A stretch of DNA of 64,000 nt from Piromyces finnis finn (Eukaryota; Fungi; Neocallimastigomycota). Positions within the stretch are counted from its first letter, which is position 1. Each line of letters starts with the position of its first letter. The position numbers were made by a program, and so were the translations under genes. Of this stretch, positions 1 to 64,000 are shown in pieces. The notes below the pieces were generated by a model that saw only the letters and a list, made by a program, of their open reading frames with translations, ran no database searches and was not told where the DNA came from. The DNA is taken from NCBI GenBank assembly GCA_002104945.1, contig MCFH01000032.1, positions 1-64,000 of the forward strand, in the 5' to 3' direction.

Positions 1-634
1 TATTGTTTATAATATTCATAATATTAATTATTTCTTAATTATAATATAATTCATTGAATATAATATTAATAATTATAATCCTCTAGTTCAAAGATTATAA
101 ATTATGTTATTGAAATATATTATTATAAAATAAAGTTAATTAGTTCCGGAAAATAATTTTAATTTAATTAAACAATAATTTTTATACTTTGAGTGAATGA
201 TTTATGTTTGATATATCAGGGGTGATCATTCTCTGAATAAACAATTAATCATTGCTAACAAAATATCTTTAAATTGGAATATCTCGTGAACCAGCAGAGA
301 TATTGACCTGATTTTAAGATATGTTGTTTGTCTCGAGCGTGGCTTTCTAACGAACTTAATTATAACCAAAACATTTTTATTCAAAAATCGTCATTCGTTG
401 AGGAGATACGCGTGTTTTTTCTTATTCCATTTTAACGATAAGGGTTAAAGTTATTTATTATAAAAATTATTAAGGGTTAAGGTCATATTTTAACCTTTTC
501 TAAATTTTTAAATATTTCTTAATAAAATTTTATAATTTATTTGAAAATAAAATATTTGTTGATTTTGAATTTTCATAAGTGATTTCACAATTCCAAGTGA
601 TCTTGAAATTGTAATTTCACTAGTATTCGTGACA
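1..634. mobile_element. Solo LTR family B, partial (cut by window start)
   Basis: Matches 22226-22858 and ends ...TTCGTGACA at 634; mirror of 9498-10131. Confidence 0.85.
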
Positions 635-699
635 TCATTTACCAAATATATGGATTTATTGCATTTTTCTGAATGTGGTGTACCATGAAATTTATCAAT

Positions 700-772
700 A
701 TCCAAATAGTGTAGTGGTTATCACGTTTCCTTTACACGGAAAAGGTCTCCGGTTCGAACCCGGGTTTGGGTA
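700..772 (+). tRNA. tRNA-Val(TAC)
   Basis: Cloverleaf: acceptor ATCCAAA/TTTGGGT, D arm GTGT..TCAC, anticodon stem TTTCC/GGAAA with loop TTTACAC, T loop TTCGAAC. Confidence 0.95.
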
Positions 773-1020
773 ATGATGATTATTTAATGAATATATTTTG
801 ATATAATTTTCGAAATTACACAAGGATAATATTTAAAATTAACATAATATTTTACTCTTTATACTTTTATTTAATAATTTTAATTTTAACTAAAAATATT
901 TCTAAATTTATTAATATATTTACTATTTATATAAGTAACCCTACTTATTAATTTAATATAAATTATGTTTTATAATAATACTTTTATTTATTAATAAATT
1001 TATTAATACAATATATAATC

Positions 1021-1372
1021 AAATAAAATAAAATAAAATAAAATAAAATAAAATAAATAAAATAAAATAAAATAAATAAAATAAAATAAAATAAAATAAA
1101 ATAAAATAAAAATAAAATTAAAATAAAATAAAATAAAATAAAATAAAATAAAATAAATAAAATAAAATAAAATAAAATAAAATAAAATAAAATAAAATAA
1201 AATAAAATAAAAAAATAAAATAAAATAAAATAAAATAAAATAAAATAAAATAAAATAAAATAAAATAAATAAAATAAAATAAAAAAAATAAAATAAAAAA
1301 AAAATAAAATAAAATAAAAAAAATAAAATAAAATAAAATAAAATAAAAAAATAAAATAAAATAAAATAAAAA
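1021..1372. repeat. (AAAAT)n microsatellite
   Basis: Visible pentamer array; mirrored at 8745-9110. Confidence 0.97.
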
Positions 1373-1631
1373 TGTTTAATAAATTATTTTCATACCAAAA
1401 AGTGAAAAATTTTAAGCTTTTTGTTAATTGGCTTCCTTTAAATGTAAATCATTTAAATGTAAATTTTTTTATTTAAATGGTTTTTATTAATAAAATATTT
1501 TATGTATAATTTCACAAAAATATGTTTAATTGCATAAGTCACAATATAATAATAATTCTCTTGATTTTATAAGGTATATTAATTTTTTTTTCTACCACCA
1601 AATATTATTAAAGTAAAATATTAAAAATAAA

Positions 1632-1703
1632 TAGCAGCGGTATGTTTCGATCATACGACCTGTGGGTTATGAGCCCACCACGCTTCCACTGCGCTACGCT
1701 GCT
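1632..1703 (-). tRNA. Initiator tRNA-Met(CAT)
   Basis: AGCAGCG acceptor with A1:T72, anticodon loop CTCATAA, GATCGAAA T loop typical of eukaryotic initiator tRNA. Confidence 0.96.
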
Positions 1704-1768
1704 CCTTATTGCATTTGTATGTAAGAATTAATAATTATTTATTGAATAATTATTAATTCTTATTTAAT

Positions 1769-2785
1769 TGTAAAAGTTTTACTAAACTTATAATTTAATA
1801 TTAAAATATAAATTAAATAAAAGGTTAAAAGATAACTAGGTTAGAAAAAAAATGTTTTATTAAAATAATCTTAATTGATTTATAAATGAATAATTATATT
1901 ATGTATTATAGTTAAAATAATTCCTTTTATTTTATTTAAAGAATATATATAATAATAAGATTATTTAATAGTATACTTATTAAGTATTAATAAGATAATA
2001 ATCTTTACAAAGATTTAATTCATAAAACTATTCTAAAACTATTTATACTATTTGTAATTTTACATTTAATACTAAAATAACTTTTTAGTACATGATTATA
2101 TTCATAATATATTTATAATACTAAGGCTAAACTTAAGACTTACTACTAATTATTAAAAATAACTATTGTTTATATATTTATAATATAATTATTTCTTAAT
2201 TATAATATAATTCATTGAATATAATATTAATAATTATAATCTTTTAATTCAAAGATTAAATTATGTTATTGAAATAATTATTATAAAATAAAGTTAATTA
2301 GTTCCGGAAAATAATTTTAATTTAATTAAACAATATTTTTATACTTTGAGTGAATGATTATGTTTGATATATCAGGGGTGATCATTCTCTGAATAAACAA
2401 TTAATCATTGCTAACAAAATATCTTTAAATTGGAATATCTCGTGAACCAGCAGAGATATTGACCTGATTTAAGATATGTTGTTTGTCTCGAGCGTGGCTT
2501 TCTAACGAACTTAATTATAACCAAAACATTTTTATTCAAAATCGTCATTCGTTGAGGAGATACGCGTGTTTTTTCTTATTCCATTTTAACGATAAGGGTT
2601 AAAGTTATTTATTATAAAAATTATTAAGGGTTAAGGTCATATTTAACCTTTTCTAAATTTTTAAATATTTCTTAATAAAATTTATAATTTATTTGAAAAT
2701 AAAATATTGTTGATTTTGAATTTTCATAAGTGATTTCACAATTCCAAGTGATCTTGAAATTGTAATTTCACTAGTATTCGTGACA
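1769..2785. mobile_element. Solo LTR family B
   Basis: TGTAAAAG...TTCGTGACA termini, 5-bp TSD TTAAT (1764-1768 / 2786-2790). Confidence 0.9.
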
Positions 2786-4117
2786 TTAATTATTTTTTAA
2801 TTATTAATTAATTAATTATTTAAATTATTAGCATACATTCATTTAAATTACTATAAACAGTTATTATATTAATATAATTATTCATTTACTAAATGTAAAA
2901 TTTATTTAATTATTAATTAATTAATTATTATTATTTAGTAATTTATCTAAAATAATAGTAAACATTCATTTATTCTATTATTTAATAATTTTTGTATTAC
3001 ATTTATAAGAAACATTATGTATTTTATTTTTACGTTTGTATTTTATATTTAGTATCGTATCTTGAAATAACTTATAGAAACAACTAGAAGATATAAATAA
3101 ATATAGGACAATCGGATATTAAGGTTTTTTCCGAATTTATTCGGTTTTACTTAATATTACGATGATTGATATATTAGTTATCAATCGAATATCTTTTAGG
3201 TTTTCTTTCGAGTCTTTCCTAAAAAGATTATTTGTTAAGATTAGAAATTTTTTATTAAACTTTAAATTATTAAAAAATTATAAATAAAAGAACTCTGGGA
3301 TACCACTTAAAAATCCAGAGTTATTATTATAAGAACTATTATAATAAATAACCTTTTTAAAACAATATTAATAAATATTTTAAATTAATTAACATTAAAA
3401 GTTTTGTGTTGTTTATTATACTTCCTTATAATAACTCTTATTAAGATAAGTATAAAATTTTATTTTAACTTCTCAGTTTAATAATACTAATTATTATTAA
3501 ATTGAAGATAATAATTATTATTATATAATACATATAATAATAATTATTACATTTTGTCACAATATATCAATACGTTACATTACGTTAAGAAAATTTTTTG
3601 TTATAATTAACTTTAATTAATATTAAATAATAAAATAATTTTTGTAGAAGAATCTTAATTATTAATAATTAGTTATTAGTAATAAATAGAAAAATTTAGA
3701 AGAATAAATAGTTTAGTTTAGTAAAAGAATTATAACACCTTCTCGAAGTAATATTAATTTTATAATCTTTATTATTAATTATTTTTATGTAATTAGTAAT
3801 TATTAGTAATTATTATTAATAAAAAATTAAAATAATTGTAAAGCCTCAATTGAAGCTTTAGTATAAATAGTTAAAGAAAAATAATTAGTTAAGCTTCAAT
3901 TGAGAATTATTTTCAAATTCTATAAAAACCTTTTTATTATTCTGACTTATAAAAAGTCCACTTTTCAATGTTAATAAAAGATCAAATATAATTTTAACTT
4001 AAATTATTAATAAAAGAGTCTTGTAAAATTTTTAAATAAATTTCTATTATTGTCTTTTCTAAATTTTTATCAAACCTTATTTAATAATAAAATAATTCAA
4101 CCTATTCGCCAAACCCC

Positions 4118-4730
4118 TGATACAATAACAATATATTAAAAAAATTTGGACACATGGAAAAAATTAAAAATTTTTTTTAAAATTTGAAAATTTGAAAATT
4201 TGAAAAAATTTATTTTTTAAATTTTTATTAAAAAATTTCAAAGTATAAAATTTCTAATATTTGAAATTATTAAATTTTTAAAATTATTAAAATTTTATTA
4301 TTAAAAATTTTATTTTAAATTTATTAACTATTTACAATAATTATATTAATTATTAATTTATAAAAATTAAATATTTTATAATTAGATAATAATTAATTAA
4401 AATTAAAAAATGTAATAATTAAAATTGTTCATGTATAAAAGAACAAAAAATTGACAAAAATTACGAAGCTTTAGCGTTAGTAATTTTTTAACCTAAAGTT
4501 AATAAAATTTATAAACTCCTATAAAACCTAAAACTTTAAAAATTTTAATATTTTTAATAACTTAATATATGCTGATATTAAGTTATTGCTAAATAAAAAT
4601 ATTATTTAAATTTCTTTATATAAATATTATTAGCTTTACGCCTTCGATAGGAAAAGCGTATTATATTTATTAATTAATATAACTAGTGTGCTTACCACAC
4701 TTTTCTTTAATAAAAAATCGCTTTTTGACA
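4118..4730. mobile_element. Solo LTR family C (left-arm copy)
   Basis: TGATACAATAAC...CGCTTTTTGACA; reverse complement of 5350-5965 and homologous to 28367-30690. Confidence 0.85.
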
Positions 4731-4734
4731 ATTT

Positions 4735-5345
4735 TGTAAGAAAATTTGTGGCCATAAGTTTGCCCACAAATATTTCAATTGAAACCATATATTCTGGTCA
4801 CCATTTATTGGCCAAATATATGTATAACCATATATTAATGGTTATTAATTAAATAGGAAGTTTATTTGCTTTACCCAATCAAGTGGTAAAGAAAATAAAC
4901 TAATATAGTTAAATAGTATAGTTAAAACTAACGTTAAATACTTTAGCGTTAGTATTAAAGTAATTTAGTAACTATAATAATAATTAATGTATTATAATTA
5001 TAATTAATAAATAAAAGATATAATTAAAATTAATTATTAAGTAATTATTTATATAATATTTATATATATTATTAATTTATTAATACTATAATTAATTATT
5101 ATTATAGTTACTAAATTACTTTAATACTAACGCTAAAGTATTTAACGTTAGTTTTAACTATACTATTTAACTATATTAGTTTATTTTCTTTACCACTTGA
5201 TTGGGTAAAGCAAATAAACTTCCTATTTAATTAATAACCATTAATATATGGTTATACATATATTTGGCCAATAAATGGTGACCAGAATATATGGTTTCAA
5301 TTGAAATATTTGTGGGCAAACTTATGGCCACAAATATTTCTTACA
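4735..5345. mobile_element. Two truncated head-to-head halves of LTR family A at the palindrome centre
   Basis: TGTAAGAAA end at 4735 and TTTCTTACA end at 5345; matches 31290-31554. Confidence 0.85.
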
Positions 5346-5349
5346 AAAT

Positions 5350-5965
5350 TGTCAAAAAGCGATTTTTTATTAAAGAAAAGTGTGGTAAGCACACTAGTTA
5401 TATTAATTAATAAATATAATACGCTTTCCTATCGAAGGCGTAAAGCTAATAATATTTATATAAAGAAATTTAAATAATATTTTTATTTTAGCAATAACTT
5501 AATATCAGCATATATTAAGTTATTAAAAATATTAAAATTTTTAAAGTTTTAGGTTTTATAGGAGTTTATAAATTTTATTAACTTTAGGTTAAAAAATTAC
5601 TAACGCTAAAGCTTCGTAATTTTTGTCAATTTTTGTTCTTTTTATACATGAACAATTTTAATTATTACATTTTTTAATTTTAATTAATTATTATCTAATT
5701 ATAAAATATTTAATTTTTATAAATTAATAATTAATATAATTATTGTAAATAGTTAATAAATTTAAAATAAAATTTTTAATAATAAAATTTTAATAATTTT
5801 AAAAATTTAATAATTTCAAATATTAGAAATTTTATACTTTGAAATTTTTTAATAAAAATTTAAAAAATAAATTTTTTCAAATTTTCAAATTTTCAAATTT
5901 TAAAAAAATTTTTAATTTTTTCCATGTGTCCAAATTTTTTAAATTTTATATATGTTATTGTATCA
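5350..5965. mobile_element. Solo LTR family C (uninterrupted reference copy)
   Basis: TGTCAAAAAGCG...GTTATTGTATCA; shows the empty site for the Rep insertion (AATAAAAATTTAAAAAATAAA at ~5851-5871). Confidence 0.85.
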
Positions 5966-7316
5966 GGGGTTTGGCGAATAGGTTGAATTATTTTATTATT
6001 AAATAAGGTTTGATAAAAATTTAGAAAAGACAATAATAGAAATTTATTTAAAAATTTTACAAGACTCTTTTATTAATAATTTAAGTTTAAAATTATATTT
6101 GATCTTTTATTAACATTGAAAAGTGGACTTTTTATAAGTCAGAATAATAAAAAGGTTTTTATAGAATTTGAAAATAATTCTCAATTGAAGCTTAACTAAT
6201 TATTTTTTCTTTAACTATTTATACTAAAGCTTCAATTGAGGCTTTACAATTATTTTAATTTTTTATTAATAATAATTACTAATAATTACTAATTACATAA
6301 AAATAATTAATAATAAAGATTATAAAATTAATATTACTTCGAGAAGGTGTTATAATTCTTTTACTAAACTAAACTATTTATTCTTCTAAATTTTTCTATT
6401 TATTACTAATAACTAATTTATTAATAATTAAGATTCTTCTACAAAAATTATTTTATTATTTAATATTAATTAAAGTTAATTATAACAAAAAAATTTTCTT
6501 AACGTAATGTAACGTATTGATATATTGTGACAAAATGTAATAATTATTATTATATGTATTATATAATAATAATTATTATCTTCAATTTAATAATAATTAG
6601 TATTATTAAACTGAGAAGTTAAAATAAAATTTTATACTTATCTTAATAAGAGTTTATTATAAGGAAGTATAATAAACAACACAAAACTTTTAATGTTAAT
6701 TAATTTAAAATATTTTATTAATATTGTTTTAATAAAGGTTATTTATTATAATAGTTCTTATAATAATAACTCTGGATTTTTAAGTGGTATCCCAGAGTTC
6801 TTTTATTTATAATTTTTTAATAATTTAAAGTTTAATAAAAAATTTCTAATCTTAACAAATAATCTTTTTAGGAAAAGACTCGAAGAAAAACCTAAAAAGA
6901 TATTCGATTGATAACTAATATATCAATCATCGTAATATTAAGTAAAACCGAATAAAATTCGGAAAAACCTTAATATCCGATTGTCCTAATATTTATTTAT
7001 ATCTTCTAGTTGTTTCTATAAGTTATTTCAAGATACGATACATAAATATAAAATACAAACGTAAAATAAAATACATAATGTTTCTTATAAAATGTAATAC
7101 AAAAATTATTAAATAATAGAATAAATGAATGTTTACTATTATTTTAGATAAATTACTAAATTAAATAAATAATTAATTAATATAATAATTAAATAAATTT
7201 TACATTTAGTAAATGAATAATTAATATTAATATAAATAACTGTTTATAGTAATTTAAATGAATGTATGCTAATAATTTAAATAATTAATTAATTTAATAA
7301 TTAAAAAAATAATTAA

Positions 7317-8347
7317 TGTCACGAATACTAGTGAAATTACAATTTCAAGATCACTTGGAATTGTGAAATCACTTATGAAAATTCAAAATCAACAAATATT
7401 TTATTTTCAAATAAATTATAAAATTTTATTAAGAAATATTTAAAAATTTAGAAAAGGTTAAAATATGACCTTAACCCTTAATAATTTTTATAATAAATAA
7501 CTTTAACCCTTATCGTTAAAATGGAATAAGAAAAAACACGCGTATCTCCTCAACGAATGACGATTTTTGAATAAAAATGTTTTGGTTATAATTAAGTTCG
7601 TTAGAAAGCCACGCTCGAGACAAACAACATATCTTAAAATCAGGTCAATATCTCTGCTGGTTCACGAGATATTCCAATTTAAAGATATTTTGTTAGCAAT
7701 GATTAATTGTTTATTCAGAGAATGATCACCCCTGATATATCAAACATAAATCATTCACTCAAAGTATAAAAAAATATTGTTTAATTAAATTAAAATTATT
7801 TTCCGGAACTAATTAACTTTATTTTATAATAATTATTTCAATAACATAATTTATAATCTTTGAATTAAAAGATTATAATTATTAATATTATATTCAATGA
7901 ATTATATTATAATTAAGAAATAATTAATATTATAAATATATAAACAATAGTTATTTTTAATAATTAGTAGTAAGTCTTAAGTTTAGCCTTAGTATTATAA
8001 AATATATTATGAATATAATCATGTACTAAAAAGTTATTTTAGTATTAAATGTAAAATTACAAATAGTATAAATAGTTTAGAATAGTTTTATGAATTAAAT
8101 CTTTGTAAAGATTATTATCTTATTAATACTTAATAAGTATTACTATTAAATAATCTTATTATTATATATATTCTTTAAATAAAATAAAAAGGAATTATTT
8201 TAACTATAATACATAATATAATTATTCATTTATAAATCAATTAAGATTATTTTAATAAAACATTTTTTTTCTAACCTAGTTATCTTTTAACCTTTTATTT
8301 AATTTAATATTTTAATATTAAATTATAAGTTTAGTAAAACTTTTACA
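7317..8347. mobile_element. Solo LTR family B (mirror of 1769-2785)
   Basis: TGTCACGAA...ACTTTTACA termini; ends 65 bp before tRNA-iMet. Confidence 0.9.
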
Positions 8348-8412
8348 ATTAAATAAGAATTAATAATTATTCAATAAATAATTATTAATTCTTACATACA
8401 AATGCAATAAGG

Positions 8413-8484
8413 AGCAGCGTAGCGCAGTGGAAGCGTGGTGGGCTCATAACCCACAGGTCGTATGATCGAAACATACCGCTGCTA
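8413..8484 (+). tRNA. Initiator tRNA-Met(CAT), mirror copy
   Basis: Exact reverse complement of 1632-1703. Confidence 0.96.
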
Positions 8485-8744
8485 TTTATTTTTAATATTT
8501 TACTTTAATAATATTTGGTGGTAGAAAAAAAAATTAATATACCTTATAAAATCAAGAGAATTATTATTATATTGTGACTTATGCAATTTAAACATATTTT
8601 TGTGAAATTATACATAAAATATTTTATTAATAAAAACCATTTAAATAAAAAAATTTACATTTAAATGATTTACATTTAAAGGAAGCCAATTAACAAAAAG
8701 CTTAAAATTTTTCACTTTTTGGTATGAAATAAATTTATTAAACA

Positions 8745-9110
8745 TTTTTATTTTATTTTATTTTATTTTATTTTATTTTATTTTATTTTATTTTATTTTA
8801 TTTTATTTTATTTTATTTTATTTTATTTTATTTATTTTATTTTATTTTATTTTATTTTATTTTATTTTATTTTATTTTATTTATTTTATTTTATTTTATT
8901 TTATTTTATTTTATTTTATTTTATTTTATTTTATTTTATTTTATTTTATTTTATTTTATTTTATTTTATTTTATTTTATTTTATTTTATTTTATTTTATT
9001 TTATTTTATTTTATTTTTATTTTATTTTATTTTATTTTATTTTATTTTATTTTATTTTTATTTTATTTTATTTTTATTTTATTTTATTTTATTTTATTTT
9101 ATTTTTATTT
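8745..9110. repeat. (ATTTT)n microsatellite
   Basis: Pentamer array, mirror of 1021-1372. Confidence 0.97.
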
Positions 9111-9359
9111 GATTATATATTGTATTAATAAATTTATTAATAAATAAAAGTATTATTATAAAACATAATTTATATTAAATTAATAAGTAGGGTTACTTAT
9201 ATAAATAGTAAATATATTAATAAATTTAGAAATATTTTTAGTTAAAATTAAAATTATTAAATAAAAGTATAAAGAGTAAAATATTATGTTAATTTTAAAT
9301 ATTATCCTTGTGTAATTTCGAAAATTATATCAAAATATATTCATTAAAATAATCATCAT

Positions 9360-9432
9360 TACCCAAACCCGGGTTCGAACCGGAGACCTTTTCCGTGTAA
9401 AGGAAACGTGATAACCACTACACTATTTGGAT
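9360..9432 (-). tRNA. tRNA-Val(TAC), mirror copy
   Basis: Exact reverse complement of 700-772. Confidence 0.95.
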
Positions 9433-9497
9433 ATTGATAAATTTCATGGTACACCACATTCAGAAAAATGCAATAAATCCATATATTTGGTAAATGA

Positions 9498-10530
9498 TGT
9501 CACGAATACTAGTGAAATTACAATTTCAAGATCACTTGGAATTGTGAAATCACTTATGAAAATTCAAAATCAACAAATATTTTATTTTCAAATAAATTAT
9601 AAAATTTTATTAAGAAATATTTAAAAATTTAGAAAAGGTTAAAATATGACCTTAACCCTTAATAATTTTTATAATAAATAACTTTAACCCTTATCGTTAA
9701 AATGGAATAAGAAAAAACACGCGTATCTCCTCAACGAATGACGATTTTTGAATAAAAATGTTTTGGTTATAATTAAGTTCGTTAGAAAGCCACGCTCGAG
9801 ACAAACAACATATCTTAAAATCAGGTCAATATCTCTGCTGGTTCACGAGATATTCCAATTTAAAGATATTTTGTTAGCAATGATTAATTGTTTATTCAGA
9901 GAATGATCACCCCTGATATATCAAACATAAATCATTCACTCAAAGTATAAAAAATTATTGTTTAATTAAATTAAAATTATTTTCCGGAACTAATTAACTT
10001 TATTTTATAATAATTATTTCAATAACATAATTTATAATCTTTGAACTAGAGGATTATAATTATTAATATTATATTCAATGAATTATATTATAATTAAGAA
10101 ATAATTAATATTATGAATATTATAAACAATAGTTATTTTTTAATAATTAGGAATAAGTCTTAAGTTTAGTTTAAGTATTATAAAATATATTATGAATATA
10201 ATCATGTATTGAAAAGTTATTTTATTATTAAATGTAAAATTACAAATAGTATAAATAGTTTAGAATAGTTTTATGAATTAAATCTTTGTAAAGATTATTA
10301 TCTTATTAATACTTAATAAGTATTACTATTAAATAATCTTATTATTATATATATTCTTTAAATAAAATAAAAAGGAATTATTTTAACTATAATACATAAT
10401 ATAATTATTCATTTATAAATCAATTAAGATTATTTTAATAAAACATTTTTTTTCTAACCTAGTTATCTTTTAACCTTTTATTTAATTTAATATTTTAATA
10501 TTAAATTATAAGTTTAGTAAAACTTTTACA
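9498..10530. mobile_element. Solo LTR family B
   Basis: TGTCACGAA...ACTTTTACA, 5-bp TSD AATGA (9493-9497 / 10531-10535). Confidence 0.9.
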
Positions 10531-11190
10531 AATGAAATAACCCTTATAATATATATGGATTTAAATATTTTTATTTGAGAAATTTATATAACGATAGTAA
10601 TAATAAGAATAGTAAATTAAATTAAATTAAATTAAAAACTTATAAATAATTTATTAAAGTATAATAAACTTTTTATAATTTAATATAAGGATGATAAAAA
10701 TATAATTATATAAGGAAGAGAAAGACGCGTATATATATATAAAAAGGGAAGAGTTTTTAGTTTTAGTTAGTTTTTAGTTAGTTTATATTAATTATATTAT
10801 AAATAAAATAAAGATAAGGTGATAATAATAGAAGAATAAATAATATTATTGTTAGATTTAGTGAAGGAATTAATAATAATATTAGTTTATTTTCTAAGAT
10901 TATACCTATTTTTAAAAACAAATAATAATATAAAATAATAATAAATAATACTTATAAATAATAAAGCTTGTAATAAAAATAATAAAACTTGTAATAAAAA
11001 TAATAAAATAATAAATAAAATAATAAAATAATATATAATAAAAAATATTCATCTAGAATATAAATTTGTTATTTATAACTGTTGTAGTGTCCCAAACAAT
11101 AAAGAAAAAGGTACTTATAATAAAATTCTGTACCATTCATGTGTAAGAAATAATTGTAAAATATTGCATTAGTTAAATAATGTATTTAAT

Positions 11191-12187
11191 TGTGAAGATA
11201 TTAAGTGGATTTAAAACAAATTCAGATAATATCTATAATTAATTAAACATAATAATTATAATTAAATAATTCCAACAATTATTTTAAAACACCTTTAAAA
11301 GTCACCTTTTAAATTTTGATTCAGTGAAAGGGTTATGATTTCAAAAATTTAATATCAATACACTATAACCCTTAACCAAAAATAAACAAATACGAAACTA
11401 GGTATAACTCGCCAAAAATGATCGCTACGGCTGTAAGTGCTACGGTTGTGAAACCAAGTTTATTAGAAAGCTTAAGAGAAAAGCTATATTTTGGTACGAT
11501 CGCGGTCCTTCTAACTGGTCATTTAAGAAAGATATGGTCATTTAAAGATTTTAATAAGTAAATTAAAATCAATATGATATCAAGTATGGATCATAGACAT
11601 TTCTTATGACTTGACGAAAATTAAAAATATATCAATAGAAACTTTAATTATATTAATTTAATTAATGATAGTGACTGTTACTAAAAATAGAACTAAACCA
11701 TTTAGGTGTAACAGTTAACATTTATAAATTAAATAATTTTAATTATTATAAAATAGGTTAATGGATCAAGTGTTTAAATGATTAATCATATGTTTATTTT
11801 ATTTTATGCCATGACAAAACAAACAAACAAACAAACAAACAATCTTATTATATTATTAATATATTACATGTAATACTTTATTTTTATCAATTTAATAATC
11901 TGAACAAAGAATATAAAATAGAATGATTTGAATTCGATTTTAATCCTTTGTAAAGATTATAGTTATAATCTTAATTATATAGTTATTAAATATATTATCA
12001 TTTATATTATTATTACTAAATAAATAAAATTTTATAAAAAGTTATTCTAAAAAATAAATATTAATTTTTCATTTGGAAGTTTAAAGTGTTATTTTATATT
12101 TAAATTTAATTTCTTAAAAAAAACATATTTACTATATAATTAATAACATTCTGACCTGGCCGCATAACCAAATCCCAAAACTTAACA
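11191..12187. mobile_element. LTR family G copy
   Basis: TGTGAAGAT...CTTAACA termini; inverted homolog of 18976-19971; no matching TSD. Confidence 0.75.
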
Positions 12188-12678
12188 AAGGGTTAACAAT
12201 TATTTAATAACTTAATCAGTTATTAACTAACCAATAAAATATTATAAAAATTTCATATAAAAGTAACAAAGAATAACATTTATTTAAAAGAGAGAGTTCT
12301 TTTATAAAATATAATTAATTATTGAGAATTTTTATAGTTATTTTAACTTAAATATTGTTATATTAAATATATATATGTATTTAAAATTATTTTTATTAAT
12401 AAAATAAAAGAGAAAGTTATAAATAAGATTTTTTATGTTTATTTCCTTTTTTATATTTAAATACTTGCTGTATAAATTGTTGAAAATAATAAAATATAAT
12501 AAAACAAAATAATTAATAACACTAAAATATAATTATTAATTATAAGCTAAATAAATATACAAATAATACTTTCTCCTTCTTTTATTAGAATATATTATTT
12601 TGTATAATTCCCTTTTGTTCAATTCCTGGAAATAAAATAAATAATTAAATTTATGGTATTCTTAAATAATACGTATCA
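12188..12678 (+). mobile_element. 5' LTR remnant of gypsy family H
   Basis: Homologous (inverted) to 36519-37053; ends ...ACGTATCA, followed by PBS-like sequence and gag. Confidence 0.75.
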
Positions 12679-12686
12679 TAAATTTT

Positions 12687-12702
12687 TTGTGGAGAATCCG
12701 GG
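12687..12702 (+). promoter_or_regulatory. Putative tRNA primer-binding site (tRNA-Ala-like)
   Basis: TTGTGGAGAATCCGGG is near-complementary to a tRNA 3' end of the form ...CCCGGATTCTCCACCA; 8 nt after the LTR end. Confidence 0.5.
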
Positions 12703-12803
12703 CGAACAAAACAAAATAATATGAAAATAATAAAAGATAATAATAATATTTAAAAGAACTTATATATATAAAATATAACTATATAAATAATAAATAAAAA
12801 AAA

Positions 12804-14044
12804 ATGATGGATGCATCAAAACTACAAAGGGCTATTCCACAGTTAAATGAATATGGAAAGGACGTGGATAGTTGGATGGAAGAATTTTCTCGGATAATAG
12901 AAATCTATGACATAACTGAGCCTAGAAGAATTTTTATATGGGCTAAGGAGGCTGTCGACTGTGATATTAAAGAAGTATTAAATTCTTTAGTAAAAAGAAG
13001 AAACAACGAAATGCACTACCCAAAATTCAAAGAAATCCAAGTAGCTATAGAAGAGTACTTAGATAAAACTCCTAATGAAAAATGTTCTAACCTAAAACTC
13101 CTGAAAATTAGGGATAATGAAACAATTAAAAATTTTAACTATAGATATTTAAAATTATACCATCATTTAGATCATGACTATATGAGGTTGATATCTGTAG
13201 AGGATTATCTAAATGCTATTAAAACGAGAGTATATCCACACTCTCAGGTTATTATTTCAGAATGTGAAACACTAACAGAAGCTTTTAAGCTGAAAAGGCC
13301 GAGAAGAAACCAATGAATAATAATTATATTAACAACAATAATAACGCTAATACTGCTAACATAAATATGTTAACCCAAAATTACGGATATCCCTCTCTTT
13401 TGAATCATCCAATATACAGTACCCTTACTAATCATATCTACCCAGATGGTTATTCTAATATGAATTATGAAAGAAATTATAATAATATGGATATGTACGA
13501 TCAACCTAGAAATTTTTACAATAATCATAATAATTATAATAATCACTTAAGGTATAGTAATTACAACACTTATGAAAATAGTCCTAACCTCAATAATAGT
13601 GGCAATCCTAGAAACAATAATCGATTCGGAAATGTTAACAAAATAGGATATATTAAAAACGCTAATAATTTTAATCAAACCAAATTTGGTAATTTTAGCA
13701 CTTTCAATAATAATAATTCTAATAATGGAAATATTGAATTTAATAAAGATGAAAATGGAAATATTAATGTAAATAATCACCAGGGATATAATAATAATAA
13801 TAATAATTATAATAAAAATAATACACCTAGTGGAGGATATAATTCTAACCCTGGCTTACAAAACAATTCTTATGGTAATAAGCTTAGGGCCATTCAGTGT
13901 TATAGATTTAAACAGCATGGTCACAAAGCCAGTGTCTGTCCATATTCCATGGAACAGATTAGGATGTTTCAAAACGGTACTAATAATAAAGAAGTAAATA
14001 ATAAAGATGGAGGTAACAATGTTAAGCATTTAAACTCCAATTAG
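12804..14044 (+). pseudogene. Ty3/gypsy gag (family H), split by one frameshift near 13290
   Basis: ORFs 12804-13316 and 13313-14044. Capsid-like N-terminal part, Asn-rich linker, degenerate zinc knuckle QCYRFKQHGHKASVCP. Confidence 0.75.
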
Positions 14045-16440
14045 GGAAAAGGATAACTCCCAATAATCAAACCGTCATTAATGGAAAATATAATGAAAAT
14101 AACGATAATAAGAATATAAATTTATTCAATTATTTAAATAATAAAAATCCACTTTATAATAATGATAACATACAGTATTCTAATAATCAATATGAAAATA
14201 ATATTAATTATGCTCAAAAAGAAATTAATTTAAATAATAGGAATACTACCTCTTACGGAACTAGTTTTAATTATTCCAACAATGAAAAATATAAAGCTGA
14301 AAATAATAATGGGATGAATACTGATTATTCTATGAATGTATTAAACCAGAATGAAATTAGTAATATGTACTCTGAAATTGTTGCTGTTGCTACTAGAAAG
14401 AATAATAATAATAATAAGAAAACATTTACCCTATATAAAGTACACCAGGTAAATTAAAAGATAATCCTGTACCAATATCTCCACAGTTTCTTGATTTGTC
14501 ATTTATTAATCAACCTAATATAACAAATGCAAAGAAGATGTAAAGATATAAAGTATATCTTTAAATTATTTAATAATTAATTAATAATTATTGAATAATA
14601 ATTTTGATATTTTAATGAAAAAATTGTTTATAAAATTTATTGTATAAATTTTATGGAACAATTAAATAAAGATTAATTTTAAAATATCAAGGTTACAAAT
14701 GAAATCTGGATAAATATTTAAATTAATGGATAATTAAATTTAAATATTTTAAATATTCAAATTAAATCTTAAAAAGTTTTTATTTAATTAAAATTAGTTT
14801 AATAACTTTAGCGTAGTTTGAAATTAGCATTTTTAATTATAAATATATAATAAATAGTATTATTAATATTTAATTAATATATAGGTAATACATGGACTGT
14901 ATTCAATTTGCAGTTTACTCAAATTGAATCAAAAGTGTATTTAATTAGTTTTAGTTTAGTTTTATTATTTTATTATTTAATTAAATTAGTATTAAATTAG
15001 TTTTGTTTATTTTATATTGAATATATGTATAATTAAATAGAATAGTATATTAAAATATAATTTACAAAAAATATAAATATATGTAAAATTTCTTGATTAA
15101 AACGATGTAATTGTTATTGACTATTATTTAGTTAATAACTAAATAAAATTAATAAAAGAGAGAGTTTAAATAGATTTTGTTTTTCTTGTTTCTTTTTATT
15201 TATTTCGTGTTTTATGTTTTATTGTAAAATTTTATAATCTGTTTTTTTATAAACTTTTACAGAAGAAAAATAAGTTAGATAGAATAAATGAACTTTAAAA
15301 TTTAGTTAGTGAAATTAATGAAAATAATAATAAAGCAGATGAGCCATTGACAAAAAATGAAAAACATATTAAAATACTTGAGAAGTTGGAAAACATGTAC
15401 ATTGAAGATTTGATTCGGGATATTGTATCAACGGAAGTCAAAACTAAGTTAGTAAATTTGCTAGACTGGTTCCCTAAATTTAGAAGTGAATTTATAAAAT
15501 CTTTAAAGTTAACTTCATTTAAAAACCCAGCATTAAATGTTATGTCACTTTTTAGTAGAAATAAAATTATTAAAGTACCTGGTGAAGTTGAAAATAATAA
15601 TGCGGAAATTTTCTTGGATACATGTTCTAGTGTTAATTTAATTACTAAATCAGCATTAAAGAAATTTAAAATCAACAAACCTTGTATTGGTACAATTACT
15701 GAAACTTTTCTACAAGCTTTCTCTAATAATAATTTTAATTCTAGTATTTATGAATTAAGTATAAAAATTGGTGATCTTACCTTTTCTGAATATTTTAGAC
15801 TGGTAGACAAAGATGACATTTTTGATATACTAATTGGGGTTGATTCTTTAAAAAGAAATCGATTTGTTATTAACTTAGTGGATGATATTTTATATTTTAT
15901 AGATTTAAATAATAATCCAATTAAACTTACCAATTTGTGCTACGATATTAATATATACAATAATGGAAATGACAATAAACAAAATGAAGTTAATAATGAT
16001 AAAGAGCAAAATAATACTGATAATGTTAATCACACTAATTTTGATGATTATTACCTTTCAACATATGGAATATTACCAGCATTAATTACGATCTCTAGTG
16101 AATCAACTACTAATAATCAAAGTTCAGATATAAAATTGGATAATTTAGAAATTAAAAGAAACATAATAAATAATATTATTACTGTATTACCTTTGGATAT
16201 CCAAAACAAGATGAAGGATGTCTTTAATACCTTTATGGAGGTAATAGCCATTAAAACAGATGATTTAGGTAAGACTAAATTACTTCCTCATCATATTGAC
16301 TTGCTACCAAATACTAAACCGATTAAGCAGAGAGCCTATAGATTACCGAAAGTTAAAGCTGATGCTTTAAAAGTAGAACTTACTAAGCTCATAGAGAATA
16401 GTCTTATTGAACCATCTCATTCACCATGGATGATATTCTT
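14029..16440 (+). pseudogene. Family H pol 5' part (protease and start of RT), interrupted by a solo LTR
   Basis: -1 frame is open 14029-14457. ORF 15347-16459 has protease motif FLDTCSSVNLI and RT start PIKQRAYRL...LIEPSHSPW. Confidence 0.75.
14539..15261. mobile_element. Solo LTR (family P) inside H pol
   Basis: TGTAAAG...CTTTTACA termini, 5-bp TSD GAAGA (14534-14538 / 15262-15266). Confidence 0.8.
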
Positions 16441-18222
16441 ATATTTTCAAAAACCTTAGAAGAACATCACCAACATATACGTGAAGTTCTTTCAAAACTA
16501 TTAGAAAATAATTTATACGCTAAGCTTCCTAAATGTGAATTCGACAAACCACAAGTTGAATTCTTAGGGTATGTTATTTCAGGTTCAGGAATTGCTACCG
16601 ACCCAAAAAAGATAGAATCAATCAAAAATTGGCCTACTCCTATCACAGTTAAGGATGTACAAAGATTTTTAGGTCTTTGTAACTACTATAGACGCTTTGT
16701 AATGAATTTTGCAAACTTGGCTAAACCCCTCCACAACTTAACAAAAAAGAATGCAAAGTTTAAGTGGTCTACAGAATGTGAATCCTCATTTAATATTTTA
16801 AAAACTCGTTTAACTTCCGCACCTATTTTATCACATCCTGATCCTCAAAAACAATATATTTTAGAATGTGATGCAAGTAATGTTGCTATTGGTTCTATAC
16901 TTTCTCAATATGATTCAGAAAATCGTTTACATCCTGTTGCTTACTATTCCAGAAGTCTCAGTAGTTCTGAAGTTAACTATTCTATAACAGATAAAGAATT
17001 ATTAGCCATTAAGGATTCTTTCTCTACTTGGAGGCACCTTCTTCTTGGTGCTAAGCATAAAATAAAAGTCTACACTGATCATAGAAACTTACTTTATACT
17101 CTTGGAGGAAAAGTAGGTAATCAAAGACAACATCGCTGGCACCTTTTCTTTCAAGAATACGATTTTGAACTTATATACAGACAAGGTCGTAAGAATGGTA
17201 AACCTGATAGTCTATCTCGCAGACCTGACTACATGGACAAGACATATGAAGTAAAGCCAGAATTTATTTTAGACTCAAAAAATGTAAAACTAATACCAAG
17301 CTTCATAGGTATTATGAGTAACTTCTTGGAACAAGTTATTCAATACTTAAAGGACGACGAAACTGCTAAGGATATTATGCTATATTTCAGCCCATATAAT
17401 GACCAAAAGGCTTATAAACCATTTAGGAAAATGAACAAGTTTGAATTAAAAAATAATCTTATTCTATATAATAATTTAGTTTATATTCCTGAAAAACTAC
17501 GTTTAGATGTTCTTATGAAATATCATGAACAACCCTCTGCTGGACATCATGGTGTAAAAAGAACTTTAGAATTGATAACTCGAAATTTTTGGTGGCCTAA
17601 AATTAAGGATGATGTCACTAAATTTGTTAATTCTTGTGAAACATGCGCAAGAAATAAAGTAACTAGACATCGTAAGTATGGAAAATTGCAACCTTTAGAT
17701 ACTCCAGAACGTCCATGGAAATCCATAGAAATTGACTTTCTTTGTGGCCTTCCTGAGTTTAAAGGGTACACCGTTATTATAGTAGTGGTTGACTGCTTTT
17801 CCAAAATGATTCACCTAGTTCCGTTTAAACAAATTCCAAATGCAGCACAAACTGCAAAAGCTTTTTTGAATAATGTATATCGTTTACATGGTCTCCCTTA
17901 TTATTTATATACTGATAGAGGCTCACAATTCACAAGTGATGTTTGGCTCGAAATTTTGGATTTATTATATATTCATCCAAGAATAGCTACTACTGACCAC
18001 CATGAAACTGTTGGACAGGTTGAGAGGTCAAATTCTTTTATTAAACAGTATCTTAGATGTTATTCCAAGTCTTTCTATCATGACGACTGGGTTGACTGGC
18101 TTCCACTTGCAGAATTCGCTTATAATAATGCTGTTAATGAATCAACCAAAGAAACACAATTCTTCATTAATTATGGTTTTCATCAATCTTTACAAAGATT
18201 TAATTCCATAAAACTATTCTAA
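16426..18222 (+). pseudogene. Gypsy pol fragment: RT C-half, RNase H, integrase core (closely related to element F)
   Basis: MDDILIFS, ECDASN, DHRNL, HHCC zinc finger, EIDFL / TDRGSQF / GQVERSN. 3' truncated where a B-like LTR begins. Confidence 0.9.
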
Positions 18223-18970
18223 ACTATTTATACTATTTGTAATTTTACATTTAGTAATAAAATAACTTTTAATACATGATTAAATTCATAATATATTTTA
18301 TAATACTAAAGTTAAACTTAAGGCTTAATCTTAATTATTAAGTTTAAGTATTGTTAATAATATTTATAATATTAATTATTATTTAATTCATTGAATATAA
18401 TATTAATAATTATAATCTTTTGATTCAAAGATTATAAGATATGTTATTGAAATAATAATTATAAAATAAAGTTAATTAATTCCGGAAAATAATTTTAATT
18501 TAATTAAAACAATAATTTATATCCTTTTGGGTGAATGATTTATGTTCAATACATCAGGGGTGATCATTCTCTGAATAAACAATTAATCATTACTAACAAA
18601 ATATCTTTAAATTGGAATATCTCGTGAACCAGCAGAGATATTGACCTGATTTTAAGATATGTTGCTCATCTCGAGCGTGGCTTTCTAACGAGCCCATAAT
18701 TTCCAAAACACAATTATCCAAAATCGCTATTCGTTAAGGAGATACGGGTGTTTTTCCTTATTTAATTTTGACGATAAGGGTTAAAGTTATTTTTTATAAA
18801 ATTATTAAGGATTAAGGTCATATCTTAACCTTTTCTAAATTTCTTAAATATTTCTTAATATAATTTTATAATTTATTTGGAAATTAAATATTGTTGATTT
18901 TGAAATTTTATAAGTAATTTCACAATTTCAAGTGATCTTGAAATTGTAGATTTCACTAGTATTCGTGACA
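18205..18970. mobile_element. Diverged, left-truncated LTR of family B
   Basis: Homologous to 22085-22858 with many substitutions; ends TTCGTGACA at 18970. Confidence 0.8.
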
Positions 18971-18975
18971 TTTTA

Positions 18976-19971
18976 TGTTAAGTTTTTGGATTTGGTTATG
19001 CGGCCAGGTCAGAATGTTATCAATTATATAGTAAATATGTTTTTTAAGAAATTAAATTTAAATATAAAATAACACTTTAAACTTCCAAATGAAAAATTAA
19101 TATTTATTTTTTAGAATAACTTTTTATAAAATTTTATTTATTTAGTAATAATAATATAAATGATAATATATTTAATAACTATATAATTAAGATTATAACT
19201 ATAATCTTTACAAAGAATTAAAATCAAATTCAATTCATTCTATTTTATATTCTTTGTTCAGATTATTAAATTGATAAAAATAAAGTATTACATGTAATAT
19301 GTTAATAATATAATAAGATTGTTTGTTTGTTTATTTGTTTGTTTTGTCATGACATAAAAATAAAATAAACATATGATTAATCATTTAAACACTTGACCCG
19401 TTAACCTGTTTTATAATAATTAGAATTATTTAATTTATAAATGTTAACTGTTACACCTAAATGGTTTAGTTCTATTTTTAGTAACAGTCACTATCATTAA
19501 TTAAATTAATATAATTAAAATTTCTATTGATATATTTTTAATTTTCGTCAAGTCATAAGAAATGTCTATGATCCATACTTGATATCATATTGATTTTAAT
19601 TTACTTATTAAAATCTTCAAATGACCATATCTTTCTTAAATGACCAGTTAGAAGGACCGCGATTATACCAAAATATAGCTTTTCCCTTAAGCTTTCTAAT
19701 AAACCTGGTTTCATATCCGTAGCACTTACAGCCGTAGCGATCATTTTTGGCGAGTTATGCCTAGTTTCGTATTTGTTTATTTTTGGTTAAGGGTTATAGT
19801 GTATTGATATTAAATTTTTGAAATCATAACCCTTTCACTGAATCAAAATTTAAAAGGTGACTTTTAAAGGTGTTTTAAAATAATTGTTGGAATTATTTAA
19901 TTATAATTATTATGTTTAATTAATTATAGATATTATCTGAATTTGTTTTAAATCCAGTTAATATCTTCACA
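18976..19971. mobile_element. LTR family G copy
   Basis: TGTTAAG...ATCTTCACA; inverted homolog of 11191-12187. Confidence 0.75.
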
Positions 19972-20027
19972 ATTTTAATAAGAAATATAGAATTACTTAA
20001 GTTTAATTCCAATTTATTACGTATAAA

Positions 20028-20829
20028 TGATATAATTTGATAATAATCTTAATTTTGAATTTTACTTCAAAAAGTGATTATTATATTATATCTTTTGTTA
20101 TAACTATATAAGTTATATTTATTAAGATTTAAAATCGTTTTTATAAAAATTAATAAAATTGTTTTGTTAAAACACTAAATTGTTTTATTAGAAACACTTG
20201 TTTTTCTAATATTTAAATATTTAAAATTATATTTATTTAAGTATAAAAGTGATTATTAAAATTATAAAATATTAATCTAACTATATAATATTTCTTTATT
20301 AATAATAATAATAATGATTAAAATAAGAATATTTACATGTATTTATATTTTCTTTTAAATTTAAACTATTTACATTAAAATAATAAAATTAATAACTATT
20401 TACAATAAAAGTAATTAGAAATAACAATAAAAGAAATAATTAAAAGTTAAAGAATATAAAAAGTTGTTTATTTTACAATTAATTAAAGTAATAATTATTT
20501 TTAATGTTTTAATAAAGTTGTTTAATTATATTATTTTATAACATGAATTATTATATTTGTTTACTTTTAAAGTGTAATTTACTAACGAAGTTATTAAATA
20601 TTTAATTTAACAATTAATTTAACAAAAGTTATATATTTTGATCTCGATTAATTAAAGTTTATTATTTTCTTTCAATAATCAAAATATATGCAGTGTTTAG
20701 GATTAATTTCATTTTAGAATTTTAGTAAAGTACTTAATTAAACTATACCTTATTTTAAGTTACTTTTAGGGTTAACTTAAAAATCAGGTTTAATAATAAT
20801 TTTATATTTATTAATTTCATTATTTATCA
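20028..20829. mobile_element. Solo LTR family E
   Basis: TGATATAATTTG...ATTATTTATCA; homologous to 46605-47385 and 37059-37649. Confidence 0.75.
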
Positions 20830-21039
20830 ACTGTAAGAAATAATAATTATTTGATATATAATTAATATTTCTTAGTTAAAATCATTAATTATTAAACATT
20901 AATTAATGTTATTAATATTAGTTTATTTAAATAATTATTCTCATTTAAATTTATTTTAATTATTTATTTTCACTTAATTTTAATATCTTAAATTACATTT
21001 AGCCATTTAATTATATTATTCATTAATATTTTATTTAAT

Positions 21040-21297
21040 ATTTTTATTCATTCAAGATGTATTAAACCATAACATATATATATTTAATAATACAAGAGTT
21101 ATTAAATATTAAAACTTTATAATTAAATAAAATAATTTTATATTTTAAACTAACAAAGACTTGCAAATGAACAAGTATAAAAATCATTTATTCTATTTTT
21201 ATTTTCTTATTTATTTTTATTTATTAAATTTTAGATACAAATATTATCACTTTCTATATTCATTTATAGAATTAAGATAATATTTTTCTTCGTATCA
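21040..21297. mobile_element. Terminal fragment of LTR family D
   Basis: Near-identical to ~46345-46599, ends TTCGTATCA one base before the TSD of element A. Confidence 0.75.
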
Positions 21298-21755
21298 AAT
21301 TTCTGTAAAAGGTGTTTTTATAATATTAGTTAATAAGTTATTAATATTTAGCTAATTAAGTTAGTTATTACCTCTCTATACGAGTTAATAACTAAATAAA
21401 GTTTTATAAAAAATAATAAAAGAAATAAAATAAATATTATAACACTAAAGTAATTACAAAAAAAAACGTATAAAGATTTTATGAAATAATGTTTACTTAA
21501 ATAATTCTATATTAATTATATCTTTTATTTATTAATTATAATTATATACATTAATTATTATTATAGTTACTAATTTACTTTAATACTAACGCTAAAGTAT
21601 TTTACGTTAGTTTCAACTATACTATTTAACTATATTAGTTTATTTTCTTTACCACTTGATTGGGTAAAGTAAATAAACTTCCTATTTAATTAATAACCAT
21701 TAATATATGGTTATACATATATCTGGCCAATAAATGGTGACCAGAATATATGGTT

Positions 21756-22858
21756 TGTAAAAGTTTTACTAAACTTATAATTTAATATTAAAATATTAAA
21801 TTAAATAAAAGGTTAAAAGATAACTAGGTTAGAAAAAAAAAATGTTTTATTAAAATAATCTTAATTGATTTATAAATGAATAATTAAATTATATATTATG
21901 GTTAAAATAATTTCTTTTATTTTATTTAATGATATATTGCTAAAATATATAATAATAAGATTATTTAGTAGTAATACTCATTAAGTATTAATTATTATTA
22001 ATAGTTAATAATTTATAGTTAATAATTTAATAATTTATGGTTAATAATTTTTGGTTAATAATCTTTACAAAGATTTTAATTTCATAACTATTCTAAACTA
22101 TTTATACTATTTGTAATTTTACATTTAATAATAAAATAACTTTTCAATACATGATTATATTCATAATATATTTTATAATACTTAAACTAAACTTAAGACT
22201 TATTCCTAATTATTAAAAAATAACTATTGTTTATAATATTCATAATATTAATTATTTCTTAATTATAATATAATTCATTGAATATAATATTAATAATTAT
22301 AATCCTCTAGTTCAAAGATTATAAATTATGTTATTGAAATAATTATTATAAAATAAAGTTAATTAGTTCCGGAAAATAATTTTAATTTAATTAAACAATA
22401 ATTTTTTATACTTTGAGTGAATGATTTATGTTTGATATATCAGGGGTGATCATTCTCTGAATAAACAATTAATCATTGCTAACAAAATATCTTTAAATTG
22501 GAATATCTCGTGAACCAGCAGAGATATTGACCTGATTTTAAGATATGTTGTTTGTCTCGAGCGTGGCTTTCTAACGAACTTAATTATAACCAAAACATTT
22601 TTATTCAAAAATCGTCATTCGTTGAGGAGATACGCGTGTTTTTTCTTATTCCATTTTAACGATAAGGGTTAAAGTTATTTATTATAAAAATTATTAAGGG
22701 TTAAGGTCATATTTTAACCTTTTCTAAATTTTTAAATATTTCTTAATAAAATTTTATAATTTATTTGAAAATAAAATATTTGTTGATTTTGAATTTTCAT
22801 AAGTGATTTCACAATTCCAAGTGATCTTGAAATTGTAATTTCACTAGTATTCGTGACA
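21756..22858. mobile_element. Solo LTR family B inserted in the 3' LTR of A
   Basis: TG...CA termini, 5-bp TSD TGGTT (21751-21755 / 22859-22863); empty site visible at 5291 and 31501. Confidence 0.93.
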
Positions 22859-22933
22859 TGGTTTCAATTGAAATATTTGTGGGCAAACTTATGGCCACAA
22901 ATATTTCTTACAATGCCCCCCTAAGGAGAAAAC

Positions 22934-25900
22934 CTAGGTGGGGTTTTGGACACTAACCATGAATTCCTGGTAGCATTTATCTTGAAATTCCTTGAGTAGC
23001 TTATCATAGTGGGAGTTCTTGTCAATGATATCAGCATCAACCCACTCTTGCCTAAAGTCACTAAAGGTAGCTAAGTATTGGTAGTTATCCTTCTTTCTTC
23101 TAGCATTCATGATTTTGATGATTTTCTGGTAGCCCACTGGTGCAGGTGTTAGTTCTTCAGGTTTGTTATGGTAGGGTTCAAGTTCACTGATATGAAACAC
23201 TGGGTAGACGTTGGGGAAAGGTGACTTGCTGATATCCAACCGGTAGTTAAGCTTGCTTTCATCAATTCCAATAACCTTGAAGGGACCGTACTTTCTTGCT
23301 TGTAGCTTGTAGAAGGGAAGAGGGTTGTAATTTTCTGGTTTTCTTAACCACACCAAATCCATGAGTCTAATTTTAGGGTAGTTAAGTTCTCTTCTATGGT
23401 CCAAGTGGTCTAAGAACCGTGTTCTTGATATGTCCAGCATGTGCTTTAAGTTACCTAAGTTGTGAGCGAAGCTATCTAATACAGGAGCTTCGCCAAGTGA
23501 GTGGACAAGTTCTGAATCTTGAGGGTTCATATGTACCTGGTAGTTATACAAGGCTAGGAATGGGGACTGTTTAGTAGAACTGTGCACTGCATTATTATAA
23601 CAGAACTCAGCTAAGTACAAGTACTTCAACCATTCGTCGTCATCAAAGGTCTTCACAAAGCATCTAAGGTACATACTTACGTAGGAGTTGTTACGTTCTA
23701 CCTGACCAACTGTTTCATGATGGCCAGTAGTAGCAAGGTTTACTTCTACACCAAAGAACCCCATAATGTCCTTCCACAACTTACTAGTGAACTGGACACC
23801 ACGATCCGTAGTAACCGATTTGGGACAACCATGTAACTTGAATACATGTTGTAAGTATGCTAATGCTGTTTCTTTAGCAGTAGGCATACTCCTAAATCCC
23901 ACTAAGTGTATCATTTTGGTTAACTTATCGCTACAAACCATGATACAACCTCTTCTAGTGACTTCTGGGGGTTCTGATGGACTACTACCTGGTTTTCTGC
24001 GTTCCTTAATAGGTAGGTCCGTCAGGAAGTCAATTTCTACTTCTTGCCAAGGTAAGTCTGCAACTTTTACCCTAGCAGCGCTACCATACGGCTTGTGTCT
24101 GTTGTCCTTTTGGGTACAACATATGGTACAAGCTTTAATATAACCCGCAATGTCATCCTTCATTTTTGGCCAGTAATAGTTTCTGACTATCAGGTCGTAA
24201 GTCTTATCCTTTCCTAAGTGACCCGCTGTTTCACTATCATGGTTAAGTTTTATGATTGTTTCCCTTAACACCTTTGGTACATATGTACGTTCTGGTGCAT
24301 CCTTTCTAACAATCAACCCATTAACCATCAACCACTTCTTTTTGATGAGCTTGTGGCCTCTTTTTGCGTCAAGACCATCTCTAATTTCCCTAGCAAGCTC
24401 ATCCGTGTTGTAAGCTTGTTTCAATTCTCCCACAAAGCTTACTTCTAACACCGCATAGCACTCTTCTTCCACGGGTGGAAATTCTTTTACCTGTTCAGGT
24501 CGAAGGAGGCTAGCTTTTTCCATCTCCAGTTGTACCTGTTCTGGAGATACCATTCTTGATAGGATATCGGCTCTACCATTCATTTTTCCTGGCCGATATA
24601 TTATTTCGAAGTTGTATGCAGCAAACAGCTCTTGCCATCTTGCCTGTCTTGCTGTCAACAACTGTGGTTTTGTGGCGAACAGGAGATTCCTATGGTCACT
24701 ATATACTAGGACCTTATGTTTCGCACCCATCAACAGGTGTCGCCACTCGATGAAAGCATTCCTAATAGCCAACAACTCCTTTTCCGTGATGGAGTAGTTG
24801 ATTTCTGCTTTCGTAAGCTTCTTGGAATAGTAATACACAGGGTGTAGTTCATTGTCATCGCCTAGTTGTGATAGTACACCACCCACCGCGTAGTTACTAG
24901 CGTCGCACTCCACTATGAACTGACGGTCATGGTCAGGATATGCTAATACTGGTGGAGACAACAGCATTTCTTTTAACTTCTCGAACGCCTGGATGCGTTC
25001 TTCATTCCACAGGAACTGTACTTTTTTGGACGTCATAGCATATAACGGCCTTGCTATCTTAGAGAAGTCCTTTATAAACTTCCTATAATAGTTGCAGAAT
25101 CCGAGGAATGACTGTAGTTCTTTGAGGTTGGTTGGTTGTGGCCAACTTGCTACAGCTTTTAACTTCTCTGGGTCGGTTTTAATACCATATTTTCCAACTA
25201 CATGACCCAGGAATGCAAGTTCTTCCTTGTGGAACTCACACTTCGCTAATTTAGCTACTAGACGATTATCTATTAGCTTTTGTAGGACTCTTTTTACATG
25301 CCCTACATGCTCTTCAAGTGACTTGGAGTAGATGATGATATCATCCAAGTACACTTGACAGCAGTCATTGATTTCCTCTGCCAGCACCGTATTAATGAAC
25401 CCTTGGAACGTGGCAGGAGCATTAGTCAACCCAAATGGCATCACTAGATATTCATAATGCCCAAACTTGGTTGAGAATGCCGTCTTGTATTCGTCACCTT
25501 CACGAATACGCACGAGGTTGTAGGCAGACTTCAAATCCAACTTGGAGAAGATAGTCGCGCCTTTCATAGCCTCGAACACTTGACTGATGAGTGGTAAGGG
25601 GAAGGAGTTACGCACTGTTACCTTATTAAGACGCCTATAATCAGTACATAATCGTCTTTCACCACTCTTTTTGGGCACGAATAACACAGGATAACCTGCA
25701 GGACTCTCTGACTTCCTGATGAAGCCCTTTGCCAGGTTTTCCTCTATATATTCCTTCAATGCTTTTTCCTCTTCTGGATTGAAGGGATATATAGGCCCTT
25801 TATGGAGACTAGCCTCCGGCTCCAGGTCGATCTTACAGTCGTAAGGACGGTGTTCTGGTAGCTGGTTAGCTATCTCTTCATTAAATGCTTCTTTGAAATT

Positions 25901-26701
25901 GTGGTAGTACTTCTCCACGATTTCTTCAGGTGTGGGTTGATTTTCGTTTAAGTTTTCTTCCTGTACCAACCCTACGTAAATGTGATTTTTCTCTAAGTTC
26001 GACTCTTGTACCAACCCTACTGAAACACAAGTTTTCTCTAAGTTGGATTCAAATGTCAACCCTCCGGAATCACATTTTTTCTCTAAGTCAACACTCTGTA
26101 CCAACCCTACTGAAACGGGATTTTTCTCTAAGTTGGAACTCGATGCCAACCCTCCGGAACTTCCGTTTCTGGTTTCCTTTGTAGCCTTGTGGCTACCATT
26201 ACCCACGATTTCGGCTTCTATGTTTTCCGCAGTTACAGTTACCAGAGGCCTTCTTGCTTTTGCATTAGTAACTGTAGTTATGGGACTTAATTGAGTACAG
26301 TAGTAGATATCGCCACCATTTACACCATAACTGTTGGTATGTCCTTTATCCTTATCATTATCTACCACGAAGTACCTCACTTGTGCATCTTTATCATAAC
26401 CTCTGTAGATAAAGTGCTCATCCATGAAGCCCAGTCCCACAATGATCATCTCCGGCATGTTGTCGGATAGGTGACAACTTGTGTTGAAGCAGTATGGTTT
26501 AGCTTCTTGTTCGCCAGATGGAGTTAACCATAACTTCAACTGCAAGTCATCTGAGAACTGCTTTAACTCGATATCACCATTCACAGTTCTGAATATGGCT
26601 GGTTTGTCCACTACTTTTAACCCGAGCTTCTTTGCTAAATTTGGGTGGATGAGGTTTGTAGTGGAACCAGTATCATACAAGACTTCTACCCTTTTTATAT
26701 C
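22934..26701 (-). CDS. Element A pol: protease, RT, RNase H, integrase, degenerate chromodomain
   Basis: Open frame with VLYDTGSTTN, YLDD, ECDASN, DHRNL, HHCC, EIDFL / TDRGVQF / GQVERNN and C-terminal YQYLATF..EWVDA. Confidence 0.95.
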   Translation of the reverse strand, partial: DIKRVEVLYDTGSTTNLIHPNLAKKLGLKVVDKPAIFRTVNGDIELKQFSDDLQLKLWLTPSGEQEAKPYCFNTSCHLSDNMPEMIIVGLGFMDEHFIYRGYDKDAQVRYFVVDNDKDKGHTNSYGVNGGDIYYCTQLSPITTVTNAKARRPLVTVTAENIEAEIVGNGSHKATKETRNGSSGGLASSSNLEKNPVSVGLVQSVDLEKKCDSGGLTFESNLEKTCVSVGLVQESNLEKNHIYVGLVQEENLNENQPTPEEIVEKYYHNFKEAFNEEIANQLPEHRPYDCKIDLEPEASLHKGPIYPFNPEEEKALKEYIEENLAKGFIRKSESPAGYPVLFVPKKSGERRLCTDYRRLNKVTVRNSFPLPLISQVFEAMKGATIFSKLDLKSAYNLVRIREGDEYKTAFSTKFGHYEYLVMPFGLTNAPATFQGFINTVLAEEINDCCQVYLDDIIIYSKSLEEHVGHVKRVLQKLIDNRLVAKLAKCEFHKEELAFLGHVVGKYGIKTDPEKLKAVASWPQPTNLKELQSFLGFCNYYRKFIKDFSKIARPLYAMTSKKVQFLWNEERIQAFEKLKEMLLSPPVLAYPDHDRQFIVECDASNYAVGGVLSQLGDDNELHPVYYYSKKLTKAEINYSITEKELLAIRNAFIEWRHLLMGAKHKVLVYSDHRNLLFATKPQLLTARQARWQELFAAYNFEIIYRPGKMNGRADILSRMVSPEQVQLEMEKASLLRPEQVKEFPPVEEECYAVLEVSFVGELKQAYNTDELAREIRDGLDAKRGHKLIKKKWLMVNGLIVRKDAPERTYVPKVLRETIIKLNHDSETAGHLGKDKTYDLIVRNYYWPKMKDDIAGYIKACTICCTQKDNRHKPYGSAARVKVADLPWQEVEIDFLTDLPIKERRKPGSSPSEPPEVTRRGCIMVCSDKLTKMIHLVGFRSMPTAKETALAYLQHVFKLHGCPKSVTTDRGVQFTSKLWKDIMGFFGVEVNLATTGHHETVGQVERNNSYVSMYLRCFVKTFDDDEWLKYLYLAEFCYNNAVHSSTKQSPFLALYNYQVHMNPQDSELVHSLGEAPVLDSFAHNLGNLKHMLDISRTRFLDHLDHRRELNYPKIRLMDLVWLRKPENYNPLPFYKLQARKYGPFKVIGIDESKLNYRLDISKSPFPNVYPVFHISELEPYHNKPEELTPAPVGYQKIIKIMNARRKKDNYQYLATFSDFRQEWVDADIIDKNSHYDKLLKEFQDKCYQEFMVSVQNPT

Positions 26702-28881
26702 TCAAGGGTTGCTTCTTGCATTTATTTCAGCTACTAGTTGGTTCTGACTGTAGTAACTGTTATTGACCGTCGTTTGACTTGCCATAGCCTTAGGTAATGG
26801 GTTATTTCCCATACTAGAAGGTCCTTGCCTTGGTTGGAAGCTAGAACTTCTTCTAAAGCTTGACTTATTTAAGGATTCACGACGTTCTTTAGTACCGTTA
26901 TTGTTTTTTGCGTAAGCCTGAGTGTTGGTCTGCTCAACTTTAGGCTTATTATTTGGCTTGTTGTTCTTCTGCTTCAACTCAGCCCATCTAGATGGTCTAC
27001 ATGGGTCTGTGATGTCCAACAATGCCATAATAGTGGTCTGGCGGTCTCTTTTGTCGTACTTTTCTATGGTTTCATTACGGAAGACTGCTTGGTGATCATC
27101 GCACTTTAACAAGACTTCACTTAATGTTTCCAGCGTACGTTCCTGTTCAGGGATATCATAGAACGCTTCCCGAACAGAAGGCCTGACCTGTTGTATTAAC
27201 ACCTGTCTCCTAACATTTTCAGGGAGCCCAAGCGTTTCCGTCAATTCATTGAACTCTTCCAAGTAATCGTATGCTTTTCCCCACTCATGTGTGAGCTTAA
27301 GCAACTTTGACTTGCAGAGTTCATGGGGAGACTCTGGTGGAAACTTATCTTGAAGGTGGAGGAATAGTCTTTCAGCATCAGGATTCCTACGCTGCAACAT
27401 CCTCTCTCTAAGTCTATACCATCTCAATACTTTCCCACCTAGATGATCTTCAATGAAGCTAACCTTTGCCTTTTCGTCGTTACCATAGTCATATGGGTAA
27501 CGTTTGAAATGACGTAAGCATTTCTCTTGAAAACCCTCTAAGTCTATCCCATTATTATCAAACATAGGCACTTTTTCTTCATACCTATGTACTCGCCAGT
27601 CGAACATCTTCACGTCCCCATCCTCGGAGTATTCCGTAGGGTTGGTGCTACTACTAGTTCCAGCACCATGAGGATTACCCATACCACCGGTTTGATAGGA
27701 TGTTCTTTCATGAGCTCTGGCTTCAGCTCTTCTGTTCATGGCTTCGACTTTAGCCTCGAACAATTTTTCTCTTTCTTCTAGAGCGTTTCGTTACTCCCTC
27801 AATCTGGCCATCTCTTCTTCAAGCTCTTTTTTATAAGAGACAAAGGCACTAGATTGGCGGTACAACGTTTCTTGGTTGTTTAGCACTTGCTGGTGGTCTT
27901 GTAACCTTTCCTCATGTTCTGCAGTAAAGGCATTTTCCACAGCATGCAGCTCTTCCAAGCTAACTTGGCTAGCTGACTCATTTGCTTCCAACCTTTGATC
28001 CACTTCAACAAATTTTTGCTGAAGAGCATCGTTTATCTCGCTCTTGTAAACCTCAATACCCCGAAGTTGTTCTTCCATAGCACCCAGACGGTTTCCCATA
28101 CTAGCAAACTGGCTAGATATTTCCGAAACCCTTCTATTAAGAAGAACTTCAATGTGTTGCATTGGGTTTACCTCACTATTATTAGTAAAAAAGAAAGAAG
28201 GATCAACAGGGGCGGGCATAGAATCCCCCTGTTGAACCTGTAAATTCTGATTAGATTCGACCTCAGTGCTTTCGAGAAGCACCGGGGTTCGAACCCGTGA
28301 CATTCCCTCTACACCATCCATGCCATCCGCGCTCGCCGCGTCAGGACAGGTCCCGTCCCTTACGAATGTCAAAAAGCGATTTTTTATTAAAGAAAAGTGT
28401 GGTAAGCACACTAGTTATATTAATTAATAAATATAATACGCTTTCCTATTGAAGGCGTAAAGCTAATAATATTTATATAAAGAAATTTAAATAATATTTT
28501 TATTTTAGCAATAACTTAATATCAGCATATATTAAGTTATTAAAAATATTAAAATTTTTAAAGTTTTAGGTTTTATAGGAGTTTATAAATTTTATTAACT
28601 TTAAGTTAAAAAATTACTAACGCTAAAGCTTCGTAATTTTTGTCAATTTTTGTTCTTTTTATACATGAACAATTTTAATTATTACATTTTTTAATTTTAA
28701 TTAATTATTATCTAATTATAAAATATTTAATTTTTATAAATTAATAATTAATATAATTATTGTAAATAGTTAATAAATTTAAATTAAAATTTTTAATAAT
28801 AAAATTTTAATAATTTTAAAAAATTTAATAATTTCAAATATTAGAAATTTTATACTTTGAAATTTTTTAATAAAAATTTAA

Positions 28882-30321
28882 ATTCTCAATAAAGAAAATA
28901 CTGCAATTAAAGGATGGAAACTCACTACACTTAAAAATAATACAAGTGATCGTTTTCATTTTAGTCCTTGTTATAAGCATATTAGTGCTAATATTAATTA
29001 TTGCACTAAAGAAGATAAAGATGGCTTTTTTGAATATTTAAAAGAAGGTTTTAATCACCCAAATGATAAAGGATTTACCAAAGTTGAAGTTGAAAATAGT
29101 AGATACGATCATGCTTTAGAATTGGCTCGCAACGATAAAATGGAACAAATTGAATCTACAATTTTAGTTCGTCATTATAAAAATTTAATGGATATTAAAA
29201 ATAATAATGTAAATATGGACCGTATGTATTTACAAAATCCAGAAACTGGAGAAGATTACCATCACAATCACTTTCTCTTTCTTTATGGTGCTACTGGTGT
29301 TGGTAAAAGTAAATTCCTAAATGAATTCTTAGATAATTTAAATTATTTTTACAAAAAATTTTGTGTAGGACGTCCACAATTTGATTCAAAATATGAATTT
29401 AAACAATATTTTAAATCTAAGGATAAATGGTGGGATCATTATAATTATGAAGATGTTATCATTATTGATGAAGTTAATGCTAGTAAGACCGAATTCCTTG
29501 GAGACCACTTTAAGGAATGGTTCGATCAAACACCATTTAAAGCCAATGTTAAAGGAAGTATGTTAAACCAAATTAGACCAAAATTTATATTAATGGCATC
29601 CAACTTTACCTTTGATCAATGCTTTCCAAAGACTGAAGATAACATTCCTTTAAGAAGAAAAATACAAGTTCATGAAATGAAGGAAGGTGATAATTTCAGA
29701 TGGCCAAATTGGAATATGCTTGGTAGAGAATGGCTTTCAGCAGTTAAAGTTAAAATCCAAGCTGAAAATGATAGAATTAATAGATTAGAAGAAGAATTTA
29801 AAAATGTTAATTTCGATAAAGATTTTAAAGAAGACTTTTTACCAGATACACTTGAAAAAATCTGGCAAAAGGAATATGGAACTAAGTATACACCAACAGG
29901 ATGGCTTACAGATTTAATGGAACAAGATACTCCTTGCCCAAGTGCCAAAATTGACATCCCAAGTGATTATTCTCTTTCAATTACTCCTGATATTCAAAAT
30001 GCATCTTTTATTACCCAAAGTGATAATATCAAATTAATAGATACACCATCATTCAATTCTACAACAGTTAATGATGGATCTACTGATAGATTTAATGAAT
30101 TGATTGATGATTTGAAAAGTAGAATAGATATAAATGTAGAAAATAGTTATAAAAATTTAGAAAATGAACAAGAAATTAGTCATGATAATAATGTTAAAAT
30201 ATTAAATGAATTAAATAATAATAGTCCTTTTGATTTTGAAAGTACTAGTCAAAATAATATTAATAAACAAGTTACCTTTGAAAAATTTAATGTAGTTAAT
30301 AAACAAAATTATTTAAATTAA
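28882..30321 (+). CDS. rep: 5'-truncated CRESS-type Rep (HUH motif III plus SF3 helicase), 479 open codons, no native start
   Basis: Frame is open from the junction. NYCTKED (YxxK, 28999-29010), Walker A GATGVGKS, KWWDHY, Walker B IIIDE, motif C ILMASN, Arg finger LRRKI. Confidence 0.88.
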   Translation: MLNKENTAIKGWKLTTLKNNTSDRFHFSPCYKHISANINYCTKEDKDGFFEYLKEGFNHPNDKGFTKVEVENSRYDHALELARNDKMEQIESTILVRHYKNLMDIKNNNVNMDRMYLQNPETGEDYHHNHFLFLYGATGVGKSKFLNEFLDNLNYFYKKFCVGRPQFDSKYEFKQYFKSKDKWWDHYNYEDVIIIDEVNASKTEFLGDHFKEWFDQTPFKANVKGSMLNQIRPKFILMASNFTFDQCFPKTEDNIPLRRKIQVHEMKEGDNFRWPNWNMLGREWLSAVKVKIQAENDRINRLEEEFKNVNFDKDFKEDFLPDTLEKIWQKEYGTKYTPTGWLTDLMEQDTPCPSAKIDIPSDYSLSITPDIQNASFITQSDNIKLIDTPSFNSTTVNDGSTDRFNELIDDLKSRIDINVENSYKNLENEQEISHDNNVKILNELNNNSPFDFESTSQNNINKQVTFEKFNVVNKQNYLN

Positions 30322-30581
30322 ATGTATAATAAATAAATAATTAATAAAATAATAAAAATATTATTATTTTTTGACTACCCTACAAAAAATATCCCAATCA
30401 CAAAAAAATTAGTGTTTTTTAAAATAAACTTTTTAAAGTTGGTCATATGATCTAAAAAATTTAATTTTTCTATATTCTTTATATTAATTACGGTACCCGG
30501 TACCCATAATATATGTAATTAAATTAATTGAATACCATTCTATAATATATTAATTTATATTGATTTTGGGTACTCATTTTG
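28883..30581 (+). mobile_element. 1699-bp insertion of CRESS-DNA-virus-like Rep sequence
   Basis: Absent from other C copies; flanked by direct repeat ATTTAAA (28876-28882 / 30582-30588). Confidence 0.85.
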
Positions 30582-31048
30582 ATTTAAAAAATAAATTTTT
30601 TCAAATTTTCAAATTTTCAAATTTTAAAAAAATTTTTAATTTTTTCCATGTGTCCAAATTTTTTAAATTTTTATATATGTTATTGTGACAACGAATGATG
30701 TTTTTGTGTCCAATTTATGGACACCCCGAGGGTTAGGCGACTTACCTGTATTTTTCATTTCTAACTCGAAAATAAATTCTTTCAATAAATTAAAGAATTT
30801 ATTATATAAAATATGATTATAATGAATTTTAAAATTTAAAATAATGAATTTTTTATGACTAAACTATTAGAAAATAATTATTTTTAATAATAAATTTACT
30901 TCTTTTAAATATAATATTTGAATATTATATAAAATATTGTAAATAATTATTATTAAACAATAATTTAAATAAAATAAAATATGTTTTTTAAGAACTTTTA
31001 ATAAAACTAACCTAATTAAAACTAAGCTAACGTAAGAACTAACTATAA

Positions 31049-31059
31049 AGCGTTAGTAT
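31049..31059 (-). promoter_or_regulatory. Self-priming PBS of element A
   Basis: ATACTAACGCT abuts the 5' LTR end and is the exact complement of LTR-internal 31333-31343. Confidence 0.8.
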
Positions 31060-31566
31060 TGTAAAAGGTTTTTATATATATTAGTTAATAGGTTAAATAT
31101 AACAAGTTAATTAAGTTAGTTATTACCTCTCTATACGAGTTAATAACTAAATAAAGTTTTATAAAAAATAATAAAAGAACTAAAATAAATATTATAACAC
31201 AAAAATAAATATAAAACAAATAGATATTAATATGAAATATTATTTACTTAAATAATTATTATAATTATTATCTTTTATTTATTAGTTATAATTATATACA
31301 TTAATTATTATTATAGCTATTAATTTACTTTAATACTAACGCTAAAGTATTTAACGTTAGTTTTGACTATACTATTTAACTATATGAGTTTATTTTCTTT
31401 ACCACTTGATTGGGTAAAGCAAATAAACTTCCTATTTAATTAATAACCATTAATATATGGTTATACATATATTTGGCCAATAAATGATGACCAGAATATA
31501 TGGTTTCAATTGAAATATTTGTGGGCAAACTTATGGCCACAAATATTTCTTATAATTTCAATAAAT

Positions 31567-31638
31567 GGGGTGTTAGCTCAGCGGTAGAGCAATTGACTGC
31601 AGATCAATAGGTCTTCGGTTCAAATCCGGAACGCCCCT
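31567..31638 (+). tRNA. tRNA-Cys(GCA)
   Basis: Cloverleaf GGGGTGT/ACGCCCC, anticodon loop CTGCAGA, T loop TTCAAAT. Confidence 0.96.
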
Positions 31639-31705
31639 AGTTAATTTTTTCATCTTTTGTCAAAAAATAAAAGTAAGAAATTATATAAAATAATGCTACA
31701 GGCAT

Positions 31706-32949
31706 AGAGAATCACCAGTAGATATTAGTAATCAAAACTATTAAAACTTACTCATGAGTGGGGTAAAGCTTATGAATATTTGGTGGATTTCACTGATTTG
31801 GCTGATGCACTTGACTTGTCTGAAGGAGTCAGAAAGCAATTACTAATTCAGCAAGTACGTCCGTCTGTCAGAGAAGCCTTTTATGATATCGATGAAAATA
31901 GACGTACATTTAGAGCACTTAGTGACAAGTTACTACAGTGCGATGATCATCCAGAGGATTATAGGAATGATGCTCTTGAAAAGTATGAAAAGTATGATAA
32001 AAAAGATAGAAAACCGGTTATTATGGCATTGTTAGACATGATAGATCCATGTAAGCCTTCTAAGAGAGTTGAAAGCAAAAGAAAAAACTTCAAAGCAAAT
32101 GATAGCTTGAACATGGATAAAGGAAGATTGTTCCAAGAAGCTAAGAAGTGCGAAGAAAATAAGAAATTGGACTATACACCATGTTATAGAAAAAATTCAA
32201 GTTTCACTCAAAAGAAAGAAGCCTCAGATTTAGGAAGCAATCCTATACCAAAAGTTTTAGTAGCTACAGAAATATTACCTTTATATCAGTATAATGATAT
32301 TGGTAATACTAAATATTCAGAAGCTATTATATCTTCCCAAGACAAGTCTAAAGAAGTAAAAGTCTTATATGATACTGGAGCTACCACTAATATACTTCGT
32401 CCTAAACTTACAAAAGAGTTAGGACTTGAGTTAATAGATAAGCCCGCAGTATTTGGGACAGTTAATGGACAGTCAGAATTAAGGTATCTTACCCATAATA
32501 TAAACTGGGAATTAAAGTTAACACCTGAAAATAAGAAGGACTCAAAGACATACAAGTTTACTACAAGTTTCTGTATTTCTAATGCTATTTCTGAAATGAT
32601 AATCCTGGGTGTCAACTTTATGGATAAAAACCGTATCTACAGAGGTTTTGGAGCTACTGATAATGCTAAAATGTTTATTGTAGATAAATATAAGGAAATA
32701 GTTAATAATGTTAACTACTTAGATAATGATATCTACTATACTGAAAAGTTGAATTCAACAAATGGTATGTGTTTATCAAAATCTAATAAATCAGCATGTC
32801 TAATAAATTCTACAGTAGTTGATGGTATACTTATAAATCCAATGGAAAAAACTACCAATTATACTCACAGGATTAAAGAAAATAATAGCCAGTATTCCTT
32901 TAAAAATTTATGGATAGTGTTGAATATCTTAGGTAAGATTTCTCCTTAA
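31706..32949 (+). pseudogene. gag C-half plus protease of an A-related element; RT/RH/IN deleted
   Basis: LKLTHEWGKAY, LIQQVRPSVREAFYDI and VLYDTGATTN match A. Followed by PPT TAAGGGAGCAA (32947-32957) resembling that of A. Confidence 0.88.
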
Positions 32950-32957
32950 GGGAGCAA

Positions 32958-33634
32958 TGTAAAGAATTAATGTTATTAAATGTTATAATAACATAAATTC
33001 TTATATGAATCCATAAATTTATGTTTAATTTATCATATAATATGATATTTCATGTGATATAATTTATGTGATAGTATATATTATTATAAGAATTTAATAA
33101 TATTATATTATAAAAATCTAATATTATTTATTATATATAATATGATAATAATTATTTATATTTAAATAGTATTTTATTTTATATTTAAGTAATATTTATA
33201 TAATGCTTAATATGTATTATTATAAGTAAATAACATTATCAATTAATAACCAATAATAGTTAATATAGATTAATATTATAAAAGGAAGCATGATTACTTG
33301 TTTATATTAATTAACTATTCTATAAATTAAATATATATTATTTATATATGACTTTTTCTTAAACTCGTGTTATATTTAATAGTTATAAAGTCATATTATA
33401 AATCATTTGTAGAAGGAATAATTATTTTATAATTTAATTTTAATTTCCTTCATAATCAAATGAACAAAGAGATATTAATTCAAACTTTAATAAATATAAA
33501 ATCTTAATAATTATAAAATAATAATATCTCTTAAATATTATTTAATAATGTTTTATAACAAAATATTTCTAATTAGTTAAATAATTAAAACATTATTTAA
33601 ATAAATAATCATGAATCCACTAATATTCATGACA
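32958..33634 (+). mobile_element. Putative 3' LTR of the A-related element
   Basis: TGT directly after the PPT; right end taken at CATGACA (uncertain). Confidence 0.55.
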
Positions 33635-33681
33635 TCAAAATTAATTATTCTATTAATTTATTATTTATAAATTTCATTCTT

Positions 33682-35467
33682 TGTCACAATAACATATATA
33701 AAAATTTAAAAAATTTGGACACATGGAAAAAATTATTTTTTAAATTTTTATTAAAAAATTTCAAAGTATAAAATTTCTAATATTTGAAATTATTAAATTT
33801 TTTAAAATTATTAAAATTTTATTATTAAAAATTTTAATTTAAATTTATTAACTATTTACAATAATTATATTAATTATTAATTTATAAAAATTAAATATTT
33901 TATAATTAGATAATAATTAATTAAAATTAAAAAATGTAATAATTAAAATTGTTCATGTATAAAAAGAACAAAAATTGACAAAAATTACGAAGCTTTAGCG
34001 TTAGTAATTTTTTAACTTAAAGTTAATAAAATTTATAAACTCCTATAAAACCTAAAACTTTAAAAATTTTAATATTTTTAATAACTTAATATATGCTGAT
34101 ATTAAGTTATTGCTAAAATAAAAATATTATTTAATTTTCTTTATATAAATATTATTAGCTTTACGCCTTCAATAGGAAAGCGTATTATATTTGTTAATTA
34201 ATATATGTAAAGTGGGCTAGGGTTGATATGTAACTTGGTCAGAATGTTTTGATATAATACAACTTAATCTAAAATAAAATATTAAACTTGTTTATTATTA
34301 AACCTTTTCTTTAAAACTTATTAAAGAATTTTAAATAATACTAATTTAAAAATTAATAGGTTTTTATATTTAAAGTAAAAATTTTAATATAATTTAATTA
34401 TGAAATTTGTTTATTAATTATTTATTTATTAAGATAATATTTATTAAGTTATATTATAATTAATAATTAATAATTAATAATCTTACAAAGAATTTCAAAA
34501 TTGATTTTAATTCTTTGTTTAAATACTTTTTTCTTACATATAATAAAATTACATTGATATTAATATTGATATTAATAATAAAGAAAAAAATAAAATAATT
34601 TTAAATTAAAATATTAATAATTGATATTGATATTAATAATATGAACTCATATGATAGATCTTAAGATTAATCTTTTAAATTACTTTTAAAATAAAAGTAT
34701 TGTTTTAACCATTTTAAATTGTAAATATTTAATATTATAAATTGAGAATAACAATTATTGATACTAATTATATATATTCTCATGATCAATTAATTAATAA
34801 TTATAACTAATGATTTTTGATCTAAAGGCTTTTTTGGTTTGATTATGATTAAGGTTATTAATCAAAAATTATTTGAAAAATTATTAATTAATTTTTATAA
34901 TTGATTAGGTTTGTAATCAAGAATATTTATTATCTAACCTTATTTAATAATAATGGAGAGTTTTTAAATTGAATTATTTATAGTATGTTGGATGACTTGA
35001 ATAATGACTTTAATTATATAAATTAATATTGATCATTTTAATATATATTATTATATATTTATTGGAACTAATTAATTCTTTAAATAACTATATCTCAAGA
35101 ACTAGTGGTCTAAATTAGCTGAAAATTTGTGAGAATATAGATCTCAACTAGTACTTTCTAATAAAGTTGATTTGAATTCTCTAGAAAATGAAAATAGGAC
35201 GCGAGATTCAGAAGTTATCCCTAGTTTCGTATAATGAATTTTCTTCTCAAGGGTTAATTTATTGAAAATTAAATTTTTGTGATCCTTAACCCTTTCCCAT
35301 ATTAGATTTTTCAAAGTGATCTTTTAATTATTTTAAAAGTATTTTATAATTTTTGAAATATAAATTTGATTTTTTAATTATTTATTTAAATATTTAGTAT
35401 ATTTATTAATCGTCTTCTATTCTTGACATTACCACACTTTTCTTTAATAAAAAATCGCTTTTTGACA
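33682..35467. mobile_element. LTR family C copy interrupted by a G-related LTR-like sequence (34206-35428)
   Basis: C termini TGTCACAAT and GCTTTTTGACA. Insert has TG..CA ends and shares GGTCAGAATG and CCTAGTTTCGTA blocks with G. No clean TSDs. Confidence 0.65.
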
Positions 35468-35623
35468 ATTACTACATAAAATTTGATAAATAATTAAATT
35501 CATAAATAATAAATTAATAATAATGATAATAATAATAATAATAATAATAATAATTAAAATACAGATAAAAATTAAAATATTTAACATGTATAAAATTATT
35601 AAATTAAAAATTATAAATGTAAA

Positions 35624-35654
<31 letters not shown>

Positions 35655-38600
35655 TAAATTAAATAGTTTATATTTGTTTATATTTATACTTTAAAATAAT
35701 AATTTTGTATAAATAGTAATAGTAAATGTTCTTTTTAAAATTGTTCCTAATAATCCGTCAAAATTAGATATATTATATTAAATTTATTAAAATAATATTT
35801 ATAATTATATTCATATACATACGAGATGATTAATGATAATATATATACATATATTTAATAATACGAGAGTTATTAAAAATCAAAATTTTATAATTAAATA
35901 AACTTTATTTTATAAAACTAACTAATACTTGAAAATGAACAAGTATAAAAATCATTTATTTTTATTTTCTTTATTTTTATTTATAAAATTTTAGATACAG
36001 ATATTATCACTTTCTATATTCATTTATAGAATTAAGATAATATTCTACCGTATCAATTTTGACACAAGTTTAAATATACCTTAATTCTAAATAAAATTAG
36101 GAAGTGGTATATTTAGTGTGTATTTGAATGATTTATTTTTACTTGCTCATTCTACAAGTTTTATATAATTTATAAATAAAATTTAAAAATACATCTTGTT
36201 TTATAATATTAGTTTATTTATTTAAAATAAATGTATAATACATCTCGCTATGTATTATAAAAAAATATATATTAATTTATTATTTTATTATTAAAATATT
36301 CTAATTTTCCTGGCTAATTAGTAACAGTTTTTAAAATAATGTTTTCTATTTCTATTTATACTATTTAATTACATTTAAGTTTGTTTATAAACAAAAATTG
36401 TTTATATTTTACATTTTTAAAATTTAATTAAATATTTATATTTTACATTATTTTGATTATTTACTATTATTTTAATTTATATTAATTTATTATTTATAAA
36501 TTTCATTCTTTATCAAAATGATACGTATTATTTAATAATACCATAAATTTAATTATTTATTTTATTTCCAGGAATTGAACAAAAGGGAATTATACAAAAT
36601 AATATATTCTAATAAAAGAATGAAAAAGGATTATTTGTATATTTATTTATCTTATAACCAATAATTATATTTTAGTGTTATTAATTATTTTGTTTTATTA
36701 TATTTTATTATTTTCAACAATTTATACACCAAGTATTTGAATATAAAAAAAGGAAATAAACATAAAAATCTTATTTGTAACTTTCTCTTTTATTTTATTA
36801 ATAAAAATAATTTTAAATAAATTTATATATTTAATGCAAAAATATTCTAAATTAAACAACTATAAAAATTCTCAACAATTAATTATATTTTATAAAAAGA
36901 ATTCTCTCTTTTAAATAAAAGCAAATTTTAATTACTTTTATATGATATTTTATTGGTTATTTAATAACTATTATTTTTCTTAAATAATTGCTAACCCTTA
37001 ATTTTAACTATATAAATTTAATATTTTTAACTATATAATTTTATCATGTATCAAAAATTAATATAATTTGATAATAATCTTAATTTTGAATTTTACTTCA
37101 AAAAGTGATTATTATATTAATCTTTAGTTATAACTGTGTAAGTTATATTATTTAAGACTTAGAATTGTTTTTCTAAAAATTAATAAAATTGTTTTATTAG
37201 AAACACTCGTTTTTCTAATATTTAAATATTTAAAATTTTATTTATTTAATTATAAAAGTGATTATTAAAATTATAAAAATATTAACTAAGCTATATAATA
37301 TTTCTTTATTAATAATAATAATGATTAAAATGAGAATATTTACATGTATTTATATTTTCTTTTAAATTTAAACTATTTACATTAAAATAATAAAATTAAT
37401 AACTATTTACAATAAAAGTAATAAAAGTAATTAAAAATAACAATAAAAGAAATAATTAAAAGTTAAAGAATATAAAAAGTTGTTTGTTTTACAATTAATT
37501 AAAGTAATAATTATTTTTAATGTTTTAATGAAAGTGTTTAGGATTAATTTTATTTTAGAATTTTGGTAAAGTAATTAAGTTACTTTTAGGGTTAACTTAA
37601 AAATCAGGTTTAATAATAATTTTATATTTATTAATTTCATTATTTATAAAAATGATGCGTTGACCGATATATTTTTGAATAATATAATGTTTTTAATAAA
37701 TAATAAATTCTAGGATTTATGATGAAACAATAAATTTAAAATAAAATATGTTTAATAATTAACAAATAAATCACTCAAAACTTGAAAATAAACTCTTTTA
37801 TTATGTTTAAATTATCTCTTTATTATATTTTATAATTTATTTATTATCTATTTATTGTCCGTTTTTATTCTACATTTATTATCTGATTTTTATAAAGAAG
37901 AGTTTTATCTTCCTTTTATACATTTTCATTTATTAATTGTATTATTATTTTTAACTATTAAATATTATTATTACTATTGTTATTATTTATTAAAATTAAA
38001 AGAATAAATTAAAATTATGTCTTAGTATTATAAAATATTATAGAATATTACTTATTTGATTTTCTTATTACTTCAAAATGTTTAAATTTAGAAAAATTAT
38101 TATAAATTATCATTGACTATCATTAAATGTATAATACCTTGGATAAAATAATTAAAATTTAAAATTAAAATAATATTAAAATAAAATTAAAATAAAATTA
38201 AAATATTAAAAGTATCAATTATTATAAGCACACATTTTATACAGAAACATAAAAGAGTTCTGTATTTTATCTTTAGAATTGTTATTATTGTTCTATTTCC
38301 AGGTTTTAAGTTTATCATTTTAGTAATAATTACTCAATTAGTTATTTATTAATTTATAAGTTTAAGAGAATTTCTAAAGAACACTTGGATAAACACTAGA
38401 ATTAATAATTTGATGTATACCATTTTATTTTTTTTTAGTTTATTTATTCATTTTTATTTATTTATTATTATTTTATTATTTTAGTACATTATTGTATTAA
38501 GTCGTCTTATTTTTTAATAATTTATTTTATTATTATTAGGTCGTTTTTACTCAGAATTTATTATATAATAAAGAGAATATTATTTATTTAAAGAAAGGGT

Positions 38601-40351
38601 TATATTTTCATAAAATTATTATTCATTCATTTTTAAGGGTTATTATCGTTTATTTTTATTATAAGTTACTATGGGTTAAGTCGTGTTTATTCAGTTAGTT
38701 TTTATTATGTTTTTATATGAATAGCGTATCAAAAATTGACACACGTTCAAATATACCTTAATTCTAAATAAGCTTAGAAAGTGGTATATTTGTGTGTAAT
38801 TGAATGATTTATTTTTACTTGCTCATTCTACAAGTTTATATAATTATTAAATATAATTTAAAGTTTTAAAAACACATCTTGTTTTATAATATTAGTTTAT
38901 TTATTTAAAATAAATATATAATACATCTCGCTATGTATTATAAAAAAAAATATATTAATTTATTATAATTTTAAAATATTCTAATTTTTCTGGCTAATTA
39001 GTAACCATCTTTAAAAATAATATTTTCCATTTCTATTTATAATAAATAATTACATTTAAGTTTGTTTATAAACAAAAATTGTTTATATTTTACATTTTTA
39101 AAATTTAATTAAACATTTATATTTTATATTATTTTGATTATTTACTATTATTTTAATTTATATTAAGTTTATATAATTTTAAATGTCAAGAGTTAGAGTG
39201 GATTTAGAATTATAATTAAGTCTACTAGGTTAGGATAGGCTTAATTATATAGTAAATAATAAATTTTTATAAATAAAAGAGTAATAAATATAGTTTTTTA
39301 AGAAATATTTTATTTAATTTTTATAATATAAGTAAATGATAATTATTAATTTTAAATATTGAATTTACTATATAAAAATGAGTATAATAATCTCACAAAG
39401 AACTTCTTAAAGTTGTTCTTTGTTCAACTTATTTATACTTCATTTTTAATATAATGTTGATATTAATAAAGTATAATAATAATATAATTTAAGTTATACA
39501 TGTATAATAATATAAATATAAATATTAATAAAATATAATAGTAATAATAATATAATTTTCTTTAAATATCGATATTAATAAGTTGTTAAAAATAATATTA
39601 ATAATTATTTAAATGAATCTTATTTTACTAATTGGTTTGTTTAATATTAATTAATTGTTACACTCTATTTATCTCCGGATAATAAATAGCTTTCCAATTA
39701 ATATTTATATTAAATAAACTATTATTAGTAAAATATTATTAAATTAATATTTTAATTAATTTAACTAATAATTCAAAATTATGAAATTTCATGAAATGTC
39801 AAATTTCATGAATTGTGATTTTGACAACTCCCTTCCACTAAAATTGGATACTAGACAATTTTTGATAGTGGAATATCTTATATTGAATTTAAAATATTGA
39901 AATTTTAATATTTTCAAAATTTTTGAAATTTCGAAATGGTCACATGAGGATGGAGGAATGAATTTTAAATGGCCATTTCACGAAATTTCAAAAGTTGTCA
40001 AAAATTGGTAAAAATGAAATTTTGTTATGAAATACATATTACATATATGTATTGTATAAAAAATGTGTTTTTGAAATTTTTTATGTTGTACAACTGTCAT
40101 AATTGAAATTTTGAATTTTTTGAAATTTTAAATTTTGATTTTAAAGGGTTTTTTATGTTTTTTGAAATTTTTAAAATTTAATATTAAAAATATTAATAAT
40201 AATAAGCTGAAAAATAAATTTTATAATTAAAAAATAGTGAATATAAAAATTTTTGAAATTTCAATTTTTAAATCTGTGATGGGTTAAATTGAAGTAATTT
40301 TGTATTATAATAGTTTTCTCATTTTTTTTTTCATTCTCTCTCTCTTTCTCT

Positions 40352-40384
<33 letters not shown>

Positions 40385-40390
<6 letters not shown>

Positions 40391-43300
40391 ATAAGCGATA
40401 TCAATAGGCTTCCTATTGTTCTTTAAATATAATAAGAAGATATTTTGGTTTCTTGGGTTATCTTCAACTTCACTAGAAGGAACCCAATTATATTGAGAAC
40501 GGTATTTGTATCTAATTTTGTATTCATACCGTTTAAGTTTATAATTAGTTCGAAATCCCGCAATCTCAATGATGTCTTTAATTGATTCGGGATCCTTTGA
40601 TCTTGATAAAAATCTTGAAGGGGTAGGAATAAAAGGTTCAAGTTCCGAAATATGGAAGATTGGATGATGTTTTGGGAAAGGAGAGTTGTGTATATCTATT
40701 TTATAATTGTTATTTTCCAAAACATATAAAACTTTATAGGGTCCATATTTACAAGGAGAAAGTTTTGGAGTTTCTTCCGTAGAAAAGGGTGGAGGAGCTT
40801 GAATCCAAACTTTATCGCCAACTTTAAATATAGGAGGTGACATCCTTTTCTTATCGGCATGTTTTTTATATAAATCCTTGGCTCTAAATAAAACTTCTTT
40901 AACATAATTAAAATTATCACAAACATTTCTAATAAAATTATTATTAGTATAGGATTTGTCATAAAGGAAAACATCATCAACAGGAGGGTGGAATCCATAG
41001 TTAATAAAGAAAGGACTTTGTTTGGTAGACTCATTAATAGAATTGTTATAAACAAATTCGGCTAAGTGAATCCATTCAACCCAATCATCATGATAATAGG
41101 ACTTTGAATAACAGCGGAGATATTGTTCAATAAAAGAGTTACATCTTTCAACTTGCCCGACCGTTTCATGATGATCAGTGGTAGCAATTTTAGTTTTAAC
41201 TTTAAGTTCTTCCATTAAACTATTCCAAAGATCACTAGTAAATTGAGAACCACGATCAGTATAAATATCAGAAGGCAATCCATGAAGTTTGAATATATTT
41301 TTAATAAAAGCTGTAGCTGTTTGTTTAGCATCGGGTATTTTCTTAAAAGGAACTAAATGAATCATTTTTGAAAATCTATCTACAGTAACCATTAGAACAG
41401 TATATCCTTTAGAATCAGGTAAACCACATAAAAAGTCAATTTCAACAGAACGCCATGGTCTATCAGGAGTTTCTAAAGGTTGTAAAGGACCATATTTTTT
41501 GTGTTTATTGAATTTGTTTCTAGTACAAGTTTCACAAGAATTAACAAATTCAGTTACATCTTTATGAATTTTTGGCCACCAATAGTTTCTAGTAATTAAT
41601 TCATCAGTTCTTTTAATACCCAAATGACCAGCGGCAGGATTTTCATGGTATCGCATAAGTACTTCTAATCTTAAAGCTTCAGGAATATATATTAAATTAT
41701 TATAAAGAATCATATTATTTTGAATCTTGAATTTATTCATTTTTCTAAAGGGTCTATAAAAATAACCTTGATTAGCATTATTTGGTGCAAAATATAATCT
41801 AATATCGTTTGCAGTATTATCTGTTTTAGTATATTCGATAACTTTATCAATAAAGTCACTAAGAATTCCCACAAAACATGGAATGTTTTTAACATTTTTT
41901 ATATCTAAAATATGCTCAGGTTTTATTTGTTCATTACCAGAATTATAATCAGGTCTTCTAGAGAGACTATCTGGCTTACCATTTTTTCTTCCTTGGCGAT
42001 AAATTAATTCAAAATCATATTCTTGAAAGAAGAGATGCCAACGATGTTGACGTTGATTTTGAATTTTTCCACCTAATGTATAAAGTAAATTGCGGTGGTC
42101 TGTATAAACTTTTACTTTAAATTTAGCACCTAAAAGTAGATGTCGCCAAGCCGAAAAAGCAGATTTAATAGAAAGAAGTTCTTTATCTGTAATAGAATAG
42201 TTCCTTTCTGTATCATTTAAACTTCTGGAAAAATAAGCAACAGGATGTAGTTTTTTATCATCATCATATTGAGATAAAACGGAACCTATTGCGAAATTGT
42301 TGGCATCACATTCTACTATAAACGGCCTATTAGTGTCAGGAAAAACTAAAACGGGAGAGGTAATTAATTTATTTTGTAAATTTACGAAAGCATCATCACA
42401 TATCTTATCCCAATGAAACTTAACATTTTTCCTAGTTAAATTATGTAAAGGTTTGGCGATTTTGGCAAAATTATTAACAAACCTTCTATAATAATTACAA
42501 AGACCAAGAAAGCGTTGAACATCTTTAACACATTTTGGTCTAGGCCATTCTTTAATAGCTTCGATCTTCTTTGGATCAGTAGAGATACCATTACCTGAAA
42601 TAGTGAAACCTAAGAATTCAACTTCATTTTTATGAAATTCACATTTTTCAAATTTTGCATATAAGTTGTTTTGTATTAATTTATCTAAAATAGATCTTTC
42701 ATAGTTGATATGATCGTTGAGATTTTCTGAGAAAATTAAAATATCATCCATGTATAAAATAACAAATTTATCCAAATATTCGCGTAATATTGAATTTATG
42801 AATGATTGAAATGTTGCTGGAGCATTTTTTAATCCATATGGCATTACTAAATATTCGTAATGACCAAACTTTGTTCTAAAAGCAGTCTTATATTCATCAC
42901 CTTCTTTTATTCTTATCAAATTATAAGCTGATCTCAAGTCCAATTTAGTGAAAATTTTTGAATCCCTAACCCTTTTAATGATATCTGAAATTAAAGGTAA
43001 AGGGTACGAATTTCTTACTGTTACAGCGTTTAACTTTTTGTAATCAATATAGACCCTTAATGAGCCATCTTTTTTCTTCTGGAAAACAACAGGGTAACCT
43101 GCAGGAGATTCAGAGGGCCTAATAAAACCTTTTTTAAGATTTTCATTAATATATTCTTGTAAGGCTTCTTCCTCTTGTCTTGATAAAGGATAGATAGGTC
43201 CATAATGTAAAGTGGCGTCATTTTCTAGGACTATTTTACAATCAGTTAAACGGTGTGGAGGTAACTTATCAGCTTTTGATTTGCTGAAAACAACAGCAAG

Positions 43301-44071
43301 ATCTTTATATTCATTAGGGATATCATCCATGATAAGGGTTAGGTCATTTTCTTCATCATCTTCAAAATTTTCGACATTTTCAGATAAAAATGAATGGATA
43401 AAATAATTGATATCACTCTTATTAAAAGACGTAGAATTATTATCTTTAACTTGACGATTAGATTTATGAGAGAAATTAGTAGAATTATTATTAGTATTAT
43501 CGGAAAATGAATAATTAAAATCTTTTTTAGAATGAGAAATTTTTAAATTTTTTGAAAAATTTTTTAAATTCTTATTATTGAAGTGTTTAAAATTATTACA
43601 ATATAAATGATTATTTTTATAATTAAAATGAATCTTAAATTTCTTCATGAATTTATTTCCAAATAATAAATCCATAGGAATATGTTCTGAAACTAAAAAT
43701 TTTTCTTTAAAAGATATAAAATAAAATTTATTTTTGATAAAAATTTTTAATTGAAATTTTAAATAAACATAATCATTGATATCAGTAGTAAACCCACTAA
43801 TACCTTTTATAATCAATTTGTTTTTTAATTTTCTTTTAATTAAATTATATTTTTCTACAAATATGGTAGAAATAAAGTTGCATGAGGAACCTGAATCAAG
43901 TATTGAATTACAGGTTATTGGAGAATTGGTAATAAAATTAGAGTTGTTATTTAGAAATTCTTTAGGAATATATAAATTAAAGGTTAGAAATGAATTTAAA
44001 TTGGGATTTTCTTTGTTCTCTAGAGATGGGAAATTATAATAAATAATTTTTGGTGTATTATGAACATCCAT
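40385..44071 (-). CDS. Element F pol: protease, RT, RNase H, integrase, degenerate chromodomain
   Basis: ILDSGSSCNF, YMDD, ECDAN, DHRNL, HHCC, EIDFL / TDRGSQF / GQVERCN, C-terminal YEYKIRY...WVPSSEV. Confidence 0.96.
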
Positions 44072-44104
44072 TGACGTCTTATGGTGTTCATTGTTTAAAA
44101 ATTT
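44062..44104 (-). promoter_or_regulatory. Putative -1 ribosomal frameshift signal (gag to pol) of F
   Basis: Heptamer A AAT TTT (44104-44098), 6-nt spacer, hairpin ATGAACA-CCAT..ATGG-A-TGTTCAT; the -1 frame is the pol frame. Confidence 0.7.
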
Positions 44105-45062
44105 TTTGAAGAAATTTTTTGGGTTTTTGTAGTGGAATAATTATTATTATTATTACCACCATTATTATTAGTTGAATAATTAGATTTTAAATTATTATTG
44201 TTATTATTATTATTGTGATATTTTTGATAATTGTTTCTATTATTATTATAATTATTGTTATTGTTATTATAAAATGAATTTTTTCTTCTATGGCTTTTAT
44301 TATTAATTTGGTTTAACTTTTTATTTGAAACATTGTTTTGTTCAAATAAAATACATCTTGTGAAAATAGCTTCGAGAGTAGTAGGAAAGTCATCTAATCT
44401 TTCAATTTACTTAGCTTGATCTTAGCTAATTTACGGCTTGAAACATTTGGAAAAGTGTTTTTTAATTCTCCTAATAATTTGAACATAGTAGAGGGATGGG
44501 TATTTCCACTGTATCTTGTTAAATACCAAGTTCTAGCAATTCCTCTTAATCTTGTTTTAACAAAATTAATTTTGGCTTCTTCCATCATATGTTTATTAGA
44601 ATAGGTGCTAAAAGTATCTTCACAAATTTGACAGAATAGTTCAGTTTCATGAGGATCACCAGAAAAAAGACCTGGGTCTGGAACTTGATTTATTGGAGTG
44701 GAATATTTTGATCTCATTATTACATCAAAATCCAAATCATATTTTGTAGATGTAGATGGGGCAACTGAAGGGGTTAGGTCTGGCTGACCACCACTTGGTT
44801 TTCCATTCTTATTTAAATACTCTTGAATGGTGTTGATATTGTTAGAGACCGATTCCAAAACTTGTGCGAAATTAGCAGTATTTCTTTTAATTTCTTGAAA
44901 CTGAGATTCAATATGTTTTTCAAAGTCTTTAACTTGACTAATAGTAGCAAAGTTTTCTTGAACGCTGTTCATAATGTCTACAGCAGTAGTTTTAGCATCT
45001 TTGCGGAGTTGATTAACTTCATCCAGAGTTTGCCAAGAGCTAGCAAAGTTTTGTTCTGCCAT
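44095..45062 (-). pseudogene. Element F gag with an internal deletion/frameshift near 44405
   Basis: ORF 44394-45062 is capsid-like. The continuation IERLDDFPTTLEAIFTRCILFE and an Asn-rich tail lie in the -1 frame and end at TAA 44095-44097. Confidence 0.8.
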
Positions 45063-45086
45063 CCTAAGGTAGTAACCAAAGTTAAG

Positions 45087-45096
45087 GTGAGATTAT
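45087..45096 (-). promoter_or_regulatory. Self-priming PBS of element F
   Basis: ATAATCTCAC abuts the 5' LTR and complements LTR-internal 45300-45309; TATAAATA lies ~35 bp upstream of that site (45343-45350, minus). Confidence 0.75.
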
Positions 45097-45826
45097 TGTC
45101 AAGAGTTAGAGTGGATTTAGAATTATAATTAAGTCTACTAGGTTAGGATAGGCTTAATTATATAGTAAATAATAAATTTTTATAAATAAAAGAGTAATAA
45201 ATATAGTTTTTTAAGAAATATTTTATTTAATTTTTATAATATAAGTAAATGATAATTATTAATTTTAAATATTGAATTTACTATATAAAAATGAGTATAA
45301 TAATCTCACAAAGAACTTCTTAAAGTTGTTCTTTGTTCAACTTATTTATACTTCATTTTTAATATAATGTTGATATTAATAAAGTATAATAATAATATAA
45401 TTTAAGTTATACATGTATAATAATATAAATATAAATATTAATAAAATATAATAGTAATAATAATATAATTTTCTTTAAATATCGATATTAATAAGTTGTT
45501 AAAAATAATATTAATAATTATTTAAATGAATCTTATTTTACTAATTGGTTTGTTTAATATTAATTAATTGTTACACTCTATTTATCTCCGGATAATAAAT
45601 AGCTTTCCAATTAATATTTATATTAAATAAACTATTATTAGTAAAATATTATTAAATTAATATTTTAATTAATTTAACTAATAATTCAAAATTATGAAAT
45701 TTCATGAAATGTCAAATTTCATGAATTGTGATTTTGACATTAAAATCAGCTATTCTATTAATTCATTATTTATAAATTTCATTCTTTATCAAAATGATAA
45801 ATAATTAAATTTATAAATTATGAATT

Positions 45827-46075
<249 letters not shown>

Positions 46076-47399
46076 TTAATATTAAAACACAGATAGTTAA
46101 AAATTAAAATAATTAACATGTATAAAATTATTAAATTAAAAATTATAAATGTAAACTTTTTGTTTATTTAATTGTTTATTTAGTTTTAAATTAAATAGTT
46201 TATATTTGTTTATAATTATACTTTAAAATAATAATTTTGTATAAATAGTGATAGAATTATTTTATTTTAAAAGATGTTCCTAATAATCCATAAAAATTAG
46301 ATAATAATATTAAATTTTATTAAAATAATAGTTGTGATTATATTTACATACATTCAAGATGTATTAAACCATAACATATATATATTTAATAATACAAGAG
46401 TTATTAAATATTAAAACTTTATAATTAAATAAAATAATTTTATATTTTAAACTAACAAAGACTTGCAAATGAACAAGTATAAAAATCATTTATTCTATTT
46501 TTATTTTCTTATTTATTTTTATTTATTAAATTTTAGATACAAATATTATCACTTTCTATATTCATTTATAGAATTAAGATAATATTTTTCTTCGTATCAA
46601 AAATTGATATAATTTGGTAATAATCTTAATTTTGAATTTTACTTCAAAAAGTGATTATTATATTATATCTTTTGTTATAACTATATAAGTTATATTGATT
46701 AAGATTTAAGATCGTTTTTATAAAAATTAATAAAATTGTTTTATTAGAAACACTCGTTTTTCTAATATTTAAATATTTAAAATTTTATTTATTTAAGTAT
46801 AAAAGTGATTATTAAAATTATAAAATATTAATCTAACTATATAATATTTCTTTATTAATAATAATAATAATGATTAAAATAAGAATATTTACATGTATTT
46901 ATATTTTCTTTTAGATTTAAACTATTTACATTAAAACAATAAAATTAATAACTATTTACAATAAAAGTAATTAGAAATAACAATAAAATAAATAATTAAA
47001 AGTTAAAGAATATAAAAAGTTGTTTATTTTGCAATTAATTAAAGTAATAATTATTTTTAATGTTTTAATAAAGTTGTTTAATTATATTATTTTATAACAT
47101 GAATTATTATATTTGTTTACTTTTAAAGTGTAATTTACTAACGAAGTTATTAAATATTTAATTTAACAATTAATTTAACAAGAGTTATATATTTTGATCT
47201 CGATTAATTAAAGTTTATTATTTTCTTTCAATAATCAAAATATATGTAGTGTTTAGGATTAATTTTATTTAAGAATTTTGGTAAAGTACTTAATTAAACT
47301 ATAACTTGTTTTAAGTTACTTTTAGGGTTAACTTAAAAATCAGGTTTAATAATAATTTTATATTTATTAATTTCATTATTTAACAAAATTTTATCAAAT

Positions 47400-47471
47400 G
47401 GGGTGTTAGCTCAGCGGTAGAGCAATTGACTGCAGATCAATAGGTCTTCGGTTCAAATCCGGAACGCCCCT
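47400..47471 (+). tRNA. tRNA-Cys(GCA), second copy
   Basis: Identical to 31567-31638. Confidence 0.96.
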
Positions 47472-48394
47472 GTCTATTTTTTCATATTTTATCAAAAAAA
47501 AAAAAAGAAATTATATAAAATAATGCTAGAGACATATGATATTTTTTGAGTATATACATATATATTATTATAAAATAAAAGAAATTTTAATTGAGTACCT
47601 TTTTTTTTTTTTATGTTATTAAAGCAAATATTTTAACAATAAAATATTAGATATCCATATTTATTTATTTATCTTTTATTTTTTATTTTTAATTCCTATA
47701 AAAATGTTTTTTTATATATAATAAAGTTTTTTTTTTTTTTTTTTCCTTGGAAAACACCCTCACAACATTATTAATATCAATTGTAGGTCATAGTTATAGT
47801 ATAACAAAAAAGTTAATAAAAAGAAATTAAATAAAATAATTTTTTTGTAAAATATTTTAAGAAAATAAATTTACCATAAATCAAAATACTAAACTAAACC
47901 AAATCGAACCAAGTTAAAAAATTAAAACTTTGGAATAAATTAATGAGAAGATTTTTCTTCTGGGTTGTTGGTAATACATCATTTTAAATAAATAAATAAT
48001 ATCTATAACAACAACAACAACAACAACAAATACTATTACAACTATTAATGCTAATACTACATGTAGAAAGAGGATACATAAACAACATATATTACACATT
48101 ATAATAATCGTAAAAAGTGGTATTATAGAATGACAATTAAGAAAATAATTAAAATATAAAAATGTATATTTATTACTTTAAATAGAAATAATGAAAATAT
48201 AATAATTCCTTTTTTTTTTTTTTTTTATTCATAATTTATTTTTATGACTATAAATATAAATTGTTATAATAAATAAAACAAACAAAAAAAAAAATAAATA
48301 TATATATATAAAGTAAATTAGGTAAAATAATATTAAAGTATTATATAATAAAATAGGATAAAATATAAAATAGGATAAAATATTAAAAAAATAA

Positions 48395-48416
48395 TTATAA
48401 TAATAATAATTATAAA

Positions 48417-48495
<79 letters not shown>

Positions 48496-48507
48496 TAAAT
48501 AAATATA

Positions 48508-48538
<31 letters not shown>

Positions 48539-48542
48539 TAAA

Positions 48543-48581
<39 letters not shown>

Positions 48582-48585
48582 TAGA
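48395..48585. repeat. (AAT)n / (AAAAAT)n microsatellites 3' of the kinase gene
   Basis: Visible arrays. Confidence 0.9.
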
Positions 48586-48744
48586 ATAATTAGAATAAGA
48601 ATAAAAAACTATGTTTATATAGGTATATCTATAATATATTTATATATTTTCCATTTTTGCTCGAGTTTTTTTTTTTTTTTTTAAATATAAAAATTTTATT
48701 AATAGCCCAAATATTTCTAAATTCTCCTTAATTCTTTCTTCATT

Positions 48745-51700
48745 CTAAAGTTTTAAATCTTTTAGAATGGTGGTACATATCTTTTTATATTTCCAAAGAT
48801 TACCCGATATTCTGCGAAATTGAACACCATGAAGATTAAGCCATGGTATACGAACAATAGCAATTTCAAAACGAATTGTGTTGTTTGTGTTTTGTTGTTG
48901 TTTTAAAATAGAGTTGAGATTAGCATAAGAGTTCGGAGAAAGCTTCTTCAAACTATTTGAAGTCGGTGAAGTGAGATTTGTATTAATTATGGAAAGATCA
49001 TTATCATGATGATGATGTTGTTGTTGATCGTTCATACTGATTGTATTCGATAAAGGTTCATTTGATAATTCATTAGTAGAGAAAAGTTTATTCACTGGTA
49101 CTGTCGATACTGATAAAATAGATATATCATTGATGTCTTCATATTCTATACCGCCATTGGATAATCCTTGATTATTTTCATCAATACCAGCAGTACTTTG
49201 AAGGCTTGTTTTGGTGGCAGGCAAAGTATTCAATAATTTATTTTCCAAAACTTTACTATTTATTTCAACAGAGTTTTCATTAGATCCAGATGGTGGTGTC
49301 ACTACTGGTGTAGGTGGTTCAATCGTTATATAAGAAGGCGTGTCTGCCAAGGAGATAGGCTGAATACTTTCCATTGAGGAGTAATCCTCATATACTTCTT
49401 GATCAGGTAGGTTAAGAATGCGACTATGGGAAGTACTTGCTGAATTTGGATTAGATACTGTCAATATGGTTGTACCACTAGTGGTTGTCACATTATTATT
49501 GGAAGAAACTAATTTATGACCATCCTTACTGTTGGTTGGAAGGGAAGCAACTTTAGTAAAGGAAGTTTTATGATGACCTGGAACACAATAGGTAATAGAA
49601 CGTTTCAAATGACTAGTTTTGGAAGGTTCACCAGTGGCAATGGAAAGGGAATTTATACCATTATTAATTTCAATGTAATCCTGTTGCCATGCATTTTGAG
49701 GATATTTTAAATTTTGATGACTACTACTATTACGAAGAGTATTGCCATTTCCTACTGGTATAAAACTCGTCATATTATCTGTATCGTACAGGATAATACT
49801 TGAATTTGAATTTTCTCTTGTGGATGAGAAGGAGGAAAAGGCTTGTAATGAGGCTGGTGGACTTAAAAGTTGAGAAGAGGCTGTTGATGATCCAACCATA
49901 CCAAAAGAGGATTGAGATTGGGATGCTAATTGCGTTTGAGATGGCGCTTGTGAAGAATTTAAGACTGGAATATTTTCCATTGAACCTTGATCACTAGTAG
50001 ATGATTTATCTTTTGATCTATGCTTTATTCTATTTTTGATCTTTTCTTTAAGATTCAAATTTAATTTGGTGGTGGAATTTATTAAAGAATTGGATTTAGA
50101 ACTAGAATTGGAATTGGAATTATTAGTATTGATGATTCCTTTTTGCTCGTTGTTTGTAAGATCATTTTCACTAAAACTTTGACTATCTTCGGTAGAATCC
50201 TCATTACTCATTCCTCCATCTGATCTTTTAGATTTTTTATGAATACCATGTCGAATACTTTTACTAATTTTGAGATGTGACTTTAACAATTTATGACTAT
50301 CCAAAATACGATTGTACTTTATGTTTCCCATACTTTTACTTTTACTCACAACCTTATTTTTACCATCAGGGGAGGTGACCAAAAAGGTTTGACTAGGAAG
50401 AGGAGTGTTGGTATACTGAGTAGTATTGAGTCCACCATTCACACTATTAGAACTTGAGTGATTGCCCATTGAAGGATTAACCATAGTAGTACTATCCATT
50501 GTGGTAATACTATTACTATTACTATTATTCATACTCTTTTTCCAATTACCCTTACCTAGTTTACTTACAAATATATTGGCAAAACTTTTTGAACGAATCT
50601 TACGACCAATCTTATTATTTGGAACAGCTATATTACCACCGCTGATATTATTGCCCGTACCGGGTATAGCAGCTGCAGTTGTTGTTGAGTTGGCTAGGAT
50701 TCCTTTTTCATATTCTTGATTAAAGGTTTCTGTGTCCATACTATAGCTGTAATTACTAACAAAGGAAGATGAACCGTCTACCACCGATAAAAAGGAATTC
50801 GAATTTGTGGTAGCTGCTGTATTTGTATTGAACGGATTTAAAGTGTAATCTGGGATATACTCACATTGGAAGGATCCCGCCATTTCAACGTAAAATAAAC
50901 CAAATTTAAACAAGGTGGTAATGATAGATTGGCGAATTTCGGAAGGACTATGAGTGGATGTATTACTTACAGAAAAGAGACCTTTTAAATTTACATTTTT
51001 TATATTTTGATCTGCACGACTCAAGGTTAGAGGAACTTTAAATTGGAAGGGTGATGTTGTTAACATATCGGTAAAAGATAAATCACTAGCACTTTCCTGA
51101 GAATGTTGACGACGATGACCCAATTTTAATTGCTCAAAAGACACTGGATGATACATGGTTTGACGATTATTATAGTTAAAGTTGCTACGAAGATCTCTTA
51201 ATTCTCCACTATGAACCTTGGTCATACCTGAATTAGGTACATAATAGTTGGAGGTATAGCCTTTAATATTATTGCTATTTGTACTACTACTAGTACTGTC
51301 CATTGACATAACGGTATTATTAGTGTTACCACCATTATTATTTTTTGAAAATGTTTTTCCAATGACAAAACTAAATCGACGAAGATTGGAAAATGATTTA
51401 CGACGACTAGGTTCATTTCTAGTCATTGTGCTCTCTTCATTTGGAATAATCATAGAATGACGAGTGAGATCATGTCCATTAGAATTGGTATTTAAGCTGG
51501 TCATTGTCATTGGAATATCTAAGGCCTCTTGAAATTGTTGCATATTAGGACGAACCATGGATGCAGAGATAGCTCTTGGTCTTGCAGCTACTTTTGGAAT
51601 AGAGAGGGAAGCATGATCAATACCAACGGCAGTATTGTTTCCTTTTGATGAATTAAGATCTGTGAAAGGAATAAGGGACTCTGCTGTAGCAGAAGATTTT

Positions 51701-53897
51701 CTACTCTTACTTTCTTTTTTATTATTGGTATTATTTTGTGCTGCTTGTGCTGCTGTTTCAGTGACAGTTGTACCATTTTTATTGCTGCTTCCAGAAAATA
51801 TTTTATTAATTTTAGACTTTGAAATGAGATTTTTTAACGGTGTCTTTTCATTTACACTACCGGTTATATTTTCCTTGTCCTTCAAAGAAGGATTTTCTTC
51901 TACTCCATGCATACTACTACCTCCAATGGTATTTGTAGGTGGTACGGTAATAGCATCTGAATGAGGATCATTTTTATAATTTTTATTTACTGCAGAGCTA
52001 GGATTACTACCTTTTCTCTTTTTACCACCATGACTATTGATGGATTTAACAGGACTTGGGGATGAGAAGGAACGTTTCGAGGAAATAAGGGATACTTGAT
52101 GACTATTATTTTGTAAGGTCTCCTTGGATGATGATAAACTAGTTTTAAGATCCACCATTTCATTTTTATTTTCTGGTGTTTCATTGGTGGTGGTAGTGGT
52201 GGTGGTAGAGGAGTAATAACTATTAATATTATTGTGATGGTCAGGAGGTTGTGGTAATGGATGAGTTGGAGTGGAATGATTAGCCACAATGGATACTGTA
52301 TCTACAATACTAGAATCTAATATAACTTCAGCATCCATTTTAATGAATTCATCCTCTTTAGATTCCAACGTTTCTGCGATATGCTCTGTATAGTGATTGA
52401 TAGAATCTTCAGAAGAAGAATTTGCAATTTCAAATTTAATATTTTCATTACGATTCTTAATATCAATGGTTAATGGTGGGGTAGATGTCATTGATTTCAC
52501 ATTTGCTGTAGCTACAGGATTTGAGTAATCATTACTTTCCATAGATGAAGGGTCTACTGTTACAACCATTGTCTTATTATTGTTGATATCATCAATATCC
52601 ACAATAACAGGTACTGTTGGGGGAACAGTTTCTTTAGAATTAGAAATTGTAGTTAGTACATTATTATTATTTTGTAGGATACCTTCTCGTAAAATATCTT
52701 CCGCCGAGAGTCTTAAATCACGGTTTTTATAATTATCGAGTTGATTAGCGTGGTGTAAAGCTGCAGTTTGGTTTTGCATTTCCATTGAAATTTTATATTT
52801 TTCAATGCGTTCCAATTTTTCTGCCACTAAATAATAAATATTAATGATAGGTAGGATATGTTTTTTAATTTGTTCTTCATCATCTGTTGAAAGAGTATTA
52901 TTAATACTTGAAGAATTCGAAAATGAACGTGTTATACTTTTTATACTACCACTACGATTATTAATACCACTACCTATTGATTTTTTATTTCTTTTACGTA
53001 TGATATTTAAAAATTTGAAATTTTCTGGTTCTTTTACGATACCACTTGATATGGATTGTTCAATAATAGTATTGATTTCTTCTGTTGAACCAAAACCAAA
53101 ACCTTTCATATTTTTCAAAACACGTATATCCAATGGAATTGTCAAGGGTTCTCTTGGTAATAAAAAATTATTTAATGGGGTATCATATCCTTTTAATATC
53201 CAAGGATGAGATTTAATTTTATTCATATTGATTCTTTCTTTTGATTCTACTTTTAACATTTGTGATAATAAATCAACACATTCTTTTGAAAAAAAAAAGA
53301 ACATACTGGTTAATTACTATAATTTTTATTATACTTATAATTATTATTATTGCTAATTGCTACTACTACTACTACTATGACTATGACTATGACTATTAGT
53401 ATTACGAGTGTGATTATTACAACTATTACTACTATGGCTACTATAACTATTATTATTATTACTATTACTACAATGACACCTATTTATTTTAATACTTTGA
53501 AATTTTGATATTATTAATATTATTATAAATATCTTTTTTTTTTTTTTACCCTACCTTTTGATAAATAAGCAGGATATTCCACATGTCCAGCCTTTATTTT
53601 TTGATATAATACAGGCATACTCTCATCATCAAAAGGTACTTTACCGCATACCAATACATATAAGATAATACCTATACTCCAAATATCAATTTCTGGTCCA
53701 ATATACTCTTTAGCATTTAATAATTCCGGTGCTTTTTTTTTTTTTTTTTTAAACGAAATATATATGTGTATATAAATATATAAATATATTATATATATAT
53801 ATTTTTTACATGATTAGTATTATTATTATAGGTAAAATTTAAGTTTGCTTATTATAAACATGTAGACTACAACTACTACTACTACTACTACTACTAC

Positions 53898-53942
<45 letters not shown>

Positions 53943-54192
53943 CGTTGTTGTAGTTATTGCTGTAATTTTGAGTAACTTTCACTACTACTTTTTATAAAAT
54001 CGTAAATTACCTGCAAAATATAAACTACCACAAAAGGTTTTTAGATGTTTATTAGTATCATATAAATTTGATAAACCGAAATCAATCAATTTGATTTCAC
54101 CATTTTTATCAATTAATACATTTTCAATTTTTAAATCCTGTAGATATAGAAAAAAAAAAATTCAAAACATTGGGATGTAATAAGTTTTTTTT

Positions 54193-54230
<38 letters not shown>

Positions 54231-55358
54231 AAATTAGTTAAACTTTTTTAAAAAAAAAAAAAATCAAATTTTAGGGATGTATTAAAGTGATTTAAATAAA
54301 TAATATAATGATAAAACCATTTAAAGCATCCTTAATGATATTAAATAATATTTACTCTATGAACGATTGAATTTTGATGACAATAATCTATAGGATGAAG
54401 AGGATCATTTTTTTTATTACGGAACATATTATAAATAATTTAATGAAGAAGCCAAAGATAAAATGTTAGTAATACTGTGTCATCAATAGTAGTCTTTATC
54501 GTACAACTCTTCTAATTTAAAACTTACCCACGGCAGATATAATTTCTCGAATAAATTTCCGAGCATGATGTTCCTTTAAACGACCATGACTAATGATATA
54601 ATCCAGCATTTGACCACCATTGACATATTCAAAAAAGAAATAATAATAATTATCCCAAATAACAAATTTATCCATAAAAGCGATATGTGGATGATGTAAT
54701 AATAAAACAATAGCCGCCTCTCTTAATATTCTATTTTCTTTGATTTCCTGAGAATTTGCAATTTCCTTTGGATATAATTCTGGAAATTTATCCAATTCTG
54801 TCGTTGAATCAATAATAATTGGTTCATCTGTTGGTTCTCGTAATGTATTATCACTATGTCTAGATTTATAACAAGGTCTCGGCATAATTTTGCATGCACG
54901 CTAAAAAATAGTAATAATAAATAAAATTTAAAAATTAAATAGTAGTATTAATATATAATGAAATGTACTAATTATCTATTCATTTTTCATTATATCTACA
55001 AAAAAAAAAAAATTTTTTTTCATAGCTATAATTAACTAAGAATATTTATAATTTAAAATGCAATTATTTAAAAATTTATCTATTATATTCTATGCTCTAA
55101 TTTTTATAGAGCGTTTTATTTTTTATTCACCTTTTCACCTGTTTTTTGATTTATAGCAATTTTTACTTTACCCATACTACCTTGTCCTATAGTCTTTACT
55201 AATTTATAATCTCCGATAATTTTTCTTGGTTTTAAATTACCGTCCTTATCTCGATTATTAGGTTGTTCTAATATTGTAGGTACTAAACCACCATTTACAT
55301 TTGCTTTCATTTTAGCAGATAGAACATCTGCATCAGATAGTGAACGTCTATGAGTCAT
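48745..55358 (-). CDS. kin1: Kin1/Kin2-like (MARK/Par-1 family) Ser/Thr kinase, 1824 aa, six exons
   Basis: Exons 55358-55131, 54900-54528, 54387-54356, 54137-54011, 53731-53555, 53282-48745 have GT-AG borders and consistent phases. Motifs [27 protein letters not shown] and a C-terminal KA1 domain. Confidence 0.9.
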
Positions 55359-58300
55359 TTTTTTTTTAATTATTATTACTGATATTAATTGTGGGATAAG
55401 AAATAAAATAGTTGTAAAGTTTTTTTTATTATTATTTTAATAGTTTTATTATGTTGGTTGATATTCTCCAAAAAAAAAGGTATATTCTTTGAATACCAAT
55501 TTTCAATTTAAATTGAAATAAATATATAGTTATTTTAAATATTTTATAAATCTCGAATTGAACAAATGGATATAAAATTTACAAGAAATATTAGCTATTT
55601 AGGCTTTTTTTTTTTAAAATTGTGATGTTTCAAAATGATACGCAAGTAGTATTGTATGTATTGAAATTAAAAGTTTTTCTTTTTATTCAAAGTAAAATAT
55701 TGATTTGTGTTAAAGTTTTAATTTCTATTAGTATTAATTGAATTGAAACGTTTATAAAAGGGTATTGTTTTTTTTTTCTTAAAAAATTTTAAACTTTATA
55801 AAATGTAATAAATTTCATAGTCTTGTACGTAATAAATGATATATATTTTATTAAAGTAGATAAATTCAAAAAGAAGTGTTTTTTTTTTTTTTTTTTTTTA
55901 AAAAAAATATTAAACGTTAAATTTTATTTATATATAAATAGTTGATATGTTTCTATTGATATTCCATTTATATATTACTAAAATAAGTTGAGTAATTTAA
56001 TATGAGTAATTATATTGTCTACATGATGAGTTTATTTTAGTTACATTAAAAAAGTTTATTAATGTAATTTATATATATTATTTAATTTAATTATATATAA
56101 TGTTGGTATATTGTTCTTGATAAATAAAGTTTATTTTTATTCAAAGGTAAGATAAAACAAAAAAAGAAAATAAATAAGCTATGATAAATTTAATGTGAAA
56201 TATTTAATGTTATTGCTGTTCTTATTGTTACTATTTTTTTATTGACAATTTTATTATGGTCAATTAAATTTTAATGTATTATTTTAAATACAATAAATTA
56301 AATATTCTTTTTTTGTTTCGTTTTTAAACACTGACAAGATTGTTAGTAATAATAATGATGATAATAATTAAAAGTTTCTAATGATAATACGTATATATCT
56401 TTTAATAAAAAGATATAATATTTCTTGAATATAATTAATAAAATAAAAAATTTTATTCTTATTTTATATTTACGATTTCAATAAGAATAAAGAATACTGC
56501 TTTATTATATATATAACGAAATGATAAAGTATAGTGCTCTTTTTTTTTTTTTTATTTTCTTTTTTCTTTTAGAATTTAAGGTTAAATTGGGTAGATTATG
56601 ATTTTTTTAAATTTTCATTTTATATAAATGGTTTAAATTTATTAAATAGATATTTCCTTGGTTATACTCTTTTATTCAATATCACCTTATCTATTCTATA
56701 TATATTTTAATGTTCTTCTAAAACAAAATTTCTACCCATTGAACAATAAAATATAAAAGAAAATAAAGATATCAACTATTATTATTATTATTATTATTAT
56801 TGTTGTTGTTGTTGATGATGTTGTTGATGATGATGATGTTAATGTTATGGTTGATGTTGATGATGTATACTTTTTTAAAAAAAAAAGTTTTTTTCTTTTT
56901 TTTTTAATTTATTATTAAATATTTTTAATATTTAATAATATTTAATATAATCTAATCTAATCTAATATATAATAGGTAATATATATGCAATATATTTTTT
57001 TAATTATAATTTTTTAATTTTTATTCCTTTTTTTTTAAAAAAAAAATAATTAAAAACTCTATATATTAAACATAATATAAATATAATATATTTATTTATA
57101 TATGTTATATATATTATATATAAAAAAATAAAGATTGCAGAAAGATGCTTCTTTTCCTACTAGAAATCAACCAGACGAGTAAATGCCTGGCTAGCATTCA
57201 CAAGGCTAGTAATAAAAAAATGGACTGAAAGCTCTGCTAGCATTTATAGGGTTGGTAGAGAAAATAAAGTAATGATTGTAATGATTTTGTTATTAAGTAG
57301 CATTGATGAATTGTTATTTCTATCCATCTGCCTATTTATTTCTCTGTGTCTGTCTGTCTTTTTGTTAGTAATACATGAGTACTATTATTGTATTATTACC
57401 ATGTATTATCATCAATTTTTACCATTGTATTATTGATAATATGCTAGTTTTTTGAGCTAATACTTTGCATACCTTTTTTTGATTTCTTTTCAAATGAACA
57501 ATACGTTCAGAAATGTTGTTGGTGATTTATTCTTTTTTTTTTTTAATCTCACTTTAATTATTTTCTACCTTTATAATTTAGCTTTTTTCCATTCAATTCT
57601 TTTCTTTCTTTTATAACTTTTTTTTTTTTCACATCCCATTTCATCTCTTTTATCCTAACTCTTTCTCATTCCTCATTCCTCATTCCTCATTCCTCATTTC
57701 TCTTCTCTTTTTCTCATTCCTCATCTTCTCTTTCTATCTTTTCCTCTTCTTTAACTTTGCCTAAAGTTCAAAAGGTTTTTTTTTTTTTTGCTAAATCATC
57801 CTACTTTTTAAAGTTTTTTTAAATAGAATTAAAATTTCATTTTCAAAATAATATATTATATACTATATATTATAATACATTCATTATATATTAACATAAT
57901 AGAATTCAATTTATTAAAAATTTTTAAATTTTTTTTGGAACATTAATTATATAAAATATTAATTGATATATGGAATATATTGAATATATTCATTCTATAC
58001 ACTACAATAAATTATAATAAATAGAGTCTACTGATTAGCATATATATTATAATATATATAATAGTTTAATTAATTTTAAAATTTTAATTCTTAATTTTTT
58101 ACAAAAAAATTCTGTAATTTATCTTATTTATATTTATTATAAATTATAATATATTATACAATAAACGTTTATATTGAATAGAATATATTGCAATATAAAA
58201 GTTTTAATGAAGAGGTGAAGAAGAAGGGAAGAAGGGAAGAAGAAGAAGAAGAAGGGAAGTAAAGGCTTTTTTTTTTATTAATAAACTCTAAAGATCAGAG

Positions 58301-58574
58301 CATTGAAAGTATTTTGTAACATATTTTAAAGTATAGCTCAGAATAAGGAATGCAAAAGAATTGATACTAAAGAATGTTTCTTCAATGGAATCTTGGTGTA
58401 ATAATGAACATTGAAAATCTTTAAATATGTAATGACTACGAACCTACGAACTAGATCGTATTCATCATAATACCATTGTTGTATTCTTTTACCTATTTTC
58501 ATTGTCTTGTTGAAAACAGAAAGAAAAAGTGGTAGCTTTTTTTTTAATTCTCAATTAGCATTCTTTATAGGCAT

Positions 58575-59460
58575 TACTTTGACTATTACCGATTACTATT
58601 ACTTTGACTATTACTATTACTTTGACTATTACTATTACTTTGACTATTACTATTACTTTGACTATTACTATTACTTTGACTATTACTATTACTATTACTA
58701 TTACTTTGACTATTACTTTGACTATTACTATTACTATTACTATTACTATTACTATTACTATTACTATTACTATTACTATTACTATTACTATTACTATTAC
58801 TATTACTATTACTATTACTATTACTATTACTATTACTATGACTATGACTATGACTATTACTATTACTATTACTATTACTATTACTATTACTTTGACTATT
58901 ACTATGATTATCATCGATAACTATCATCGATTACTATTACTATTACTATTACTATTACTATTACTATTACTATTACTATTACTATTACTATTACTATTAC
59001 TATTACTATTACTATTACTATTACTATTACTATTACTATTACTATTACTATTACTATTACTATTACTATTACTATTACTATTACTATTACTATTACTATT
59101 ACTATTACTATTACTATTACTATTACTATTACTATTACTATTACTATTACTATTACTATTACTATTACTATTACTATTACTATTACTATTACTATTACTA
59201 TTACTATTACTATTACTATTACTATTACTATTACTATTACTATTACTATTACTATTACTATTACTATTACTATTACTATTTACTATTACTATTACTATTA
59301 CTATTACTATTACTATTACTATTACTATTACTATTACTATTACTATTACTATTACTATTACTATTACTATTACTATTACTATTACTATTACTATTACTAT
59401 TACTATTACTATTACTATGATTATCATCGATAACTATCATCGATTATTATTACTATTACC
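58575..59460. repeat. (ATTACT)n hexamer array with variant units
   Basis: Visible array with TTTGAC/ATGACT variants and a 28-bp interruption present twice. Confidence 0.96.
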
Positions 59461-60913
59461 GATTATTATTACTGATTAACATTTAAATATTATTCTTTTA
59501 TGTATCATTATATATTCTCAGGTATTAATATGCCTTTTTTTTATTGAAAACATTGAAAATTATAATAATGAATGTTGTTATAATGGTAAGAAATAAAAAT
59601 GTTCTTGCCGGATTTCTTCTTTGCCCTTTCCTTTGCTTTTTTTATGAAAATTGTTCCTTTAATGTTTTTGTTACATTTAAAAAAAAATTAAATAGTAAAT
59701 TTATTTACTCTATTATTTATTTATACATTTATTTAATTATCAATTTATCTATTTATTTATATCTATTTATTTAATATTTATTTAGTTATATATTTATTTA
59801 ATTATCTATTTATCTATTGATTTACTTCTTTAATCTATTTTTTATATAAATCATTATTTATTTTAATATATCTATAATATATGAAAGAAATAATTATAGA
59901 ATAGAAATCATCATAAAACCAATTCTATTTTAATATATGATTAATACTTTTTCTGTTTTTTTTTTTTTGATAGATAATAAAAGATTAAACTTTCTTTTTT
60001 AGTAATTTATTTATTTTATAATTATACATCCATTTAATTATATTAATAATATTTATTTAAATGATATATATACATTTATTAATATTTGTGTCACCATGGC
60101 ATCATTTTTGTTTATATTAAATTTTTTTAACAAAAAAAAATTAAACATAAATAGTAATATTTAAGTTGATTCAATTTTAAATACTATTCATAATATATTA
60201 TAATATATATTGTGTAATATATTAAATGTCATTTTAACTTATAAAAAAAAGTAAACTTTTAGAAAGTAATTTGGCAATAGCAAAAGCAATCTGCAGTGTT
60301 GCAGTAGAGATGTAGAGATATGGAAGAAGCAGCATTGTTGTGGCATTGTTGCAGCAGAACCATTGCATTTTAGTGTTTAGTATGCTTAATATTAATATTT
60401 ATACTTTTGATATATTAAATTATGCAAAGATGTTTTTTTTTTTTCTATTATTTGAAAGATCAATGCACAACTATTAACTTTTAATGTTAAAAAAAAAAAA
60501 ATCTTTTTATATACAAAATTCTGTTCTTTACTTAAAACTTGACTTTAATATCCAAAGTATTCAAAACCGGTATTTATAACATTTGTAATATTTATAAAAT
60601 TCTTTTCATTTTTTATAAAAATTGATTGTGACATTAAATCAAGACGAGTTGACATTTTATTATGAAGTTGAAGTAAGCTTTTTTTTTTTTTGTTTGATAA
60701 AAAAATGAATTTATTAAAAAACATTCCTTTTTGTTTATTCATCTTCTCTTTTTCTTTCTTTTTTCCTTTTTTCCTTTTTTACTGTAAACTTTTTCATTTT
60801 CATAGTAAAAAAGTTTAATGATCCATTTTGTGTAACCTTAAAATTTAATTATGTATTATCCAAAAGTTCTGAAAATAAAAGAATTCTTTTGGTGAAAAAA
60901 AGCGTATATAAAG

Positions 60914-60946
<33 letters not shown>

Positions 60947-62459
60947 ATGAAAAGAAAAAGAATGAAAAGAAGAAAGCGATTGTTTTTTTTCCAGAGATGA
61001 TAATGATGGAAATAAAAATAAACGGTATTAGAAAATCAATGAAAAAAAAAAAATATTTGTATCTGTAGCAGTTTTAAATAAATTTTAGTAAAGGATTTTT
61101 TCTACTGGAAAAGGTTTTATAAGACATTTTAATCATGATACTACCTGACCTGTCTATTCATTTATAAAAGATTTAGAATTTATTATTTTTAAATAAAATA
61201 AAATTATACTCTTTACTTTTTTTTAAAAAAATATGACATATAGCATACGAAAACATTTGATCATCATTATTTAATAGAAAAAAAAAAAGACTTTTTTTAA
61301 ATGAATGAATAATTAAATAATAAAATAAATAAATAGATAAATTAAAATAAATGAACAAGTAAATAAATTTTTTATTAATAAATATAAAAAATTTTTTTTT
61401 GAAAATTTGAAAATTTTAAACTTTTAAAAGGACTTTTATACTACTAAAATCAACAAAACGAAACAAAACGAAACAAAACAAAATCAACAAAAAATTTAAA
61501 AGATATTATCAAATAAATAAATAAAAAACAAACAAATAAATAAAATGGATACTGAAACTATTAAGAGAGCTAGAAGGAAATATTTATTCAATGAAGATGA
61601 CAATATATTATATGACGATGAAGGTTAATAGATTCTTTTTTTTTGAAAAAAAATGTTTACATTAGCAACAATAATAATGTTTATAAAAGTTATTATTATA
61701 AAATTATATACTATTATATTATTTATATAACTATAAAATCTATATTTATTATATAAAATGATTTTTTTTTTTTTTTTAACATTTTTTTTTTTTTTTTTTT
61801 AAAAATTTAATCAACAAAAACAATAATTTGAAAATAAAAACCTTGGATTTTTCTTTTGAAAATTTTTTTAAAGAACAAGAAGAAATAATTAATGCTTTAT
61901 CTGAAAAAAATGATAAAAATAATGAAATCTATTCTGTAACTATTTTAAAAGAATTTCAAATTTTTTAAAAAATTGATGTGCATATATAAAGACATTTCAA
62001 AAAAACTAATCCATTGAATTAATATTGTTATATATTATATTATATATTTATTATTATTATTAACTCATGGGTAATAGATAGCTATTTCAATTGCTTTCGT
62101 AATATTAAATTTATTGTAAGTATCAAAAATAAAATATTGCGGTTAATAATTATTCTTTAATCCTCAATATTTATTTTTATTATTATTAATGTATTTATTT
62201 ATGTCTTGAATAAATTTCCTTTGTTTATTATTATTAAATATTATTACTCTTTTTATCATATGGCTATTAAATATTTTATTGTATTTTATTATTACTACAA
62301 TGACCATTATTATTGACTTTTTTTTTTTTCCAATTCTAAAAAAAAAAAAAACTATAAAGTTTCAATTTCGAAATTATTTCCAAACATTTTTCTTTCCTAA
62401 GTGTTTTTATTATTTTATTATCTTGGTTGGTTGTATGTTGTATTACCACATCCTTCAGA

Positions 62460-62873
62460 CAATACACCACACATAAATATTATGTTCGTATTGGCGATAA
62501 TGACAAAGATGATGATAATTATAATTCAGAAGAAATATCTACAGCTAAAAAACCACATTTTAAAAAAAAGTATTTAGAATATTTCAATATATTAGGTAAA
62601 AAAATGGATTTTAAACGTTTTGATATAACCAATGATGAGGAAGTACCAAATTCACCTTATTTTGACATTAAGAATTATATTAGTTTGGGACTTTCACTTT
62701 TGATTATTGGATTAACCATTGGTTTTCAAAATTGGTGGCATATCAATAAATTAATTCCTTTTGTTCCTTTGATCATGGCTAGCGTTAATCTTTATGCTTC
62801 AGTTATCATTGATGAAACTACTACAGAAATAAATAGTTTAAAAGGTTATAAATCACCATATAAAGGTGCTTAA
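62460..62873 (+). CDS. Probable last exon of a small membrane protein gene
   Basis: Coding-like composition, two hydrophobic segments, ends ...LKGYKSPYKGA-stop. A possible first exon MDTETIKRARRKYLF... starts at ~61546. Family not identified. Confidence 0.5.
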   Translation, partial: QYTTHKYYVRIGDNDKDDDNYNSEEISTAKKPHFKKKYLEYFNILGKKMDFKRFDITNDEEVPNSPYFDIKNYISLGLSLLIIGLTIGFQNWWHINKLIPFVPLIMASVNLYASVIIDETTTEINSLKGYKSPYKGA

Positions 62874-63304
62874 TTACTCTAACAAAAATAAAAACATCGT
62901 TAAAAAAAAAAAAAAAAACCTTTTTTTTTTTTTTTTCCCCTTCATATATAAATAATTGTAATGAACGCATAGGATTTCAATTTAACATGTATAACTATTT
63001 CAAAGTTTTAACCTTTTCATATATATATAATTTAGGATACTAATTAATTGAGCATCATCATCATCATCATTATAATAAAAATAACCAACAATATATATAT
63101 CATTAATTCTATTAATAACACTATTATTATCAACATTAATGTTATTTGTTGCCATTATATTTATTTTTTTAAACTTTAAAATTTATAGAATGATAATTAT
63201 GGGTATGATTTTGGGGTTATTTTTTAACCTTTTAAAAAGGTTTATTTTTAAATAAAATGAGAAAGAATCGAATTTTCTTATATTTGAAATGTGTATAAAA
63301 ATAA

Positions 63305-63352
<48 letters not shown>

Positions 63353-63726
63353 TAGTATTAGTGTTTTTGCTATTATTAGTATTATAGTTATGGTGCTATT
63401 GTAATTGATTAGGAGGTTAAGAGGTTATTATTAAATAATGAATTTAAATATATATATAGAACTATAAATGTATAAAAGAAAAGAAAAAATAAACCATTGT
63501 CCCTAACTATATTATAACATTTGGTATATAAAAAATCAATTTTAAAAGTAAAAAAAAAAAATATTTATCATCATCATAAAAAAAAAAAAAAAAGTCTATT
63601 ATAAATAGAAAGATACAGATCAACTATGGAATTCTTAAAACTTGATAAAGATATTCATACACACACATATATATACATATGCATATATATAATAAAAAAT
63701 GATGGAGATGAGGCATACAGGGAGGT

Positions 63727-63999
63727 TTAATCCATATATTTTCTTTTTAATTTATCATCTCTTTTTTGTTTCTTCATTTTTTTAAAATGTTCAATTTCTT
63801 TACGACTAAGTTTTCTTTTACCCGATTTATTGTTGTCACCTTCTCCTCCTCTGGATTGATGAATTGTATTGTAATGTTGTTGATAGGCCTCTGGATTGAA
63901 ATAGTATTGCATTTGACGTTCACCTTTTGATTCTGGAGTGAAATAATCTTTAGTATTTATCATAATATCACTTGTATTTTGTTGAAAACGTCCAGTTCT
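63727..63999 (-). CDS. 3' terminal exon of a gene continuing beyond the window; Lys-rich basic C-terminus
   Basis: Frame is open to the window end (RTGRFQQ...RQMQYYF...KRKLSRKEIEHFKKMKKQK...YMD-stop). It resembles, from memory, the tail of a fungal WW-domain protein family; unverified. Confidence 0.55.
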   Translation of the reverse strand, partial: RTGRFQQNTSDIMINTKDYFTPESKGERQMQYYFNPEAYQQHYNTIHQSRGGEGDNNKSGKRKLSRKEIEHFKKMKKQKRDDKLKRKYMD

Positions 64000-64000
64000 C

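Follow-up and report, generated by a model that had tools for sequence, protein, structure and literature searches.

The window analysed here, a 64-kb stretch of the 605,914-bp contig MCFH01000032.1 of the anaerobic gut fungus Piromyces finnis, contains three elements nested in one another. The gag gene of a Ty3/gypsy element (A) is interrupted by a solo LTR (C), and this LTR is itself split by a 1699-bp segment encoding a 5'-truncated CRESS-type Rep. The features, in window coordinates, are as follows.

22934-30758, minus strand: coding region of Ty3/gypsy element A, gag then pol, 41-44% GC; gag interrupted once by LTR C
28367-30690, plus strand: solo LTR C with short inverted ends, some 618 bp long once the insert is subtracted; delimited from its paralogues, ends and duplication
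28876-28882: left copy of the target-site duplication ATTTAAA; the paralogous empty sites hold one copy
28883-30581, plus strand: the insert, probably virus-derived, 1699 bp, 25% GC, without terminal inverted repeats and without an A/T tail
28882-30321, plus strand: Rep-derived frame, 479 codons and a stop, 5' end cut by the element boundary, no stops or frameshifts
29278-29607, plus strand: SF3 helicase core (PF00910, E 6.9e-11), frame residues 133-242, with Walker A, Walker B, motif C and the arginine finger region conserved
29782-30318, plus strand: low-complexity C-terminal tail of 179 residues, without a family match
30322-30581, plus strand: 3' non-coding part of the insert, downstream of the Rep stop, 260 bp, 18% GC
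30582-30588: right copy of the target-site duplication ATTTAAA, from comparison with the empty paralogous sites
5858-5864, plus strand: empty site in an LTR C paralogue (copy 5350-5965), found by self-BLAST
4216-4222, minus strand: empty site in a second LTR C paralogue, found by self-BLAST
33739-33745, minus strand: empty site in the closest LTR C paralogue (99.6% identical over 467 bp), found by self-BLAST

The insert and its target site

The pol gene of element A encodes protease, RT, RNase H and integrase domains, and separate translation of the two gag pieces placed the break made by LTR C after codon 22. LTR C has the short inverted ends TGTCA...TGACA, is flanked by its own 5-bp duplication ACGAA (28362-28366 and 30691-30695) and is present in further copies, as befits a solo LTR. 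It appears to lie in the same sense as the Rep frame, an orientation taken from a primer-binding-like sequence that follows two other copies of the LTR.

Self-BLAST of the window resolved both junctions of the insert. The left flank (28359-28882) matches 5340-5864 at 98.7% and the right flank (30582-30686) matches 5858-5961 at 99%, the two matches to the 5340-5961 copy sharing exactly 7 bp, 5858-5864. The same 7-bp overlap was found in reverse orientation at 4216-4222 and 33739-33745, and the ATTTAAA duplication could not be extended at its left or right side. Host DNA flanks the segment on both sides within the contig. The 1699-bp segment was thus genuinely inserted into a young solo LTR, duplicating 7 bp of its target. 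The stop codon immediately preceding the Rep frame lies within the left ATTTAAA; the left copy was therefore not part of the donor rep, and the duplicated sequence is the host's. This rules out ATTTAAA as a microhomology supplied by the donor at both junctions. An integrase-type insertion of the segment was also rejected, since the LTR family here gives 5-bp duplications.

The nesting indicates that the insertion is recent, and so does the closeness of the host LTR to an empty paralogue, at 99.6% identity. At that age the frame would have escaped stop codons by chance with a probability of P = 0.47-0.74, and its openness is therefore uninformative on selection.

A truncated CRESS-type Rep

At the base composition of the insert, a frame would stay open for 479 codons with a probability of about 5e-21, and the other two forward frames contain 27 and 103 stops. 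The family alignment showed motif III to be present, with Y40 and K43 in invariant or nearly invariant columns. Columns of the same kind hold the SF3 residues, namely G136, G139, K142 and S143 of Walker A, the acidic pair of Walker B, S240/N241 and R259/R260. In the same alignment the nearly invariant T of motif I has no counterpart in the window Rep, nor do the nearly invariant H and Q of motif II, so that this motif is not recognisable. Pfam gave no match to the nuclease family PF02407 in the window protein, and the frame begins about 55-115 residues (mostly 60-85) into the Reps of the ten best full-length relatives. The C-terminal tail has parallels in relatives of the window Rep, which also carry long, dissimilar tails.

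The AlphaFold model of the window Rep has a pLDDT of 91, with 93-98 in the helicase core and values below 50 for the first 10 residues. In a BFVD structure search, every named match among the top 50 listed was a Rep of a circular ssDNA virus, and the best solved structures were the Rep helicases of vientovirus FB and porcine circovirus 2. Pfam, sequence relatives and structure therefore agree that the protein is a CRESS-type Rep. Like these Reps of Cressdnaviricota, it has the HUH motif III, a linker and a complete SF3 helicase, but it differs from them in the missing motif I, the unrecognisable motif II and the long low-complexity tail. Its setting differs as well, as free CRESS-type genomes are circles with an origin hairpin and a capsid gene, whereas the window Rep lies on an integrated, linear fragment. 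The 3' non-coding part was considered as the site of an origin hairpin, and this was rejected, because its fold is no better than those of shuffled sequences (z = -1.5). In the 64-kb window, no second Rep piece was detected, and tblastn with three capsid-like proteins of relatives found no capsid-like fragment.

The original prediction had described this locus as a 1699-bp segment between ATTTAAA copies, set in LTR C at about codon 22 of the gypsy gag, with a Rep frame open for 479 codons from the left junction, and these points hold at 28883-30581 and 28882, respectively. The family columns also confirm its statement that motif III and all SF3 motifs are kept while motifs I and II are lacking, and the evidence on age agrees with the recent insertion that it proposed. 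It had noted one empty site at about 5860, which is real, but the window contains three.

Relatives in metagenomes and anaerobic fungi

Word-indexed searches of proteins, run with either the 479-residue frame or the 165-residue gene model as the query, returned only the query itself, and a full HMMER scan of the protein collections recovered 2352 relatives. The best of them, 31-37% identical to the window Rep, are full Reps (PF02407 and PF00910) encoded on AT-rich metagenome contigs of 2-6 kb; the PF02407 match is present in P0002-P0012, P0016 and P0160. The window Rep is an outlier in this family, with 28-36% identity to every relative compared with 35-63% among the relatives, and with about 20-23% identity to named Reps.

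One relative, P0006, is encoded on a closed circle of 4809 bp that was assembled identically in three samples. In addition to rep, the circle has a 344-residue capsid-like ORF, whose start is rich in arginine and which matches Circo_capsid weakly, and an origin-like hairpin with direct repeats upstream of rep. Closed circles also make up 74 of the 80 more distant relatives in IMG/VR. The relatives of the window Rep are thus small circular molecules that encode a capsid. The nearest free ones are metagenomic circles of 4-6 kb that are unusually rich in AT, the contigs of the closest relatives having a GC content of 23-30% versus 35-55% in all 80 distant relatives. This AT-richness matches that of the AT-rich fungal genomes. 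Some of the metagenome contigs with long Reps carry rep only and have inverted repeats at their ends.

Rep relatives are also integrated in other anaerobic fungi. Two loci of Anaeromyces robustus encode ORX76419.1 and ORX63278.1, on contigs MCFG01000299 and MCFG01000661, and further Rep-like genes were found in A. robustus, Piromyces sp. E2 and Pecoramyces. On MCFG01000299 a capsid-like ORF, a similar hairpin and Rep are integrated together, and this ORF is 47% identical (E 2e-97) to the capsid-like ORF of the 4809-bp circle. A. robustus has several copies of Rep-like genes, two of which are 94% identical, and MULE/FLYWCH transposase genes lie near Rep in both loci. One border of an A. robustus copy can be placed in the hairpin loop only to within 12 nt of imperfectly similar sequence, and is no more than suggestive of a link to the origin nick site. 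The capsid-hairpin-Rep loci of A. robustus resemble the window in belonging to the same Rep lineage, in a related fungus, and in lying among remains of retroelements and transposons. They are 28% identical to the window Rep on core columns, and differ from it in keeping the N-terminal nuclease motifs and, in one case, a capsid-like gene and a hairpin. Their flanking structures are also different, one having a 176-bp direct repeat.

Rep fossils of circular ssDNA viruses are known across many eukaryotes, and the insert itself is therefore ordinary in kind. We know of no established DNA viruses of anaerobic gut fungi. Rep-like genes occur in four anaerobic gut fungal genomes, in one of them with capsid, origin hairpin and Rep together, and the data point to anaerobic fungi as the likely hosts of an unclassified, AT-rich group of putative gut CRESS viruses. 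That the P. finnis insert is very young suggests recent circulation of a virus of this kind. The value of the insert is thus that of a host marker, by which the hosts of one orphan group of putative gut CRESS viruses become testable from sequence data alone.

Rep-derived EVEs in eukaryote genomes have been used in this way to assign gut CRESS viruses to Entamoeba, Giardia and other hosts (PMC7493932, PMC9615429). The window resembles these cases in combining a chromosomal rep fragment with circular metagenomic relatives and a host inferred from integration. It differs in its host, an anaerobic gut fungus, and in having both a clean 7-bp duplication and the matching empty sites within one window, which makes it a rare, well-resolved integration junction of a DNA virus, if the insert is viral. 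A passage of PMC13499601 cites Rep and CP EVEs in oomycetes. The literature searched yielded no report of Rep-derived EVEs in anaerobic gut fungi, the nearest being a Pecoramyces transcriptome contig labelled as a gemycircularvirus (PMC9501391).

Origin of the insert

Based on these results, we propose that the segment is probably a recent, replication-dead endogenous fragment of less than genome size from a CRESS-type virus that was taken up as DNA at a staggered break. Roughly five-sixths of rep, from its 3' side, and 260 bp downstream of it would have entered the P. finnis nuclear genome recently. A chromosome would have broken with its ends staggered by 7 nt, and these ends would have been filled in and linked to the fragment by end joining. 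Only one of the three catalytic motifs remains in the nuclease half, and the insert has neither an origin hairpin nor a capsid gene; the insert is thus likely to be unable to start rolling-circle replication or to move by itself. At most, a helicase-only protein might be made from an internal start codon, possibly driven by the LTR. Several features do not fit capture of a viral fragment easily. The 7-bp duplication is not the usual signature of simple end joining and counts against the capture model. In addition, the window Rep is outlying among all sampled relatives, which include no exogenous counterpart of it, and an older genomic source is possible. The unrecognisable motif II, taken up below, is a further difficulty.

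Several other sources would leave an insert of this appearance. A non-LTR element might have supplied the reverse transcriptase that copied a rep transcript, either viral or derived from an EVE, into DNA at a nick in the target, and the 5' truncation, the 7-bp duplication and the A/T-rich target are typical of such target-primed reverse transcription and of processed non-LTR retrocopies, in a region that is dense in retroelements. We nevertheless regard retroposition as unlikely, as the insert differs from those retrocopies in lacking any poly(A) or A-rich tail (in the 40 nt next to each end, no run of A or T is longer than 2 nt), continues for 260 bp beyond the stop codon and lies in a window where no non-LTR reverse transcriptase was seen. 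Movement as a mobile element would also account for a target-site duplication. The insert could then be a 5'-truncated copy of a Rep-bearing family moved by its Rep/SF3 protein or by another transposon, for which the multiple A. robustus copies near transposase genes and the rep-only contigs with terminal inverted repeats might be cited. However, this is quite improbable: the insert lacks the nuclease motifs on which HUH-type movement depends, terminal inverted repeats are absent (end alignment score 14 against a shuffle mean of 17.3), and there are circles encoding a capsid among the relatives. Furthermore, no second copy or shared terminus was found in the window, in the gene models of 15 billion proteins, in the JGI metagenomes or in IMG/VR. 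Exact scans with the 26-mer and 20-mer of the 3' terminus were negative, and the window contains the 14-mer only once. The 260-bp 3' non-coding part had no match elsewhere in the sequences searched, and protein comparison revealed no close relatives in the JGI metagenomes or IMG/VR. Helitrons, too, are genomic elements of eukaryotes in which an HUH-type Rep and a helicase are fused. Their helicase, however, is of the SF1 (Pif1-like) type and they insert without duplicating the target, so that membership of the insert among them is ruled out by its SF3 helicase and 7-bp duplication.

The distance of the window Rep from all sampled relatives also bears on the possibility that an older, already defective P. 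finnis EVE was copied a second time, as filler in the repair of a break. Motif II lies inside the fragment, and its loss is hard to attribute to decay in so young an insert; the donor may already have been defective. Such a secondary copy is still very unlikely in our view, since the protein collections hold no other annotated Rep-like gene model of P. finnis above 50% identity, and the intact helicase motifs and 479-codon frame would not be expected of an old neutral copy (P = 0.001 for no stop at 10% divergence). The single copy, in a long-read assembly of a repeat-rich genome, might raise the suspicion of an assembly artefact or a contaminant read, but an exact 7-bp duplication, after which the LTR continues in register, would not result from a chimeric join, and the composition of the insert is host-like (GC3 15%), so that an artefact is extremely improbable. 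The original prediction had offered an endogenised fragment of an ssDNA virus as the first of its alternatives, and this one is favoured by the identity of the Rep, by the circular relatives with a capsid and by the integration in A. robustus. Circular contigs with a capsid gene, which it had regarded as support for a virus, were found in the form of the 4809-bp circle, and the copies with a shared 3' end that would have spoken for a transposon were not seen in the window, the protein collections, the JGI metagenomes or IMG/VR, leaving its transposon model unsupported.

If the insert is the captured viral fragment that we favour, there is a very slight chance that it has acquired a use. Read from the LTR, the truncated Rep might yield a helicase-only protein that retains the oligomerisation and ATPase parts and poisons the Rep hexamers of related incoming viruses, which would make it a virus-derived defence gene in a fungus. 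The only hints of such a blocking protein are that the 479-codon frame is intact and the helicase motifs complete, that the annotators placed the gene model P0001 here, and that the LTR appears to lie in the same sense.

Nested insertion of a Rep frame in P. finnis

The gene model at the insert locus (P0001) has the same coordinate in contig MCFH01000032.1 and in the window, and thus the window corresponds to the contig's first 64 kb. The assembly GCA_002104945.1 is listed under Piromyces finnis, an anaerobic gut fungus (PMC6690862). The window has a GC content of 22% and consists mostly of nested retroelements. Inspection of the region confirmed the three-level nesting that had been proposed, with the insert lying in a solo LTR (LTR C) within the gag of element A, a minus-strand Ty3/gypsy element whose pol encodes protease, reverse transcriptase, RNase H, integrase and a Tf2-type SH3 domain.

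Features of the insertion site
28362-28366 and 30691-30695: ACGAA, on both sides of the host repeat
28367-30690: LTR C, the host repeat, with short inverted ends
28876-28882 and 30582-30588: the two ATTTAAA duplication copies, 1699 bp between them
28883-30581 (+): the insert

The short inverted ends and the flanking ACGAA identify the host repeat as a solo LTR bounded by a 5-bp duplication. When the two gag pieces were translated separately, the upstream piece covered 22 codons from the ATG to the duplication, and the phase of the downstream piece was unchanged relative to it. Self-BLAST revealed that the flanks 28359-28882 and 30582-30686 join directly in a paralogue spanning 5340-5961. The two matches overlap by exactly 7 bp (5858-5864), which is the empty site. 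Further empty sites were found in reverse orientation at 4216-4222 and 33739-33745, the latter in an LTR C copy that shares 99.6% identity with the occupied LTR. The ATTTAAA duplication is not extendable by even one base on either side. In addition, the left ATTTAAA would add a stop to the donor Rep frame; therefore, the two copies both derive from the host, and this is a true duplication.

The Rep frame is open from 28882 for 479 codons without stops or frameshifts, and the stop preceding it falls within the left ATTTAAA. The chance of such an open run at this composition is about 5e-21, and the two other forward frames contain 27 and 103 stops. Pfam assigned only PF00910 (SF3 helicase) to the protein, with an E-value of 6.9e-11 over residues 133-242, and a sequence search of solved structures gave weak matches to helicase entries of porcine circovirus 2 Rep. 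Two alignments, with 11 and 63 sequences, revealed that all invariant or nearly invariant residues of the covered part are retained, namely Tyr40 and Lys43 of motif III, Walker A, Walker B, Ser240/Asn241 and Arg259/Arg260; the His and Gln of motif II are the exceptions. The column of motif I is located before the start of the protein. Thus, rep is broken only by 5' truncation at the element boundary, apart from a motif II region that is also unrecognisable. The AlphaFold model of the protein, based on the 63-sequence alignment, has a mean pLDDT of 91, with 93-98 in the helicase, 71-83 in the nuclease remnant and below 50 in the first ten residues.

Several other features were observed in the window. 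Element A (22934-28400) has a GC content of 41-44% against 12-30% in its surroundings, and the other two gypsy-type pol genes, at 24-33%, are far poorer in GC than element A. Two LTR C copies, 4122-4740 (-) and 5350-5965 (+), form a head-to-head pair (4122-5965) on either side of a palindromic centre roughly 600 bp long, with the same primer-binding-like sequence outward of each copy. A long tandem array at 58573-59482, with copies about 90% alike and a 291-codon open frame, gave no match in a Pfam search. Within 1-22900, a repeat roughly 1.05 kb long is present in at least five copies (1760-2792, 7310-8356, 9491-10540, 18185-18972 and 21755-22859), one of which sits inside the apparent far LTR of element A.

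Relatives of the Rep protein

A word-indexed protein search with the window protein returned no relatives. When 1.84 billion representatives were scanned in full with HMMER, 2352 proteins reached E <= 0.001, the sole close match being the 165-residue gene model of the insert locus itself. The next-best relatives, of 420-935 residues, are 31-37% identical and align from their residues 55-115 or so onward to query residues 10-296. Eight of ten relatives submitted to Pfam carry PF02407, the nuclease of circovirus/nanovirus-type Reps, together with PF00910, and the other two carry PF00910 alone. In structure comparisons, every named protein among the best 50 BFVD matches listed is a circular ssDNA virus Rep, with a kirkovirus and a cyclovirus among the sources. 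The PDB entries that match best are those of the vientovirus FB Rep hexamer and porcine circovirus 2 Rep, followed by more distant SF3 helicases.

Three samples each gave an assembly of the contig of the metagenome Rep P0006, with one sequence rotated differently in each. Two of these contigs close on themselves, their ends overlapping by 141 and 55 nt, yielding a 4809-bp circle; the third has only a 29-nt overlap and is about 80 bp short. On the strand opposite rep, the circle carries an ORF of 344 residues that is arginine-rich at its start and matches Circo_capsid weakly, under the Pfam cut-off, and upstream of rep it has a hairpin with 23-nt arms, followed by a 16-mer repeated twice. The best relative, P0002, likewise lies on a contig with a capsid-like ORF, which is related to that of the circle. 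In IMG/VR, a profile scan detected relatives on at least 355 viral contigs, and 74 of the 80 fetched are self-closing. The contigs of the closest relatives (L002, L004, L009, L012 and L094) have a GC content of 23-30%, near that of the fungal genomes, and are all exceeded by the 80 more distant IMG/VR contigs (35-55%, median 44%).

The rep-only contigs of P0002, P0156 and P0009 (L003, L009 and L012) encode long Reps of 421-793 residues, some with cysteine-rich tails. Their termini are the same k-1-mer inverted, of 30, 141 and 30 nt respectively, which is expected for a unique region between inverted repeats; these contigs may represent circular molecules that contain an inverted repeat, linear ones or another form. 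The 11.9-kb contig L094 (1-11887, JGI metagenome 3300020079) contains two copies of Rep that share 60% identity with the Anaeromyces robustus Rep, a capsid-like ORF and four unassigned ORFs of 436-470 residues. It is either much above the usual size for such a virus or a piece of a host genome.

Related loci in other anaerobic fungi

Two A. robustus proteins, ORX76419.1 and ORX63278.1, belong to the family and are 94% identical to each other over core columns.

Rep loci of A. robustus
L007, MCFG01000299.1, 6313-8933: capsid-like ORF (-), origin-like hairpin 7762-7802, Rep (+)
L008, MCFG01000661.1, 5488-8201: second Rep copy, DNA 94% identical to L007

In L007, a 330-residue ORF on the opposite strand precedes the Rep gene and shares 47% identity along its full length (E 2e-97) with the capsid-like ORF of the 4809-bp circle, and the loop of the intervening hairpin resembles that of the circle. 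The locus has 29% GC and its flanks 16%. L007 is a nearly full CRESS-type virus gene set inside a fungal contig. The Rep copy of L008 begins inside the hairpin loop and has a 176-bp direct repeat on its two sides (5488-5663 and 8026-8201). The same contig holds a third, more diverged Rep piece at 8844-9500, and the pieces sit amid gypsy-type protease and reverse transcriptase remains, near MULE/FLYWCH genes. Each of the two similar Rep copies has at least one break.

Rep-like gene models are also present in Piromyces sp. E2 (OUM70685.1) and Pecoramyces ruminantium. OUM70685.1 (KZ150748.1, 6001-7964) is a spliced model of 557 residues with the Rep-like part from the N-terminus, and chromodomain and pol remains lie close to it. 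The nearest metagenome relative is distinct for each fungal sequence (62% identical for A. robustus, 65% for Pecoramyces), and the P. finnis Rep reaches at best 36% identity to anything. These identities favour repeated, independent integration from within a diverse clade.

Integrations of this kind have been used to assign hosts for Entamoeba, Giardia and other protists (PMC7493932, PMC9615429), and a passage of PMC13499601 cites Rep/CP integrations in oomycetes. In the literature collection searched, no paper was found that ties anaerobic gut fungi to CRESS-type Rep integrations; the integration papers above also cite a 2021 eukaryote-wide survey of Rep integrations. Transcriptome mining listed a 'gemycircularvirus' contig for Pecoramyces ruminantium (PMC9501391), which a review tabulated as ssDNA (PMC10224137).

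Route and age of the insertion

No second copy of the insert or other Rep piece occurs within the 64-kb window, no other gene model in the protein collections exceeds 50% identity, and neither the JGI metagenomes nor IMG/VR holds a close relative of the window protein. The 3' end of the insert has no exact match in the sequence collections scanned, and the insert ends show neither inverted repeats nor an A or T tail. We propose that a fragment of viral DNA would have been captured at a chromosomal break with 7-nt staggered ends, which is the most economical route to the insert with its 7-bp duplication. Reverse transcription is also a possible route, in a form that leaves no tail, and so is capture as filler at a transposon excision site.

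The insert postdates the solo LTR, and the solo LTR in turn postdates the gypsy element. The occupied LTR C differs by 0.4% from its nearest empty paralogue and by 1.3-2.1% from the others. Of all possible substitutions in the Rep frame, 5.3% create a stop, and the probability that the frame stays open is 0.74 at 0.4% divergence, 0.47 at 1%, 0.22 at 2% and 0.001 at 10%. Because the chance of remaining open is high at low divergence, the open frame is no evidence for selection and fits a young neutral insert.
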